DNA of 64,000 nucleotides from assembly GCA_964389325.1 (NCBI GenBank), contig CAYMEN010000005.1, forward strand, positions 31,672 through 95,671. The letters are read 5' to 3'. The notes under the pieces were generated by a model. The model was not told the origin of the DNA. It ran no database searches and was given only the letters and a program-made list of their open reading frames with translations. The translations under genes and the position numbers were made by a program. This stretch comes from an uncultured bacterium. Lineage in GTDB: Bacteria; Muiribacteriota; Ozemobacteria; Ozemobacterales; Ozemobacteraceae. Shown here piece by piece: positions 1-64,000 of this stretch; the stretch's first letter is position 1; the number at the start of each line of letters is the position of its first letter.

Positions 1-273
1 AGATACCGCGCATGCACGATCAACGGAGGGGAACCGGCGGCCGCGCGGGCGGCATGAAACCGTTCGACCGTCTCGTCAGGCCAAGGGCGCATTTCCCAGA
101 CCCTCGGGCTCGAGGTGAAGATCTGGAGCGTCGTGCATGCCCGGACCCGGTATCTCTCGAACAGGGTTTCCGGCCCGGAAGCGATCGAAAGGTGGAACCC
201 CACCCGCAGCCCGTTCGGCCACGGTTCCGAGGACGTTTTTCCCTTCGTTCGCGATCCGGCCCGGCCGGGCTGG

Positions 274-1461
274 TCAGGGTTTCGCATCAGGTGGCGGCGT
301 ATCGCGCACGCACCGGAATCCGACGGTGGTGCTGCGATAGAAGGGCGTCCGATGGACGTCGCGGGCGCTGACCCGGCATCCCTTCGACTCGTCGTCCCAC
401 GAGCCGCCGCGGATGATCGGCTGGCCGAAATGGCCGTTGAAGTCGCGGCCGTCGCGGGCGTCGGGTTCGTAGACGGTCGCCGTCCATTCGGCGACGTTGC
501 CGGCCATGTCGAGCGCGCCCCACGGCGATGCACCGTCCGGGAAGCTCCCGACTTTCACGGGATACCCGCCCGTATTCAGGTTTTCGACGCGGAAGCTGCT
601 GCCCCACGGGTATTCACGACCGTCGCCGCCGCCCGCCGCGATCTCCCACTCGTCCTCGGTCGGAAGCCGCTTGCCAGCCCATTTTGCATACGCCCAGGCA
701 TCGTACCAGTCGACGAGAACGACCGGGCAGTCCTCCATTCCGGCTGGGGGACGGCCTCCAAGCCAGCTGAAACGCAGCGCCCAGGTATACGTATGGTAGG
801 GGACATGATCTTTCTGGATGGGTTCGGAGGGATGGCACCACTTATGGCCTTCGCGTTTCACGGCATTGAGGAACTTCTGGTATTCGGCGCAGGTCACCTC
901 GTGTTTGTCGATCCAGAAGCCCGGGCTCTTGATCTTCCGCAGAGGCCGTTCGTCGGGGTTGCCGCGCTCGTTGCCAAGCATGTAGACACCGCCCTTGATC
1001 TCGATCATTTCGCCTCTGGCATGGCTGTTCGCGGCTGAAGCCGTCGAAGCTGCGGCCGGCGGCGCGGCGACGGGCGCGAGTTCCAGCGACAGTTTCTGCT
1101 CCTGGCCTGATGCGACGCTGAAGCTGATTTTCTGGGAGGCGAAGCCGGGGGCCGCCGCCTCGAGACGGTGCTCTCCGGCGGGAATCTCGAACCGGAGTTC
1201 CGGCCCCGTGCCGCGCGGAAGGCCGTCGATCAGCATCGTCGTTTCCGGCGGCGTCACGCGCACGACGAGAGTTCCCCGCTCTCCGTCGGCTCTCTGTTCG
1301 AGCTTTCCTCCGTCGAAGGGGCAGAAGTTCACCCCGTCGTCGAACGACTTCCCGCAGGTCGGGCACTCCCTGTTCGCCAGGGCCGGCCGGCACAAAAGAG
1401 CCGCAGCCAGAACGAACAGGATGGTGAATCCACGGCGAATCCGCATGTAAGCCCGGGGCAT
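274..1461 (-). CDS. Formylglycine-generating enzyme (FGE/SUMF1/EgtB) family protein with N-terminal zinc-ribbon, signal/TM segment and PEGA-like domain
   Basis: ORF 274..1491 translation has FGE-sulfatase fold hallmarks (GSWDD..RVSARDVHRTPFYRSTTVGFRCV, WEIAAGGG.REYPWG) and CPTCG..CPFDG ribbon. Start chosen at MPRAYMRIRRGF (1461), preceded by GGAGGA RBS on minus strand. Confidence 0.75.
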   Translation of the reverse strand: MPRAYMRIRRGFTILFVLAAALLCRPALANRECPTCGKSFDDGVNFCPFDGGKLEQRADGERGTLVVRVTPPETTMLIDGLPRGTGPELRFEIPAGEHRLEAAAPGFASQKISFSVASGQEQKLSLELAPVAAPPAAASTASAANSHARGEMIEIKGGVYMLGNERGNPDERPLRKIKSPGFWIDKHEVTCAEYQKFLNAVKREGHKWCHPSEPIQKDHVPYHTYTWALRFSWLGGRPPAGMEDCPVVLVDWYDAWAYAKWAGKRLPTEDEWEIAAGGGDGREYPWGSSFRVENLNTGGYPVKVGSFPDGASPWGALDMAGNVAEWTATVYEPDARDGRDFNGHFGQPIIRGGSWDDESKGCRVSARDVHRTPFYRSTTVGFRCVRDTPPPDAKP

Positions 1462-1530
1462 GATTGTTTCCTCCGCCAGACAAGGTATCACGTCATCTTA
1501 ATACATGGTCACCCGCGCCGCAAACCGTTT

Positions 1531-3735
1531 TCAGGCCTTTCCCGAACGCGCGGCAAGCAGTTGCGCGGCACACTGACACAGTTTCTGCAGTTCGGCAGCC
1601 CCTTTTCCCGCAGGCTGCGCAAGAATTTTCGAAACGAGCAGCACCAGGTCGCGATAGGCGACACCGCCGTTCCCCTCGTATGCCATTCCATACGCTATAA
1701 CAAACTGACAGACCAGATCGATCTGCCCGTGTTCGGCTGCCTTTCTTGCTGCGGCAACCGCCTTCGTCGAATCCCCGACGAAAAACGCCGCCCGCGCCAG
1801 CCGCTGGAGGGCGGCGGGGTTGTCCGGAACGAGTTCCGCCAGACGAAGCAGGGCCTTGTAGGCGTCCTGAGGCCGCTGGAGGGCCTCGAGGGCCTCGGCC
1901 AGGAGCAGATAGGCCTGCGGGAGCTTCGGATACAGCCGGATCGTCGTATGGAGCGCCTCGGCCGCCTGTTTCCATTCACCATTGGCGTGGTGGATCTGAC
2001 CGAGGGCATACCGAGCCTTCGGCAGGTTGGGTTCCAGGGCCAGGGCCGACCGGAAACAGTCGGCGGCGCGGCGATGATCGCCTCCCCGGTGCACCAGGTC
2101 ACCCAGCGCCATCCATCCCTGCACATGCCGGGGAACGAGCTTCAGCAGCTGTTCGAGAGCGGCAACCGCCTCGCCGTTGCGACCGGAGCGAATGTGATCG
2201 GCAGCAACGCTCCAAAGCTTCTGGGCATCGGCTTCGACGGCCGACGACCGGCTTTTCTCGAGCTTTGTCCGGTGATTGGCGAGAGCGGATTTCAGCTCGC
2301 CCTCGAACCTGGCAAGAAGCTCGCCGCCCGCACGCGAAACTTCGGCGCAGACTTCCCCGAAGCACAACAGAAACACCTTGCGGACATCCTGGCTCTCATG
2401 ACGGAGTCCCGCGCACACCTCGTCGAGAACGTCGGCAGCCCCGAGTTTCCACAGGATTTCGACGGTTTTCCTCCTGACGCGGACCTCGGGATGTTTCATG
2501 CCCCTCCGGACCGAACCGAGAACCGCGGAGGTCACCGCCGCCTGGTCGATACCGGCGATGACGTTGAGAACGGCGATGGCGACCTGCGCTTCGGCGTTGT
2601 CGAGATAGGGCTCGATGATCGTGAGCGTTTCGGGCTTTCCGCACCGGCCGACCGTTTCGATGATCTGCGCGAGAACCCCGGCCGCCTTTTCCGTGAGGAG
2701 TCGCTTGACGAGAGGCATGAAGCAGTCGCTGCCCATCGTCGCCTCCAGCGCGGTGACGGCCTGGAGCCTGACCGCCGGTTCCTGGTCATCCAGGAGGGGG
2801 AGCACGCTCTCCTTCAGGGTCGCGAGGGCCGGAGCCTGTGCTCCCGCCGTCATTTTCCGGATCGCGATGACGGCGTTTCTCCTGATATCCGCGTCTCCGT
2901 CCCTGAGCGCCGTCAGAACATGCCTCTGGAAACCGCCGAGCCTGATTTCCCCGATCGCATAGAGGGCCGAGACGCGTTGCCGCTTGTCCTTGTCGGCGAG
3001 CATTTCCTTGATCGTGGCGGAAACCTCGAAATCACCGTACTGCCAGATGGCCTTGATGGCATTCGCGCGCACGCGCTGATGCGGATCGTAGAGATATGGT
3101 TGGAGAACGGCAATGTTGGAAGGATTCTTCAGCGCCTGGAGGGCCTCGACGGCATTCGCCCGGACGCGGGGGTCGTCATCCTTGAGAAAGCCGACGACCA
3201 CCGTCTGCATCGTATCGTTCATCCGCGGGATGAGCGCCGCGAGAACCGTCGCACGGATGCGCGGGTTCGTCTCCTTCATGAGAAGCTTGCGCATCAATGC
3301 CATGCAGATGGGTGTGCCAAGCCTGCCGAGCGCCCTGACGGCGCCGGAAATGGCCTCTTCGCTCAGCAGAACGGCTTCAGTGCCCCCTCCCGACCCCGCA
3401 AGATACTGCTCGACCGCATCACTGAGCACCTGGACCGCTTCGTCGGCATTGAGCCGCGACAGGGCGTCGGCCGCGGCGAGCCTGGTCTCGACCTGGGTAT
3501 CGTGAAGCGCCTGCAGCAACAGTTTTGCCGACTTGTCGGCGCTCATTCTGCTGAGCGCACAGGTCAGGTAGTCGTCGAGGTTGTCGCTCTTGAACCGCTC
3601 GAACAGTATTTCGGCGGCGGCTTCCCCTCGCAACCTGCTTACCGCCGTGAGGGCCGCCTTGCGCAACTCGTATTCGGTGCTGGTGAGATTGTCGAGAAGC
3701 AGATGAAAGATGTTGGAAAGGGCGGGAAAATTCAT
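1531..3735 (-). CDS. HEAT-repeat / TPR-repeat protein (734 aa)
   Basis: Repeated HEAT/PBS-lyase-like motifs (PRVRANAVEALQAL, VRLQAVTALEA) and C-terminal TPR-like repeats. The opposite-strand 882-aa ORF is Arg-rich low-complexity and judged spurious. Confidence 0.7.
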   Translation of the reverse strand: MNFPALSNIFHLLLDNLTSTEYELRKAALTAVSRLRGEAAAEILFERFKSDNLDDYLTCALSRMSADKSAKLLLQALHDTQVETRLAAADALSRLNADEAVQVLSDAVEQYLAGSGGGTEAVLLSEEAISGAVRALGRLGTPICMALMRKLLMKETNPRIRATVLAALIPRMNDTMQTVVVGFLKDDDPRVRANAVEALQALKNPSNIAVLQPYLYDPHQRVRANAIKAIWQYGDFEVSATIKEMLADKDKRQRVSALYAIGEIRLGGFQRHVLTALRDGDADIRRNAVIAIRKMTAGAQAPALATLKESVLPLLDDQEPAVRLQAVTALEATMGSDCFMPLVKRLLTEKAAGVLAQIIETVGRCGKPETLTIIEPYLDNAEAQVAIAVLNVIAGIDQAAVTSAVLGSVRRGMKHPEVRVRRKTVEILWKLGAADVLDEVCAGLRHESQDVRKVFLLCFGEVCAEVSRAGGELLARFEGELKSALANHRTKLEKSRSSAVEADAQKLWSVAADHIRSGRNGEAVAALEQLLKLVPRHVQGWMALGDLVHRGGDHRRAADCFRSALALEPNLPKARYALGQIHHANGEWKQAAEALHTTIRLYPKLPQAYLLLAEALEALQRPQDAYKALLRLAELVPDNPAALQRLARAAFFVGDSTKAVAAARKAAEHGQIDLVCQFVIAYGMAYEGNGGVAYRDLVLLVSKILAQPAGKGAAELQKLCQCAAQLLAARSGKA

Positions 3736-3812
3736 TTCAGGTTCACTTCGAAAACAGGTATCATGGATCCTGCAACACTATACCACCGAAACATCTGCGA
3801 AGAGGATGAATT

Positions 3813-5006
3813 TTGAGAGCGAAGACACACCACGTCTTTGCCGGAGTGACGTTTCTCCTGCTGGCTCTCGTCTGGCTCCACGGCGCCCGCATGACAAGCC
3901 TGCCGTCCCTCCGTCCCTCCCCTGCAGGCGATCTTCCGGCGGCATGGGAATCGGCCGCCAGGGCGCTCGGCCCGACCGGCCTCACGTTTCACCCCGCTTC
4001 TCACGGCCCATGCCGTCTGGAAGGCGTCGACGCCTCGGGCATCGTTCGATGGCACGCCGTTTTCAGCGCGTTTCTCTCCCCCCGCCCGGCCGGCTATGCG
4101 GGCCCCGTCGATCTCGTGGCCGGCTTCGACGATGCAGGCCGCATCACCGGCGTGCGGCTCCTTTCACACAACGAAACGCCGACGTTCGTCGCCGGGATCG
4201 ATTCCGATTGGTTTCTCGGGCAGTTCACGGGCAAGACGGCCGATGCCCCCCTCGTTCCAGGCGAGGACATCGAAGGCTTGACACACGCCACCGTCTCGGT
4301 CGAAGCTTTATGCCAGGCTCTTCGCCAGGGCTTTGCCGCCGCGAATCTCTCCTCCGCCCATCCCCGGCCGGAGGCCCCCGCGCCCGATGCACCTCGCAGG
4401 AAAGGCGTGCAGGCCAATCTGATCGCCGTCATCGTCTCCGTCATTGCGGCACTTGTTCAGCGCTTCATCGGAACCGGCCTTGCGGCGGCGATCGTCGTCT
4501 TCTCCCTAGGCTATCTTTCCCCGGCATACGTCTCCCTGTCGCATCTTCGCTTCCTTTCCGGCGGCTCGGTGTCCGTCCAGGCGGGCCTGATTCTCGGTCT
4601 CGCGGCGGCGGCCGTCGTTCTCTCGAGGCGCGGCTACTGCCGGCTTTTCTGTCCCTGTGGCCGCCTCCAGGACGTGATTCACTCGATTTCACCCACGGCG
4701 CCTTCAGGCTCATGCCGGCCCGGAGCAGGTCGGGCGCTTCTCTGGACGATTCTCCTGCTGTTTCCGCTGGTCGGAGAACTCCCCCTGGAGCGGGCGGAAG
4801 TCTTTTCGGCGCTCTTTTTCCGGAATCTCGGAACATGGGGAACGATTTTCGCCCTCTCGGTGCTCGCAGGCGCGGTCCTGGTTCCCCGTTTTTATTGTCG
4901 GAAGCTTTGCCCTCTGAACCCGCTGTTCGCCGACATCGAGACGCTCAAAACAGCTCTGGCCGTTTTTCGGCCGGGGGCGAAACCCGGACCGGGCGGCGCA
5001 TCATGA
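3813..5006 (+). CDS. Membrane-anchored FMN-binding-domain protein with two CxxxCP cysteine clusters (NapH/NosR/MauN-like)
   Basis: TTG start with AAGAGGA RBS. N-terminal TM anchor, FMN_bind-like segment (..AGFDDAGRITGVRLLSHNETP..IEGLTHATVSVEAL), several TM helices, and motifs CRLFCPCG and CRKLCPLNP typical of NapH-type ferredoxin-like membrane proteins. Confidence 0.65.
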   Translation: MRAKTHHVFAGVTFLLLALVWLHGARMTSLPSLRPSPAGDLPAAWESAARALGPTGLTFHPASHGPCRLEGVDASGIVRWHAVFSAFLSPRPAGYAGPVDLVAGFDDAGRITGVRLLSHNETPTFVAGIDSDWFLGQFTGKTADAPLVPGEDIEGLTHATVSVEALCQALRQGFAAANLSSAHPRPEAPAPDAPRRKGVQANLIAVIVSVIAALVQRFIGTGLAAAIVVFSLGYLSPAYVSLSHLRFLSGGSVSVQAGLILGLAAAAVVLSRRGYCRLFCPCGRLQDVIHSISPTAPSGSCRPGAGRALLWTILLLFPLVGELPLERAEVFSALFFRNLGTWGTIFALSVLAGAVLVPRFYCRKLCPLNPLFADIETLKTALAVFRPGAKPGPGGAS

Positions 5007-6217
5007 ACAGGCGGCGGTTTCTCATCGATGCCTGCACCGTGGCGGCAGGGATCAGCCTCGGCGGGCTGCTCCTCGACGGTCGGTCCAAAAGGGGCCCGAC
5101 CCCCGTCTCCCCGGAGCGGGATCATCCGGAAGGAGTTGCCGGCCGCCATGCCTATGACCGTGCGGCCGCCGAGGCGAAGCTGCGCAGTCTCGAGGCGGCG
5201 GGGCTCTCCCCGCGAGATGCGATGTACTGGTCACGCACCCCAGACGGACTGATCCGGTGCGAACTCTGTCCCCGTTTCTGCACGCTGAAACCGTTCGAGC
5301 GGGGTCTCTGCAAGGTGCGTATCAGCCTGGAAAACCGCCTCGGCACCCTCGTATACGGTCGCCCCTGCACGGCGGCGATCGATCCGATCGAAAAAAAGCC
5401 GGTCTTTCATTTTCTGCCCGGCAGCACAGCCTTCTCGATCGCGACGGCCGGCTGCCTCTTCGGCTGCCGCTACTGCCAGAACTGGCAGATCTCGCAAATC
5501 GGGCCCGAAGAGTGCGATTTTTACGATCTTCCTCCCGGGCGGGTCGTCGCGGATGCGGTGTCGAACGGCTGCAGAAGCATCGCCTACACGTACACCGAGC
5601 CAACGATCTTCTACGAGTACATGCTCGATACCTCGAAAGCCGCCCGCGCGGCCGGCCTGGCGAACATCATGATCTCCTGCGGCTACATCAACCCCGAGCC
5701 GCTCAGGGAGCTTCTTCCCTGGCTCGACGTCATGAAAGTCGACCTCAAGGGGTTCACGGAACGCTTCTACCGCTCCGTCTGCGGGGGAAATCTCGCTCCG
5801 GTTCTCTCGACGATCGAGCAGCTTTCCCAAAGCAAGGCCCTCGTCGACATCGTCACGCTCGTCGTTCCGACGCTGAACGACGACCCCGCAATCTGCTCGG
5901 ACATGTTCCGGTGGCTCATGGAGCACGTTGGCCCCGACATCAGCCTGTTCCTCTCCCGCTTCATGCCGACCTACCGCATGCGCGGCCTCCCGCCGACACC
6001 TCTCGACACGCTCGAGCGCCTCCGGGACCTGGCGATGAACACCGGTCTCCGATACGTGTATCTCGGAAACATCCCGGGCCATGAGGGGGAAAGCACCTTC
6101 TGCCCGGGCTGTAAAAAGCGTGTCGTCGAACGCTTCGGGTATTCGGTCGGGGAAATGCATATCAGCAAGGGAGCCTGCGCCTACTGCGGAACCGCCATTC
6201 CCGGCCGCTGGGAGTGA
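5003..6217 (+). CDS. Radical SAM enzyme, AmmeMemoRadiSam-system type (PflA-like), with N-terminal twin-arginine (Tat)-like signal
   Basis: ATG at 5003 overlaps the upstream stop (ATGA). N-terminus MNRRRFLIDACTVAAGISLGG is Tat-like. CxxxCxxC motif (CLFGCRYCQNW). N-terminal CELCPRFC..GLCKVR and C-terminal CPGCKK..GACAYCG clusters are typical of AmmeMemoRadiSam radical SAM enzymes. Confidence 0.8.
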   Translation: MNRRRFLIDACTVAAGISLGGLLLDGRSKRGPTPVSPERDHPEGVAGRHAYDRAAAEAKLRSLEAAGLSPRDAMYWSRTPDGLIRCELCPRFCTLKPFERGLCKVRISLENRLGTLVYGRPCTAAIDPIEKKPVFHFLPGSTAFSIATAGCLFGCRYCQNWQISQIGPEECDFYDLPPGRVVADAVSNGCRSIAYTYTEPTIFYEYMLDTSKAARAAGLANIMISCGYINPEPLRELLPWLDVMKVDLKGFTERFYRSVCGGNLAPVLSTIEQLSQSKALVDIVTLVVPTLNDDPAICSDMFRWLMEHVGPDISLFLSRFMPTYRMRGLPPTPLDTLERLRDLAMNTGLRYVYLGNIPGHEGESTFCPGCKKRVVERFGYSVGEMHISKGACAYCGTAIPGRWE

Positions 6218-6336
6218 GCGCAGCTTTTGCGCGACAACAAGGTTCTTTACCTTCCGGCCGCAATGCATTATATTCATTGCAGGGCTGCACGGGGAGCAAG
6301 GCCGCTCCATACCGCAGCACGAACCGGAGGCACGAC

Positions 6337-6981
6337 ATGACACAGAAGCAGCACGGCGAAGGCCAGGGCGAAACCATTCTCCGCAAGTATCCGAACCGCC
6401 GCATCTATGATGCGACGCGAAACACGCATGTCACGCTCGGCGAGATCGCCGATCGCATCAAGGCCGGCGAACGGATCCGGATCCTCGACCACAAGACGGG
6501 CGAGGACCTCACCCAGGTCACCATGGGGCAAGTTCTCGTGGAAACGCTGAAAACCCGCCCCGACTACCTTCCGCTCGACCTCGTCACGCTGATGATCCGC
6601 GCGCAGGACAACGTCGTCCGCGACTTCCTGTACAACGGTCTTCCCCAGGCCTTCCAGGGATATCTCGACCAGCAGCGGCGCCTGATGTCCGGCATGATGA
6701 TGAACCCCTGGCTTCCCGGAAGCTTCCCGACCATGTCGCCGTTCGGAAGCTTTTTCGGCGCCTCTCCTCAGCCCCAGCAGCCGCCACAGCCCCAGCAGCC
6801 CTATCCCGGCCCGACGGCGGCCCAGCCGGCCCAGCCCCCCACTCCGCCCCATGCGGCTCCCTCCCAGCCCGTCCCGCAGGCGGACGATTCGCTTCGCGAG
6901 GAACTCCAGAGGCTCCGCCGGGAGGTTGAAGCCCTGAAACACGCTGAGAAACCGGGGAAAGGCCGCCACCGCAAGAGCTAG
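6337..6981 (+). CDS. phaR: Polyhydroxyalkanoate synthesis repressor PhaR
   Basis: N-terminal PHB-accumulation-regulator DNA-binding domain (ILRKYPNRRIYDATRNTHVTLGEIADRIKAGERIRILDHKTGEDLT) and Pro/Gln-rich C-terminal tail. The ATG at 6337 is the first Met of the conserved domain. Confidence 0.85.
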   Translation: MTQKQHGEGQGETILRKYPNRRIYDATRNTHVTLGEIADRIKAGERIRILDHKTGEDLTQVTMGQVLVETLKTRPDYLPLDLVTLMIRAQDNVVRDFLYNGLPQAFQGYLDQQRRLMSGMMMNPWLPGSFPTMSPFGSFFGASPQPQQPPQPQQPYPGPTAAQPAQPPTPPHAAPSQPVPQADDSLREELQRLRREVEALKHAEKPGKGRHRKS

Positions 6982-7002
6982 ACTCCACCCGTTCATTCTG
7001 AA

Positions 7003-7035
7003 ACAGCCCGGGAGCTCCCGGGCTGTTCGCTTTCC
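7003..7035 (+). terminator. Rho-independent terminator-like hairpin after phaR
   Basis: ACAGCCCGGGAGCTCCCGGGCTGT stem-loop followed by a T-containing tract. Confidence 0.45.
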
Positions 7036-7158
7036 CTCGTGGCCCTGCAGCGCACGTTTCGGAGCCCATCGTTTCACGCGCTCCGTCTCGCTCACGCTCC
7101 CCGCCAATCCATCTTCCCAGGCAGATCCTGGCATCTCCAGCCCGCTCGGCACGATGAA

Positions 7159-7173
7159 TTTTGCATTGCAAAA
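7159..7173. promoter_or_regulatory. Putative PhaR operator: inverted repeat TTTTGCA-T-TGCAAAA (TGC-N3-GCA core) abutting -35
   Basis: Perfect 7-bp inverted repeat read directly. TGCN3GCA matches the reported PhaR box type. Lies 10 bp upstream of TTGACA. Confidence 0.55.
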
Positions 7174-7182
7174 TAATTTTGC

Positions 7183-7211
7183 TTGACACAATATCGTGCC
7201 GATGATATATT
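7183..7211 (+). promoter_or_regulatory. Sigma70-like promoter of phasin gene (TTGACA-17-TATATT)
   Basis: Consensus -35/-10 with 17-nt spacer, ~65 nt upstream of ATG 7279. Confidence 0.55.
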
Positions 7212-7278
7212 CGTTCATGTGAGACCAGTAAATCAAAAATTGCGAAATCGCATCGCACAATCCCAGGAGAACGAACCC

Positions 7279-7563
7279 ATGAACGCCTTCCACGGAACCA
7301 TGACCCCGTTCGCGGATCTCGCCGACGTATCCATGCACCTGTTCGATGCCTCGATGCGCCTGGCCGCCCAGTTTTCGCACAACGTCGAGAAGATCGCCTC
7401 GATGCAGGTCGAGACCGTGAACGAAGTTCATCGTCGCCAGACCGAGATCTCCAATCTGGTCATCGACGAGTCGCTGAAAGCGGCCCGGATTCTCCGGAAC
7501 CACTGTGAATCGCTCTTCAACCGGGCCATCGACCGCCAGGCCCAGACCGGGACCGACCGATGA
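7279..7563 (+). CDS. Phasin-family PHA granule-associated protein (paralog 1)
   Basis: Small alpha-helical protein, paralogous to the next two ORFs. AGGAGA RBS. Promoter plus PhaR-type box immediately upstream. Confidence 0.6.
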   Translation: MNAFHGTMTPFADLADVSMHLFDASMRLAAQFSHNVEKIASMQVETVNEVHRRQTEISNLVIDESLKAARILRNHCESLFNRAIDRQAQTGTDR

Positions 7564-7599
7564 CCACCCACAGACACAAGACACGAAAGGATCCGACCA

Positions 7600-7872
7600 A
7601 TGACAAACCAGTTGTTCGACCGCGACGAACTGCTCCGGCTCTCGAGGCAGGGGATGGAAAACTCCCTGAGATTCTACATGACGCTGACCGAGAACGCCCT
7701 GAAGCTCGGCGAGGTCCAGAAGGACACGATGAACGAAGCTTCCCGCCGGCAGATCGACCTCGTCAACAAGTCCTTCGAGGAGTATCAGAAGAGCACCCGC
7801 ACAATCACGGCCGGCTTCGAGAGAGAGTTGCGGAAACTGGCGGACCAGATCCAGCCCCAGGCCGCCCGGTAA
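7600..7872 (+). CDS. Phasin-family protein (paralog 2)
   Basis: Shares LFDRDELLRLSRQGMENSLRFYMTLTEN with paralog 3. Tandem arrangement. Confidence 0.6.
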   Translation: MTNQLFDRDELLRLSRQGMENSLRFYMTLTENALKLGEVQKDTMNEASRRQIDLVNKSFEEYQKSTRTITAGFERELRKLADQIQPQAAR

Positions 7873-7943
7873 CGTTCGGTTTCACACAGACGGCGATTCG
7901 AAACGCCTTCTCGATTTTGAATACAATATCAAGGAGAATACCA

Positions 7944-8234
7944 ATGACCCCGACAACCAACAACCCCCTGTTCGACCGCGACGAGATGATCCGCCTTTCC
8001 CGCGAAGGTCTCGAGAACTCCCTCAAGTTCTACACGACCCTCACCGAGAACGTCACCAAGATCGCCGACATGCAGCGCGAAGCCTACAACGAGACCGCCA
8101 AGAAGCAGATCGAGATGGTCAACAAGGCGTATGAGGATTACCAGAAGAACACCCGCGTCGTCATGCACCACTTCGAGAACGTCTGGCGCCAGGTGATCGA
8201 GCAGGCCGCCCCCAAGGCCAAGGCCGCCGAATAA
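7944..8234 (+). CDS. Phasin-family protein (paralog 3)
   Basis: LFDRDEMIRLSREGLENSLKFYTTLTEN. AAGGAGA RBS at 7931. Terminator hairpin follows. Confidence 0.6.
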   Translation: MTPTTNNPLFDRDEMIRLSREGLENSLKFYTTLTENVTKIADMQREAYNETAKKQIEMVNKAYEDYQKNTRVVMHHFENVWRQVIEQAAPKAKAAE

Positions 8235-8254
8235 TCCCGCTCCTGCCCCTGACG

Positions 8255-8292
8255 GCCGCCGGTCTGCCCAGGCAGTTCCGGCGGCTTTTCAT
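8255..8292 (+). terminator. Terminator hairpin after third phasin gene
   Basis: GCCGCCGG..CCGGCGGC stem followed by TTTTC. Confidence 0.5.
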
Positions 8293-8323
8293 TCCCGAAG
8301 GCGCCCCGCTGCCCACCCTCGAT

Positions 8324-8353
8324 TTGACACCTCCAGAGGGGGGCCCCTATACT
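8324..8353 (+). promoter_or_regulatory. Sigma70-like promoter upstream of phaC (TTGACA-18-TATACT)
   Basis: Read directly, ~70 nt upstream of the phaC ATG. Confidence 0.45.
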
Positions 8354-8424
8354 TTCCCGGCCGGTGCCCGCCCCTCACGCACCGGATATCAGATCCGTAC
8401 ACCCCAGGGAGGAACGTCGATATC

Positions 8425-9537
8425 ATGAGCAACCAGCATGGAGCAGCTCCTGCCCAGGATCCCCGTCTCCAGGAAGATCTCGCGAGGGCGCGGAAATTCG
8501 TCGAGTATCTTCAGCATGCCGCCGCCGTCGGCAACCGGGCCAGCGATCAGCAACTCGCCTCCCTCGGCATGGCCCAGACGCCCTGCCGCACGGTCTACAC
8601 CGAAGGCACCTGTCGGCTGTTCGAATTCGAGGTCCTCGGCAAACCTCTCGACGCGCCGCCGATCTTCATGGTGTACTCCTTCATCAACCGATGGTACATC
8701 CTCGATCTCCAGCCTGGCCACAGCTTCATCGAAGCCCTGTCGAAGGCGGGATACAAGGTCTATCTCCTCGACTGGGGCATCCCCGGCCCGGAAAACGCCC
8801 AGCACGGCCTCGCCTACTATCTCGAGAAGGTCGCCCTCCGCGCCGTCCGCCGCGTCCGCCGCGCCGAGGGCGGAACGAAGCTCACCCTGTTCGGCTACTG
8901 CCTCGGCGGCACCTGCGCGGCGATGATGGCCGCCCTGCATCCCGACGAGTACGCGAACCTGGTCCTTCTCGCCACGCCTCTCGAGTTCACCGAGGGCGGC
9001 CTCCTCACGCTCTGGACCAACAAGGACTCGTTCGACCCGAAGAAACTCGCCGACGCGTTCGGCTGCGTGCCGGAAAAGATCCTGCACGCCCCGTTCCCCT
9101 ACCTGCAGGCCAGATCGACGTTCGCGAAGCCGCGCATCCTGTTCGAAAATATTCTTGATGATACATATTTACAGAATTTCAAGGTCCTCGACCGCTGGGC
9201 GACCGACAACGTGCCGTTCCCCGGCCAGACGTTCGTCGAGATCATCCGCGACTGCTACCAGGAAAACCTCCTCTCGCAGAACGCCATGCGCATCGACGGG
9301 AAAACCGTCGACCTGCGGACGATCACCTTCCCGACGCTGAACCTGTATGCGACGAACGACCACGTCGTCTCCGTCGAGTGCGCCGAGCGGAATCCCGACA
9401 TCCTTCCCAACTCGAAAGTGACGAACCGGAAGTACGAAGCCACCCATTTCACCCTGACCGTCGCCCACCCCATCCGGGAAACCGTCTGGAAAGACACGAT
9501 GGCGTGGCTGTCCCGCACCAAGCCTTCCAATATGTGA
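8425..9537 (+). CDS. phaC: Class III-type poly(R)-hydroxyalkanoate synthase catalytic subunit PhaC
   Basis: 370 aa. Lipase-box GYCLGG. ILDLQPGHSFIEALSKAGYKVYLLDWG segment typical of class III/IV PhaC. Size is consistent with a two-subunit synthase. Confidence 0.85.
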   Translation: MSNQHGAAPAQDPRLQEDLARARKFVEYLQHAAAVGNRASDQQLASLGMAQTPCRTVYTEGTCRLFEFEVLGKPLDAPPIFMVYSFINRWYILDLQPGHSFIEALSKAGYKVYLLDWGIPGPENAQHGLAYYLEKVALRAVRRVRRAEGGTKLTLFGYCLGGTCAAMMAALHPDEYANLVLLATPLEFTEGGLLTLWTNKDSFDPKKLADAFGCVPEKILHAPFPYLQARSTFAKPRILFENILDDTYLQNFKVLDRWATDNVPFPGQTFVEIIRDCYQENLLSQNAMRIDGKTVDLRTITFPTLNLYATNDHVVSVECAERNPDILPNSKVTNRKYEATHFTLTVAHPIRETVWKDTMAWLSRTKPSNM

Positions 9538-9553
9538 AGAGGAGACGAATCCC

Positions 9554-9916
9554 GTGACGAACCCGTTTGATTTCGGCCGCAACATGATGGAACTCTGGGA
9601 AAAATCCATGACCGAAACTTTCGAGCGCCTGACGAAGGATGAGCAGTTCCTCAAGTCCATGAGCCAGGTCATGTCCCAGTCCCTCGACGTGCGCAAGCAT
9701 CTCGGCGGCCAGATCGAGTCGTATCTGACTTCGATCAACATGCCTTCCAAATCCGAACTCGACCGAATGCTGTGCTATCTTCAGCGCGTCGAGGCCAAAC
9801 TCCTCGACCTCGAGGATCAGTTTGCCGAGATCCGCGACGAGATTTCTGCGCTCCGCCCGGGGCCGGCGGCGAAGCCGAAGCCGGCCAAACGGTCGCCTTC
9901 CACAAAAAAGGCCTGA
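9554..9916 (+). CDS. Short PhaE-like (PHA synthase class III partner / phasin-like) protein
   Basis: 17 nt downstream of phaC. C-terminal P-S-K-S-E-L-D..L..L..VEAKLLDLE motif resembles the PhaE/PhaF-type segment. At 120 aa it is much shorter than canonical PhaE. Confidence 0.5.
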   Translation: MTNPFDFGRNMMELWEKSMTETFERLTKDEQFLKSMSQVMSQSLDVRKHLGGQIESYLTSINMPSKSELDRMLCYLQRVEAKLLDLEDQFAEIRDEISALRPGPAAKPKPAKRSPSTKKA

Positions 9917-10020
9917 TCTTCTTCCGACCGAGCCGCCCGGGCGACTGCCCGGGCGGCGTATTTTTGCACCATGTTTTCTCTGCCCATCACATTTTCCAAC
10001 GCAAATCCCCGGGCAGGCAT

Positions 10021-10069
10021 TGTGCATTGCAAAATATTTCTTGACTTTTTATTGCATTGCGGGTATCCT
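10021..10069 (+). promoter_or_regulatory. Promoter (TTGACT-17-TATCCT) with two TGCATTGC(A/G) PhaR-type boxes flanking the -35
   Basis: GTGCATTGCAAAATATTTCTTGACTTTTTATTGCATTGCGGGTATCCT. Same box as at 7163. Confidence 0.55.
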
Positions 10070-10105
10070 CTGCTCATACCCCACACGGAATTCGACAAAG
10101 GAGCC

Positions 10106-10456
10106 ATGACGATGGAAGCACTGTTTCAAGAGTATCTCAAGGCCGGCCGCGACGTTCAGACGTTCTGGGAGAACCGGATCGCCCAGGCGATGGACGAGTT
10201 CGCGAAGTCGCAGACGTTCGTCAACACGATGACCCGCTCGCTCGAGCAGGGCCTCGACATGCGCAAGATGTGGGAAACGAACCTCAACCGCTGGGCCGAG
10301 ACCTTCCAGCTCGTCACCAAGCACGAGCTCGACGAGATCAGCCGCCGCCTCTACGACCAGAACGCTTACCTCGACAAGATCACGACCCAGCTCGCCGACA
10401 TCGCCGGCCAGGTTCGCACCCAGACCGAAGCCGTCACCGGTCGGAATACCAACTGA
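10106..10456 (+). CDS. Second short PhaE-like/phasin-like protein
   Basis: Start at MTMEAL (ATG 10106), preceded by AAAGGAG. Shares the HELDEISRRL..LDKITTQL motif type with the 9554 protein. Promoter with two TGCATTGC boxes upstream. Confidence 0.5.
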   Translation: MTMEALFQEYLKAGRDVQTFWENRIAQAMDEFAKSQTFVNTMTRSLEQGLDMRKMWETNLNRWAETFQLVTKHELDEISRRLYDQNAYLDKITTQLADIAGQVRTQTEAVTGRNTN

Positions 10457-10660
10457 AGCCGGTTTCAGGAACGAATCCGCAGATCGAGAGCCGATGGAAG
10501 CAGATGAAGGACAGATGAGATCCGCATCCTGGAAACATTTGATGTTCGATATAATCTGGCAACTCAAGGAAAAACGTGTTCCAGGATTTCATCTGTGTCA
10601 TCTGCGCCATCTGCGGATGGGTTCTCGCAACAGATCCTCAATCGCCAACAGGAGGCGACG

Positions 10661-11746
10661 ATGAACGACACCCTCACGAAAAGCGCGTCCAGGCTTCTTG
10701 AAGCGACGGCCGCCAACATCGACCTCGCCGGCCGCATCATCGAGAAGAACCTCGACTCGCTCCTCTCCGCCTCACCTGCATCGCACGACGAGCCATATCG
10801 CGGTGCAACAATGGTCGAGGAGATCTTCCGGTTCGACTCGATGAAGCTCCTGCGCTACCGCGGCACGGCCCCGATCACCTGCCCGACGCCGCTGGTGCTC
10901 GTCCCGTCTCTGATCAACCGCGCCTACATCATGGACCTGATGCCCTCCGCGACCCTGGCCGGCCATCTTCGCGAGGCGGGCATTCAGGTCTACCTGCTCG
11001 ACTGGGGCACCCCCGGCCCGCAGCACGACCACCTGCCGTTCCGGTTCTTCGTCGACGAGCTCATCGCCATGGCCGTGCGCGAGGCGTGTCGCGATACCGG
11101 CGCCCGGAAAGCGTCGCTGCTCGGCTACTGCATGGGCGGCACCATGCCGCTCCTCCACGCCGCTCTCCATCCTGACCGCATCGAGCGGCTCGTCATGCTC
11201 GCCGCCCCCGTCAACTTCCATGACGAAGGCACTCTCTCTGCCTGGGCGCGCAAGGAGGCCTTCGACGTCGACACGCTCGTCGATGTCCTCGGACATGCCG
11301 ACTGCGCGATGCTCCAGTCGTCCTTCCAGCTGATCAAGCCCTTCTCGGGGTATCAGAAGTGGAAGAACGTGTTCGAGGGCAGTCTCGACTCGAAGGCCGC
11401 CGAAAGCATCGTCGCCCTCGAGGCCTGGCTGAACGACAACGTCAACGTTCCCGGCGAGGCGTATCGCGGCTATGTGAAACTCTGTTACCACGACAACGCC
11501 ATCAGGAACCGGTGCTTCGATTTCGACGGGAGCCGGATCGACCTCGAAAAGCTTTCCATCCCGGTCATGAACGTCATGGCCTCGAAGGACCACATCGTTC
11601 CGATCGAGTCTTCCCGGTTTCTGTCCCAGCTTGTTTCGGGACCGGTCACGGATCTCGTGATCGATGCAGGGCACATCGGCGTCGTCATGGGCCGAAAGGC
11701 CCGCGGCATGTTCGAATCCGTCGCGAAGTTTCACACCAACGCCTGA
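10661..11746 (+). CDS. phaC: Second class III-type PHA synthase PhaC paralog
   Basis: Lipase-box GYCMGG. LINRAYIMDLMPSATLAGHLREAGIQVYLLDWG. GGAGG RBS at 10651. Terminator hairpin follows. Confidence 0.8.
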   Translation: MNDTLTKSASRLLEATAANIDLAGRIIEKNLDSLLSASPASHDEPYRGATMVEEIFRFDSMKLLRYRGTAPITCPTPLVLVPSLINRAYIMDLMPSATLAGHLREAGIQVYLLDWGTPGPQHDHLPFRFFVDELIAMAVREACRDTGARKASLLGYCMGGTMPLLHAALHPDRIERLVMLAAPVNFHDEGTLSAWARKEAFDVDTLVDVLGHADCAMLQSSFQLIKPFSGYQKWKNVFEGSLDSKAAESIVALEAWLNDNVNVPGEAYRGYVKLCYHDNAIRNRCFDFDGSRIDLEKLSIPVMNVMASKDHIVPIESSRFLSQLVSGPVTDLVIDAGHIGVVMGRKARGMFESVAKFHTNA

Positions 11747-11781
11747 GTTCACCAATTTCATCCCACGTTCCTATGTTCTTG

Positions 11782-11818
11782 GGACCGGCTCGCAAGAGCC
11801 GGTCCATTTTGTATTTGA
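11782..11818 (+). terminator. Terminator after phaC paralog
   Basis: GGACCGGCTCGCAAGAGCCGGTCC followed by ATTTTGTATTTG. Confidence 0.6.
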
Positions 11819-11994
11819 TATATAATACGCTATTGTTCTTTCCACGTCCGGACAGGCTCCTTTTCCGGACCCCGACAAAACGAAACTCACGCCGGTCACG
11901 ATCCGTTTCCATTTGCAAAAATTCCTCTATATCGAATATGATCCCTGTCGAAAAAATGAAACTCCCTTCTTTCCATCACCGTCTGGAGGAGCCC

Positions 11995-13341
11995 ATGAGC
12001 CAGGATCTGAAGCAGTGGTCTGTTTTCTTTCTCGTTCTCGTCATCGCCTCCCTGCCCGCCAAAGCCATTGGCGCGGGGTACATGGTGCGTGAGCACGGCA
12101 CGACCGGCATGTCCAGCGCTTTTGCCGGAGTGCACACCGGCGCGCACGATCTCGCCGACACGTATTTCAACCCGGCGGCCCTGGTGCTCCACGCGCCGGG
12201 GGAAGCGATCGTCTCGGTGCTGCAGCTCGATCCGGACGTGCGCTTTTCCCTGAGAGGCGCCACAACGGCCGTCGGCACGGCGGTCGGCGGGTATCCCGGA
12301 GGAGAGGATGGGGCTCCCACGGCCACGATCCCGGCCGTCTACGCCTCCCTTGCCGATTCAAAGGGATGGCGGTTCGGTCTTGCCATGAACGCCCCGTGGG
12401 GCCTCAGCACGAAGTATACGCCGACCTGGGTCGGCCGTTACTATGCGATCGATTCCGAAATGACCTCCCTGGCGGTCATGCCGGTTGCCGGCAGACGGCT
12501 CGATTCGAAGTGGATGTTCGCCGCCGGGCTGAACATCCAGTCCATCGATGCGAAGCTCACCAACGCCGTCGATTACGGAACGATCGCGGCGGGGAGCGGC
12601 ATCCCGGGTGCCGCGCCGGCCACGCAGGACGGCGTCGCGGAAATGACCGGCGATGCCCGGGACGTCGGCTTCGTTCTCGGCTTCATCTGCGACATTTCCC
12701 CCCGGGACCGGGCCGGCCTCTCGTATCGTTCGGCCGTCCGGCACACCCTGAAGGGCGACTGCCGCTTCGGATTCGACGCCGCCGGCATGGCGGGAGCGAT
12801 GAACGCGGCAACGGGGCTTTTCTCCCACACCGGCGCGCGTTCCGACCTCACGACGCCCGAAATTCTCGGCATCGGGTACAGCCGCACCTGCGGCGCCTCC
12901 TGGACCGTGATGCTCGACGCGGCGAAAACGTTCTGGCACCGCTACGGCGGCCTGCGGGTCACTTTCGACAACCCCGCGCAGCCAGATTCCTTCACGGCGG
13001 AAGACTGGAAAGACGTCTGGTATACCTCGCTCGGCGCGATCTACCGGCCGAGTTCGCGGCTCGCCTGGCGCGCCGGCGTGGCCCGCGACCGCTCCCCCAT
13101 CCCCGATTCGCGCCGCACGCCCCGCATCCCTGGTTCCGACAGCCTGCAGATCGCCCTCGGAGCTGAATACCGCACGTCCGACCGCATGGTGATCTCGGCA
13201 GGATTCATGCGGATCTGGTATGACGACGCCCCGATCGATCTCCGGGCGGCTGACCCCGGCAACCTCCTGCGGGGCAACCTCTCCGGCGACTTCACCACCG
13301 GCCTCGACATCTACGGCATCCAGGCTTCATATATTTGGTAA
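11995..13341 (+). CDS. Outer-membrane FadL/TodX (OMPP1) family long-chain fatty acid / hydrophobic compound transporter
   Basis: Signal peptide MSQDLKQWSVFFLVLVIASLPAKA. GYMVREHGTTGMSSAFAGVHTG..NPAAL start motif. C-terminal aromatic end ..SYIW. GGAGGA RBS. Confidence 0.75.
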   Translation: MSQDLKQWSVFFLVLVIASLPAKAIGAGYMVREHGTTGMSSAFAGVHTGAHDLADTYFNPAALVLHAPGEAIVSVLQLDPDVRFSLRGATTAVGTAVGGYPGGEDGAPTATIPAVYASLADSKGWRFGLAMNAPWGLSTKYTPTWVGRYYAIDSEMTSLAVMPVAGRRLDSKWMFAAGLNIQSIDAKLTNAVDYGTIAAGSGIPGAAPATQDGVAEMTGDARDVGFVLGFICDISPRDRAGLSYRSAVRHTLKGDCRFGFDAAGMAGAMNAATGLFSHTGARSDLTTPEILGIGYSRTCGASWTVMLDAAKTFWHRYGGLRVTFDNPAQPDSFTAEDWKDVWYTSLGAIYRPSSRLAWRAGVARDRSPIPDSRRTPRIPGSDSLQIALGAEYRTSDRMVISAGFMRIWYDDAPIDLRAADPGNLLRGNLSGDFTTGLDIYGIQASYIW

Positions 13342-13357
13342 TATTGTATAACGACAA

Positions 13358-13398
13358 GACGCCCCGCCGGCATCGAGCCTGCGGGGCGTCTTTCTTCT
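13358..13398 (+). terminator. Terminator after fadL (between convergent genes)
   Basis: GACGCCCCGC..GCGGGGCGTC stem followed by TTTCTTCT. Confidence 0.6.
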
Positions 13399-13433
13399 CG
13401 CCCTTCGACAAGCGCAGGGCGAACGGGTGGCTT

Positions 13434-14066
13434 TCATTCTGCAGGACAGCAGCTCAGAATATCCCGAACGGCCGGCTTTTTCGGGCATTCCGGCTTCGCC
13501 GCGGGCCAGCCGACGGGAATCACGGCGCCCAGCCGCCAGGGCTTTTCGATGCGCAGGAGCCGTTCGAGCGGATTTTCCGCCACCAGCGGACCGCTCATCC
13601 AGCAGCTTCCGAGGCCGAAGGCATGCAGGCCGAGCAGCAGGGCATGCACCGCTCCGCCGAACGCCTGGATCTCGGCGAGACCTTCGAGCGTCCGGTCATT
13701 CTCGCCGCTCGGCAGGCGGGACGCGAAGCTTCGATACGCCCCGAACAGGACGACGGGCGCGCGATCGAAAAACGTGAACCATTTCGAGTAGTCGCGAAAC
13801 GCCGCGGCCGAAGCCTCGTCGAGCCTGCCGGCGATCTCGTCGATGCGGCGCAGGACGTCCTGGCTCATCGACTGGAGCAGAAGCTGGTCGGAAACGGCAA
13901 TGAACCGAAAACACTGCCGGTTCGTCGGCGCAGGCGAGTACCGAACGGCTTCGATGACGCGTTCGATGATCGCCGGGTCGACGGGATCCGGACGGAACTG
14001 GCGCACGCTCCGCCGTTCCGACATCAGCCCGGCAAAGGCGTCGAATGTCGCGAAAGCGTCACTCAC
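13434..14066 (-). CDS. Nitroreductase-family protein
   Basis: ERRSVRQFRPDPVDPAIIERVIEAVRYSPAPTNRQCFRFIAV is the classic nitroreductase fold signature. Overlaps the upstream gene by 4 nt. Confidence 0.8.
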   Translation of the reverse strand: MSDAFATFDAFAGLMSERRSVRQFRPDPVDPAIIERVIEAVRYSPAPTNRQCFRFIAVSDQLLLQSMSQDVLRRIDEIAGRLDEASAAAFRDYSKWFTFFDRAPVVLFGAYRSFASRLPSGENDRTLEGLAEIQAFGGAVHALLLGLHAFGLGSCWMSGPLVAENPLERLLRIEKPWRLGAVIPVGWPAAKPECPKKPAVRDILSCCPAE

Positions 14067-14365
14067 CTGTATGACTCCTGGACAGCCCGTTTCTTCTCGA
14101 GCTTGCGAATCTCCTCGTCGCGCTTGTTGAGGTAGGTTCGCAGATCCCCGTTCCGTTTGACGAGGATGTCCATCATCTTGTAGGCCTCCTGCCTGTGCTT
14201 GCTGTTCGGGTAATACCGGACGATCCGCTCGAACGCCTCGTATGCGGGGAAGTCATACTGCCAGCCGATCATCAGATTCGCCTGGAAATAGAACACCCTG
14301 TCGCCATAGATGTAGCCCAGGATTCCCAGGATGACGAGAAAGACGAAAATATGCCTGAAAAACAT
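14063..14365 (-). CDS. Small membrane protein (100 aa), hypothetical
   Basis: N-terminal TM helix (FFRHIFVFLVILGILGYIY) then a charged helical tail. GGAGG RBS. Lower-GC codon usage. Confidence 0.55.
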   Translation of the reverse strand: MFFRHIFVFLVILGILGYIYGDRVFYFQANLMIGWQYDFPAYEAFERIVRYYPNSKHRQEAYKMMDILVKRNGDLRTYLNKRDEEIRKLEKKRAVQESYR

Positions 14366-14404
14366 CGTTCAACCTCCGTGCCGATCTGATTCCTCCTCCG
14401 TGCC

Positions 14405-15373
14405 TCAGACTGCCGGCCGCACCTCGCAGCGGTCCCCCGTCGGAAGGGGCATCGGAATGACTTTCGCTTCCCGCGTCCGCCGGGCCGTCTGGCCGGTGGG
14501 CATTCCCAGGGTCGGAATGCACAGGACGACGGCATTGATGAGGCTCACCTGAATCTTCAACGCGTGCTTTTCCTTCAGTTCATCGATTTTCCGCGTCTGC
14601 TCCGACTCGAGTTCGCGCATCATCCTGTCGATTTCCTCCTCCTTCTGGAAGAAATACAGGTGGAAGCAGACGTTTTCACGTTTCTTCTGGAGTTCCCGCT
14701 TCTGGTCTTCGAGATACTCCTGGACCTTGGCGAGCTCCAGCTGGTAAGACTCCTCGGACTCGGCCTGCAGTTCCCGGATATGATCCTCGAGGGAGGATTC
14801 GAGCGTCCTGCATGCCTGGAGATACAAACGGACGAGATCTTCACCGGATTCCTGGATCGGAAGCGCGGGGTCGGGCATTTCGCTGAACTCGTTCAGATCG
14901 ATTCCGCTCAAGCCCTCCTTCAATGATATTTCGCGCTTCGCGGGGTCCGCAAGTGCCGAGTAGAGAAGTTCGCGGCGCTGGTCTGCCGTAACGCTGACCC
15001 GGAAATGGAACAGCACCTGCTGCCGGTAATGCGCCTTGCAGCCGCTGATCACACGCAGGTCGCCGGGCTGTCCGGACGATGAGGGAAGTTCGGGAGCCGC
15101 GGCGCTGAACAATCGGCTGACCTTGGGAATCTCCACGAGCCTGTCGACGATCTTGCGGAGCATGAACGAGCCCGAGCAGATCAGCTCCAGCTCGCGCCGC
15201 CGTTCCGCGATCTCGCGCTCGAAGGTGAAGTGCAGGTGCTCGTAGCCGTTGAAGAAGGCACGTTCCGCCTCGGGGATCTCGGCGCACCAGACGCCTTCGG
15301 AGGTTTCCCACCTGGAAATACCGACCTTATCCATGAACGAGAAGACGAGGGTCTGGATTTTACTCGTTTCCAT
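14405..15373 (-). CDS. Hypothetical coiled-coil protein (322 aa) co-transcribed with SNF2 helicase
   Basis: Overlaps the helicase gene by 14 nt. Central E/K/Q-rich coiled coil (EDHIRELQAESEESYQLELAKVQEYLEDQKRELQKKR). No recognisable catalytic motif. Confidence 0.6.
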   Translation of the reverse strand: METSKIQTLVFSFMDKVGISRWETSEGVWCAEIPEAERAFFNGYEHLHFTFEREIAERRRELELICSGSFMLRKIVDRLVEIPKVSRLFSAAAPELPSSSGQPGDLRVISGCKAHYRQQVLFHFRVSVTADQRRELLYSALADPAKREISLKEGLSGIDLNEFSEMPDPALPIQESGEDLVRLYLQACRTLESSLEDHIRELQAESEESYQLELAKVQEYLEDQKRELQKKRENVCFHLYFFQKEEEIDRMMRELESEQTRKIDELKEKHALKIQVSLINAVVLCIPTLGMPTGQTARRTREAKVIPMPLPTGDRCEVRPAV

Positions 15374-17507
15374 TGAAGATGTCCTCCTGGGCGCGGGTTA
15401 TGTCCTGATGGACCTTGAGAGCCTTTTCGAGCTTGTTGCCGAGCGTCTGGAACTTGCGCTTCATCGCTTCCTGGTTCGGCGACATCGTCACGATATCGAT
15501 GATGATCTGCTCGAGCGTCTTCTTCGAATGCATATTGCCGAGAATCATTTCGAGTTCGCCGATGATGAGGCGGAACATGTTGATCTTCTTGTCGAGTAGC
15601 TCGAGCACGTAGGACTCGATCGTGTCGCTCGCGCTAAGGTTGATGATATGGACGTCGTCTGTCTGGCCGAGGCGGTGGATACGGCCGATTCGCTGTTCGA
15701 TGCGCATCGGGTTCCAGGGGAGATCGTAGTTGACGAGCACCTTGCAGAACTGCAGGTTGCGGCCTTCGCCGCCGGACTCGGTTGAGATCAGGATCTGGTT
15801 CTTGTTCCGGAACGACTCGATGCAGGCATCCTTCTCGACCTGCGACAGCTGGCCGTTGAAGATCGAGACCGAATACCCCCGCTCGCGGAGCAGGTCGGCG
15901 AGATAATCCTGGGTGCCGCGGAACTGCGTGAAAATGATCAGTTTCTCGTTGAGATTGCCGAGCAGTTCCAGCAGGACCTCGGTTTTTCTCGACATGCCGA
16001 CGTTGTTGGCAAGGTGAAGCAGGCGCTTGAGCGAATCGTCGAAATCGTCCTTGTAGAAATTGCTGGAAATCATCTTCGTGAGCGCCCGCTTGAGCGCCTG
16101 CGTCGAGCTGCCCATCAGTTTCTGCAAAAGGATGAGGGTGAGCCGGTTGATGCCGCGTGGATTGTTGTGGGTCGGCAGGGTGAAGTAGCGGCGGCGGATG
16201 AAGTCGGTCAGTTCGCTGTACAGGCGCGCCTCGTCAGGTTTGAGGGTGATCGCCTGGGTATGGACGAACCGCTGGGGGAACTTGATCATCGTGTCGCTGC
16301 GGCGATGCCGGATCATGATCTCCGACAGCATGGCCCGCAGTTTCAGTGAGTTTTTCGGAATACGCTTGTCGCGCTCGGCCAGAAAGTCGCCCTTGAACTT
16401 CTGCAAGGTCGACAGATGGCCCGGCTTGAGGATCGTGATCAGGTTGAACAGCTCGATCAAATCGTTCTGGATCGGCGTCGCGGTGAGCATCAGCAGATAT
16501 TTCGTCTTGATCGAGTTCACGAACTTCCAGTTCTGGGTCTTCTTGTTCTTCAGCTTGTGCGCTTCGTCGATGATCAGCAGGTCATAATTGACCTTCTGGA
16601 CCGACTTCTGGTTCTTCTGGCTTTTCGCGGTGTCGAGCGAGGCGATGACCAGGTCGGACTGCTCCCAGTCGGTGATTTCGTTATGGTTCTTGAAGCTGAG
16701 GTCGAACTTGGTCTTGAGCTCCTGCTGCCACTGCGTGATCAGCGAGGCCGGCGTGAGAATCAGGACCTTGCGCACCATGCCGCGAAGCAGATATTCCTTG
16801 AGAATCAGTCCGGCTTCGATCGTTTTGCCCAAGCCGACCTCGTCCGCGAGCAAAGCACGGCCGTTGTATCGCCCGAGCACGCTGTGGACGGTGTTCAGCT
16901 GGTGCTGATACGCCGAGACGCCGAAGCACGTGGTGAGCGACATCAACTCCTGGTCGTCGCCGCGGGCGTTCATCTCCTCGCCCTGGAGAATCAGGCCGGT
17001 TTCGGCATACGGGGAGAAATCGCCGGCAATCAGCTTGCGAAGGACTTCGAGGTTCCCTGACGTATACTGGATCGGAAGGTCTCCGCCCGAGCGCATCGTC
17101 ATCTTGACCTCGTCTGATTTTGCGGCCAGTTTTTCCGCATCCGGAACGACGCGGTACAGCCGATACCGGCGCTCGGCCAGGCTGATCAGCTCGATGCCGA
17201 TCTGGTCTCCCTCGCGCATCTGGTTCTTTTCCCACCATTCGCCGAACGAGAGGCAGACCATGTAGCCGCGGGCCTTGTGATATATTGCAGAATACACAAC
17301 CTCGGCATCGTCGACGAACAGGATGGAACTGAGGTCTTCCTTGAAGGGGAACAGGCGGAGCATCTCGGGCGTGAGGAACAGGTATCCCTCCTGGAACGCC
17401 TTTCCCTTGACCTGGAACGCGACGCCGGCGTGGCCGACACTGTTGATCTGGACGAGCGGAGACTTGACGCCGCCCCCCCGTTTCACGGTCATCGAGTTCG
17501 TCATCAT
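15360..17507 (-). CDS. SNF2-family (Swi2/Snf2/RapA-like) helicase with ~190-aa N-terminal B3/EcoRII-N-like putative DNA-binding domain
   Basis: Motif I LADEVGLGKT, DEAH box LIIDEAHKLKN, TATPIQN, QRIGRIHRLGQ. N-terminal segment YHKARGYMVCLSFGEWWEKNQMREGDQIGIEL resembles the B3 pseudobarrel C-terminal strand pattern. Start overlaps the LysM gene stop (ATGA). Confidence 0.8.
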   Translation of the reverse strand: MMTNSMTVKRGGGVKSPLVQINSVGHAGVAFQVKGKAFQEGYLFLTPEMLRLFPFKEDLSSILFVDDAEVVYSAIYHKARGYMVCLSFGEWWEKNQMREGDQIGIELISLAERRYRLYRVVPDAEKLAAKSDEVKMTMRSGGDLPIQYTSGNLEVLRKLIAGDFSPYAETGLILQGEEMNARGDDQELMSLTTCFGVSAYQHQLNTVHSVLGRYNGRALLADEVGLGKTIEAGLILKEYLLRGMVRKVLILTPASLITQWQQELKTKFDLSFKNHNEITDWEQSDLVIASLDTAKSQKNQKSVQKVNYDLLIIDEAHKLKNKKTQNWKFVNSIKTKYLLMLTATPIQNDLIELFNLITILKPGHLSTLQKFKGDFLAERDKRIPKNSLKLRAMLSEIMIRHRRSDTMIKFPQRFVHTQAITLKPDEARLYSELTDFIRRRYFTLPTHNNPRGINRLTLILLQKLMGSSTQALKRALTKMISSNFYKDDFDDSLKRLLHLANNVGMSRKTEVLLELLGNLNEKLIIFTQFRGTQDYLADLLRERGYSVSIFNGQLSQVEKDACIESFRNKNQILISTESGGEGRNLQFCKVLVNYDLPWNPMRIEQRIGRIHRLGQTDDVHIINLSASDTIESYVLELLDKKINMFRLIIGELEMILGNMHSKKTLEQIIIDIVTMSPNQEAMKRKFQTLGNKLEKALKVHQDITRAQEDIFNGNE

Positions 17508-18739
17508 GCCTTGTCTCCCTTCTCAGCGGGAATCATCACTTCGGTTCCGATCTTGAGATTCTTCGGGTTCAGTCCGGGATTGGCCTTGATGATGAGGCCA
17601 GCCTTCGACGCCTTGCCGTAGAACCGCTTTGCGATGATCGCAAGCGTGTCGCCATCCTGGATGGTATACCGCTGGACACACGCGGCGGCATCGCCTGCGG
17701 CAACCGTTTCTGACGCCTTTACGGGGGGGCGAACCGCGGCTTCCTTCTTCGTTTCCTTCTTAGCGGTGTTCTGCTTCGCCCCAGAAAGCGGCTTCACGTC
17801 GACGATGATCTCCTCGCCTGGCTTGACCTGGGCGCGGGCTTCGATGAAGTTGAGGTCGGCGATGGTCCTGTCATGGCCGGCATCGCCGTAATACCGCTCC
17901 GCGACGCTCTGGAGGGTGTCTCCCGCCTTCACGACGTAGATCACCAGCTCTTCATCGATGGTGTGGAGGGTCTTGAACTCGTTCAGATTGATCACGCGGG
18001 GCTTCGCCGCGGGCGCCGGGGCGTGGGCCGGAGCAGGATTCTTTGCGATGGCGTCCGTGGAAGGCTTCGCGGATACCGGCACCGGGGTGGCCGGAATCAC
18101 CGGAGCAATCCCGCTCTTCGCCGGCACGGGGGCCACGCCGGCCGTTTTGCCGGCTTTCGCGGCGGGAGCGGCGGCAGTCGCGGGCTTTTTCTGCGTAGCT
18201 GCAGCGGCGGTCTTCGGAGCGGCCGGGCGGACGGATTCATTCTCGAAGGGGATTTCCCGCGGTGGCGTGTCGGAACCTGGTTCCGGAGCGACTTCGGTAT
18301 ACAGGGTCGTGACGACGCCGTCGGGGCTTTTCACGGCTGCCTGGCGGCTGCCGGCAAACGGCTCTGACCAGACTTTCCGGCCGTCGATGCGGGCGAACGC
18401 CCTGACCAGTTCGGGCTTGCCGCCCGCGTTCATCGGAACTTTCAGACGGAACGTCCGCAAGGCCCCGCCCGCGATGTCGCCAGACGGCTTCAGCACATAG
18501 GTCTTGACGCCCCTGGCACCCTGGATTTCGACCCCGACGTCATAGCGGCCGGCTTTGAGAGCTCCGGGATCCTGGTTGAAGACGTGTGCAAGAACGATGT
18601 TCCTGCCGTCGACGACAGCCTTCTTGCCGCCTGGAAGGCGCTCGAGAACGTATCCGCCGACAACCGGTTCCGCCGCGAGAGGGGCACAGAGCGAGAGCAT
18701 TCCGGCCAGCAGGCCGAGATTCCGAATGGTTTGCCTCAT
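17504..18739 (-). CDS. Secreted protein with two C-terminal LysM peptidoglycan-binding domains and Ala/Pro-rich linker
   Basis: Signal peptide MRQTIRNLGLLAGMLSLCAPLAA. LysM motifs (YVVKAGDTLQSVAERYYG, YTIQDGDTLAIIAKRFYG). Stop overlaps the helicase start. Confidence 0.75.
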   Translation of the reverse strand: MRQTIRNLGLLAGMLSLCAPLAAEPVVGGYVLERLPGGKKAVVDGRNIVLAHVFNQDPGALKAGRYDVGVEIQGARGVKTYVLKPSGDIAGGALRTFRLKVPMNAGGKPELVRAFARIDGRKVWSEPFAGSRQAAVKSPDGVVTTLYTEVAPEPGSDTPPREIPFENESVRPAAPKTAAAATQKKPATAAAPAAKAGKTAGVAPVPAKSGIAPVIPATPVPVSAKPSTDAIAKNPAPAHAPAPAAKPRVINLNEFKTLHTIDEELVIYVVKAGDTLQSVAERYYGDAGHDRTIADLNFIEARAQVKPGEEIIVDVKPLSGAKQNTAKKETKKEAAVRPPVKASETVAAGDAAACVQRYTIQDGDTLAIIAKRFYGKASKAGLIIKANPGLNPKNLKIGTEVMIPAEKGDKA

Positions 18740-18830
18740 GTTCGTTCGTCTCCTGAAAGCGAGGTCGCGTATTCTCTGAGAAGCTTATCGGCATGAGGCG
18801 GCCCATGCTTTAGGAGTTCGGCGAATCAGG

Positions 18831-18863
18831 ACGAAAAAACAAAAGAGCCCCCGAGGGGGCTCT
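18831..18863 (-). terminator. Rho-independent terminator after the ispF-region operon (minus strand)
   Basis: Minus strand reads AGAGCCCCCTCGGGGGCTCT followed by TTTGTTTTTTCG. Confidence 0.7.
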
Positions 18864-18879
18864 TGTCGGTGGTCAGGTC

Positions 18880-19455
18880 TCAGTTTTCTTCGTAGACCGT
18901 CACGGGGAACCAGGCGCCCTGCATCAGGACAGGCAGGACGGGATCGGCACGCAGGGAGATCGTGACCTTCGATGTTTCGGCCGTGACGGCTTTGGATGTC
19001 TTCCCCATGCCGTAGAACGGGACGAACGGATTTCGCCCGACACGGAACGGGCTGGATTTGGCAGTGACGATTCTCAGTTTGTCGACAACGAGGGGAAAGC
19101 CTTCCCGGGCCAGCTTATCGATATCGGCCGACGTCAAGCGGACCGGAACCTTCTCGAAGCCCGCTTTGCCGGACGCTCTTTCGGTGCCGGCATAGGTCTG
19201 CATCTCGGTGACCATCTTGCGCATCTCGGTGTTCAGACGGCGTTCTTCCTCGAGTCTTTTCCGCAGGACCTCGGCTTCGCCGAAGTAGTTGCTCATCGCC
19301 ATCTCGCCCGTAACGGCGACGATGCCGCGCGGTTCGCTGCGCTGACCGATATAGTTGATCAGGATGATCCCCGCCACGAACAGGTATCCAACGCCGAGGA
19401 ACAACTGGGATCTCTGCTTTTCACCTGCCACAGCCGACATTCCTCCGGGATTCAA
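18880..19455 (-). CDS. Hypothetical membrane-anchored protein
   Basis: ORF with TM segment (LFLGVGYLFVAGIILINYIG). Overlaps the ispF 3' end. Followed by a strong terminator. Confidence 0.45.
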   Translation of the reverse strand: MNPGGMSAVAGEKQRSQLFLGVGYLFVAGIILINYIGQRSEPRGIVAVTGEMAMSNYFGEAEVLRKRLEEERRLNTEMRKMVTEMQTYAGTERASGKAGFEKVPVRLTSADIDKLAREGFPLVVDKLRIVTAKSSPFRVGRNPFVPFYGMGKTSKAVTAETSKVTISLRADPVLPVLMQGAWFPVTVYEEN

Positions 19456-19924
19456 GTAACACCACGGCGTTGCAAACCATGGCGCGCCGCTCCCCCACCG
19501 CGTCGAAGCCTTCGTTCGTGCCGGCTTTCACCGAAACCCTGCTCATATCGATGCGCAGGCCCCGCGCGAGCGACGCGCGAATGGCTTCACGGTGAGGAGA
19601 AATTTTCGGACTCTCACAATGTATCATAGTATCGATGTTTACAACACAAAAACCGGCTTCATCGATGAGATTCATGACGCGCTCGAGCAGCAGCATCGAC
19701 GAGATGCCGCGATAGGCGGGATCGGTGTCGGGAAACAGCATGCCGATGTCGCCGAGCGCCGCGGCCCCGAGCAGGGAGTCCATGACGGCATGAAGCAGCG
19801 CATCGGCATCCGAGTGGCCCTTGAGACCGCACGAATGGGGAATGCGGACGCCGCCGAGCCACAGCTCCCGATCGGGCACCAGGGCATGAATATCGTGGCC
19901 GAAGCCGATTCTGAGGCTGCTCAT
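19421..19924 (-). CDS. ispF: 2-C-methyl-D-erythritol 2,4-cyclodiphosphate synthase
   Basis: RIGFGHDIHAL..HSDADALLHAVMDSLLGAAALGDIG is the IspF signature. Start taken at MSSLRIG. Confidence 0.85.
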   Translation of the reverse strand: MSSLRIGFGHDIHALVPDRELWLGGVRIPHSCGLKGHSDADALLHAVMDSLLGAAALGDIGMLFPDTDPAYRGISSMLLLERVMNLIDEAGFCVVNIDTMIHCESPKISPHREAIRASLARGLRIDMSRVSVKAGTNEGFDAVGERRAMVCNAVVLLESRRNVGCGR

Positions 19925-19932
19925 CCCATCGT

Positions 19933-21129
19933 TCATGCCGCTGCCTCCCCGCCCTGACGGACGGCTGCCCGCGCAGCGACGCGGACCGCGGCTGCCCCGC
20001 GCGCGAGCTCGTCGTGCCGCAGCAGTGCCTCGAGATCGGGCGAGGCCTCGAACGGCAGTTCATCCATCACGGAGCGGATCACGGCCGGAATATCGGTGAA
20101 CCCGATGTCGCCGCGCAGGAACGCCGCGACGGCGACTTCGTTCGCCGCGTTCATCGCGCAGGGAAGGCTGCCGCCGCGCCGGCCCGCCTCGTAAGCGTAG
20201 GAGATGCAGGGAAAGTCCGCCATCCGCGGCGGTTCGAACGAGAGCGTGCCCAGCTTGAGCAGGTCGAGCCGCTCGCCGCTCGCTTCCCATCGCTCCGGGT
20301 AGCTGAGCGCGTATTGGATCGGCAGGCGCATGTCGGGAGCGCCGAGCTGGCCGAGGAACGAGCCGTCGATGAACTCGACCAGCGAATGGATGATCGACTG
20401 TGGGTGAACGACCACTTCGATGCGGTCGAAATCGATGCCGAACAGCCAGTGGGCCTCGATGACCTCGAGCCCTTTATTCATCAGCGTCGCCGAGTCGATC
20501 GTGATCTTGCCTCCCATGTCCCAGTTCGGGTGTCGCAGGGCTTCGCCGGGCGTCACCCGGGCAAGGCGGCTGGCGTCGGTCATGCGGAACGGACCACCCG
20601 AAGCCGTCAGAACCAGGCGTTTGATCTGGCTTCCGTCCTTGTGGCCGTCGGCCAGGCACTGGAAAATCGCGGAGTGCTCGGAGTCGATCGGGATCAGCGG
20701 AACGCCCTTCCTTTGCGCCGCAGCCGTGACGAGGGCTCCGGCGACGACGAGCGTCTCCTTGTTCGCGAGACAGACGGCCTTTCCCGCATCGATGGCTGCC
20801 ATCACCGGCCGCAGGCCGATCGAGCCGACAAGCGCGGACACGAGGGTGTCGGCGTCCCCGAGGGCGGCCGCCTCGAGCAGGCCCGGCATCCCCTCCCGGA
20901 CGGCGACGTCCGAGCCGCGCATCGCATCCCTGAACCGGGCAGCCGCTTCCGGGTCGTAGATCGCGACGAGCCTGGGACGGAACTCGCGTGCCTGCCCGAC
21001 GAGGCGCTCCCATTGGCGGCCGGCGGCAAGGGCAACAACGGAGAGGCGGTCCGGGTGGGTCCGGATGACGTCGAGCGTGCTCTGGCCGATGGAACCGGTC
21101 GAGCCGAGGAGCGAGATGCGGCGTTTCAT
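19933..21129 (-). CDS. dxr: 1-deoxy-D-xylulose 5-phosphate reductoisomerase
   Basis: ISLLGSTGSIG NADPH-binding motif, LANKETLV, IDSEHSAIFQCL. Confidence 0.9.
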   Translation of the reverse strand: MKRRISLLGSTGSIGQSTLDVIRTHPDRLSVVALAAGRQWERLVGQAREFRPRLVAIYDPEAAARFRDAMRGSDVAVREGMPGLLEAAALGDADTLVSALVGSIGLRPVMAAIDAGKAVCLANKETLVVAGALVTAAAQRKGVPLIPIDSEHSAIFQCLADGHKDGSQIKRLVLTASGGPFRMTDASRLARVTPGEALRHPNWDMGGKITIDSATLMNKGLEVIEAHWLFGIDFDRIEVVVHPQSIIHSLVEFIDGSFLGQLGAPDMRLPIQYALSYPERWEASGERLDLLKLGTLSFEPPRMADFPCISYAYEAGRRGGSLPCAMNAANEVAVAAFLRGDIGFTDIPAVIRSVMDELPFEASPDLEALLRHDELARGAAAVRVAARAAVRQGGEAAA

Positions 21130-21144
21130 TCCGGGAACTTCCTC

Positions 21145-22026
21145 TCAGCGGGGCTGCGAGCGCAGCGTATGCTCGATGAACACATCGACCGTGGCCGGGT
21201 CGAGAGAGCTCGCGGCCTTCACGGCATCGCGACGCTCTTCGAAAAGGCCGAATACGGACGGCCCGCTGCCGGACATGAGAACGACGCCGTCGCCGGTCGC
21301 GGCCAGGCACTCCTTGATGGCGGCGACTTCGGGATGCCGGTGCAGCGTGACGGATTCAAGGTCGTTGAAGACGTTTTTCCTCAGCAGGGGGAGATTCCGC
21401 TCCCGGCAGGCGGGGAGGAGCGTGGCGAACAGCTCTTCCTTGCGGGTGTTGTCGCCCGGCTGGTAGTTTTCGTATGCCCATTTCGTCGAGACGCTGACAT
21501 TCTTCGGAACGGCGACGACAACGGCGTAGGGCGGCTTGGGCGATTCGTAAAATGTCAGGTTCTCGCCCCGGCCCGTCGCGAGAGCGAGGCCGCCGTGCAT
21601 GACGAACGGCACGTCGGACCCGATCGACTGGCTCATCGTCATGAGATCGACCATCGGCAGGGAGGCGTCGTAAAAGCGTGCAAGAGCCATCAGGACGGCG
21701 GCGGCATCGGTGCTTCCGCCGGCGAGGCCTGCGGCGACCGGGATTCGCTTCTCGATCTGGATCAGGAGGCGCGGCGAAATGTCGAGTTTTTTCAGGAGCA
21801 GCATCGCCGACTTGTAGGCGAGATTCTCGGGCCCGGTTGGGACACCGGTGTGATCGCACTCGATCCGGAGGCCGTCTTCGCGGGTTTCCTTGATCGCGAT
21901 CGTGTCGGCGAGCGAGATCGTCTGCATCAGGCTCGCGATCTCGTGATAGCCGTCGGCCCGCTTTCCCTTGACCCAGAGCCCGATATTGATCTTCGCAGGT
22001 GCCTGAACGATCAGTGTTCGTTTCAT
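21145..22026 (-). CDS. ispE: 4-diphosphocytidyl-2-C-methyl-D-erythritol kinase
   Basis: APAKINIGLWV..GYHEI, and GHMP-kinase motif PVAAGLAGGSTDAAAVL. Confidence 0.9.
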   Translation of the reverse strand: MKRTLIVQAPAKINIGLWVKGKRADGYHEIASLMQTISLADTIAIKETREDGLRIECDHTGVPTGPENLAYKSAMLLLKKLDISPRLLIQIEKRIPVAAGLAGGSTDAAAVLMALARFYDASLPMVDLMTMSQSIGSDVPFVMHGGLALATGRGENLTFYESPKPPYAVVVAVPKNVSVSTKWAYENYQPGDNTRKEELFATLLPACRERNLPLLRKNVFNDLESVTLHRHPEVAAIKECLAATGDGVVLMSGSGPSVFGLFEERRDAVKAASSLDPATVDVFIEHTLRSQPR

Positions 22027-22319
22027 TCGTCGCGCGTTCCTCGCTTCCTGGGGCCAAGTCTAGCAATCACACGTATTCCTCGTCAATGCCGGATGCATCG
22101 CCACACGAACCACAACAGCGGAGAACCAATCCGCAGATGGCGCTGATGAAGCAGATGTCGCAGATGAGGATGTTGAAAAACATACATTCACCGCCGAGGT
22201 GCCGAGGAGACCAGATTGGTTTATCCTTTTTGACTCGTTTCACTCTCTGCGTCTCTGCGACTCCGCGGTTCAATCTTCGTATCGTCGTGGATATATATTC
22301 TCTGTGTGCGCTGTTTCTT

Positions 22320-23021
22320 TCAGCGCAGGATCGAAGAGAGCAGGAGCAGGTCTTCGGGGCGGGTGACCTTGATGTTCAGGGGGGAACCCGGGGCGAGGAA
22401 GACGGGGAGGCCAAGACGTCTGACGAGCCCCGCGTCGTCGGTGGCATCGGCGCCGTCGGCGCGCGCACGGGCGAGAGCTTCACGCAGGAGTTTCACGGGA
22501 AAGATCTGCGGCGTCTGCATGGCGAACATCTTCGACCGGTCGACGGCGCCGGTCACGAGACCATCGGTGCTTTCGACGAGGGTGTCGGAGACCGGCACCG
22601 CGCACGAAGCGTTCCCCTTCCCGACCGCCAGGCCGAGACAGGCCCGCACGATCTCCGGGGTGATCGCCGGGCGCGCCCCGTCGTGAACGGCAGCCCAGCC
22701 GTCATCGTCCGGCAGGCTTGAAACGCCCGCCTCGACGGAGTCCTGCCTGCGTATTCCACCACATATATATTTTACTGGATGTTTCGGTTTCCAGCCGGCC
22801 AGGCGTAGTTTTCCCTCTTCGATCCAGGCATCCGGAAGGACCACGGTGATCTCGACCGTTTCGGGGACCGCGTCGAAGCATTCGAGCGACCATTGCAGGA
22901 CCGGCTTCGACCCGATCTCGAGGAACTGCTTCGGGATATCGCTTTTCATGCGCGCTCCCGACCCTCCCGCGACCACGACGGGATACAGTTTCACGGTCAC
23001 CGTTTTCTCCCGTGCAGCCAT
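22320..23021 (-). CDS. ispD: 2-C-methyl-D-erythritol 4-phosphate cytidylyltransferase
   Basis: VVVAGGSGARM..KQFL..G motif of IspD. 233 aa. Confidence 0.85.
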   Translation of the reverse strand: MAAREKTVTVKLYPVVVAGGSGARMKSDIPKQFLEIGSKPVLQWSLECFDAVPETVEITVVLPDAWIEEGKLRLAGWKPKHPVKYICGGIRRQDSVEAGVSSLPDDDGWAAVHDGARPAITPEIVRACLGLAVGKGNASCAVPVSDTLVESTDGLVTGAVDRSKMFAMQTPQIFPVKLLREALARARADGADATDDAGLVRRLGLPVFLAPGSPLNIKVTRPEDLLLLSSILR

Positions 23022-23908
23022 TCGGCGAGTTCCGACATGCGGGAAATCGGCCGCGGAAGGGCCCCGGCCGCTTTCAGCGCCTCGTCGCGCACCCGCGCGG
23101 CTTCCCGTTTCGCCCCGTCCATGCCGAGAAGCGCCGGATACGTGGACTTGCCGAGACGTGCATCGCTTCCCGGCGTCTTTCCGAGAGCGGCGGTGTCGCC
23201 CTCGACGTCTAGTATATCATCAACTATTTGAAACAGAAGGCCGATGTGACGGCCGTATTCGGTGAGATTGCGCATCTCGTCAGGATCGGCGCCGCCCAGA
23301 ATCCCGCCGATCCTGATCGAGGCCGTGAGGAGAGCGCCGGTCTTGAGCCGATGGATACGGCGAAGCTCGTCGATCGTCACCTCCCGGTTCTCGGCGTCGA
23401 CATCGAGCATCTGGCCGCCCACCATGCCGGCATGGCCGGCAGCCTCGGCGAACGCCTTCACCGCGGAGATCGCGCGGCCCGCGGGCACGTCATAGTCCGC
23501 GATGCGCGCCATCCACTCGAACGCCAGCGTCAGCAGGGCGTCTCCGGCGAGGATCGCCGTCGCCTCGCCGAACACCTTGTGGTTCGTGGGCCGGCCGCGG
23601 CGCAGATCGTCGTCATCCATCGCCGGCAGATCATCATGTATCAATGAATATGTATGGAGCAGCTCGAGCGCGCACGCCGCCATCAGGGGGCCGTTTCCCG
23701 AGGCGCCGAAGCCCTCCGCGATCATCAGGCACAGCGCCGGCCTGATCCGTTTTCCGCCCGCGCAGACGCTGTACCGCATCGACTCATGAAGGCGAGCGGG
23801 CACGGCATCGACGGGGGGCAGCCAGCAATCGAGCGCCTCGTCGACGCGCGTCCTGCAGGCGCGCAGCCAGTCTTCCAGCCCCGGCATCGAAGGCCCGTCC
23901 GAGGTCAT
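22997..23908 (-). CDS. ispA: Polyprenyl (farnesyl/geranylgeranyl) diphosphate synthase
   Basis: First DDxxD (LIHDDLPAMDDDDLRRG) and second DDxxD (FQIVDDILD) motifs. Start at MTSDGPS, overlapping the xseB stop by 4 nt. Confidence 0.85.
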   Translation of the reverse strand: MTSDGPSMPGLEDWLRACRTRVDEALDCWLPPVDAVPARLHESMRYSVCAGGKRIRPALCLMIAEGFGASGNGPLMAACALELLHTYSLIHDDLPAMDDDDLRRGRPTNHKVFGEATAILAGDALLTLAFEWMARIADYDVPAGRAISAVKAFAEAAGHAGMVGGQMLDVDAENREVTIDELRRIHRLKTGALLTASIRIGGILGGADPDEMRNLTEYGRHIGLLFQIVDDILDVEGDTAALGKTPGSDARLGKSTYPALLGMDGAKREAARVRDEALKAAGALPRPISRMSELAEWLHGRKR

Positions 23909-24204
23909 GACGGCCTGCCGTCCTTCTCGGGATCGAACGGCTCTTCGCGGGCCGACTCGATGTTCCCGATCAACTGCAGCATGCGCGCCTCGGCAGCGTC
24001 GAGCACGTTTCCGCATCGGCGGCTCAGCCCGGTGCCGACTTCATACAGGCGCAGGCCGAGCTCGAGCGCGGTCCCCTCCTGTTCGAGGGCCTCGACGGTC
24101 TGCTCGAGACGCTCCATGGCGTCTTCATACGACAGTTTCTCGATCATCTCGGGAGTGAGAGCCGCGAGCTCCTCGAGTTCTTTCCGATCGAACACCTTTT
24201 TCAT
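23905..24204 (-). CDS. xseB: Exodeoxyribonuclease VII small subunit
   Basis: FEEAMERLEQTVEALEQEGTALELGLRLYEVG typical of XseB. Start at MKKVFD. Confidence 0.8.
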   Translation of the reverse strand: MKKVFDRKELEELAALTPEMIEKLSYEDAMERLEQTVEALEQEGTALELGLRLYEVGTGLSRRCGNVLDAAEARMLQLIGNIESAREEPFDPEKDGRPS

Positions 24205-25526
24205 GAACGCGTGCCTCCCGGGATTTTGATTTCGACATCCTCGACGGCCACGCGGGCCCGGCCGTCGACCATCTGCAGATCGAGCTTTCGTCCGGCTTTC
24301 AGAGCCGCGGCGGAGGTGACGACCACGCCGTCTTCGTCCGTCGCCATCATGTAGCCTCTCGAGAGCACCGCCCGCGGATCGAGCGCCGTCAGCCGCGCGG
24401 CCGCCATTTCCCACGCGTGGCGGCACCGGCGCCTGAAAGCCTCGCAGGCGGTTTCCAGGTCGCGGGCCGTGTTCGCGACGTGCGTCCGGCGTTCGGCGAC
24501 GAGCAGAGCCGGCTTCCGCAGGAACCGGCAGGAGCGGGCATGTTCCAGCCGCCCGGCCAGGAAGACGATCATGTGTTTCAGGGCGCGGCCGAGCCTGTTG
24601 CGCCTGTCCGCGATCGCCTTCACCAGCTCGTCCTTGAGGGGAACGACCAGCTCGCCCGCCACCGACGGCGTGGCCGCGCGCTGGTCCGCGACGAAGTCGG
24701 CGATCGTGAAATCCGTCTCGTGGCCGATCGCCGAAATGACGGGGGTCTCCGCCGCCGCGATCGCGCGGGCGACGCGCTCGTCGTTGAACGTCCAGAGGTC
24801 CTCGAGACTGCCGCCGCCGCGCGCGACGATGATCACGTCGACCCGCGGATCGGCATCGAGCCGCCGGATTCCCGCCACGACCTCTTCCGCCGCGCCCTCC
24901 CCCTGCACCTTCACCGGCACGAGATACAACGGCATGTTCGGGAAACGTCTGCGTATCACACGATATATATCCTGCACGACGGCGCCCTTCGGCGAGGTCA
25001 CGACCCCGACGCCGCGCGGCAGGAACGGCAGGAGCACCTTCCGGTCGGCGTCGAACAGGCCTTCTTCCTGGAGTTTCGCCTTGAGCTTCTCGAACGCCTC
25101 ATACAGCGCTCCAAGGCCTGCCGGACGCAGGTCGGTGATGATGATCTGGTATTCGCCCCGCGGTTCGTAGACCGAGATGGAACCGTAGGCGACGATCTGG
25201 TCGCCGTTCTTGAAATCATGCTTGATCCTGCGCCTGTTGCCGGCCCAGACGGCGGCTTTCAGAACCGACGACGCATCTTTCAGGGAAAAATAGCAGTGGC
25301 CCGACGCGGCTTTGACAAGGTTCGACACCTCGCCCTGGACCCAGACGCCCTCGAGCAGGCTGTCTTTTTCGAGAAGCCGCTTGATGTGGCGTGTGACTTC
25401 CCCGACGGAGAGAACCCCGCGCGTCAGCTCACCGGACTCGTTTTCCGACTCGTCCGGGACGTCGTCGAACAGGGTCCGTTTCGGTTCAGGCTCTTCCCGT
25501 GGCGTTCTGGTCCTGAGTTTTGCCAT
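24201..25526 (-). CDS. xseA: Exodeoxyribonuclease VII large subunit
   Basis: OB-fold N-term (GVWVQGEVSNLVKAASGHCYFSLKD). VGVVTSPKGAVVQDI, GGGSLEDLWTFNDERVARAI. N-terminus overlaps the accC 3' end. Confidence 0.85.
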   Translation of the reverse strand: MAKLRTRTPREEPEPKRTLFDDVPDESENESGELTRGVLSVGEVTRHIKRLLEKDSLLEGVWVQGEVSNLVKAASGHCYFSLKDASSVLKAAVWAGNRRRIKHDFKNGDQIVAYGSISVYEPRGEYQIIITDLRPAGLGALYEAFEKLKAKLQEEGLFDADRKVLLPFLPRGVGVVTSPKGAVVQDIYRVIRRRFPNMPLYLVPVKVQGEGAAEEVVAGIRRLDADPRVDVIIVARGGGSLEDLWTFNDERVARAIAAAETPVISAIGHETDFTIADFVADQRAATPSVAGELVVPLKDELVKAIADRRNRLGRALKHMIVFLAGRLEHARSCRFLRKPALLVAERRTHVANTARDLETACEAFRRRCRHAWEMAAARLTALDPRAVLSRGYMMATDEDGVVVTSAAALKAGRKLDLQMVDGRARVAVEDVEIKIPGGTRS

Positions 25527-26943
25527 GTTCGGCCGCCTTTCCGCCGGCTCCGTTCGCGCGCTCACGAGCTTCCTCGTCGGTCCGCTGCATGTAGGCGATC
25601 ATCGACACCTGGTGTTTGTCGACGAAGCCCGTGGTCAGCAGCCCCGACCGGAACTCCTCATGCGAAAACGCCCACTGGTGGAACGGGATCGTCGTTTTGA
25701 TCCCCTCGACCCGGAACTCGTGCAGGGCCGCCTGCATACGGTCCATCGCCGTCTCGCGGTCGGGGCCCCAGGAGATCAGCTTGGCGACCATCGAGTCGTA
25801 ACTCGGGCTCACTGCGTATCCCGTATAGGCCGCCGAGTCGACGCGGACCCACGGCCCGCCGGCGGGCAGATAATCGTTGATGTGGCCCGGGCACGGCGCG
25901 AAGCCGTTCGCGGGATCTTCCGCATTGATGCGGCACTCGAAGGCCCAGCCGTGGGGGGTTATGTCTTCCTGTCTGAAGGGAAGGGGCTCGCCCGAGGCGA
26001 CGCGCAGCTGCATCTCGACGAGATCGTAGCCGGTGACCAGCTCGGTGACGGGGTGTTCGACCTGGAGCCGGGTGTTCATCTCCATGAAGAAAAAGTTGCC
26101 ATCAGCGTCGAGCAGGAACTCGATCGTGCCGGCGTTCACGTAGTCGATCGCCTTCGCGGCCTTCACGGCGGTTTCGCACAGCCGCCGGCGCAGGTCGGCG
26201 TTCACGGCCGGGGATGGAGACTCCTCGATCAGTTTCTGGTGACGGCGCTGGATCGAACACTCGCGCTCGCCCAGGGCGACGACATTGCCGTGATGGTCGC
26301 CCATGATCTGAACTTCGATGTGGCGCGGATTCCGAAGATACTTCTCGACGTAGACGCGGCCGTCGCCGAACGCCGACTGGGCCTCGGCCTGCGCCATGCT
26401 GAACAGCGTCCGGAACCGATCTTCCGTCTCGACCAGGCGCATGCCGCGGCCGCCACCGCCGGCGGAGGCCTTCACGAGGACGGGGAAACCGACCTTGTGG
26501 GCGATCTTCAGCCCCTCTTCGGGGTCCTCAACGCTGCCGGTCGAACCGGGCATCACGGGAACGCCGGACCGGATCATCAGGTCGCGCGCGACGGACTTCT
26601 GGCCCATCCGCTCCATCGCCCGATGGCTTGGGCCGATGAACACGAAACCGCATTTCTGGGTGATCTCGGCGAACGTCGGGTTTTCCGACAGGAAGCCGTA
26701 CCCGGGATGAATCGCGTCGCACTGGGTGGCATGGGCGACGGAAAGGATGTTCGGAATATTCAGATACGACAGGTCGGGACGGGCCGGCCCGATGCAGTAG
26801 GCTTCATCGGCGAGCCTGACATGCAGCGCCTGGCGGTCGACTTCCGAGAAGACCGCGACCGTCCTGATGCCGAGCCGGCGGCAGGTTCTGATGACACGAA
26901 CCGCGATTTCCCCGCGGTTCGCGATGAGAATCTTGTTGAACAT
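25486..26943 (-). CDS. accC: Acetyl-CoA carboxylase biotin carboxylase subunit, with ~40-aa C-terminal extension
   Basis: MFNKILIANRGEIAVRVIRT, ATP-grasp motifs, HIEVQIMGDHHGNVVALGERECSIQRRHQK. GAGGTG RBS. Start at 26943. Confidence 0.9.
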   Translation of the reverse strand: MFNKILIANRGEIAVRVIRTCRRLGIRTVAVFSEVDRQALHVRLADEAYCIGPARPDLSYLNIPNILSVAHATQCDAIHPGYGFLSENPTFAEITQKCGFVFIGPSHRAMERMGQKSVARDLMIRSGVPVMPGSTGSVEDPEEGLKIAHKVGFPVLVKASAGGGGRGMRLVETEDRFRTLFSMAQAEAQSAFGDGRVYVEKYLRNPRHIEVQIMGDHHGNVVALGERECSIQRRHQKLIEESPSPAVNADLRRRLCETAVKAAKAIDYVNAGTIEFLLDADGNFFFMEMNTRLQVEHPVTELVTGYDLVEMQLRVASGEPLPFRQEDITPHGWAFECRINAEDPANGFAPCPGHINDYLPAGGPWVRVDSAAYTGYAVSPSYDSMVAKLISWGPDRETAMDRMQAALHEFRVEGIKTTIPFHQWAFSHEEFRSGLLTTGFVDKHQVSMIAYMQRTDEEARERANGAGGKAAEHGKTQDQNATGRA

Positions 26944-26992
26944 GGTTACACCTCGCGTAAGGCTGTCACGCTGCATCGGCAGCGGCCGTGCG

Positions 26993-27424
26993 TCAATCGG
27001 GAAGGATCGAAAACAGTGCGCGGCCGAAATCGATGATCTCGCCTTCCTGAGCGAAAACGGTATCGACGGTTCCGGTGACGGGGGCGATCACCTGGTCCTG
27101 GATGCTGATTCCCCTGATGATCCCGAGCGTCTGGCCCTTGGCGACCTTCGCTCCGGCCTCGATCCGTAGTTTTCCGAAGGAGAACACGCCTACCCGCTCG
27201 GCCGTCACGGAAACAGGCTTCGGTGCTGCATCTTCGGCAACTCCGCCTTCCTGTTCGGAATCCGGGGCCGATGCCACGGCCGAAGCAGGCGTGGAACCCA
27301 GCACCATGCGCACGCTCACGTCCGCCGATTCGATTTCCAGTTCGGCAAAGCCGGCATTGCGCATTTCACCGATGAGCATCCGCAGTCGTGCGGCCAGTTC
27401 CTGTTTATCTGACATGTTTGCCAT
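26993..27424 (-). CDS. accB: Biotin carboxyl carrier protein-like (AccB homolog) with the biotinyl-lysine replaced (EAMKM -> RGISI)
   Basis: Aligns with E. coli BCCP (AELEIES.., ..GQTLGIIRGISIQDQVIAPVTGTV..). Serine sits at the position of the conserved biotin-attachment Lys. Confidence 0.65.
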   Translation of the reverse strand: MANMSDKQELAARLRMLIGEMRNAGFAELEIESADVSVRMVLGSTPASAVASAPDSEQEGGVAEDAAPKPVSVTAERVGVFSFGKLRIEAGAKVAKGQTLGIIRGISIQDQVIAPVTGTVDTVFAQEGEIIDFGRALFSILPD

Positions 27425-27727
27425 CCGTCTGTCCTGATTTGCAAGGTGGGGCGAAGCCGGTGAATGGTAGCATGACGCCGCCGAAGGCGCAAGACAGGCT
27501 CAGGGCGAACGGGCGTTATTCAAACTTCGAAGGGGGAAGAACACGTTTCCGTTTCCCGACAATCCATCGCCGATGTCGTCCGTTTGATGGCGAGGATGCA
27601 TCCGTCACGCGATACGACCGAGCAGGCTTGACTTTCCCCGGACTCGCGTCTATCATTCCGAAATCCGGCCGCACCCCATGAGGGAAGCGACCGAATGACG
27701 AAATCATGAGGAGAAAGGGATCGACCG

Positions 27728-28765
27728 ATGTTGACCAAACGTTTTCTGGTAACCGTACTTTTGCTGGCTGCCACTGCGATGAGCGCCATGGCCGGCGACC
27801 TGATGCAGCTCGTTCCTGAGAACACCGCGTTCCTGCTGAACCTGAATCTGGGCAAGATGTTCTCGACCGAAGCGATCAAGAAGCAGATCGACGACGGCAT
27901 GGCCAAGCAGTCGCCCGATCAGAAGAAAGCCTACGACGAGTTCGTCACCAAGACCGGCATCGACCCCTTCAAGCACCTGAAGAACGTCGTCGTGTTCGCC
28001 GCCCCCAAATCGGACCCCAAGTCCGAGAAGCAGGATGCCGGCGTCCTCATCGATGGCACCTTCGAAGTCGCCAAGATTCTTGAATCCATCAAGAGCGACA
28101 AGAAAGCCGCCGAAGACGTCTCCATCGAGAAGTATGAAGGCTTCGACGCCGTGAAGGGCAAGAAGGATGCCGACGGCATGGGCGTGTTCCTCGACAACAC
28201 CACTGCCGTCGTCGGAACGCTCCCGGCGATCAAGACCGTCGTCGACGTGAAGAACGCCAAGGGCAAGAACATCGCCGCCAACGCCGCTCTCGGCGGTCTT
28301 CTGAAGAAGGTCGACACCGGCGCCACCCTCTGGGGCGTGGGAATCATTCCGCAGACCCTGAAGGACCAGGCCAAGGCCAATCCGCAGGCCGCCCCCCTCG
28401 CCGCCGTCAACTCCCTGTTCTTCTCCTTCAACTATGATGCCGACCTCACCTTCAACTTCACCGGCGAAGTCGACAAGAAGGAAAACATGGACCAGGTCAT
28501 GACCGCCCTCAACGGCTTCCTCGCCATGATCAAGATGCTCGCCGGCCAGACCCCCGAAGCCGCCGAGGTTCTCAACCTGATCAAGGTCGAAGCCGTCGAC
28601 ACCGCCGCCAAGATCACCCTCAACGTGCCCAAGGCCAAGCTCGACGAAGTCAAGAAGAAGATCGAAGAGCGCATGAAGGCCGCCCCGGCACCGGCCGCCG
28701 GCGAAAAGCCCGCCGAAGAGAAGGCCCCCGAAGCCCCCGCGGCTCCGGCCCCGACCGGCAACTGA
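27728..28765 (+). CDS. Secreted Lys-rich hypothetical protein
   Basis: Signal peptide MLTKRFLVTVLLLAATAMSAMAG. Lower-GC, Lys/Asp-rich. Terminator follows at 28784. Confidence 0.6.
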   Translation: MLTKRFLVTVLLLAATAMSAMAGDLMQLVPENTAFLLNLNLGKMFSTEAIKKQIDDGMAKQSPDQKKAYDEFVTKTGIDPFKHLKNVVVFAAPKSDPKSEKQDAGVLIDGTFEVAKILESIKSDKKAAEDVSIEKYEGFDAVKGKKDADGMGVFLDNTTAVVGTLPAIKTVVDVKNAKGKNIAANAALGGLLKKVDTGATLWGVGIIPQTLKDQAKANPQAAPLAAVNSLFFSFNYDADLTFNFTGEVDKKENMDQVMTALNGFLAMIKMLAGQTPEAAEVLNLIKVEAVDTAAKITLNVPKAKLDEVKKKIEERMKAAPAPAAGEKPAEEKAPEAPAAPAPTGN

Positions 28766-28783
28766 ACCGAATCACGGTGAACG

Positions 28784-28818
28784 ACCGCTCCCCGTTCGCG
28801 GGGGGCGGTTTTCTTTTG
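28784..28818 (+). terminator. Terminator after secreted Lys-rich protein gene
   Basis: ACCGCTCCCCGTTCGCGGGGGGCGGT followed by TTTCTTTTG. Confidence 0.6.
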
Positions 28819-28921
28819 CCCGTCTCCCGAAGGGAATAACGAACTCCCCGCCTCCTGCCGATAATGGGGGGTGATGTGTCGCCAGCTCGGGTTTGCACAG
28901 GATTTCCGGCGTTTTTCCAGG

Positions 28922-30232
28922 ATGTTCGTCATTCCGATCCTGGCGATTGCGCTATTTCTCGCATCTCCGGAGCCTGCCGGCGCCCAACCGTTCGATCTGA
29001 TGATCCCTGACGAGCAGACGGGAGATTCGCTGACCACCGAACTCCGACGCCTCCAGAGCATCGAGCGTGATATCCAGCTCGAGCGCCTGACACAGCCCCC
29101 GCACAAGTTCGACGCTCTGGTCGAGATCGGGAACCTCCGGCTTGAGCAGGGCCGGCTCGAGGAGGCCCAGCGCTTCTTCGAGCAGGCGCTCGAGGTTCAG
29201 CCCGACAACATGCGGGCGAACGAGGGCCTCGCGGCGGTTTTTCTGCGGCAGGGAAGATTCAGCGACACGAAAGCGATCTACGACCGGCTGACGCTCCTGT
29301 ATCCGCTCAGCGACAAGCTTCGCGAGAACCTGGAACACGTCCGCTCACGCCTCAGCTCGGTCGCGGAGATCGGCGTCCGGCTCCACGAGGACAACGCCGG
29401 CCAGACCGAGTTCATCTCGAGTCTCGAGGCGTATTTCCCGTCCTTCACGTATCCGAAGCTGTCGGCCCGGTACCGGCTCGAAACCTGGGCCTACGAGGAC
29501 CGGAACCTCGACGAGACGACCGACAGCCGGATCCTGTCGGGAACCTTCGAATACAGCCTCGATCATCGCACGCGCATCGCCGCGACATTCGCCCCCGAGC
29601 GGTTTTCCGACGAAGACACGATCAACGGGTATTCGTTCCAGGGTGTGACGGGAAACGGCCAGCTCAATCTCGCTGCCTTCGCCGGCCATGGTTCCTACAA
29701 GGAAAATCTCGAGACGGCGCGCCGGCTGCTTTCCGAAGATTACGCGACACTGACCGTCTTTGGAGACCTGCACGAACAGACGCGCATCCAGCAGTCGTTC
29801 ACCACGGGCGACATCTCGGACGGCAACGCCCGGCGAAGGTTCGATACCGAGATCCTGCATTACATCAAGCGCCGCGGCATCCCGTTCCTGTCGCTCCAGC
29901 TCAAGCTTTCCCAGGCGAGCTTCGAGAACCAGCTCGATGCGGGCGGCGCGGCGTACACCTACTGGGCGCCCCGCGATTTTCGCGGCGCCGAGCTGGTCGC
30001 CGGCTGGGAGCGGGCCGTCGGCTCGAACTGGTGGTGGGGCTTCGACACCCGCCTCATCTCGAACTTCTGGCGCGACACGAGCCCGGAAACACGGCGGGAA
30101 AGCGGCCTGGGAGTGACCCTGCACGCCAGCTACCGGTTCGACACCGGCCGGCTGCATGCCGAGTTCGGCAACACCCTCCGCGACTTCACCCGGGAGCGCA
30201 TGCTGGGCGTGTACGGCAGCTTCGATTTCTGA
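28922..30232 (+). CDS. TPR-containing putative outer-membrane beta-barrel protein
   Basis: Signal peptide (MFVIPILAIALFLASPEPAGA). TPR-like segment (LEQGRLEEAQRFFEQALEVQPDNMRANEGLAAVFLRQGR). Alternating hydrophobic beta-strand pattern with C-terminal ..YGSFDF. Confidence 0.55.
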   Translation: MFVIPILAIALFLASPEPAGAQPFDLMIPDEQTGDSLTTELRRLQSIERDIQLERLTQPPHKFDALVEIGNLRLEQGRLEEAQRFFEQALEVQPDNMRANEGLAAVFLRQGRFSDTKAIYDRLTLLYPLSDKLRENLEHVRSRLSSVAEIGVRLHEDNAGQTEFISSLEAYFPSFTYPKLSARYRLETWAYEDRNLDETTDSRILSGTFEYSLDHRTRIAATFAPERFSDEDTINGYSFQGVTGNGQLNLAAFAGHGSYKENLETARRLLSEDYATLTVFGDLHEQTRIQQSFTTGDISDGNARRRFDTEILHYIKRRGIPFLSLQLKLSQASFENQLDAGGAAYTYWAPRDFRGAELVAGWERAVGSNWWWGFDTRLISNFWRDTSPETRRESGLGVTLHASYRFDTGRLHAEFGNTLRDFTRERMLGVYGSFDF

Positions 30233-30236
30233 CGCC

Positions 30237-30473
30237 CTACCAGATCAGCGCGGCAATCCAGCTGATCACGTATCCGCTGATGAACCCGTCGGCGAACGCC
30301 CACGCGGCGCCGTGGATGATGCCGCGCGGCGTCAGGTCGAAGCCCTCGTAGACGATCGCAACGACCAGCAGCCACGGGCTGGGCTCGCCGCTGGTGATCT
30401 CCGCGAGAGCCCAGACCGTCAGAACGGCGGCCCACGCCATCCCGACCAGGATGCCGATCTCGAACGGGGTCAC
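30237..30473 (-). CDS. Small integral membrane protein (78 aa)
   Basis: Two predicted TM helices. ORF tightly between flanking genes. Confidence 0.4.
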   Translation of the reverse strand: MTPFEIGILVGMAWAAVLTVWALAEITSGEPSPWLLVVAIVYEGFDLTPRGIIHGAAWAFADGFISGYVISWIAALIW

Positions 30474-30485
30474 GGTTCTCCTTGA

Positions 30486-31334
30486 TTATATATGTTCGAA
30501 TATAACCGATGCGTATCCGACACCGCGCGGGTGTGCCATGACGTCCATGGAGGTGGCGTAGGCCAGTTTCGTCGCGCGGACGCTCTTTCCCGCCAGCGAG
30601 GCGAGAAAGACGGTGATGGGGATGACGCCGCAGATGCTGCGGTCTTCCCCCACGACCAGCTCGTGAAAGGCCTTCGCGTCGAGCGACAGGATGACGTCGA
30701 GCGCCTCGCCGTCGATCCGGTAGGCTTCGTCGCGCGGCGTTTCATGGGAGAAGTCGGAACTGATGATGCAGACCGTGTCGGTGAACTCGGGTTTCGCGAG
30801 GACGCCGGCGATTGCCTTTCCCCACCGTTCGCACCGGGCATAATCGGCGAAACCGAGGGCGAGGGGTACGATCTTCGGCGGTGTCGCGTGCATGATCTGC
30901 TGGACGAACGGGATCTGGACCTCGATCGAATGTTCGAAGGCATGCGCCGAGTCGTCCCTCGCGAACAACCCCGTCTGCTCGAGAGCGGATCGCAGAGTCT
31001 CGTCGGTTTCGATGCTTCCGAGGGGCGTCATCCAGGTGTCTTCGGCGCTCAGCGCCGCCGAGGCGCCATACGGCGTGTGTTTCGGTCCGAGCATCAGGAG
31101 CCGCTTCGGCGCCGGCTTCTCATCGCCGAGCCGTCGGAACGACCAGCTTGCGACGGGGCCGCTGAACACATACCCGGCATGGGGCACGATCATGCCGGCC
31201 AGTCGCCCGGCCTGGGTGTGATGACGGTCCCGGACGCCAAGCCTGTGCTCGTAGCACTTCCTGATCATCTGGTACAGTTCGGTCGGTTCGTCGGGATAAA
31301 AGCGACCACTTACCGCAGGTTCTCTCACATGCAT
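30486..31334 (-). CDS. AmmeMemoRadiSam system protein B (MEMO1-like)
   Basis: VSGRFYPDEP..MIVPHAGYVFSGPVA..SSDFSHE..VGYASV motifs of the Memo/AmmeMemoRadiSam B family. Start at MHVREPAV. Confidence 0.8.
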   Translation of the reverse strand: MHVREPAVSGRFYPDEPTELYQMIRKCYEHRLGVRDRHHTQAGRLAGMIVPHAGYVFSGPVASWSFRRLGDEKPAPKRLLMLGPKHTPYGASAALSAEDTWMTPLGSIETDETLRSALEQTGLFARDDSAHAFEHSIEVQIPFVQQIMHATPPKIVPLALGFADYARCERWGKAIAGVLAKPEFTDTVCIISSDFSHETPRDEAYRIDGEALDVILSLDAKAFHELVVGEDRSICGVIPITVFLASLAGKSVRATKLAYATSMDVMAHPRGVGYASVIFEHI

Positions 31335-31415
31335 CCTCCTGAGAAAAAATCCTCTCCTCAATTCTACCACCATTTTCGGCCCTCATCGTTGTATAATCCC
31401 TTTGAGGACTCGATC

Positions 31416-32660
31416 ATGATACTGACAAGACACCTTCTTCGAACCATTTTTCTGGCGATCTTCGTGTTCGTGGCCGGCTCGGCCGTTTCGGCTTCCGATC
31501 GGCTGTCGATCGGTCTGGAAGTCCTTGCGACCGGCCACCCCGACCTCGTCGCCGGGAAAAAAATCGCCCTTCTCGTCGGTCTCGCCTCCTACGATCAGAG
31601 CATGCGCCACACGGTCGATCGGCTCGCCCGCGCAACCACGATCAAGTCCATCTTTTCCGGCGATCCGTGGCCCCGCAGGCTGATCGAGTCCGCCTCCGGA
31701 ACGATACAGATCGACGCTCTCACGCAAGCGCCCGTCCGCATCATCCGAGACCCCCTGGAAAAGCCCCGGCCGGAGCAGCTGAACGGCGCCGAATTAATAG
31801 TCATTGATATACAAGACATTGGCATCCGGTTTTTCCAGGCCGTGACTCTTCTCGCCCAGTTTCTCGAACTCGGCAAGCAGGCGGGAATTCCCGTCATCGT
31901 CCTCGACCGTCCGAATCCGATCGGCGCCTCGAAAATTTCGGGGCCGCTTCTCGACGTCCAGTATCGGAGCAGGTTCGGCGTGTATCCGATCCCCCTGGTC
32001 TACGGCATGACGTTCGGGGAGCTCGCTCTTTTCTTCAACAGGGTTTTCGGGCTGAATGCCGATCTCACGGTCGTCGGCATGGAAAACTACCGCCGGAACG
32101 ACACCTACCGGGCCATCGGGCTCCACTGGGCGCTGCCGTCGGAGCATCTTCCCGACCCCGAATCGCCGGTTTACTACGCGACGACGGGGTTTCTGGGCGA
32201 GATGGGCATTTTTTCGACCGGCGTCGGAACGACGCGGCCGTTCCACTATGTCCTCGCGCCCTGGATCGACCCCGATGCGCTGATTTCGAAACTCGCCGTG
32301 CAGAACCTGCCGGGCGTCGCCTTCCTTCCGACCGCGGCACGGCCATATTACGGGCTGTTCCAGCAAAAGCGGGTGCCCGGCATCGAGATCGTCGTGACGG
32401 ACCACCAGGTCTATGATCCCGTGATGACGGGCATTGCCATTCTTCACGCCCTCTGGGCCCTGTATCCCGATAACATTCCGCTCTCGAACCAGACGGCGGC
32501 GGAAGGCGTCGACATTCTGCTGGGCGGTTCCACCATACGGACGGCAATCATCCAGGGCAAAGGGATAGACGAGATCCGCGGCCTCGTCAAAGCGCCCCTC
32601 ACGGATTTCCTGGCGAAACGGAAGCAGTTTCTCATATATCCGGAGGGGCACAAGCCATGA
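31416..32660 (+). CDS. DUF1343-family protein (NamZ-like exo-beta-N-acetylmuramidase family), secreted
   Basis: Signal peptide, then GKKIALLVGLASYD..IVIDIQDIGIRFFQAVTLLAQFLE..IPVIVLDRPNPIG typical of DUF1343. Confidence 0.75.
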   Translation: MILTRHLLRTIFLAIFVFVAGSAVSASDRLSIGLEVLATGHPDLVAGKKIALLVGLASYDQSMRHTVDRLARATTIKSIFSGDPWPRRLIESASGTIQIDALTQAPVRIIRDPLEKPRPEQLNGAELIVIDIQDIGIRFFQAVTLLAQFLELGKQAGIPVIVLDRPNPIGASKISGPLLDVQYRSRFGVYPIPLVYGMTFGELALFFNRVFGLNADLTVVGMENYRRNDTYRAIGLHWALPSEHLPDPESPVYYATTGFLGEMGIFSTGVGTTRPFHYVLAPWIDPDALISKLAVQNLPGVAFLPTAARPYYGLFQQKRVPGIEIVVTDHQVYDPVMTGIAILHALWALYPDNIPLSNQTAAEGVDILLGGSTIRTAIIQGKGIDEIRGLVKAPLTDFLAKRKQFLIYPEGHKP

Positions 32661-33139
32661 GTGTTCCTGCCCGTTCCGTCCGGCCGGGGATGTCGATGGT
32701 CGAGATCATGATCGGCGTCATCATCCTGGCACTGGTTCTGATCCCCTCTTTGAACGTCATCATTTCCGAGACGAAAATCGTCAACGCCACGCGTGACCAT
32801 ACGCAGGCGTCGTTCTTCGCCCAGAAAATTCTCGAGTCGGCCCATGCCTGCAACTTCGATCTGCTCGATGCCAACCAGTATAAAGATGATCCCGCAACCC
32901 AGAAGACCACCTTCGAATATGCCCTGCAGAACAACGAAGACTTCCGCACGGAAACCATCAACGGGATCAAATACGAAGTTGTCAAAAAGGACGATGATCT
33001 CGTCAAGTATGCCGCCGACAAGAACGACCCGGATGTCAGGCCAAACATGGTCTTTCTCTCTTTCACCGTCAAATATATCGGTCAAGATAAGAATCCGCAC
33101 ACGCTCGATATCCATACGGCCATCAACAGGCGCCAGTAA
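32657..33139 (+). CDS. Prepilin-type N-terminal cleavage/methylation domain protein (pseudopilin-like)
   Basis: G-MSMVEIMIGVIILALVL class III signal motif. Start overlaps the NamZ-like stop (ATGA). Confidence 0.7.
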   Translation: MSVPARSVRPGMSMVEIMIGVIILALVLIPSLNVIISETKIVNATRDHTQASFFAQKILESAHACNFDLLDANQYKDDPATQKTTFEYALQNNEDFRTETINGIKYEVVKKDDDLVKYAADKNDPDVRPNMVFLSFTVKYIGQDKNPHTLDIHTAINRRQ

Positions 33140-33159
33140 TCCGAAAGGAAGGGTATTCC

Positions 33160-33804
33160 ATGAGACGTGAAGGTGTGACGCTCATCGAGGTCATGATGGC
33201 GGTCATCGTTCTCGCCCTGCTCCTGACGGCCCTCTATCATACGTTCTCCTCATCCCGCAGGCAGGCGCAGGTGGTCATGCAGGCACACCAGACGAACGAC
33301 GAACTGCAGCGGCTGTTCGACAAGATCACCGACGACATCCGCGAGTCGAACTTCGTTCTCGAAGGAACGCCCCCCAAGGCGAGCCTGGAGCAGTCGAAGA
33401 CGCTGAACTCCGGAGACCCCGCGAATTATATCTCGTTCCATAAAGTGACGTATGATTTTTCCCTTCAACCGAAAAGTCTCGGAGACAACCAGTACAACTA
33501 CACACAGTTGCGCGTCACCTACAAACTCGAGAAGGTCGATCCCGACCAGGCGACGGGCCCGTATATTCTCTGGCGTGAGACGCTGCCGTTCGATGACCGT
33601 CGTCAGGAAGTCACGGCCCAGCGCGCGCGCAAGGTCATGATGGAGAACATCGACGAACTTATTTTCTTCAGGCTCAATGAACCGAACCTGCCGCACCATG
33701 ACAGCGTCTGTATTCGTGCGAGGCTGACAGGCCGTGGCAAAGACAGCACATACGACTCGACGCTTCTGACATCGATCAGGCAAAGGGGGGCCGAACCGCA
33801 ATGA
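33160..33804 (+). CDS. Prepilin-type N-terminal domain protein (minor pseudopilin-like)
   Basis: G-VTLIEVMMAVIVLALLL motif. Confidence 0.7.
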   Translation: MRREGVTLIEVMMAVIVLALLLTALYHTFSSSRRQAQVVMQAHQTNDELQRLFDKITDDIRESNFVLEGTPPKASLEQSKTLNSGDPANYISFHKVTYDFSLQPKSLGDNQYNYTQLRVTYKLEKVDPDQATGPYILWRETLPFDDRRQEVTAQRARKVMMENIDELIFFRLNEPNLPHHDSVCIRARLTGRGKDSTYDSTLLTSIRQRGAEPQ

Positions 33805-36113
33805 ATACCTGTGGGCGCAAAGGATCGGCGATCATCATCTCCGTGGGGCTCGGCTTCGTTCTCCTGATCGTCATTGCCTCGCTCAGGTCGTTCACCTCGT
33901 ATCGCGTGCAGAACACGATCATGGAAAACAGGAACCTCAAGGCCCTCGCCCTGGCCGAAGCCGGGATTTCCTTTGCCATGACGGAGCTGAGCCTGAACAG
34001 CTCGTTCAGGACCCACAAGGTCAAGATCGATGCGGCGCAGAAAAAGCTCCTCTGGGATGAAACCAACCTCCCCACCTGGCAACCGTCCATTGCGAACGAC
34101 AGCGATTTCACCTTCGCCCAGCAGAACACCTCCGGGAAAGGGTCCTACCAGGGCACGCTCGGCGACGGGCAGTTCCGGTTCCGCGTCGGGCTGGTCGAGT
34201 ATGAGGACGACGACCGGACGAAGAACATCGACGAAAGCAAATGCTTTTTCAAGATCGATTCGATCGGCCGGGTCGGAGATACGATGCGCAGCATCTCGTG
34301 CGTGGCGCAGCGCCGGTTCCCGGGCCGCGAGTTCCTGATGTTCGACATGGAGTTTCTCTCGATCGTGTATGGGGAACCCGGCGAGAACAACGTGAACAAG
34401 TTCTCGACCGGCAATCTCTACGGACACCATGGCGTCGAGGTCGGTCAGATTCTTCTTGATGGTCACAGCCCGCTTTCCAACCCCGGAACGAAGCAGGAGC
34501 TCTTCGACATTCACAGCATCATCAGCGGAGCAGGCGGAATTTTCTTCTGGCAGCCGACGAAGGTCACGTTCCGGGCAAGGCCCGGCATGCCCGAAGAAAC
34601 GATCACGATGCCTCAAAGCAACATTCCGTTCCCTCAGCATGGGACGTATTCATCGGCTGAAGGGGAAAAATACGGTGAGGTGCCGGCAGAAATCCGTGGC
34701 AAAACGCCGGCGATTCCCGACACCCTGAAAGAGAAACTCAAGGGGCGTATTCTGGACAAAACCTCTCAGATCAGCCTTTCGCCCGGCGAGCCGCGGTTCG
34801 GCGACCTCAAGAAACAGGCCCAGAGCGGGGGGTATATTCCCGAGAACGACGGATCGAATCCCGCACTGGCATACAAGGTTACCAGCGGCTGGGCGCCTTC
34901 CAACGGAGGGTCGGTGGACGCGCGAGTCCTCGATTTCGGAACGGGGCTTCGCAAGGGCAACCTGACGCTCCCGGCGAATTTCAACGGTGTGATCTACTCC
35001 GACACGAATCTCGTCATCAAGGGAAACCCGCCCCGCGACGTCAAGATCGTCTCGAAGAAGAGCATCTTCGTCGCCGGCGATTTCAATCAGCGAAACAACA
35101 AGTCGAAGAAAGAGGAAAAATACAGTTTTCCCCAGGACTACGAGCAAAGCGCCCTTCTCAGCGACGACTACAAGGAGAAGTCCAGAACCCTGTTGTCGGA
35201 CGACCTGAAGGCAGGCGCCAACCCGGACGACACGGGCAACTACAAGCATCATTTCGCGGCGAACGTGATCGCGAACGAGCGCGTGGTCTACGATTACCGC
35301 AGCCCGGTGGACTGTTTCGAAAACGAAATGTACCCCATCATGAAGTTCGCCCTCGCGAAGGAGTTCATGTCCGAGGCCGACGCCGAGACGAGCATGCTCA
35401 CCCATGCCGGAGACGGGAAAATCACGGCCGACCTGAGCGACGAGGATGCCACGAAAAATAAAATAGCATCGTATTTTGAAAAATTTCCTCTCGCGGACGG
35501 AACCGACAAGTCAGCCCAGGAGGCGATCGCAGATGGCTTCGCGAAGAAGTACAACTCTGCCGACGGCATCAGCGAGGCCGACTTCGAGAAGTTCTGCAAC
35601 GAAGAGATCTGGCCCGCCCACAGGGCGGGGTATGAGGCGAATGTTCTGTCCGGGAACAACGGCGCGTATCAGCTGTTCAACAAGCTCCTCGAAAAGGTCG
35701 AGGGAAAGACCGACAAGGACAACGACTACCTGTATTTTCCCGAGATGACGACGAACGGCATTTTCCAGAGCTGCGGCGTCAGGTCCAACGTTTTCTATAT
35801 GGGTCCGGATTATAGCAAGCGATATGACGAGATCGGACGGTCGCCGTCCTGCCAGGCCGCGGGCGTGGGCCGCGCCTATTGCACGATGGAGCAGATGGTT
35901 CACCGGGTGTATGGCTCCGAGGTCCGGTATGCCACGAACAAGACGCTTCCCAGAATCACCGGCTCGTCCTACCGGCCGCCCACGCGCAGAAAGCTGTACG
36001 ATCCGACGCTTCCATCGCTCGACATCGGCGACGGCAGCGGCGACATGGCTGCGTTCGTGATCCTCACCTGGAAGGACCTGCGCGCCTCTTCCGACGAATT
36101 CACGAATTTCTGA
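33801..36113 (+). CDS. Large (770 aa) PilX/GspK-like N-terminal-domain protein, putative pilus/pseudopilus tip component
   Basis: N-terminal RKGSAIIISVGLGFVLLIVIAS resembles the PilX_N/GspK hydrophobic segment. Long Ser/Asn/Gly-rich beta-rich body. Overlaps the upstream gene by 4 nt. Hairpin downstream. Confidence 0.6.
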   Translation: MNTCGRKGSAIIISVGLGFVLLIVIASLRSFTSYRVQNTIMENRNLKALALAEAGISFAMTELSLNSSFRTHKVKIDAAQKKLLWDETNLPTWQPSIANDSDFTFAQQNTSGKGSYQGTLGDGQFRFRVGLVEYEDDDRTKNIDESKCFFKIDSIGRVGDTMRSISCVAQRRFPGREFLMFDMEFLSIVYGEPGENNVNKFSTGNLYGHHGVEVGQILLDGHSPLSNPGTKQELFDIHSIISGAGGIFFWQPTKVTFRARPGMPEETITMPQSNIPFPQHGTYSSAEGEKYGEVPAEIRGKTPAIPDTLKEKLKGRILDKTSQISLSPGEPRFGDLKKQAQSGGYIPENDGSNPALAYKVTSGWAPSNGGSVDARVLDFGTGLRKGNLTLPANFNGVIYSDTNLVIKGNPPRDVKIVSKKSIFVAGDFNQRNNKSKKEEKYSFPQDYEQSALLSDDYKEKSRTLLSDDLKAGANPDDTGNYKHHFAANVIANERVVYDYRSPVDCFENEMYPIMKFALAKEFMSEADAETSMLTHAGDGKITADLSDEDATKNKIASYFEKFPLADGTDKSAQEAIADGFAKKYNSADGISEADFEKFCNEEIWPAHRAGYEANVLSGNNGAYQLFNKLLEKVEGKTDKDNDYLYFPEMTTNGIFQSCGVRSNVFYMGPDYSKRYDEIGRSPSCQAAGVGRAYCTMEQMVHRVYGSEVRYATNKTLPRITGSSYRPPTRRKLYDPTLPSLDIGDGSGDMAAFVILTWKDLRASSDEFTNF

Positions 36114-36143
36114 GGCACCGGATTTTCCCTCCCGTACATGGCA

Positions 36144-36170
36144 AACCGGATGGATCCCTTCCATCCGGTT
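36144..36170 (+). terminator. Hairpin after the large PilX-like gene (possible terminator; no T-tract)
   Basis: AACCGGATGG-atccctt-CCATCCGGTT perfect 10-bp stem. Confidence 0.35.
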
Positions 36171-36686
36171 GCGCAGGATATCCTGACTTGTGCCGTTCAG
36201 ACGAAGTTCAGGACACCATTTCCCCGCGGAGCGCCTCTTAGCGTCCCCGCACCCAGGGGCCATTCGTGCGGCACGGAACGTGAGCGTTCGTCGTTTCCCA
36301 CAACGGCGTTTCGGCCACCCGGGATTTTGCGATCATCCGTGTTCGCACCATATGCCTGCCTCCTTGTTTTCGGGCCGGGAGGGGGGTTATCCCCAACTCC
36401 TTATCTCTACAAATTACATCGTCAGAACCCCCACCCGACTTTCGTCAGATAATTTCAAGTTTTTCTATTAAAGCGGCCCCTTTTCGCAGCTGTTCTTTTG
36501 TTTTCTATCATAGATAGCTGAAATGAATTTTTTTTCTGATCAAAGACAGGGTTGAACAGCCGCCACCGGGCGGGGTTGAGCGGTTCGCGAACCGCCCCCA
36601 CGGTTTGTCGGGCGATACAGAAACGCGTTTTCGATCCTGAAAAACAGGGTCGCGCTTCCTCTGTGGTCCGTATTATCATCCGATTC

Positions 36687-38243
36687 ATGGACACCAACCA
36701 TACGGGCTTGCCGTCTTTCCTGCGGGAGGCCGTTTCGCACAGGGCTGGCCGGCTTGCATTCCTGGCCATCTGGCTTCTGCTTCACATCTTTTTTCGGACG
36801 TCCTTCTTCAATGATTGCGGCACGTATTCCCACACGATGTACGGGAACGTCATGCTTCACTCGGGAAGCCTGATCAGGACCGACCCGTTCACCTGTTCCC
36901 GGTTCGGCCACCCCTGGATCGCCCAGCAGTGGCTGAGCGAAGTCGGAATGGCGCTTCTGAGCATGATCGGCGGGTTCGACACGCTGCTTCTGGCCGCCAC
37001 GCTTCTGGCCGCCCTCACCTTCACGGGGGTCTGGGTCAGGCTGTACAACTCTGGAATGCACCCACTGATCTCGGTTCTCATCATGGCCATGGTGTTTTCG
37101 GCCGCCTCGATGCAGTTTCTCATCCGGCCGCTTCTCATCACGATGGCCGCGCTTGCGCTTCTCTTCTCGATGCTCGTCGATATAGAAGCAGGCCGGCGCC
37201 CGGTCAGCCATCTCCTGCTTCTGCTCCCCATCTTCTGGGTCTGGTCCAACAGCCACGGCGGGTATCTTGCGGGCATCGGAACGTTCGGTTTGGCTGTTGC
37301 CGGCTGGACCGCCCTGCGCCTGGCGAACGCTCCCACGCCGCTTTCATCGCCCCGCAGGGTGTTCATCGCCTGGATTTCCCTCTTCTTTGCCGGGGCCATG
37401 TCGTTTCTCGGCCCATACGGCACCGAGCTTCCGAAGACGTGGGCCACCATCATGGACTCTTCGGAAGTCAGAACCCTGATCATCGAACATTTGCCTCTCT
37501 ATGCTTCTCCTGAAGGGGCCGTCCCGATACTCCTGTTTTTGGGATATATCGCGTTTCTGGTGAAGTTTGCCGAGCGCCCCGTGCGAATCACCTGGCTCAT
37601 CCCCGTCGTCTGGTTTCTCCTTTCCTGGAGCCGCGTGCGGAATACGCCGCTGTTCGCGATCACGGCCGCCATCGCTTTTGCCGAGATGTATGCCCGTTCT
37701 TCCCGGCTGAAGATCGTTGCGCAGACGAAGCCGCTCTATGGCCTTGCGAACGACCGCCCCCCCGCGAGACTTCCGATCAGAACGGCGACCGTTCTTCTCC
37801 TTGCCGGACTCTGGCTTCAAACGAGCGGCTCGGTGATGCCGCTGTTCGGAACCGGCTGGGCAAAGCCCGATCATGCGCGCTGGCCGTTCGAGCTGGTCCC
37901 GGCCATCCGTGAATACGCCGAACGGAAGACGCCGAACAAAGCAGTGTTCACCGAGTTCAACCTCGGCTCCTGGGCCGTCGGCGTCGATCCGCGGCTGCGC
38001 GTCACGATCGACGATCGGTGCGAGCTGTTCGGCGACCGACTCATGCGGGAACACTACGAATCGGCTTCTGACACGCAGCTGATCGCCTCATGGGTGAAGG
38101 CGTTCTCCACGAACGCCGCCCTCACCTCACCCAACTCCGCGTTCGATCGCTGGTTCCGCGCCGCGCCGGGATGGCGCGTCGTGGCGACGGCACCGGCGGG
38201 AGTCTGGCACGAGCTCGACACGGGCGGGACGACTGAGCCGTAA
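36687..38243 (+). CDS. Polytopic membrane protein (>=10 TM), possibly glycosyltransferase-like; function unknown
   Basis: Many hydrophobic helices. Start (ATG 36687) uncertain. Preceded by a 570-bp intergenic region. Confidence 0.5.
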   Translation: MDTNHTGLPSFLREAVSHRAGRLAFLAIWLLLHIFFRTSFFNDCGTYSHTMYGNVMLHSGSLIRTDPFTCSRFGHPWIAQQWLSEVGMALLSMIGGFDTLLLAATLLAALTFTGVWVRLYNSGMHPLISVLIMAMVFSAASMQFLIRPLLITMAALALLFSMLVDIEAGRRPVSHLLLLLPIFWVWSNSHGGYLAGIGTFGLAVAGWTALRLANAPTPLSSPRRVFIAWISLFFAGAMSFLGPYGTELPKTWATIMDSSEVRTLIIEHLPLYASPEGAVPILLFLGYIAFLVKFAERPVRITWLIPVVWFLLSWSRVRNTPLFAITAAIAFAEMYARSSRLKIVAQTKPLYGLANDRPPARLPIRTATVLLLAGLWLQTSGSVMPLFGTGWAKPDHARWPFELVPAIREYAERKTPNKAVFTEFNLGSWAVGVDPRLRVTIDDRCELFGDRLMREHYESASDTQLIASWVKAFSTNAALTSPNSAFDRWFRAAPGWRVVATAPAGVWHELDTGGTTEP

Positions 38244-38306
38244 GCCGCTCAAACCGGCTTGCGGACGGCCTCTGGCCGTGATACCATTAAAACACGGACA
38301 CACCAT

Positions 38307-38498
38307 ATGCAGGAAGAACGTTGCCCGCTCTGCTTGCGGATCAAACAGTATGACATATCCAACAAGACGTATTACCGCTTCCAGAACACCGAACGTCTGG
38401 TGTGCGAGCCATGTGCGAAGGAAGTCGAGAACCGTCTCCGCCCGACGTGGCAGATCGTCGCGGGCAGGGTATTTCCCCGGAGCACGAAGCATGACTGA
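38307..38498 (+). CDS. Small zinc-ribbon protein (63 aa)
   Basis: CPLC..(24 aa)..CEPC four-Cys pattern. 9 nt upstream of cheR. Confidence 0.45.
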   Translation: MQEERCPLCLRIKQYDISNKTYYRFQNTERLVCEPCAKEVENRLRPTWQIVAGRVFPRSTKHD

Positions 38499-38507
38499 GC
38501 GGCGCCG

Positions 38508-39563
38508 ATGAGCCGCTCGTTCACTCCCAACGAGTATGCCCAGCTGCGCGATTTCCTTTCGCGCGAGTTTGGCCTCTTCTTCGACACGAACAAGGTCACA
38601 TATCTCGAAAACCGCGTTCTCCCCCTCATCGAGAAATACCGGTGCCCCGACATGAACGGGCTGATTTCCGTCATCCAGTCGGATCAGGCACGGAGAATCG
38701 AGCTGCTGGACATCATCACGACGAACGAGACCTGGTTTTTCAGACATCCCCGGCATTTCGACATCCTCCGGGACGAGGTGCTCACTCCCCTGGTTCGTTC
38801 CCGCGACCAGGAAGGCCAACGCAGGCTTTCGATCTGGTCCGCCGGCTGTTCGATCGGTGCCGAGGCATTTTCTCTAGCAATAACGATTCTCGAAACGCTC
38901 CGCGACCCGGCCCGCTGGAAAATCACCATCATCGGCAGCGACATCTCCACGTCTGCCCTCGAACGCGCCCGCGCGGGCGTTTACACCTCGACCGAACTGA
39001 AGCTGCTCTCGAACATGCTGCTCACCCGGTATTTCGTGCCGACCGGTTCCGGCGAGTTCCGCGTCAAACCCGAACTCGCCGCGATGGTCCGGTATGAACA
39101 CCTCAACCTGCTCGACATCTGGCCCGATCGGAAATTCGACGTCATCTTCTGCCGGAACACGATGATCTATTTCAAGGAAGCGACCAAGGCTGCCCTGACC
39201 GAACGGATCTACAAAGCCCTCGAGCCGGGCGGCATGTTCTTCACGAGCGCGACAGAAATCCTCCACTGGAAGGGTGACGACGAGTTCGAGAAGCTGTTTC
39301 TTCACGGCGAATACGTCTATCACAAGCGGCCGGCGACGAAGACCTACATCCTCTACCGTTTTCAGACCCCCTCCGACCTGCTGCGGGCGCTCAACCTTCT
39401 CGTCAAGTTCAACCACGAGTATCAGTTGATGAACATCCCGCAGGCATCCCCGTCTTCCCCCCGAAAGGCGCTCTTCGTCCCCAAGCGTCTGCAACCGACG
39501 ATCGACAGGCTGTTCGACGAGGCGCACCTGCGCAACGTCGGCTCCGAGGAGTTTCGAAAATAG
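38508..39563 (+). CDS. cheR: CheR-type protein-glutamate O-methyltransferase
   Basis: CheR N-terminal domain and SAM-binding motifs (RIWSAGCSIGAEAFSLAI, FDVIFCRNTMIYF). Confidence 0.8.
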   Translation: MSRSFTPNEYAQLRDFLSREFGLFFDTNKVTYLENRVLPLIEKYRCPDMNGLISVIQSDQARRIELLDIITTNETWFFRHPRHFDILRDEVLTPLVRSRDQEGQRRLSIWSAGCSIGAEAFSLAITILETLRDPARWKITIIGSDISTSALERARAGVYTSTELKLLSNMLLTRYFVPTGSGEFRVKPELAAMVRYEHLNLLDIWPDRKFDVIFCRNTMIYFKEATKAALTERIYKALEPGGMFFTSATEILHWKGDDEFEKLFLHGEYVYHKRPATKTYILYRFQTPSDLLRALNLLVKFNHEYQLMNIPQASPSSPRKALFVPKRLQPTIDRLFDEAHLRNVGSEEFRK

Positions 39564-39611
39564 GACTGCACACCTTCCCCCAGCCTGCCGATAACAGGAA
39601 GGGGGGAACAT

Positions 39612-40070
39612 ATGCTCGATTCGTCCGCACCTGTCGTCCGCGTCCGCGTGACCGTCGCCCTGCGCCATCCTGACGGACGCCTCTGTTTCGTCCGCCATCT
39701 CAAGAACGGCCGCCGCTACTGGCTGCTCCCGGGAGGCGGACAGGACGCATTCGAACCCCTCGAGGAAACGGCCCGCCGCGAGCTGCGGGAAGAGCTCCGC
39801 ATCACCGTTTCCGGGCTGACGTTTCTCGGTCTTCGCGAGTCGATGAGCCGCGAAGCCGGCCGGCACATCCAGTTCCCCATCTTCGAGGCCGTGAACCCCG
39901 ATCTTTCGACGCTTGGAACCGGGGACGACCCCCGTGTCGAAGGCGTCGATTTCTTCACGGCCGATGAACTGGCCGGCCGCCCGATCTTCCCGAACATGGG
40001 CGATGACATCCTGAAAATCGCCCGAGGCGAGCGTATCGAACCGTTCCGAACCCTGGAATGGGTCCCCTGA
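39612..40070 (+). CDS. NUDIX hydrolase
   Basis: Nudix box GGGQDAFEPLEETARRELREELRI. Confidence 0.8.
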   Translation: MLDSSAPVVRVRVTVALRHPDGRLCFVRHLKNGRRYWLLPGGGQDAFEPLEETARRELREELRITVSGLTFLGLRESMSREAGRHIQFPIFEAVNPDLSTLGTGDDPRVEGVDFFTADELAGRPIFPNMGDDILKIARGERIEPFRTLEWVP

Positions 40071-40089
40071 CAATACCCTGGAGGCGCGT

Positions 40090-42660
40090 ATGATCGACAA
40101 AAAATACGATCAGATCATCAACGACTGCAAGAAGCGCATCGCGGCCAATCCCCGCGACTTTTTCGCGTATTACCAGCTCGCGCGGGCGGTCGAGATGACC
40201 GGTGAGACCGACACGTCGATCGGTATTTATCGCGAGGCCCTCGCGATCAATCCCAAGGATGCGTACGCGCACAACTTCCTCGGGCTCGCGTTCAAGAACA
40301 AGGGCATGCTCAACGAGGCCATCACCGAGTTCAAAAAGGCGATCATGTTCAACACGAACTACGCCTTCCCCTACTCGAATCTCGGCATCATCTACAAGCA
40401 GAAGGGCATGTACGACGAGGCGATCATCCGCTTCAAGAAGGCGATCTCGCTCAAGCCCGACTTCGCATTCGCGCACCTGCAGCTCGGCCTCATCTACAAG
40501 CTCAAGAAGCTGTATGACGAGGCGATCATCCGGTTCCGCAACGCCATCGACCTGAACCACGATTACGCTTACGCCCATTTCGCGCTCGGCTCGACCTATC
40601 TCGAGATCGGAAGGCCGCGCAAAGCCATCGTCGAATTCAAGAAGGCGATCATCCTCAATCCGCAGGATTCGCATGCCCTGAGCCAACTCGGCCGGGCCAT
40701 GATCTCGATGAAGCAGTATGATGAAGCCGTCACGATCCTGCGAAACTCGATCGAGCTGAACCCGGACAACGCGTTCACGTTCCTGAACGTCGGTCTCGCC
40801 CACTTTCACGCCGGCCGCAATGACGAGGCGATCGAGGCATTGAAGCGGGTTCTCGACATCAGCCCCGACATGACCGAAGCGCGCGTGCTGCTCGGCCAGT
40901 CGTTCTTCCGGAAATCGATGGATGATGCCGCCCTGCAGGAGTTCCGGAGGGCTCTCAAGACGGACCCGAAGTATCCGCGGCTCCATTTCCACATTGGAAC
41001 CGTTCTGCGGAAAAAGACGGAGACTCAGAAGGCGATCGACGAGTTCAAGCTGGAAAACGGCCTGAACCCGAATGACGCCGAGCTGCATTTCAATCTCGGC
41101 CTCGCCTACAAGGACCGCGGCATGCTCGACGAGGCCGTCGGCGAGCTGAAGCGGGCGCTGTATCTCGACGCGGGCCTGTCGCGCTGTCACGACATGCTCG
41201 GCGAGATCTACGACGTGAAGGGCCAGAACGACCAGGCCGTCACGCACTGGCGCAAGGCCGCGGAGCTCCGCAAGAAGGGCGAGGCCCGCGACATGGCCGA
41301 AAAAGTCGCCCCCCCGGTGCGGACGCGTTCGGAGATGGACCTCATGATCGAGCGGTACCGCGTCGAGGTCGCCGCCCACCCCGACAACGCGGAAGCTCAC
41401 TACAAGCTCGCCTCGGCGTACAAGAACAAGGAAATGTATGACGAAGCGATCATCGAGTTTCGCAAGGTCCTCGTCCTGAACCCCTACGATTCGTTCGCGC
41501 ATTATAATCTTGAAGTTATATATCGTTTGAAAGGCATCGACGACCAGAACCTCGTCCGGTGGAAGCGGTCGGTCGCGATCAATCCCGAGAACGCCGGCGC
41601 CCATTACCGGCTCGGCCTCGCCTACAAGGAAAAAGGCATGCTCGACGAGGCGATCCGCGAGTGGGAAAAGGCGGTCGCGCTTGACCCCGACTTCTCGCAC
41701 GCCCATCTGCAGCTCGGCATCGCCTACAAGAGCACGGGCCATTCCGACGAGGCGCTGAAGGCCTGGAACCGCACGATCGAGATCGATCCCGAGTTCCAGG
41801 AAGCGTTCATGCACCTGGGGAAAGCCTACCTGAACCAGGGAATGCTCGACGAGGCCGTCGCTGCGATCAAGAAGACGATCCGGCTGAAGCCCGACGACGT
41901 CGAGTGCCGGTTCGTCCTCGGGCTGATCTACAAGAACAACGGGATGCTCGAGCAGGCCCGAGACACCTTCGAAACCCTGCTTTCCGTGAAAGAAGACCAT
42001 GTGGCCGGGCTGGTGAACCTGGGAGCCGTCTACAAGAACCTGAACCAGCTCGAAAACGCCCTCAGTTGCCTGATGATGGCGATCCGGCTCGACGAACGGC
42101 AGTTCTTCGCCCATTATCTGCTCGGAACCGTGTATCGGGCGCTGGGCAGCTTCGAACAGGCCGAGGAATCGTTCAAGAAGTCGATCACGCTGAACCCGGA
42201 CGACGCCTTCTCGCAGTACAGCCTCGGCGTGATCTACAAAAATTCGGGTCGCCTTCCGCTCGCGATCAAGGCGTTTTCCAAGGCGATCGAGCTCGATTCC
42301 GACGACGGGTATTCGTATTCCCATCTCGCGCTGTCGCTGTACGAGCAGGGGCAGCTGCACGACGCCATCAATGCGTTCCGGCGCTCGGTCGAAATCAATC
42401 CCGAAGACACCTACGCGCTGTACAACCTCGGCATGGTGCTGATGGACAATCACGATACCGACTCGGCAATCGAGGTTCTGGTGAAGGCCGTCAACCTCGC
42501 GCCGGAAGACCCATATGCCTGCTTCAACCTCGGTCAGGCCTATGAAGAGAAGCGTCTGATGCCCGAAGCGAAGGCATGCTACCAACGCGCCGGCCAGCAT
42601 GCGCCCAAGAACAGCCAGATTTCGCGGTTCGTCCAGGAAGCGATGGCCCGACTGAAATAA
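40090..42660 (+). CDS. Giant TPR-repeat protein (856 aa, >20 TPR units)
   Basis: Regular 34-aa repeats (AxxxLGxxYxxxGxxDEAIxxFKKAIxLNP). Confidence 0.8.
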   Translation: MIDKKYDQIINDCKKRIAANPRDFFAYYQLARAVEMTGETDTSIGIYREALAINPKDAYAHNFLGLAFKNKGMLNEAITEFKKAIMFNTNYAFPYSNLGIIYKQKGMYDEAIIRFKKAISLKPDFAFAHLQLGLIYKLKKLYDEAIIRFRNAIDLNHDYAYAHFALGSTYLEIGRPRKAIVEFKKAIILNPQDSHALSQLGRAMISMKQYDEAVTILRNSIELNPDNAFTFLNVGLAHFHAGRNDEAIEALKRVLDISPDMTEARVLLGQSFFRKSMDDAALQEFRRALKTDPKYPRLHFHIGTVLRKKTETQKAIDEFKLENGLNPNDAELHFNLGLAYKDRGMLDEAVGELKRALYLDAGLSRCHDMLGEIYDVKGQNDQAVTHWRKAAELRKKGEARDMAEKVAPPVRTRSEMDLMIERYRVEVAAHPDNAEAHYKLASAYKNKEMYDEAIIEFRKVLVLNPYDSFAHYNLEVIYRLKGIDDQNLVRWKRSVAINPENAGAHYRLGLAYKEKGMLDEAIREWEKAVALDPDFSHAHLQLGIAYKSTGHSDEALKAWNRTIEIDPEFQEAFMHLGKAYLNQGMLDEAVAAIKKTIRLKPDDVECRFVLGLIYKNNGMLEQARDTFETLLSVKEDHVAGLVNLGAVYKNLNQLENALSCLMMAIRLDERQFFAHYLLGTVYRALGSFEQAEESFKKSITLNPDDAFSQYSLGVIYKNSGRLPLAIKAFSKAIELDSDDGYSYSHLALSLYEQGQLHDAINAFRRSVEINPEDTYALYNLGMVLMDNHDTDSAIEVLVKAVNLAPEDPYACFNLGQAYEEKRLMPEAKACYQRAGQHAPKNSQISRFVQEAMARLK

Positions 42661-42676
42661 CGCCGGAGAAGACTCG

Positions 42677-44665
42677 ATGCGCTCACTCCTACGCAACAAC
42701 GCCATGGCAGCTGTACTCTTCTGCCTCGGCGCGCTCGCGGCGCTGATCGGATGCGAGGCGGACAACAGCGTCACGCCGCGCGAAGGCGAGCTCCAGGGAA
42801 CCGTGTATTCGAAGAGCGGCACGGTCCTGAGCAACGTGCTCGTGAGCTGGACATACGATCCGACCCGCTGGGGACGGAGCGGGGACGACGGGGTGTTTCA
42901 CATCGCCGGCATCGGCTTCGGCGAGCAGGAGTTCGTCGCGACGAGATCCGGTTACCGCGCAACAACGTTCCGCGCGGCCGTCTATTCCAATGCCGTTTCC
43001 GTGATCTCGAACGTCACCATGGAAACCTCCTCGTTCGATTACCAGGACATCACGGTCGCGGAATACTCCTCCACCCACGCGGTGATCACCTGGAAGACGA
43101 CCGATTACACGAACGGCCTCGTCGAATACGGCACCACCGACAGCTTCGGAAGCTACGTCAACGAGCCCTCCGGCCAGTATGCGACGACCCACAGCGTAAC
43201 AATTTCGGGCCTCAAGCCCGATCAGCAGTATTATTTCAGGATCGTGGCTTCCCGCCAGGGCCGCGAATCCGAGACATCGCCGAGCGGCACCTTCTCGACG
43301 CTGGCGCCGCTCGACGACTCGACCGTGCCCGCCCCGCCGTCGGGGACATCGATCGCGGTCGACGGAACCCCGAACCAGGTCGTCGTTTTCTGGGCGCCGA
43401 ATGTGGAGAATGACCTGAAAGGATACCGGATCTACCGTTCCGAGCTTCCCTCGAGCGGGTACGACATGGTTTCCGACACGCTGATCGCGAAGGGCCAGGA
43501 ACGGTACACGGACACGTTGGTCAGGACCGGCATGAAATACTATTACCGCGTTTCGGCCGTCGACCAGGCGGGCAACGAGAGCGGGCCGTCCGAGATCGTG
43601 TCGATGCTGGTTCCCGGCGAAATCACCGGCACCGTCACCTGGACGCTCGCCAACAGTCCGTTCGTCGTTCCGGGCGATATTACAGTGACAGATATAGGAA
43701 CTTTGAAGATCGACCCCGGCGTCGTCGTGAAGATGTCCGATTCCGACGTTCTGAGAGCGAACGATACGGCGAAGGTCGAGATCCTCGTCACCGGCGGCGT
43801 TCTGATCGCCAGCACGAGTTCCGACCAGCCCATCATTTTCACATCCGAGCGGCCTACACCTTCTGCGGGAGACTGGGGCGGAATAAGCATTTCCGACTCG
43901 GCAGACACCACGACGGCTCTTTGCGGCGTCACGATCGCGTATGCAGCCACGGGGCTGAAACTGGAAAAAGCCGCGGGGCATTTCCAGAAAATGATCCTGG
44001 ATCATTGTTCTGTCGGCGCCCGGATCGTCTCATGCACCGATCTGACCGTCGATGCGTCGAGGGTTTTATTCACACCGGACGGAGTGAAAGCCACGGGAAA
44101 CACCCGGCTTTCGATAACGAACAGTACATTTTCACACGGCGTCACCGGGATCGATGCGAGCGGGAACGACGCCTCGAGCTACTCCGGCAACAACTTCTTC
44201 GATCTTTCCGGCTTCGGACTGTCCTGTGCCGACACGGCGGGCTCGATCAGCATCACGAACAACCTGTTCGTCGCGAAGACGGGCCTGGGCCTGCGAATTT
44301 CCGACCAGCCGCCGACCGTTGATTACAATACGTTTGACGCGGCATACGGCATCCAGGTCGTCAGCGGCGTTCCGACGATCCGAAAAAACATTCTCGTCGC
44401 GGGCACAAGTTTCACGGGCCAGGGCTTCAAGGGAATCGAGAATCTCGGGGGCCAGAGCACGCCACCGGTTTTCGGGCCGAACAGCGTCTACGGATTTCCG
44501 GCCGGGAAAGACTATGTCGATTGCGCGTCGGCATCGGGAAGCCTCGCCTCGTCACCGCTTTTCGTCAGAGACTTCACGGGCGACACGTATGATTACCGCC
44601 TCCAGCAGGCTTTTCCGAGCACTGGCGACCAGTGGGGCATCCAGCGCTCCGACATGCCGGAGTGA
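42677..44665 (+). CDS. Lipoprotein with carboxypeptidase-regulatory-like, fibronectin-III-like and right-handed parallel beta-helix domains
   Basis: Lipobox LIGC. FN3-like segments (YYFRIVA, YYYRVSAVDQAGNES). Beta-helix-type repeats in the C-terminal half. Confidence 0.65.
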   Translation: MRSLLRNNAMAAVLFCLGALAALIGCEADNSVTPREGELQGTVYSKSGTVLSNVLVSWTYDPTRWGRSGDDGVFHIAGIGFGEQEFVATRSGYRATTFRAAVYSNAVSVISNVTMETSSFDYQDITVAEYSSTHAVITWKTTDYTNGLVEYGTTDSFGSYVNEPSGQYATTHSVTISGLKPDQQYYFRIVASRQGRESETSPSGTFSTLAPLDDSTVPAPPSGTSIAVDGTPNQVVVFWAPNVENDLKGYRIYRSELPSSGYDMVSDTLIAKGQERYTDTLVRTGMKYYYRVSAVDQAGNESGPSEIVSMLVPGEITGTVTWTLANSPFVVPGDITVTDIGTLKIDPGVVVKMSDSDVLRANDTAKVEILVTGGVLIASTSSDQPIIFTSERPTPSAGDWGGISISDSADTTTALCGVTIAYAATGLKLEKAAGHFQKMILDHCSVGARIVSCTDLTVDASRVLFTPDGVKATGNTRLSITNSTFSHGVTGIDASGNDASSYSGNNFFDLSGFGLSCADTAGSISITNNLFVAKTGLGLRISDQPPTVDYNTFDAAYGIQVVSGVPTIRKNILVAGTSFTGQGFKGIENLGGQSTPPVFGPNSVYGFPAGKDYVDCASASGSLASSPLFVRDFTGDTYDYRLQQAFPSTGDQWGIQRSDMPE

Positions 44666-44953
44666 TGTACACCGCTGTGGAAATTCTTCGTGGTTCGAGG
44701 TAAAAAAACCTCGCGGGTCATTTGGCTCACTTCTCCCTTTTCCCGCCTCTTTGCCTCTTAAGGGCAGTTACGAACCGTTCGCCCTGAGCCTGTCGAAGGG
44801 CGAGAGCATTCGTGCTTTGTCAGGCTCAGAGCGCAAGGGAACGCAAAATTGGCTTATCCAGCCGCTTCTCCAATGTGTAAATAGTATTTGCATTCCCGGC
44901 GTCGATGTGTGATATACTACGCGGTGAGAGGGGTAATTTGCATAGTCGAAGGT

Positions 44954-44969
44954 TGGCATGCGGATTGCA
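44954..44969 (+). promoter_or_regulatory. Sigma54 (-24/-12) type promoter TGGCAT-N5-TTGCA upstream of flp
   Basis: GG and GC elements with canonical spacing, 48 nt upstream of ATG 45018. Confidence 0.55.
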
Positions 44970-45017
44970 CTGACTCAAAGTGGCACACAGCCAAAAAATT
45001 CTTGCAGGAGGAACCAT

Positions 45018-45188
45018 ATGAACCTGATTCAGCGCTTTGTGAGAGAAGAAGAAGGCCAGGGTCTTGTCGAGTACGCCCTCATCATCGGCCTCATCGCCGT
45101 TCTCGCCATCGTGGCTCTCACCTTCGCCGGCGGCAAGGTCAGCGGCATGCTCGGCTACATCGGCGACCAGATGGTCACCGGTTCGTAA
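45018..45188 (+). CDS. flp: Flp/Fap-family type IVb (Tad) pilin
   Basis: GQGLVEYALIIGLIAVLAIVALTF is the Flp motif (G^xxxxEY). AGGAGG RBS. Sigma54-type promoter upstream. Terminator downstream. Confidence 0.8.
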   Translation: MNLIQRFVREEEGQGLVEYALIIGLIAVLAIVALTFAGGKVSGMLGYIGDQMVTGS

Positions 45189-45214
45189 TCGCGAACAAGG
45201 TCGTAAGACCAAAT

Positions 45215-45250
45215 ACAGGAGAGGAGAAATCCTCTCCTGTTTTGTTTTTC
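45215..45250 (+). terminator. Bidirectional terminator between flp and the DUF362 gene
   Basis: ACAGGAGAGGAGAAATCCTCTCCTGT followed by TTTGTTTTTC. Confidence 0.7.
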
Positions 45251-45254
45251 CGGA

Positions 45255-46220
45255 TCACCAGAATGGACCTCCCTGCCAGGAACGAAATGCATCGACACAG
45301 GCGAATTTCGACGCAAACGTGCGCGGATGCTCCGCCAGATAATCGTTCATTTCGTCCAGCATTCCCGGGAGATGCGGCATTGCGAGAGACATATACGGAA
45401 TATTCCCAGGTTCGAATCCCATCATCCGGGCGCATGTCGCATCGACAGCCAAGGGATCCTTTCCCATGACAATCGTTTTCACGGTCTTCGCGGTTCCCAT
45501 GATGGGCCCGTCCCCTTCCATGGCCGTAATCCCGTCTACAACGACAAAAGCCGGCGGCATCGAAAGGGTGAGATCGACAATGGATTTGGCTATTCCCTGC
45601 ATGTGAAGAAGATTTTTCGGCCAGCCATAGACGATTCCAGGAAGGTTTCCGAACAGGTTTTTCATGGAAAGCGTCACACCCATCCAATGATGAGTTTTCA
45701 TTTTTGGCATACCGATGACAACGTCTGCCTCGGCAAGCGGCGTTGCAACATAAAAATTCTTGAATTTTGTGTACCAACCCTTATTTGGGACTTTCACAAG
45801 ATCGCCGTGGTTGAGGTCAATACACCTCACCTGGGATGGTAATGCCGCACGAAGAGACGAGTGATAAATTGAGTACCAAGGATCGCGCCTGTGTCCGGGG
45901 GCTTCCCCTACAGCGACTGAAGCTGCTCCAAGCCTGAAACAGGCATCCACGACTTGGGCGATCAGCCTTGCATCTGTGTTGATCGGCCTTCCCGGATGGC
46001 ATTCAACAAAGTTGGGCTTGATGAGAACTCTTTTTCCCTTCAGGAAGACGTCCTCCTGAAGCATCACGCCAGCGACATCTCGAGAGATATCCTGCTGATA
46101 ATCGCGGACAGGAAGGATCCAGACACGACACCGCCTGTGCCAATAGCGTCCGATGAGAGCCCCGAGGCCCGCAGCGCCGACTGCGGCGATGGACCATTTG
46201 ACAAACTGTCTGCGATTCAT
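45255..46220 (-). CDS. DUF362-domain protein with Tat signal
   Basis: MNRRQFVKWSIAAVGAAGLGALIG Tat motif. DUF362-like core (LIKPNFV.., VVVDGITAMEGDGP). Confidence 0.6.
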   Translation of the reverse strand: MNRRQFVKWSIAAVGAAGLGALIGRYWHRRCRVWILPVRDYQQDISRDVAGVMLQEDVFLKGKRVLIKPNFVECHPGRPINTDARLIAQVVDACFRLGAASVAVGEAPGHRRDPWYSIYHSSLRAALPSQVRCIDLNHGDLVKVPNKGWYTKFKNFYVATPLAEADVVIGMPKMKTHHWMGVTLSMKNLFGNLPGIVYGWPKNLLHMQGIAKSIVDLTLSMPPAFVVVDGITAMEGDGPIMGTAKTVKTIVMGKDPLAVDATCARMMGFEPGNIPYMSLAMPHLPGMLDEMNDYLAEHPRTFASKFACVDAFRSWQGGPFW

Positions 46221-47083
46221 TCCCAGAGAACTCCCCGTTCACCCAATGCCTGGAGCGCCAAGGCTACATGCACAACATTCAGACGCTCCCCCGCCATCAA
46301 GGACATTTTTTCTTCAAGGCGTGCGCATGTTGCCCCGGCAATTGGACGATGGCACCTTCTGAGTGCGAGAGAAGACAATGCCAGGGCATAAGGTGACTCT
46401 TCGGTCGCCGAAGCATCTTCAAGGAATTTCAGGGAGGAGGTAATGGAATGTTCCGATACCCTCCCATACAAGGCCAGAAGAGCGAGAGCCGTGGTGTCGA
46501 CGAAAGGGATCAGCTCCTGGCCGTAGACACTTTTATTTCCGTAGTTCCAGCCCCCACAAGGGATTTGCCTGTCAATCAATACTCTTCGTCCTTCTTCAGC
46601 TCTGGGATGCTCTCCTTTCCCAGCCGCTTCAAGCGCAAGCACTCCCCAGGCCGTAGGCTCAACCCAGGAAAAAGCCCCTGTTCCCCATGGCCAGCCTACG
46701 AGCGAACCATCGAGGTCGTTAATTTTCGTGTTGTTGACGGTTATCGAGACAAACGAGAGGAGAAAATCAACGCCGGCTGAAGCGGCTCGCGTATCTCCGG
46801 CTTTTGCCATTGCGATGATGTAGGGGGCAGTGACCCAAAGTCCCTGATCGGGTGATTCCGATGAACATGGAAGGGAGCCGTCCTGGTTTCGCTTCCCAGA
46901 AAGCCACGTGATCGACGAGGTCAGTTCGTCCAGGTTCACTCCCCCGGCCAAACCAGCCAGAACAGCATGTACTGTCGGTTCGACGGCCGAACGTAATCCC
47001 GGAGCATAGGGAAAGCCTCCGTCGGGGAGACGCATTTTCGAAAACGATCTCCATCGACCCATCCATTCATCGGCTTTCATCAT
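46217..47083 (-). CDS. Prenyltransferase/squalene-oxidase-repeat (terpenoid-cyclase-like alpha/alpha toroid) protein
   Basis: Repeated QxxDGGW-like motifs (RLPDGGFPY, RNQDGSLP, QIPCGGWNY). Overlaps the DUF362 gene by 4 nt. Confidence 0.55.
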   Translation of the reverse strand: MMKADEWMGRWRSFSKMRLPDGGFPYAPGLRSAVEPTVHAVLAGLAGGVNLDELTSSITWLSGKRNQDGSLPCSSESPDQGLWVTAPYIIAMAKAGDTRAASAGVDFLLSFVSITVNNTKINDLDGSLVGWPWGTGAFSWVEPTAWGVLALEAAGKGEHPRAEEGRRVLIDRQIPCGGWNYGNKSVYGQELIPFVDTTALALLALYGRVSEHSITSSLKFLEDASATEESPYALALSSLALRRCHRPIAGATCARLEEKMSLMAGERLNVVHVALALQALGERGVLWE

Positions 47084-47216
47084 TATTCCAGTTTCCCCGG
47101 AGAGAGTATATCACACAGGAGAACCAATCCCGGAAAGGAGTTCCGTTCGTGGGGAATCAGTTTGCCAAATTGGATGAGAATTCTGGTAGAATACTCCGAA
47201 GACCTAGAAAACAAAT

Positions 47217-47232
47217 TGGCATGAGGTTTGCT
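47217..47232 (+). promoter_or_regulatory. Sigma54-type promoter TGGCAT-N5-TTGCT upstream of second flp
   Basis: Same architecture, 22 nt upstream of ATG 47255. Confidence 0.5.
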
Positions 47233-47254
47233 GTTTAACAGGGGGGGGATTTAT

Positions 47255-47464
47255 ATGAACAGATACTGTCTTCATAGGCTCAATCGCCGATCGGGCCAGG
47301 GTCTCGTGGAATATACTCTTGTCATAAGCCTGGTGGCGATTGCATTGCTCGTCGTCCTCTCCCTCGTCGGGCAGCTCATCCGCGATAATTATCTCGGAAA
47401 CTTTCAGCGGGTGGCCGACTCCGTTCTTCCGTCCACTTCTTCGCCGCCCCCCTCCGGAGGTTGA
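47255..47464 (+). CDS. flp: Flp-family pilin (second copy)
   Basis: GQGLVEYTLVISLVAIALLVVLSLVG. G-rich RBS. Sigma54-type promoter upstream. Confidence 0.75.
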   Translation: MNRYCLHRLNRRSGQGLVEYTLVISLVAIALLVVLSLVGQLIRDNYLGNFQRVADSVLPSTSSPPPSGG

Positions 47465-47564
47465 GCGTTCACAGGCGTTATCCCTTTCATGACGATGAAA
47501 GGGGCTTGACACCCCCCGGCCCCGGTACTAGAATCGAGGTCAATTTCTGGGGGGAATTTTTTTT

Positions 47565-48515
47565 GTGAAAATTATCAAGATTATCTCCGTTCTCGTGATC
47601 ATCGCCTCCGTCATCGCCCTCGGCATTTTTGCGGGCAAGCAGATGTTCCGCATGCTGGAAGAGAAAAGCCAGACGCCATCTGCATCGGCACCGCCCTCCC
47701 TGGACACGCCCGCCACAACGGCGCAGTCATCCGCGCCACCCGCGGCCGAGACGGGGAGCACATCCCCGGAAATCGTGCTGACGGCTTCATCCGCAATCAC
47801 CCCATCCGCCGGTGGTACGTCCGTATCCCCAGCACCAGCCCGTCCTGCCGGAAGTTCCGCCCCGGCAACGGTCTCAGAAAAACCTCTTCTCGGAAACGAG
47901 GTTGCATACGCGCTGACGAACGGCGTGAAGGTTCGTGAAGAGGCCACCACCGAGTCGAAAGAGCTGATGCGGGTCAACCAGGGGACGAAGGGTTTCGTCC
48001 TCGAGCACAGGAACGGGTGGACGAAAATCAAATGGGACTTCAACAAGAAGATCGGCTGGACCCGCGACGATCTTGTACTCATGGGGCCCCAGGAAGTCCT
48101 CTCGACGATGGTCGACCATAACGGGAAACTGATCAGCGACCAGAGCGTCGCAAGCATGACGGCTTCCGCCGTTGCCAGTATGACAGCTTCGCGGATCCAG
48201 GCGGCAGCGAAAAAAGCCAAGACCATCGCGATGACCGTCAGCACCGCCGTTGCAAAACCGGCGGCTCCGGCTGACACGGTGAAGGGCTACGTGGCCGGCG
48301 GCAAACTTCCCGAAGAGGGAACGATCGTCGCCGATCCCCTCGCGAAAGTCCGGAGCAGCCCCGACGTGAAGTCTCAGCTGATCGGGAAGGTTCCGAAGGG
48401 CCTCACCGTGAAGGTCCTGTCCGCCCAGCAGGCCGGGAAATACATGTGGTTCCGCATTTCCTACAACAACGGCAGAAAAGAGGGCTGGACGCGGGAGGAC
48501 AACCTCCAGTTCTGA
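47565..48515 (+). CDS. Membrane-anchored protein with two SH3b (bacterial SH3-like) domains
   Basis: GTG start. N-terminal TM, Ala/Pro/Ser linker, two SH3b-like units (..GTKGFVLEHRNGWTKIKW.., ..KVLSAQQAGKYMWFRISYNNGRKEGWTRE). Confidence 0.55.
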   Translation: MKIIKIISVLVIIASVIALGIFAGKQMFRMLEEKSQTPSASAPPSLDTPATTAQSSAPPAAETGSTSPEIVLTASSAITPSAGGTSVSPAPARPAGSSAPATVSEKPLLGNEVAYALTNGVKVREEATTESKELMRVNQGTKGFVLEHRNGWTKIKWDFNKKIGWTRDDLVLMGPQEVLSTMVDHNGKLISDQSVASMTASAVASMTASRIQAAAKKAKTIAMTVSTAVAKPAAPADTVKGYVAGGKLPEEGTIVADPLAKVRSSPDVKSQLIGKVPKGLTVKVLSAQQAGKYMWFRISYNNGRKEGWTREDNLQF

Positions 48516-49346
48516 TCAGGGCTCGGCGCCACCTTCTCCGAGGACGATCCCACGCCATTCCCAGCCGCCCGGAATACGGTGGATGGCGAACTGGACGTTT
48601 TTGAATCCGCCTTCCATCTCGGTCCAGCCGTGGGTGTTCGCATACAGCACCTGTTCATCAGCCTTTTTGCTGAGCGACGCGATTTCCGCTTCATTCGACC
48701 AGGAAATCCGGGCTTCCCGATGCTTCGCCAGGAACGCGATCAGATCTTCGCGCGCGGTCGGCTCGAGTTCGCTCTGCCACCACCCGACGTAGATATCCGT
48801 CGCGGCAAGAAGGGTCTCGAGGTGTGACGTTCCGCTCGCTGCAACCGCCGCCACGATCTCCCGGGCAAGATTGACGGCGTCTGGTCGAGACCAGGGGCGC
48901 TTCCCGCCGCTGCGAATCCATTCGAGCTTTCCCTGGATCACGTCGCGGAAGGTTTTCTGGCCGTCTTCATCGGCGATCTGGGTGCCAAACTCGTTATCGA
49001 TGCGCTCGTACCATGGCCGGGCAGCTTCGAGATCGCCGATCTCGCACAGGTGGTTGGCGAGGGCCAGCATGAGCTGAGGAATGTTGACGAGAGCCGTCGA
49101 CGTCTTGTCGTTCAGGGTTCCGGTCAGAATCGACTCGGCCTCTGAAGCCTGGCCGCGCGCGAGGGCATCGTAGAACCCGTTTTCGATGACGGTCGTGACA
49201 TCCTGGGATTCCTGCGTGGGATCATCCGGTGCATCCTGACCGAAGACGGGAGCCAGGAACGCCGTTCCGACGGCGAACGCCCCCGCGAGGGCAGCTGTCC
49301 GCCAGGGCTGGCCCACAAACGTTCTCAGAGACATATCAAAAGACAT
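48516..49346 (-). CDS. Secreted hypothetical protein
   Basis: Signal peptide MSFDMSLRTFVGQPWRTAALAGAFAVGTAFLAPVFG. GGAGG RBS. Start at internal Met 49346. Confidence 0.5.
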   Translation of the reverse strand: MSFDMSLRTFVGQPWRTAALAGAFAVGTAFLAPVFGQDAPDDPTQESQDVTTVIENGFYDALARGQASEAESILTGTLNDKTSTALVNIPQLMLALANHLCEIGDLEAARPWYERIDNEFGTQIADEDGQKTFRDVIQGKLEWIRSGGKRPWSRPDAVNLAREIVAAVAASGTSHLETLLAATDIYVGWWQSELEPTAREDLIAFLAKHREARISWSNEAEIASLSKKADEQVLYANTHGWTEMEGGFKNVQFAIHRIPGGWEWRGIVLGEGGAEP

Positions 49347-49428
49347 ACACCTCTCCTCCGAACCCCCTTCTTGGGGATCGGCCGGCGCCATATTACCCGT
49401 GCTGTTCGGGCCTGTCAAAGTATTTCGC

Positions 49429-51657
49429 TCACGGTGTGCGATATGCCTGCCAAATGCTCGAGAAGGTGTCGCTCCAGGCGAATCCGGGGGGTCCGGCCTT
49501 CGTCGCTCGCCAGGCGGAGTCACGCGCCAGCTGCCCGAAATGCTCTTTTTTCGATGCGATCAGCATCCATTTCGAGCCGAAGACATACCGCACATCCGAT
49601 TCGTAATGCAGGGCCTCATCGTCACCCGGGTCGTAGAAGGCCGTCATCGAAACCAGCCGATGGCGTTCGGCAACGGCTCCGAGAACCGGTTCGAGATCGA
49701 GATACCGGTTGGAGATATGGAACAGGAGGAGGCCGGACGGCGACAGTTTTCTCATGTACAGGCCGATCGCTTCGCGTGTCAGCAGATGCATCGGAATCGC
49801 ATCCGAGGAATAGGCGTCGAGAATGATCAGATCATACGCGCCATCCGGGGCTTTTTCCAGGTTCACTCTCGCATCGCCCGTGACGATGCGCGTTCGCGCG
49901 GCGGTATCGTGAAGGAAACTGAACAGGTCGGGATTCTGGGCGATCCGGACGATAAGCGGATCGATCTCGTAAAAATCGAACTTCTGCCAGGGTCGGCCGT
50001 AGGCGGCGATTCCGCCGGTCCCGAGGCCGACCACGGCCACCCGTCCGGCACGTCTTCCGATGGCCATTTCCCGGAACACCCTGCCGACCGGGCTCTCGCG
50101 GGAATAGTAGAACATCGGCACGTTCCGTCTGCCGGCCTCGCGAAGCTGCCCGCCGTGATGGATGTTCCCGTGCTGGAGGAGATGGTATCTGCCGCCGCCG
50201 GTCTCGACGACCTGGAATGCGCCGTAGAAACTTCGGGCGCGCAGAATCGTCGTCTGGTCGTGAACTGCCGGCCCGGCGCCGCCGATGATGCCGACGGCGA
50301 AGACGGCACCCCAGAACGCCGGCTGCCGCAACGCCATCGCCGTCATCACGAGACCGCTCGCGATGGGCATGAAACGGACACCTGCCGATGGCGCCACTCC
50401 GAATGATCCGATATTATAGAGATATATATAGATCATGGACACCCCGACGCCGATGAACAGGGTTCGCGAAAACGATCGTTCTTCCGAACGAATCCGTGAC
50501 GCGGGAAAGAGCAGTGCCGCGGCGACGAGCATCAGGGGATACTCGCTGATATCGGAAAACAGGAAGGGGGCGAGGATGCCGTTGAACACCCCTCCGGCGG
50601 CGCCCCCTGCGGCGAGGGTCAGGTAGAACGTCGTGAGCCGGCCGGCCGGCGGGCGGGTGGAGGCCAGCATGCCGTGGAACGCCAGGCACGTCGCGAAGAA
50701 CGCGGCCAGATGGACGATGAGCCGGATGAAAATCGGGCCCGACCCGCCCAGCAGGAACACGGGGAGAAGAACGGCGTATGCGACCGGCATGCAGATGAGA
50801 ACCGGCCAGGATGCCGACCGGATGCCCGGCGCGAAGACGATCACGAAGGACAGCAGATACACGGCGAGGGGAACGACCCAGAACAGCGGCAGAGGCGCGA
50901 CATCCGTCGTGATATGCGTCGTCATCCCCGCGAGAAGACTCGCTGGAACGGCGCTCCAGACGAACCACATCCATCCCGGGCAGGATTCCGCCGTTTCACC
51001 CCGATCAGGCTCGCAGGCACCGGGGCGGTCCGTGCGGAAGGCTGGCGGCGCAGCCGCCATGGCAAGCATGCAGGCGAAGACGGACAGGATGAAGGTAACA
51101 AAGCCGATGCTCCACCAGCGGGCCTGGACGGCGAGCGGGAAAGAAGGCTCGATGACGAACGGATAAGCGAGCAACGCGGCGAAACTTCCTATATTGCTTG
51201 CACTATACAAAGGATACGGGTCCGTGCGACTGTCGCCGCGGGCGACGAGAAACCAGCCCTGAAGGAGAGGCGCCGTCGCCGCCAGAACGATGCACGGCAG
51301 GCCGAGCGTCCGCATCAGCCGGAACACCAGGATCCACTCCGGCCGTGCGGCACCTCCCCCACCGTCCACGGTCTCCTGAAGGCGGGCGATATCGAGCGGG
51401 AGCAGGGGCAGGACCCCAAGCAGCAGCAGGAGATGCACCGGCGCGCCCCGTTGCGGGCCAACTTCTGCGATTCCAAGGTGAGCGTAGCCGTATCCGGCGA
51501 GCAGTGCCGTCTGGAAAAACGCGAGGCAGACGGCCCAGACGGCTGGAGCCCCGCCGAAGGCCGGCAGGAGGGCCTTCCCGGCCATCGGCTGGACCAGGAA
51601 CGTCAGGAAGGCTCCGAGCCCGCTCGTGATCGCGAAGAGAAGCACGACCGGTCTCAT
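49429..51657 (-). CDS. Fused polytopic membrane domain + spermidine-synthase-like (polyamine aminopropyltransferase fold) protein
   Basis: ~450-aa N-terminal TM-rich domain. C-terminal GRVAVVGLGTGGIA..YEIDPLIV..LIILDAYSSDAIP matches the spermidine synthase fold. Confidence 0.7.
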   Translation of the reverse strand: MRPVVLLFAITSGLGAFLTFLVQPMAGKALLPAFGGAPAVWAVCLAFFQTALLAGYGYAHLGIAEVGPQRGAPVHLLLLLGVLPLLPLDIARLQETVDGGGGAARPEWILVFRLMRTLGLPCIVLAATAPLLQGWFLVARGDSRTDPYPLYSASNIGSFAALLAYPFVIEPSFPLAVQARWWSIGFVTFILSVFACMLAMAAAPPAFRTDRPGACEPDRGETAESCPGWMWFVWSAVPASLLAGMTTHITTDVAPLPLFWVVPLAVYLLSFVIVFAPGIRSASWPVLICMPVAYAVLLPVFLLGGSGPIFIRLIVHLAAFFATCLAFHGMLASTRPPAGRLTTFYLTLAAGGAAGGVFNGILAPFLFSDISEYPLMLVAAALLFPASRIRSEERSFSRTLFIGVGVSMIYIYLYNIGSFGVAPSAGVRFMPIASGLVMTAMALRQPAFWGAVFAVGIIGGAGPAVHDQTTILRARSFYGAFQVVETGGGRYHLLQHGNIHHGGQLREAGRRNVPMFYYSRESPVGRVFREMAIGRRAGRVAVVGLGTGGIAAYGRPWQKFDFYEIDPLIVRIAQNPDLFSFLHDTAARTRIVTGDARVNLEKAPDGAYDLIILDAYSSDAIPMHLLTREAIGLYMRKLSPSGLLLFHISNRYLDLEPVLGAVAERHRLVSMTAFYDPGDDEALHYESDVRYVFGSKWMLIASKKEHFGQLARDSAWRATKAGPPGFAWSDTFSSIWQAYRTP

Positions 51658-51708
51658 GACGGCGCCCCCACCAATTTCACACGATGCCGGAAGCAGGGGA
51701 GCCGATGA

Positions 51709-52446
51709 TCACCGGGAAAAAACCCATGCATCGTAGGGGGACTTCACGCCGTACGACGAGCGTATCGCGTCGAGGCGCTGAACGACGAACGATACCGAGA
51801 CCTTCCCCCGCTTGAGGCGGAATTTTTCGAGGCCCCACGGCGTGTTGGGAACGGAGCGCCGGAAAAAGAACTTCCCCTCGACGGGAGGCTTGCCGGGACG
51901 CGTGACCGTGACTTCCCGCTTTTTCCCGCGCTCCTTCGTCGTGGTGGAAAGGTGCATCCTGATGCGGTTGATCTCGATCGAGTCCGCCGGCTTCGGTTCG
52001 AAATCGGACCGCCGGAGTTCAGAGAGCAGCAGCAGAAAATCCTTGGCTGCTTCCTGGTGCGACGGTTCGAACCCCTCGAACCGCGAGTAGATTTCCGACG
52101 TCCTGCTGATGACGGCGTCTGCCCGGCGGCCCGTTTCGTTCACCCTGAACGCGTAGTAGGTTCGCGCCTTCTCGGGATCCTGGACGCAGGCGTGAAAGAT
52201 CACCTGGTTCTGGCCGTCACCGAGCCCCTGGAAATACCCGATCGCGCAGCCGAGGCGCTCGGAAGCCTGCTTCACCGACCCGCGATACTGCGCGTTGATC
52301 TCGAACGCCTCCCATTCACCGGCCGCCGAAATAGTATTCGGTTCAATACATATCAGGCAGAGCAGAAGAGCGATAAATTTCACCAACCCGCTACAGGAGC
52401 GTTTTCTCAACGTCCCTCCGTTGTCCGTCACGACGCATTTTGTCAT
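51709..52446 (-). CDS. Hypothetical secreted protein
   Basis: ORF with hydrophobic N-terminal segment (LVKFIALLLCLICI). No recognisable domain. Confidence 0.45.
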   Translation of the reverse strand: MTKCVVTDNGGTLRKRSCSGLVKFIALLLCLICIEPNTISAAGEWEAFEINAQYRGSVKQASERLGCAIGYFQGLGDGQNQVIFHACVQDPEKARTYYAFRVNETGRRADAVISRTSEIYSRFEGFEPSHQEAAKDFLLLLSELRRSDFEPKPADSIEINRIRMHLSTTTKERGKKREVTVTRPGKPPVEGKFFFRRSVPNTPWGLEKFRLKRGKVSVSFVVQRLDAIRSSYGVKSPYDAWVFSR

Positions 52447-52576
52447 TCGATACCTCCCGGGCCGTTCGATGTTCGCACGTCTCTCTTCCGGCCGACCACA
52501 CGATTACTTTACCACAGGGCAGACGCAGACGTTTTTCAGCTGGAAAATTCCACCATGCATCGGATATAGTAATCAC

Positions 52577-53125
52577 ATGTTGAAAGCTCTCCGGACTCCT
52601 CTTCATGCCGTTTCCAGGCGCGCAAATGGCGCCCGCCGGGGCCTGTCGCTGATCGAGATGATCATCGTCGTCTCGGTCATTTCGATTCTCGCCCTGATGG
52701 CCCTTCCGACCGTCGAGCTGTTCGACATGAAGACCCGGGAACGCTTGCTCCGCGATCGCCTGTACGACATGCGTCTCGCGATCGACCGGTACAGGAACGC
52801 CCGCATGGACAACCTGCCGCCGAAATCCATCCGGACGCTCCTGGACGTCATCCCCGAGGCCGAAACCCGCTCCCGCGCGACCGAAGGGCCGTTTCTCACG
52901 CTCGGCCAGACACAGAACCCGTTCACGCCGAACGACGATATGTTCCGGTGGGACCTTCGGTTCGTAGCCACCTCGCCGGCGGCAAGCACATGGGTAACGA
53001 ACGTCGCCAGCATCGAGCACCAACTGACCAACGCGCGCGTGTTCGATATCCGGTTTCCGGCAGATAAGTCTTTCATCGGCGGCTGGGAGACCGGGTTTGA
53101 CGATACGCTCTTCAAAGACTGGTGA
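52577..53125 (+). CDS. Prepilin-type N-terminal domain protein (type IV pilin/pseudopilin-like)
   Basis: RRG-LSLIEMIIVVSVISILALMALP motif. Confidence 0.65.
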   Translation: MLKALRTPLHAVSRRANGARRGLSLIEMIIVVSVISILALMALPTVELFDMKTRERLLRDRLYDMRLAIDRYRNARMDNLPPKSIRTLLDVIPEAETRSRATEGPFLTLGQTQNPFTPNDDMFRWDLRFVATSPAASTWVTNVASIEHQLTNARVFDIRFPADKSFIGGWETGFDDTLFKDW

Positions 53126-53145
53126 AACAAGTAGGGGAATATATA

Positions 53146-53562
53146 ATGTTTATTTTATACAACAGATTTGCCGTCGGTTCATACGCATGTCGTTCGGAAC
53201 ATTCCGGCTTTTCGCTCGTCGAGCTTCTCATCGTCGTCGGCGTCATGGCGGCGCTCGTCGGCCTGGCGATGCCGTTCTATACCGATTACGTCGCCCAGAG
53301 CGAAGTCGCCGTCATGAAGACGAATCTCAAGGCCCTGCGCAAGGCGCTGATGGAGTATCGCACCGATCACGGAAGATACCCCAACACGGCCGATGTCGGC
53401 ATCCTCGCAACGACGACGCTCGGCAAGGGGTATCTCCTCGACTTCCCGAAAGATCCGATGAAAGAGCACCAGTCGATCGCAACGTGGGGCTACAAGTATC
53501 CTCCGACAAGCGGGACCGAGTATGAGCTCGATCCAGTCTACAACAGCGTGATCAACGAGTGA
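53146..53562 (+). CDS. Type IV pilin / GspG-like major pseudopilin
   Basis: G-FSLVELLIVVGVMAALVGLAMPFYTDY. AGGGGAA RBS before ATG 53146. Confidence 0.7.
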   Translation: MFILYNRFAVGSYACRSEHSGFSLVELLIVVGVMAALVGLAMPFYTDYVAQSEVAVMKTNLKALRKALMEYRTDHGRYPNTADVGILATTTLGKGYLLDFPKDPMKEHQSIATWGYKYPPTSGTEYELDPVYNSVINE

Positions 53563-53563
53563 C

Positions 53564-54829
53564 TCACGTTCTGAACCCGGCGACTCGGGAAAGAAACGTC
53601 TTGGGAAGATCCGCGCGAAGCTGAACCGCCCCTTCCAGCCATTCTTCCCTGAGAATCCGGCCCAGGAGCCTGATGTCCTTCAGGATCGGCGTGCTCGAAG
53701 GCACCGTGAGTTCGACCGTCTCGAACGATGCCCGCATCTTTTCCTCCATCGCCCGCCTGAGTTCCTCGAGATTTTCTCCGGTTCGGGCCGAGAGGAAGAT
53801 CGCGCCGGGGAACATCGCGGAGAGAGCCTCGCGGTTGTGGGGAACGCCTCGGTCGATCTTGTTGAAAACGATGATCCGATCGGGGTCTTCGAGCTCCATT
53901 TCCTGAAGCACGCGTTCGACGGCGGCCAGATGGTCGCGCGCCTGGACGTTCGACACGTCGCAGACGTGGATCAGGACCTGCGAATGCCGGACGCTCTCGA
54001 GGGTGGCGCGGAATGCCTGCACGAGTCCGTGCGGGAGTTTTCTGATGAAGCCGACCGTGTCGGAGAGGATGCCCCGGAGGCCGCCGGCCAGCTCGACGCG
54101 GCGCGCCGTCGGATCGAGGGTCGTGAACAGCCCGTCGCAGACCCGGACGGCCGAGCCGCTCAGGGCGTTGAGAAGGGTCGATTTGCCGGCGTTCGTGTAG
54201 CCGACCAGCGCGAACAGCGGCGCATACCGGTCGGTGCGCTTGCGGCGCTGGAGATCGCGATCCTGCACGACCTTGTCGAGCTCGTCGTTCAGTCGCTTGA
54301 GCCGCATTTTCAGAACGCGCCGATCGGTCTCGATCTTGGTCTCGCCCGGCCCTTTCAGGCCGATGCCGCCGCGCTGTCTCGACATCCCTTTGTATCCGCC
54401 GGCCAGCCTGAGCAGTGAATACTGGACGGCGGCCAGCTCGACCTGCAGTTTTCCCTCGCGCGTCGAGGCGTGGGCGGAAAATATATTTAATATTATACCG
54501 GTTCGATCCAGGACCTCGCAGCCGATGCCCTCTTCGAGACGGCGCACCTGGAGCGATGTCAGCTCGTCATCCGCCACGGCCTGGACGGCGCCGGTCGATT
54601 CGATAAGTTCGGTGACCTCCTTCATCTTCCCCGTTCCCAGGTAGCTCGAGCGGTCGTACCGCTGCCGTTTCTGGACGACGGAACCGACGACGACGCCTCC
54701 TGCCGTCTTGACGAGCTCTGAAAGTTCGGCGAGAGAGTCCTCGATATCCGCGTCGGATTGTTCGGGGAGCTGGACCGCGATGGCGATGATGCCGGGTTTT
54801 TCGGGTTTTGTCGCGTGGGTGGGGCTCAT
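53564..54829 (-). CDS. hflX: GTPase HflX
   Basis: HflX N-domain, then G-domain motifs (GYTNAGKSTLLNALS, DTVGF, NKID). Confidence 0.9.
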   Translation of the reverse strand: MSPTHATKPEKPGIIAIAVQLPEQSDADIEDSLAELSELVKTAGGVVVGSVVQKRQRYDRSSYLGTGKMKEVTELIESTGAVQAVADDELTSLQVRRLEEGIGCEVLDRTGIILNIFSAHASTREGKLQVELAAVQYSLLRLAGGYKGMSRQRGGIGLKGPGETKIETDRRVLKMRLKRLNDELDKVVQDRDLQRRKRTDRYAPLFALVGYTNAGKSTLLNALSGSAVRVCDGLFTTLDPTARRVELAGGLRGILSDTVGFIRKLPHGLVQAFRATLESVRHSQVLIHVCDVSNVQARDHLAAVERVLQEMELEDPDRIIVFNKIDRGVPHNREALSAMFPGAIFLSARTGENLEELRRAMEEKMRASFETVELTVPSSTPILKDIRLLGRILREEWLEGAVQLRADLPKTFLSRVAGFRT

Positions 54830-55653
54830 CTGATGGATCTCCTGGCGCCGCAGCGGGCGCAGAAACGGCCGCGGGAATCGAGCGGAAGCGCTCCGCAGGC
54901 GTGGCAGGGCGCATCACATCCGCTTTCGGCCCTGTCGAGAACGAGAACGTGCATCCATCCCTCGCGAAGCAGGGAGATGCCGAACACGAGCATGACGGCG
55001 AGCATCGGAACGGTCGTCGACGCCGCGGACCGCATCGCGATCATGTTGAATCCTCCGTGAAGGACCGCCGAGACCAGCAGGCCGGCCAGGAACAGGCCGT
55101 ATCCGCGCCACGTCACCGCCCGCTCGCCCTCTTTCTGCTGCCGGCAAAGGGCCACAGCTGCGGCCCAGCCGGCAATGCCGGAAAACAGGACATGACCGGT
55201 CGTGCTGAGAGGAACCCTGGCAAACAGGACCTCGGTCCCGAAGAGGGAAATATAGTCCAGGCTTTCCGTCGCCGCGAAACCGAGGCCGGCGGCAAGCGCC
55301 GCGAGGAAGACGGCGGTCGAGCGGCGCATGGCGCCCATCCAGCCGGCTCCCGCCAGGGCCGCTCCGAGCTTGGCGGACTCTTCGAGACACCCGACCAGGA
55401 TGACGGCGACGCAAAAGCGCATCCAGAAATCCTCGGATTCGGCGATCACCGAGCGCAAATCGATTCCGAGGGCGACCTGTATCATCGGGTATAGAACATA
55501 CTTTATCGGATAGATCGAAAGGGCTCCGGCGACGCCTCCAGCGACGGCGGCTTCGCGGAGCGCCGGGTCGCCGAGAGCCGACCGGAACAGCCAGGCAAAG
55601 ACGGCGATCGGAAGCAGGGTGAGCAGCACGCCGCCCAGCGAGCCCGTGATCAA
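54826..55653 (-). CDS. PrsW-family intramembrane metalloprotease with C-terminal zinc-ribbon
   Basis: EESAK and HGGFN motifs within TM helices. C-terminal CHACG..CARCG. Confidence 0.7.
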   Translation of the reverse strand: MITGSLGGVLLTLLPIAVFAWLFRSALGDPALREAAVAGGVAGALSIYPIKYVLYPMIQVALGIDLRSVIAESEDFWMRFCVAVILVGCLEESAKLGAALAGAGWMGAMRRSTAVFLAALAAGLGFAATESLDYISLFGTEVLFARVPLSTTGHVLFSGIAGWAAAVALCRQQKEGERAVTWRGYGLFLAGLLVSAVLHGGFNMIAMRSAASTTVPMLAVMLVFGISLLREGWMHVLVLDRAESGCDAPCHACGALPLDSRGRFCARCGARRSIR

Positions 55654-57131
55654 GGTCGGGGGGTCTTCTTCAGCGTGACCAGATACAAGCTTTTCCGGCC
55701 TTCGCGGTCGGCATGGGCGACGAACCCGCCGCCATCGTTCGTCCAGACGGGCCGGAAGGCGTCGGCGCCGCCGAACGCCGTGACCGTGAACTCCTTTCCG
55801 GAGTCGATCCGCCTGACGCGAATCTCGTTATCACTGCCGTCCGTGCTCTTCGACCGGACGTAGGCGATCCACCGCCCGTCGGGCGAGGGGTCGGCCAGCC
55901 AGCTGCGCGCCTGATCGCCGACGAGGGATTCAGGCTTCCCGAGAGGATTCACGGAAAGCTTCATGATGTGCGACACTTTCATTTTCTGCACGATCCGGGT
56001 GAACACGATTGCCTTTCCGTCCGGCCACCACCGGGGTTCCCGATCGTCTTCGGGGCCCGACGTCAGCTGTGTGAGCCCTTTTCCGTCGATCCCGACCATC
56101 CAGATATCGTTCGAGCCGCCCCGGTTCGAGGTGAATACGACCCATTCGCCGTCGGGGGAAAGCGCCGGCATCATGTTTTTTCCGCCGGTTCCTGTCAGGT
56201 TCCGGTGCTGTTGCGTCACGCGGTCGAAGACAAACACCTGCTCGGACTTCTCACTGTCGCTCGAAAAGACGAGCCGGTTCCCGTCGCGCGTCGACTCGGG
56301 CGTCCAGACGTTGCCGGGCCAGGGGAAGAGGCGGACGGCGCCCCCCTTCGCCTTCAACGACCTGAAATAACACTGATATTTCGAGTCGGCCCCGCCCGTC
56401 GGGCGGTTCGACGAAAAGATCAGACTGTCCCCGTCGGCGGCCAGGCTGCCGTGGTAGTTGTTCCCGGCCCCGGTTTCGAGCTTCTCGAGCCCTCCGGGAG
56501 CGAGGTCCGCGTCCGGAAGATCGGCGGGCGGCACCTCGACGGCGGTTCCGGTTGCGGAAGCGGTCTCAGCCGTTGCCGTCGCGGCGGAAGGTTCGGCGGC
56601 CGAGACCTCGGCGACCTCGTCGAAACCGGCGGCTGCCGGGCCAGTTGCAACGTTCGGCACGCCGGATGCGGACGCAGCCGCTTCACCGGCCGGGCGGTCG
56701 AGCGCCGGAAGCTGGGCCATCGACGGCGCATCGGGCTGGCCGGGTTTGAAAGCCACGGCGGCGGGCGGCACCGTCCCCTTGCCGCTCCCCGACGGCAGCG
56801 CCGGGAGTTCGACGGCGGGCGAGGAAACCGTTTCCCATTTCGGGCCGGCCGGGATCTGCGCCGGCTCGCTCGCCTGCCGGCCGCCTCCCGTCAAAAGATC
56901 GATGAGGGAGTGATCCCATGAGCGCCCCCGAAATACAATACTATCGAATATACTTCCAGTGAAAGCGCCGGCGAGAAAAATGAACAGGCCGAGCAGAAGC
57001 CGCTGGCGATGGCGCTGGCGCCGTTTCTGCGGCGTGTCGCAGGTGGGGCAGACGGCGGAGCGGGGCTGGAGTTCGTGACCGCATCGGAAACAATACATGC
57101 AGAATCTCCTGGAGAATATGCCCCGCATCAT
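55650..57131 (-). CDS. Zinc-ribbon / TM / TolB-like WD40 (PD40) beta-propeller protein
   Basis: N-term CFRCG..CPTCD, one TM, and C-terminal repeated PD40 motifs (S.DG..I.F.S.R.G...I). Confidence 0.7.
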   Translation of the reverse strand: MMRGIFSRRFCMYCFRCGHELQPRSAVCPTCDTPQKRRQRHRQRLLLGLFIFLAGAFTGSIFDSIVFRGRSWDHSLIDLLTGGGRQASEPAQIPAGPKWETVSSPAVELPALPSGSGKGTVPPAAVAFKPGQPDAPSMAQLPALDRPAGEAAASASGVPNVATGPAAAGFDEVAEVSAAEPSAATATAETASATGTAVEVPPADLPDADLAPGGLEKLETGAGNNYHGSLAADGDSLIFSSNRPTGGADSKYQCYFRSLKAKGGAVRLFPWPGNVWTPESTRDGNRLVFSSDSEKSEQVFVFDRVTQQHRNLTGTGGKNMMPALSPDGEWVVFTSNRGGSNDIWMVGIDGKGLTQLTSGPEDDREPRWWPDGKAIVFTRIVQKMKVSHIMKLSVNPLGKPESLVGDQARSWLADPSPDGRWIAYVRSKSTDGSDNEIRVRRIDSGKEFTVTAFGGADAFRPVWTNDGGGFVAHADREGRKSLYLVTLKKTPRP

Positions 57132-57372
57132 ACATCACGCAGGGAACCTCACACAATATCCCCCCTGTGTGAAAGCTATTCCTCGGCTCACAAGAGACAC
57201 GACAATCACATGCATTCGCGATACCGTTCGTGCCGAGCCTGTCGAAGCACGAGCGCTCTTGATTCACGTCGCCTGATGCGACAAGGAGTGATCCCCGCGC
57301 GCGGGGGCGGATCGCGAACCGCACGAGCCCAGCCCCTTGCGGAATTCCAGGAACGGCATTTATCATCACGGC

Positions 57373-58926
57373 ATGAATACGTTGCGGCAGAAAATCGGAC
57401 AGCTGTTCGTCATCGGGTATCAGGGCCTCGAGCCTTCTTCGGACGTCCTCCGGTTCGTCGGGGAGTGGGGCATCGGCGGGCTCATCGTCTTCGCGCGCAA
57501 CCTCGAAGACCCGCTCGCGCTCGGCCCTGTGCTGAAACGCTTCGAGACGGCTTCGGGGGTCCGCATGTTCGCCTCCATCGACCAGGAGGGCGGGCTCGTG
57601 ATGAGAATTCTCCGCCACGGAAGCCTCTTCCCCGGCGCGATGGCGCTGTCGGCGACCGGCGACCCGGACCTCGCGCGGCGCATCGGAACCGCCATGGGCG
57701 CAGAAATGCGGTCTATCGGCCTGACCTGGAACCTGGCGCCCGTGCTCGACATCAACCATGCAGGCAACCCGGGCATTGGCGCACGCTCCTTCGGTGACAC
57801 CCCGGAAACCGTCATCCGATACGCCATTCCCTTCGCGAACGGTCTCCGCGAAGGCGGCGTCCTCGCTTGCGCAAAGCACTTCCCGGGCAAGGGCCACGCG
57901 AAAGTCGATTCCCACCTCACGCTTCCGGTCATCCCTTACGACCGGGAACGCCTGCTATCGTTCGAGCTCGCCCCCTTCAAGGCTGCCATAGACGCTGGAA
58001 TCGACGCCGTCATGACGGCGCACGTTTTCTTCCCCGCGTTCGAGCCCTCCCCCAACCTGCCGGCGACCCTTTCCGAGAACGTTCTCACCGGCCTCCTGCG
58101 GCGTGAGCTCGGTTTCGATGGTCTGTTGATAACCGACGACCTCGAGATGGGCGCAATCACCGAGAAATACGGCGTGGCCGAAGCCTCCCGCCTCGCCTTT
58201 CTCGCCGGGGCCGACCTTCTGCTCATCTGCCATGATCTCGAGCGCCAGAAGGCCGCGGCCGAAGCCATTCTCCGCGAAGTCGAGACATCGCCGGCTGCGG
58301 CCCGCAGGCTCGACGAAAGCCTCGAGCGCATCGCCCGGGCCCGCGCGAAACTCTCTGCCACGAACCCCTCCGCTTCCCTGACCGATCTGGCGCGTTCGCA
58401 CGAAGCGCTGGTGCGCGAGGCCCACGACAAGGCCGTTCTCACGTCACGCGCGCAGGCGGGCGACCTGCCGTTTGCCCCGGAAACGAATCTCGTCGTTGCG
58501 TGCCCCCACATCGCCTCGCTCGTGCAGGTCGAGGAAGACCATGCCGATGCCGGTCCGGCCCACCAGATCCAGAAAGCGTTCAAGAACGCCCGCTGCGTCA
58601 TGTACCACCCGAAGGATGCCGCCGAGACCATCGCGACGCCGGTTCGCGCGGCTCTCGACGCGACGGAAAAACCGGCGAAACTGCTGATCCTCTCCTACAA
58701 CGCTCACCTGTTTCCCGGGCAGAAAGAGGCCTTCCGCAGTCTCGCGGCCGCCACACCGGGAACGGTTCTCGCGGCTCTCCGCAATCCCTACGATCTCGAC
58801 TGCGTCCCCGAAGCCACGACCGGCCTCGCGACCTTCGGCTTCCGCTCGCCCGATATCGATAGCCTGATCTCGGTTCTCGAAGGGAAACTCCCTGCCGATG
58901 TCTCCCGTTGGCCCGTGATGCTCTGA
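57373..58926 (+). CDS. nagZ: Beta-N-acetylhexosaminidase (glycoside hydrolase family 3)
   Basis: IGQLFVIGY..G, KHFPGKGHAKVDSHLTLPVI, ITDDLEMGAI. Confidence 0.85.
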   Translation: MNTLRQKIGQLFVIGYQGLEPSSDVLRFVGEWGIGGLIVFARNLEDPLALGPVLKRFETASGVRMFASIDQEGGLVMRILRHGSLFPGAMALSATGDPDLARRIGTAMGAEMRSIGLTWNLAPVLDINHAGNPGIGARSFGDTPETVIRYAIPFANGLREGGVLACAKHFPGKGHAKVDSHLTLPVIPYDRERLLSFELAPFKAAIDAGIDAVMTAHVFFPAFEPSPNLPATLSENVLTGLLRRELGFDGLLITDDLEMGAITEKYGVAEASRLAFLAGADLLLICHDLERQKAAAEAILREVETSPAAARRLDESLERIARARAKLSATNPSASLTDLARSHEALVREAHDKAVLTSRAQAGDLPFAPETNLVVACPHIASLVQVEEDHADAGPAHQIQKAFKNARCVMYHPKDAAETIATPVRAALDATEKPAKLLILSYNAHLFPGQKEAFRSLAAATPGTVLAALRNPYDLDCVPEATTGLATFGFRSPDIDSLISVLEGKLPADVSRWPVML

Positions 58927-59014
58927 CCGACCAGGCGAAACTTTCTCTTCGACCTCCGTCGTCCGGTGCCGATAGGTATCGGAGAAAAATATTCGATCGA
59001 CGGAGGCATCAGCC

Positions 59015-59458
59015 ATGCTGGAACTCGAATTCAAGATTCTGCTCCTGACGATGGTGTATTTCGCGGGATGGTTCATTTTCGAGAAGGTTTTCTCCGCTGC
59101 CTGGGACCGCTGGACGGCACAGCCTTCGACCGGTTCCCGGCCGGCGAACAGAACCCGCGTCCCCACGCTGGCGTCCGTCACGCCGCTCGATCAGACGTTT
59201 CGCTACATCCGGGGCCTGAAGAACCCCGACTGGCGCGTCCGCCGCATCTCCTGCATCCAACTCGGCGACAAGCGCGGCACGGCTGTCGTCCAGGCCCTCA
59301 TCGCCGCCCTCAGCGATCCCAAGGAGGAAGTCAGCATGGCCGCCGGCGAAGCGCTGGCCAAGATCGGCGATCCCGTCGCCATCAACGCCATGCAGGAGCA
59401 TCTGCAGAAGCTCGACAGCCGCCTCGACGGCACCTGGGAGCAGTACCGGGCCGCATGA
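59015..59458 (+). CDS. Membrane-anchored HEAT/PBS-lyase-repeat protein
   Basis: TM, then DWRVRRISCIQLGDKRGTAVVQALIAALSDPKEEVSMAAGEALAKIGD. Confidence 0.55.
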   Translation: MLELEFKILLLTMVYFAGWFIFEKVFSAAWDRWTAQPSTGSRPANRTRVPTLASVTPLDQTFRYIRGLKNPDWRVRRISCIQLGDKRGTAVVQALIAALSDPKEEVSMAAGEALAKIGDPVAINAMQEHLQKLDSRLDGTWEQYRAA

Positions 59459-59462
59459 TCGC

Positions 59463-59906
59463 GTGACCGAATCTTCAAAAAACAGACCTGAAGCTGCCGC
59501 TCCCGATGGAACGGCGGCTTCAGCCGCTTCACCGGCATCCGGCCCGGCGGCCCCGGCAGGCCGAAGCCTGATAAAGGCGATCCTGCTCAGCCTTTTCGTC
59601 TGCCCCGGCATGGGGCATCGGGCCATGGGTCGCGCTCTCGCCGGCTGGGTCGTGATGGTCCTGTTTCTTCTCGCGTTCCTGTATCTGGGCGTATCGCTGA
59701 ACCACCTCGTCCAGGACGTCGTGGCGCAGATGCAGTCGCCGAGATCCACCGATCTGCTTCGGATCGTCAGCCGCGTTGAAGCGGCATGCAAAAACGCTCC
59801 GGACGTTTCCCAGGCACTGGAGCTTCTGCTGATCGTCTACTTCGGCGCCCCGGCGGAGTTGGTTCTCACCTGGCTCTGTACCCCTGCGGGGAAGTCGGAA
59901 GCTTGA
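59463..59906 (+). CDS. Hypothetical membrane protein
   Basis: Two TM helices after an Ala/Pro-rich N-terminus. Confidence 0.4.
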   Translation: MTESSKNRPEAAAPDGTAASAASPASGPAAPAGRSLIKAILLSLFVCPGMGHRAMGRALAGWVVMVLFLLAFLYLGVSLNHLVQDVVAQMQSPRSTDLLRIVSRVEAACKNAPDVSQALELLLIVYFGAPAELVLTWLCTPAGKSEA

Positions 59907-59991
59907 AGGTTGAAGGTTGAAATGAGAAGGCCGGTCCGGGCGCGTTGACTGAGGGAGTTCTCGGGGTGTAGAGTGACGGGACGGAAGTCCT

Positions 59992-61575
59992 ATGCGCACC
60001 TACCTGAAACGATATCCGTTCATCCTGTTCACGGCCGGCATTCTGCTGGTCGTGGGCGGCATCGCGCTCACGCTGAACCGCATTCCCGGGGAGGTACGGT
60101 ATTCGGCGGAGAACCTGCTGAGTCTCGGGTTTCTCGTCTTCACGTCTCTCCTGCTCGGGATCATCAGCTTCTGGTGGAACACCATCAGGAACCTCGCGAC
60201 CGATCACATCGACGGCTCGCCACTTCCCGAAGCCCCCTCGGCGGACCTGACGGACCTGTTCTTCCAGTCGAACGCCCTCATCGACTGGTATAAGAACAGC
60301 ATTTCCCGGCTGCACAACCGGTGCGTCGATCTCGAGCGTATCTCGCACCTGCTCGGCTACATGAACTACGCGGCCGAGCTCGGCCGCCAGCTGCATGTCG
60401 CGCTTCAGCTCTGTCAGGAGCTGTTTCCCACGATGACGATCCTCATCTACACGCGCGAGGCGTCGTCCCTCCAGTATGCCTGCGGCACGAAGCCCCGCAC
60501 CGGCGAGGTTCTCCCGCTGATTCCAAAAGACGACCCGCTCGCCCGCAAGACGCTCGAAATCATCCGCCAGGAAATCGACATCGAGCGGTTGAACTCGGAC
60601 GACTGGAAGAACTTCTCCCTGCCCCTCCGGGGGCGCCAGGAACCGCGCGACCTGACGATCCTCCCTCTCATGGTCTGGAACCGCATTCTCGGGCTCGTCG
60701 TTTTCATGAGCCCCGACCGGCGCGCCCTCGCGGCTGACGAGAAGGTGATGGCAACCCTGTTCAACAAGCACATCGCCATCTGCATCGAGAACCACCGGCT
60801 GTTCAAGGAGAACCTCCGCCAGGACCGCCTGATCCACGAGGTCGACATCGCCCGGACGCTGCAGACATCGACGCTCCCGCAGCAGTCGCCGATTCAGCAG
60901 GGTCTCGACGTTCACGGCTCCTGCGTTCCCTGCAACGAAATTTCGGGCGATTACTACGATCTGATCCCGCTTTCCAACGACCGCCTGCTTGCAACGATTG
61001 CCGACGTCTCCGGCAAGGGGCTCCCCGCGGCCCTCTTCCTGTCCAAAATCCAGGCGCTGGTCCGCGCCATGGCCGACAAGTTCGCCGGGCCGGGCGCGTT
61101 CCTGCTGTTCCTTTCGGAACAGCTCGCCAAGGAGCAGATGGGGCCGCTGTTCGCGACGATGATCATCGCTGTTTTCGACCCGAAGAAACGCACCGTGACC
61201 TGCGCCAGCGCCGGCCATTGCAAGCCGCTCGTGGTGCGCACCGGCACCGGGTTCGTCGAGGAGATCGACTTCGACGCGGGCATCCCGCTCGGCCTGTTCG
61301 AGCAGGAGGAGAACGCCTATTCGGAGCGCACGGTCGACCTCCTGCCCGGCGACGGCGTCTTCCTCTACACCGACGGCGTGCTCGACCTTCTCAACAAGAA
61401 GCGCGAACGGTTCGGCCTCGAGCGGCTCAAGACGGCACTCGACACGGCGCCCGCCGGAAAAGCGGCGTCGGTGGTGTATCATGTGATGAACGAGATGAAC
61501 AGGTTCAAGGAAACCATCCCTCATGATGATGACATCACGATGGTATATGTGAAATCGGAAAAGGCAGCCCCATGA
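59992..61575 (+). CDS. Membrane-anchored GAF + PP2C-type (SpoIIE/RsbU family) serine phosphatase
   Basis: Two N-terminal TM helices. GAF-like middle region. PP2C motifs (DYYDLIP, IADVSGKGLPAALF, LYTDGVLD, HDDDITMV). Confidence 0.8.
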   Translation: MRTYLKRYPFILFTAGILLVVGGIALTLNRIPGEVRYSAENLLSLGFLVFTSLLLGIISFWWNTIRNLATDHIDGSPLPEAPSADLTDLFFQSNALIDWYKNSISRLHNRCVDLERISHLLGYMNYAAELGRQLHVALQLCQELFPTMTILIYTREASSLQYACGTKPRTGEVLPLIPKDDPLARKTLEIIRQEIDIERLNSDDWKNFSLPLRGRQEPRDLTILPLMVWNRILGLVVFMSPDRRALAADEKVMATLFNKHIAICIENHRLFKENLRQDRLIHEVDIARTLQTSTLPQQSPIQQGLDVHGSCVPCNEISGDYYDLIPLSNDRLLATIADVSGKGLPAALFLSKIQALVRAMADKFAGPGAFLLFLSEQLAKEQMGPLFATMIIAVFDPKKRTVTCASAGHCKPLVVRTGTGFVEEIDFDAGIPLGLFEQEENAYSERTVDLLPGDGVFLYTDGVLDLLNKKRERFGLERLKTALDTAPAGKAASVVYHVMNEMNRFKETIPHDDDITMVYVKSEKAAP

Positions 61576-62291
61576 ACGAGACATGCGACATTTTTGAGAA
61601 ATACGTCTTTTTCAGCAGCCGCAAGGACCGCGAAATCCTGACGAACGTTCTGGAGACGATCCTGGCGATGCCCCTCGAGCGACTCACCATCACCCGCTCC
61701 GACCGGCCCGACGAGGAGTTTTCGACGTTCAACGACCGCACCCGCAAGATCCTGCAGAACCTCGAAAAGCTCGAGCGCATCGAGGTCATCAGGGGCGATT
61801 TCGAGCTTGGCGGCATGTTCGAGCTGCGCGGTGGCGAGCTCGCGATCACGATTCCGGCCGAGCAGTACAATTACGAGGTCGTCGACGCGATGAAGCGGTT
61901 CCTGTCGCCGATCTTCCCGATGTGCGTGTTCAAGAACCCCTATATCTGGGGTGTCGACCTGTACGAGGATTACGAGCGTGAGCACTTTTTCGCGGTCCGA
62001 CGGTTCGGCTCGCGCAGCCAGCACCTCGAAGACCCCGAGGTCGACATCTTCCGGCGCGACGACGGGATCGTCTACAAGCTGCGGTTCCATCTGCGCGAGG
62101 AAGAGCAGGTCGAGCCGGGCATCCATCACCTCGCCCCGCTCTTCGAAGGCCTGCTCGATTCTCTCGGAAAGCGCGCCTATGAAGGTCTCGAGGTGCTCCA
62201 CCGCTACTGCACCGATCGCCCGTCGTTCCGGCTGGTCGAGCCCCGCACGAAGCTCGGCCGCGACATCAAGTCGGTCCTTTCCCAGCGCTGA
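61572..62291 (+). CDS. Hypothetical protein (239 aa) translationally coupled to the phosphatase
   Basis: ATGA overlap at 61572-61575. No recognisable motif. Confidence 0.5.
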   Translation: MNETCDIFEKYVFFSSRKDREILTNVLETILAMPLERLTITRSDRPDEEFSTFNDRTRKILQNLEKLERIEVIRGDFELGGMFELRGGELAITIPAEQYNYEVVDAMKRFLSPIFPMCVFKNPYIWGVDLYEDYEREHFFAVRRFGSRSQHLEDPEVDIFRRDDGIVYKLRFHLREEEQVEPGIHHLAPLFEGLLDSLGKRAYEGLEVLHRYCTDRPSFRLVEPRTKLGRDIKSVLSQR

Positions 62292-62292
62292 C

Positions 62293-63042
62293 GTGGCCCC
62301 CGTCGAAAGCTACAACACGGGCCTGATCGACGAACTGGTCGACGCCTGCATCAAGTTTCTGCGGGTGCACCCCAGGCATCACGAGGTGCTGTTTCATCTC
62401 GGGAACGCGTTCTTCATCAAGGAACAATACGACAAGGCATCGTTCTGCTTCGTAAAAGCAGTCAATATACATCCGAAGAACCCCGTCTATTACCTCCACA
62501 TGGGTCACGCTTACCGGCGCATCGGCGACAGGGAACAGGCGATCGCGGCGTACGAGTCGGTGCTGACGCTGAACCCGCGCTTCGCCGACGCCCATTTCAA
62601 CATCGGCCTCCTGTTCTACGACAATCGTTCGCTCGACAAGGCGATGGCGAGCTTCTCGAACGCTCTGGCCATCAACCCCCGCTACGCGGCGGCACGGTAC
62701 TACGTGGGCCGCATCCTCCAGGACCAGGGAGCCTTCAACAAGGCGATGATCGAGTACCGGCGCGTCGTCGAAGACCATCTCGCCGGCCGGCTGGACAAGA
62801 GCAGCATCACCATCGATTTCGGCCTCATCTTCACCGACCTCGGCCTGCTCGACGTTGCCGAACGCGAATACAAGCGCCTGTTGAAGGAGCACCCCGAATA
62901 TGCCGACCTGCATTACCACCTCGGGATGGTCCTGAAGAAACAGGGCCGCACGGATGAAGCCATGGACGAGTTCCAGCAGGCGATCAAGCTCAACCCCCAC
63001 TACATGGACGCCCGCCGCAAATACTGGGAATCAGCCCGCTGA
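62293..63042 (+). CDS. TPR-repeat protein
   Basis: TPR units (AYESVLTLNPRFADAHFNIGLLFYD.., ..AIKLNPHYMDA). Start uncertain (GTG 62293 directly after the upstream stop). Confidence 0.55.
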   Translation: MAPVESYNTGLIDELVDACIKFLRVHPRHHEVLFHLGNAFFIKEQYDKASFCFVKAVNIHPKNPVYYLHMGHAYRRIGDREQAIAAYESVLTLNPRFADAHFNIGLLFYDNRSLDKAMASFSNALAINPRYAAARYYVGRILQDQGAFNKAMIEYRRVVEDHLAGRLDKSSITIDFGLIFTDLGLLDVAEREYKRLLKEHPEYADLHYHLGMVLKKQGRTDEAMDEFQQAIKLNPHYMDARRKYWESAR

Positions 63043-63137
63043 GAAACGAAACGCACCACAGAGGCATAGAGTCTGGAATCCATGCATCAACAATATCATT
63101 CTTTATCATTATGAACGATATATTGAAAATCCTTGAT

Positions 63138-63253
63138 TCACCACAAAGACACAAAGTCACAAAGGAAAAACATGCGGCTGTCAGGATTTTTTTGTGTCTT
63201 CGTGTCTTTGTGGTGCAATTATCTCAGTGTCTCTGTGACTCTGTGGTGAATGG
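63138..63253. repeat. Three copies (one inverted) of a ~25-nt TGTG(T/A)CT(T/C)TGTGGTG-containing element upstream of gspE/pilB
   Basis: CACCACAAAGACACAAAGTCACAAAGG (63139-63165), TTTGTGTCTTCGTGTCTTTGTGGTG (63191-63215), GTGTCTCTGTGACTCTGTGGTG (63227-63248), read directly. Confidence 0.6.
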
Positions 63254-63293
63254 TATCTCCGTCGGATAACCTGGCAGGATAGAGGAAAAAGCG

Positions 63294-64000
63294 ATGTTCA
63301 AACGCAAGAAAATCGGCGAGATGCTGATCGAAGCCGGCCATATCACGGACAAGGAGCTGAACATCGCCCTCGCCGAGCAGAAGAAGCGCGGCAAGCGCCT
63401 CGGCCAGGTGCTGATCGAGCTCGGGTATCTCACCGACGCGAAGCTTCTGCCGGTGCTGGGAAAGCAGCTGAAGGTGCCGTTCGTCGACCTGAACAAGGTC
63501 GATATAAAGCCAGAGATATTGAAAATGGTGCCCGAGAAGATCGCGCGCAAGCACATGCTCGTGCCGATCAACTTCGACGGCAAGAGTCTGATGATCGGCA
63601 TGGCCGACCCGCTCGACGTGTTCATCATCGACGAGATCCAGTTCCAGAACAACTGCGAGGTCGTCCGCTCGATCTGTTCCGAAGTCCAGATCAACGAGAC
63701 GCTCGACAAACTGTACGTCGCCGGCGCCATGGCCGACGCCCTGAGCCAGATCACGGCCGACGGCCCGGAGGGCGACAAGAAAGGCGACATGGACAGCCTG
63801 AAGAAGGCCAGCGAGGAAACCCCGATCATCAAGCTGGTCAACCTGATCCTCACGCAGGCCGTCCAGAAGGGTGCCTCCGACATCCATATCGAGCCCGACG
63901 AAGGCGAGCTGCGCATCCGCTACCGCATCGACGGAACGCTCCAGATCGCGATGACCCTCCAGCCCGAAGCCCAGGCATCGGCCGTCTCCCGCCTCAAGAT
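63294..64000 (+). CDS. Type II secretion / type IV pilus assembly ATPase (GspE/PilB family), N-terminal part; continues past window end
   Basis: Two GSPII_E N-terminal-type repeats (IGEMLIEAGHITDKELNIALAEQKK.., LGQVLIELGYLTDAKLLPVL..) and PIIKLVNLILTQAVQKGASDIHIEP. Confidence 0.8.
   Translation, partial: MFKRKKIGEMLIEAGHITDKELNIALAEQKKRGKRLGQVLIELGYLTDAKLLPVLGKQLKVPFVDLNKVDIKPEILKMVPEKIARKHMLVPINFDGKSLMIGMADPLDVFIIDEIQFQNNCEVVRSICSEVQINETLDKLYVAGAMADALSQITADGPEGDKKGDMDSLKKASEETPIIKLVNLILTQAVQKGASDIHIEPDEGELRIRYRIDGTLQIAMTLQPEAQASAVSRLK

Follow-up and report, generated by a model that had tools for sequence, protein, structure and literature searches.

A riflebacterial operon joining a divergent NamZ-family gene to three minor-pilin-like genes

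Minor pilin trios, tip proteins and NamZ enzymes

The GspI-GspJ-GspK and PilV-PilW-PilX proteins are encoded by three consecutive, co-translated genes of growing size, and their small, medium and large members follow the order Glu5, Glu5 and no Glu5. The last and largest member has a glycine at position -1 (G-1) and a long N-terminal helix, and the absence of Glu5 in the terminal PilX subunit is cited as a rule (bioRxiv 10.64898/2026.02.12.705559). In ComZ of Thermus thermophilus (6QVI) and in cyanobacterial PilX/HpsA, a pilin-like head is combined with a large beta-solenoid, and these proteins have been proposed to occupy the filament tip as a plug (PMC6561018; bioRxiv 10.64898/2026.02.12.705559). 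In ComZ, a beta-solenoid is inserted into a pilin domain that resembles GspK; the protein has been argued to be a tip pilin and binds DNA, with two lysines implicated (PMC6561018). Other beta-solenoid PilX proteins serve motility and adhesion as well (bioRxiv 10.64898/2026.02.12.705559).

Tip minor pilins can also bind exported proteins. For TcpF-TcpB in Vibrio cholerae and CofJ-CofB in ETEC, the pilus operon encodes a Sec-exported protein that requires binding to the tip minor pilin for its export or function (PMC10120004), and PMC6048534 and PMC9565799 offer further precedent for an exoprotein bound in this manner. Both are type IVb systems with one trimeric minor pilin and a cargo that carries a disordered N-terminal export signal. 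NamZ enzymes are known from a different setting, as the characterised members are exo-acting on the non-reducing MurNAc ends of peptide-free glycans and their canonical gene partners are murQ-murR-murP-amiE-nagZ (PMC8054146). In addition, natural transformation of Riemerella anatipestifer depends on a DUF1343 gene and on a CarboxypepD_reg-domain protein, both of them essential (PMC8459023).

The four-gene operon

The window analysed here is a stretch of 64,000 nucleotides from Candidatus Riflebacteria (Ozemobacteraceae). Its plus strand encodes, at 31416-36113, a NamZ-family protein, two small pilin-like proteins (pilin-1 and pilin-2) and a giant of 770 aa, and all four open reading frames of the preliminary description are present. 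That description also joined the genes by ATGA overlaps, which is correct for the NamZ stop and pilin-1 start (32657-32660) and for the pilin-2 stop and giant start (33801-33804), but not for the junction of the two small pilins, which is a 20-nt spacer with the ribosome-binding site GGAAGG. A hairpin with a perfect 11-bp stem and a 5-nt loop lies on the plus strand 31 nt past the giant's stop codon (36144..36170). It folds at -26.9 kcal/mol (z = -4.5 against shuffles), has no U-tract, and is probably the 3' end or a stabiliser of the operon transcript.

The GC profile gives 0.52, 0.57 and 0.58 for the trio against 0.61 for both the NamZ gene and the whole window, while GC3 is 0.72-0.79 in the trio and 0.77-0.86 in neighbouring genes. 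The trio had been described as AT-richer, and numerically this is true; however, the difference is small, falls mainly on codon positions 1 and 2 of genes whose products are rich in K, N, I, Y and F, and reflects amino-acid composition rather than transfer. It is no sign of foreign DNA, as the effect is compositional and the genes show vertical conservation across the phylum.

The first gene (31416..32660, plus strand) encodes a divergent NamZ-family (DUF1343/GH171-like) protein of 414 aa that has its domains and export signal in common with NamZ (YbbC) of Bacillus subtilis and NamZ1/2 of Tannerella forsythia. Both Pfam domains are full length and far over gathering scores (NamZ_N 1.1e-46, NamZ_C 5.9e-34), the PDB homologue 4k05 matches at 4.8e-53, and identity to Bacillus atrophaeus NamZ is 37%. 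A Sec-type signal can be read from the sequence as MILTRHLLRTIFLAIFVFVAGSAVSA followed by SD, and the mature protein starts straight at the catalytic domain, without a TcpF-like disordered export segment. Glu92 and Arg96 of the Bacillus enzyme align with D83 and R87, and D83 is the putative catalytic carboxylate. The beta2 carboxylate (D/E) and Arg96 are kept throughout the riflebacterial proteins, whereas the NPTG/PEHG residues N62, T64, H93 and G94 (Bacillus numbering), present in 7/7 canonical non-riflebacterial sequences aligned, are replaced clade-wide. Riflebacterial members share at least 47% identity with one another but no more than 39% with any protein from elsewhere; judged from these alignments, they are a distinct clade with a remodelled active site.

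Minor pilin 1 (160 aa; 32657..33139, plus strand) takes the PilV/GspI position and minor pilin 2 (214 aa; 33160..33804, plus strand) the PilW/GspJ position. Their N-termini, ...RPG/MSMVEIMIGV and MRREG/VTLIEVMMAV, contain G-1 and Glu5, bearing out the class III signals reported for both, and orthologues across the phylum conserve (G or A)/MSMVE, in full (G or A)/MSMVEIMIGV, and G/xTLIE, respectively. Matches to models of the described trios are weak: pilin-1 stays below threshold with N_methyl (16.6 bits, cut-off 21.2) and the PilV model TIGR02523 (1.2e-7), and pilin-2 passes Pfam N_methyl (24.0 bits, same cut-off) and matches the GspJ model TIGR01711 at 2.2e-5 in its N-terminal part only. None of the GspI, GspJ and PilV models reached its curated threshold for the trio proteins, and the structure prediction for pilin-2 has a pLDDT of 40. 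Unlike the operons of GspI-J-K and PilV-W-X, this one has no adjoining GspH/FimU-type fourth minor pilin gene and has an enzyme gene joined to the trio.

The third member (770 aa; 33801..36113, plus strand) dwarfs GspK, which is much smaller. Its N-terminus, ...GRKG/SAIIISVGLGFVLLIVIA, has G-1 (G8) without Glu5; orthologues share (K/R)G/SAIIT, likewise lack Glu5, and conserve G8 at 90% or more. The AlphaFold2 model (pLDDT 88.4, pTM 0.87) starts with a pilin-like head, in which a long N-terminal helix packs against a beta-sheet (residues ~9-172), followed by a beta-solenoid-like region (~178-428), a helical domain of about 175 residues (~459-633) and C-terminal strands (648-761). When the model was compared with the PDB by Foldseek, ComZ 6QVI was the sole significant match (E 7.5e-6), at 8% sequence identity and a low TM of 0.11-0.15. 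From the G-1 residue, the missing Glu5, the packed helix and the ComZ match, the giant looks like a terminal (GspK/PilX-position) subunit, in keeping with its earlier description as PilX/GspK-like. Its motif also agrees with the PilX rule, although the giant is far larger than proteobacterial PilX, which is described as smaller (bioRxiv 10.64898/2026.02.12.705559). In the order of sizes and of Glu5 residues, the three proteins together follow the pattern of GspI-J-K and PilV-W-X.

The giant departs from ComZ in its additional helical domain and in its family. No Pfam or NCBIfam family was found for it, PilX_N occurs in only 1/38 giants (E 0.14), and its weak, remote HMM relatives are proteins of about 400 aa with PilX_N and bactofilin/FapA-type beta-solenoid matches. 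With 79 clusters and 147 representatives among 1.84e9 proteins, the giant is a member of its own small, previously unnamed family. The ComZ and cyanobacterial PilX/HpsA systems, moreover, have no NamZ gene.

Conservation, a second cassette and candidate machinery

The order NamZ-pilin-pilin-giant is kept in 39/39 informative orthologous loci of Riflebacteria, compared at giant identities of 37-90%. The proposed coupling of enzyme gene and trio is therefore not an accident of this genome, and NamZ and the trio form a four-gene operon specific to Riflebacteria. In most of these loci NamZ and the first pilin are spaced by -14 to +5 nt, and stop and start codons overlap or abut. The preliminary description had allowed that the trio might be a conserved core locus with an unconserved NamZ adjacency; the trio is indeed a conserved core locus of Riflebacteria, but the adjacency persists in every informative locus.

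A paralogous cassette occurs at about 25 riflebacterial loci, in which a different, enzyme-like TGase_elicitor-family protein with a Sec signal (62-84% identity) is followed by its own pilin-pilin-giant trio. This repetition of the layout favours the view that each trio is a tip set dedicated to one exported enzyme. A closer paralogue of the trio (33% identity; L005/L049, in the same MAG as L008) is not accompanied by NamZ, showing that the trio is not strictly NamZ-dependent, and the trios of Muiribacteriota, like that of L005, have no hydrolase.

The wider neighbourhood, with Memo, CheR, NUDIX, TPR856 and a beta-helix protein, likewise shows broad synteny across the phylum, and part of the NamZ-pilin adjacency signal thus reflects shared ancestry. 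It is conceivable that an ordinary minor-pilin set and a functionally unrelated exo-muramidase of peptidoglycan recycling have stayed linked by descent, a reading in keeping with the NamZ-less paralogous trio, with the full-length NamZ domains and their retained carboxylate and Arg, and with a GH3 (NagZ-like) gene in the window (57337-58926). We consider it unlikely, however, as the flanks change while the four genes do not: Memo is missing upstream in about 9 loci and CheR downstream in about 6, flagellar genes lie upstream in L002, and nothing but the four-gene block stays unbroken throughout. Stop/start coupling in most loci, the clade-wide loss of four canonical residues and the repeated layout of the TGase_elicitor cassette also speak against mere descent. 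Canonical NamZ genes elsewhere adjoin amidase or recycling genes, not pilins; no pilins adjoin the closest outside NamZ genes (KSB1, Nitrospirae), one of which is followed by an Amidase_3 gene.

No ATPase or platform had been noted beside the operon, which is accurate for its immediate neighbours, but a PilB-like ATPase and a GspG-like pilin are encoded elsewhere in the window. Two prepilin genes on the plus strand, one of 167 aa (52622..53125; Pfam N_methyl) and a GspG-like one of 146 aa (53122..53562; N_methyl; T2SSG 3.1e-5; TIGR01710 GspG 3.1e-12, sub-threshold), do not adjoin the operon and may supply shaft or adaptor subunits of the trio's filament. The candidate motor is a PilB/GspE-type assembly ATPase (63294..63998, plus strand), of which the N-terminal 235 aa precede the window end. 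It matches Pfam MshEN, an MshE-type c-di-GMP-binding domain (1.4e-18), T2SSE (1e-11) and TIGR02538 PilB (1.4e-45), with a c-di-GMP motif at 1.7e-18, and is 76% identical to the ATPase of L003. Some relatives have an ATPase and a platform 5 kb from NamZ; in L003 these are the ATPase, on the upstream side, and a T2SSF platform. No prepilin peptidase, secretin or platform was found within the window.

A proposed pairing of enzyme and pilus tip

That NamZ and the trio always share one operon suggests that the exported enzyme has a pilus tip of its own. That the trio is a minor-pilin tip complex and the NamZ-like protein its dedicated partner or cargo has, in our estimation, an even chance of being right. 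The trio probably caps a type IV filament; the heterotrimer, its tip location, the assembling machine and every function given here to the enzyme are what we infer. A prepilin peptidase would cleave the three pilins. These would use their N-terminal helices to assemble in the inner membrane; they would then prime polymerisation of a GspG-like major subunit by a PilB-like ATPase and a platform encoded elsewhere, and remain at the filament tip. The Sec-exported NamZ-like glycosidase, whose production would be tied to that of the trio at a fixed stoichiometry, would travel with the growing filament or be expelled by it; alternatively, it may work at the tip on a bound MurNAc-type glycan.

Dedicated wall hydrolases are known for flagella, type III and type IV secretion and some type IV pili, and by analogy the NamZ-like enzyme might trim glycan ends of the cell's own peptidoglycan so that a bulky tip (about 85 kDa) and its filament can cross the sacculus. 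Such a role would suit a Sec-exported enzyme co-translated with tip proteins, one of them very large, as well as the action of the NamZ family on peptidoglycan glycans (PMC8054146) and the need for a DUF1343 gene in Riemerella transformation, i.e. in cross-wall transport (PMC8459023). We nevertheless find it quite improbable, since exo-action on non-reducing ends of peptide-free glycans is poorly suited to pore opening and the L005 and Muiribacteriota trios manage without a hydrolase. Moreover, the transglutaminase-elicitor-like protein in the equivalent position of the second cassette is not a wall hydrolase, and the cell-wall-remodelling role in pseudopilus assembly put forward in the preliminary description becomes less likely.

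It is very doubtful that the giant serves a DNA-uptake pilus as its ComZ-like tip receptor for DNA, with the NamZ-like protein as uptake accessory: its sole significant structural match is a DNA-binding tip pilin, and a CarboxypepD_reg/fn3/beta-helix protein (42677-44665) in the conserved downstream block recalls the Riemerella pair, but the ComZ match is weak in TM terms, no comEA, comEC or dprA was found among the window genes scanned, beta-solenoid PilX proteins serve other functions too, and the CarboxypepD_reg coincidence is weak because the domain is very common.

The precedent for such a pairing of enzyme and tip is given by TcpF-TcpB and CofJ-CofB. The analogy is functional only; the riflebacterial trio is I-J-K-like, and no disordered segment is visible. 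As a working model, these pairs would accommodate both the coupling of enzyme and trio and the existence in Riflebacteria of two cassettes, each of which may have its own cargo.

Organization and conservation of the operon

Four open reading frames lie on one strand between positions 31416 and 36113 (+). They encode a NamZ-family protein (31416-32660, 414 aa), two prepilin-type proteins, pilin-1 (32657-33139, 160 aa) and pilin-2 (33160-33804, 214 aa), and a 770-aa protein that we call the giant (33801-36113); the last three are referred to as the trio. A Sec-type signal peptide can be read directly from the sequence of the NamZ-family protein. Class III prepilin signals with Gly-1 and Glu5 open pilin-1 (RPG↓MSMVEIMIGV) and pilin-2 (REG↓VTLIEVMMAV), while the giant begins ...GRKG↓SAIIISVGLGFVLLIVIA, with Gly-1 and a hydrophobic helix and without Glu5. 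Reading frames and signals are those of the preliminary description, with one correction: ATGA overlaps occur at two junctions (NamZ/pilin-1 and pilin-2/giant) and not at three, as a 20-nt gap with GGAAGG separates pilin-1 from pilin-2. A perfect 11-bp hairpin (-26.9 kcal/mol, z = -4.5) is found 31 nt 3' of the giant stop codon. Rfam gave no match over 30000-39000, and a promoter and terminator consensus scan yielded nothing above shuffles and no internal signal.

The trio genes are indeed AT-richer, as had been described, with GC contents of 0.52, 0.57, and 0.58 compared with 0.61 in both NamZ and the window. Their GC3 values (0.72-0.79 vs 0.77-0.86 in adjoining genes) are near normal; the shortfall lies at codon positions 1 and 2, and the proteins are rich in K, N, I, Y, and F and poor in G, A, R, and P. 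Because of this positional deficit and the conservation of the genes across the whole phylum, the AT-richness is an amino-acid-composition effect and no mark of foreign DNA. Horizontal transfer was rejected as its cause on the same two points and on the near-normal GC3.

An HMM search with the giant against 1.84 billion representative proteins returned only 147 matches, of which 58 were below 1e-30. Its homologues fall into 79 clusters with lengths of about 750-830 aa, none with a Pfam domain, and their named sources are Candidatus Riflebacteria or Ozemobacteraceae, with two clusters carrying another or a generic label. A genome scan with the giant as query found 77 loci. After removal of duplicates, 39 orthologous loci had enough upstream DNA to be informative in tblastn with the window proteins (7 more end at contig edges), and the order NamZ-pilin-pilin-giant is kept in all 39. 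The NamZ-to-pilin gap ranges from -14 to +5 nt in most loci and from 11 to 216 nt in a few. The four-gene block remains intact despite changed flanks: Memo is absent in about 9 loci and CheR in about 6, flagellar genes lie upstream in one locus (L002), and an SH3 protein with an ATPase-platform pair lies upstream in another (L003). It had been considered that the trio might be an ordinary minor-pilin set in a conserved core locus without conserved NamZ adjacency; the trio does form a conserved core locus of the phylum, but the NamZ adjacency is conserved with it. The linkage of NamZ and trio in one operon is obligate and new, and a full-text literature search for DUF1343 (the NamZ family) together with pilin returned only a paper on Riemerella.

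The three-pilin set and its terminal subunit

Both pilin-1 and pilin-2 carry the basic leader, Gly-1, hydrophobic helix, and Glu5 of a class III signal. Pilin-2 passes the N_methyl cut-off (24.0 vs 21.2 bits) and pilin-1 stays below it (16.6 bits); in pilin-1, G↓MSMVE is conserved in 25 of 25 aligned orthologues and E16 is invariant. Phylum-wide, the N-termini read G/A↓MSMVE in pilin-1, G↓xTLIE in pilin-2, and (K/R)G↓SAIIT in the giant, where G8 is at least 90% conserved. The three genes here run from small through medium to large (160, 214, and 770 aa), and all orthologues have Glu5 in the first two and I or T at +5 in the third. This gene order, ending in a subunit without Glu5, is that of the GspI-J-K and PilV-W-X priming or tip complexes, in which the terminal subunit caps the filament (bioRxiv 10.64898/2026.02.12.705559).

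However, no member of the trio belongs to GspI, GspJ, PilV, or PilX_N by curated thresholds. Pilin-1 has a sub-threshold PilV match that reaches past the helix (TIGR02523, 1.2e-7; 32.2 vs 52.2 bits), and the GspJ match of pilin-2 is confined to the N-terminus and also below threshold (TIGR01711, 2.2e-5; 24.4 vs 64.85 bits), as is GspI (TIGR01707, 13.4 vs 44.35 bits). PilX_N (PF14341) was detected in just one of 38 giants (E 0.14); Pfam found no consistent family among these 38, and the giant of the window matches no Pfam or NCBIfam model. Judged by its sequence features, the trio probably works like a GspI-J-K / PilV-W-X complex while being filed as a non-member. A fourth adaptor subunit (GspH/FimU) is not in the cluster, since only three pilin genes lie between NamZ and the terminal hairpin, and the further pilins of the window are 17 kb from the operon. 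Profile searches of all three proteins against PDB sequences recovered only generic N-terminal pilin helices, and a structure prediction for pilin-2 from 8 close homologues was unusable (pLDDT 40).

With 38 homologues as input, AlphaFold2 modeled the giant confidently (pLDDT 88.4, pTM 0.87). The model contains a 57-residue N-terminal helix, a beta-sheet at residues 73-172, solenoid-typical runs of short strands at 178-428, a helical domain at 459-633, and C-terminal strands. Thermus ComZ (three chains) was the sole significant PDB match (best E 7.5e-6, probability 0.75), a structural match at the very low TM of 0.11-0.15. ComZ comprises a GspK-like pilin domain with an inserted beta-solenoid and has been argued to occupy a tip position with PilA2 (PMC6561018), and cyanobacterial PilX proteins of ComZ-like architecture have been proposed as tip plugs (bioRxiv 10.64898/2026.02.12.705559). 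Weak HMM relatives of the giant are about 400 aa long; those matching its N-terminus have sub-threshold PilX_N signals (best 24.1 bits, cut-off 25.5), and those matching residues 320-430 carry bactofilin/FapA-type beta-solenoid signatures. The 770-aa putative cap pilin represents a new, unnamed sequence family without a Pfam or NCBIfam model.

The pilin-linked NamZ clade and the surrounding genes

The first gene product is a full-length NamZ with both domains above gathering scores (NamZ_N, 1.1e-46, 159.3 bits vs cut-off 26.9; NamZ_C, 5.9e-34, 118.5 bits vs cut-off 25; the PF07075 and PF20732 pair), and it matches crystal structure 4k05 at 4.8e-53. Identity to the window NamZ is at least 47% among riflebacterial NamZ proteins, whereas the next matches (KSB1, Nitrospirae, and Bacillus atrophaeus NamZ) reach at most 39%. 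In B. subtilis NamZ, Glu92 at the tip of beta-strand 2 is the putative catalytic carboxylate (PMC8054146). The corresponding position is D83 in the window protein and D or E, often the shorter Asp, in all 37 riflebacterial sequences. Arg96 is invariant in the alignment of riflebacterial and canonical NamZ, but N62, T64, H93, and G94, found in all seven canonical proteins aligned (from Bacillus, KSB1, Nitrospirae, and Limnochordales), have been substituted throughout the riflebacterial set; of the canonical (I/L)TNPTG and GPEHGxRG motifs, riflebacterial NamZ keeps R96 alone. The nearest outside NamZ genes are not beside pilins, and the Nitrospirae copy is followed by an Amidase_3 gene. Because of the drop in identity, the replaced residues, and the outside relatives without pilin neighbors, the pilin-linked NamZ is recognized as a new, distinct clade with an apparently remodelled active site. 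Hydrolase activity may well have been retained, possibly with an altered specificity. The mature protein opens directly with the conserved catalytic domain, residue 29 being aligned with residue 12 of 4k05; a TcpF-like disordered N-terminal export signal was considered and none was seen. A glycoside hydrolase family 3 protein (57337-58926; NagZ-like, Pfam 9.8e-84) is encoded about 21 kb downstream, outside the operon; peptidoglycan fragments could be a shared target of this protein and a NamZ-type enzyme.

The preliminary description had reported no adjacent ATPase or platform. This is correct for the immediate neighbors (a divergent Memo-like gene, a polytopic membrane protein, CheR, NUDIX, an 856-aa TPR protein, and a beta-helix protein), but elsewhere in the window, at 63294-63998, lie the first 235 residues of an assembly ATPase with an MshE-type c-di-GMP domain, cut by the window end. 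This fragment best matches type IVa PilB (1.4e-45, vs 5.6e-28 for GspE) and is 76% identical to the ATPase of L003, which, together with a T2SSF platform, is found 5 kb upstream of NamZ. A TPR protein precedes the ATPase in the window (61951-63998), and the same TPR-ATPase-platform order lies 5 kb upstream of NamZ in L003 and two other orthologous loci (L004 and L040); the two regions have therefore been rearranged relative to each other. A pilin and a GspG-like pseudopilin are encoded at 52622-53562. No prepilin peptidase (PilD/GspO), secretin, or platform was found among the window genes scanned, and the window contains none of the GspD secretin, GspC/L/M, and GspE that characterize a type II secretion locus.

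Downstream of the operon, most orthologous loci keep the run at 38508-44665, which comprises CheR, NUDIX, the 856-aa TPR protein, and a 662-aa CarboxypepD_reg/fn3/beta-helix protein; with the operon included, the conserved neighborhood contains both DUF1343 and CarboxypepD_reg domains. Identity of the TPR protein is 57-89% in loci whose giant reaches only 37-48%, and the TPR protein is thus far more constrained than its neighbors. The polytopic membrane protein at 36552-38243 (563 aa, at least 6 hydrophobic segments, no family match, probable true start near 36687) was rejected as part of the core unit, as only the closest relatives have it directly 3' of the giant; in L003 its place is taken by two polytopic membrane proteins of 500 aa, which are in tandem and unrelated. 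Two small Flp/Fap-type pilins flank a DUF362 gene, one at 44958-45188 (Pfam Flp_Fap, 2.5e-7) and one at 47228-47464, recognized by reading only; in L001 and L003, an Flp gene is likewise found after the beta-helix protein. These genes point to a separate Tad-type pilus. More distant are a polyhydroxyalkanoate cluster (6214-11746; a PhaR-like regulator, two PhaC-like alpha/beta hydrolases, and a PhaE-like fragment) and a FadL/TodX outer-membrane channel (11359-13341) that is consistent with a diderm envelope. An MEP-pathway run at 19421-24016 (-), with IspF-, Dxr-, GHMP-kinase-, and IspD-like genes and a polyprenyl synthetase, is followed by exonuclease VII and biotin carboxylase, part of which is syntenic in L001.

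Paralogous cassettes and the possible role of the enzyme

The weaker matches of the genome scan (22-29% identity) belong to a paralogous cassette, cassette B, at about 25 riflebacterial loci (within L055-L083; for example L057:6790-18245, from the complete genome OZ223236.1). The cassette begins with a secreted protein of about 291 aa and a Sec-signal protein of about 327 aa from the transglutaminase-elicitor family (PF16683). A pilin-1-like gene, a pilin-2-like gene with N_methyl, and a giant paralogue of 740-830 aa (N-terminus RGQALIVIL...AEAGL) come next, often followed by a 2000-2700-aa protein with CarboxypepD_reg and fn3 domains. The transglutaminase-elicitor-like proteins are 62-84% identical among loci. 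Some cassette B loci end with a sensor-kinase/response-regulator-like pair, so described from N-terminal sequence and two predicted TM segments only. Homology between the membrane proteins 3' of the giant in the two cassettes was rejected, as phmmer shows them to be unrelated. The window holds only the NamZ cassette. One trio paralogue is closer (33% identity) and has no enzyme gene. In the most distant trio relatives (about 25% identity; L059:3458-12313, Muiribacteriota), the genes before the trio encode a VWA protein, a 323-aa T2SSG-like pilin, and two TPR proteins; housekeeping genes lie downstream, and there is again no enzyme gene. The existence of two paralogous cassettes, each pairing an enzyme-like protein with a trio, is new.

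Gene content, conserved coupling, N-terminal motifs, the modeled fold of the giant, and the divergence of the NamZ clade are shown by the analysis. As for mechanism, prepilin peptidase would process all three trio proteins, which would assemble into a helix bundle, priming and capping the filament that the PilB-like ATPase builds. The NamZ-like enzyme would be a partner dedicated to this tip: the filament would carry it or push it out, or it would act on a MurNAc-type glycan bound at the tip. There are precedents for operon-encoded exoproteins exported by binding to a tip minor pilin, namely TcpF-TcpB and CofJ-CofB (PMC10120004, PMC6048534, PMC9565799). However, those systems combine a cargo bearing a disordered N-terminal export signal with a TcpB/CofB-type trimeric minor pilin, neither of which is found here; the minor pilins are instead an I-J-K-like trio, and the likeness is one of functional analogy only.

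We tentatively hypothesize that a single Riflebacteria filament motor uses interchangeable, cargo-dedicated tip sets, each presenting or ejecting a specific enzyme at the tip. Every cassette would combine one Sec-exported enzyme (the NamZ-like glycosidase or the transglutaminase-elicitor-like protein) with an I-J-K-like trio of its own under a giant beta-solenoid pilin. The enzyme of the NamZ cassette would then be directed at peptidoglycan glycans, serving against other cells or necromass or in the passage of DNA through the wall. A partner or cargo role for NamZ is preferred mainly because the arrangement of a secreted enzyme-like protein followed by its own trio recurs in cassette B. It is also conceivable, if unlikely, that a housekeeping recycling enzyme has hitch-hiked in the trio operon with no functional connection to it. 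Local trimming of the cell's own wall to let a bulky tip pass seems rather improbable: the enzyme-like protein in the equivalent place of cassette B is not a wall hydrolase, and this also counts against the role in cell-wall remodelling during pseudopilus assembly that had initially been suggested. Finally, a ComZ-like DNA-uptake pilus is very doubtful. It draws, as a lead only, on Riemerella anatipestifer, in which natural transformation requires a DUF1343 protein as well as one with a CarboxypepD_reg domain, by an unexplained mechanism (PMC8459023).

Tip complexes of minor pilins are already known, as are cap pilins with a beta-solenoid. Substrate recognition by type II secretion systems and secreting type IV pili is still poorly understood, and in the best-understood cases a tip minor pilin binds an operon-encoded exoprotein. 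Two exported enzyme-like proteins, each hard-wired to its own three-pilin tip set within one phylum, would constitute a natural experiment on substrate recognition. The operon also provides the first genomic link found between the NamZ family and type IV filament genes, which fits the DUF1343 requirement in Riemerella transformation (PMC8459023). If hitch-hiking is the correct explanation, the locus is a conserved but ordinary minor-pilin operon of an uncultured phylum. If tip sets are indeed dedicated to their cargo, substrates would be specified by a principle that is new for the type II secretion / type IV pilus superfamily.
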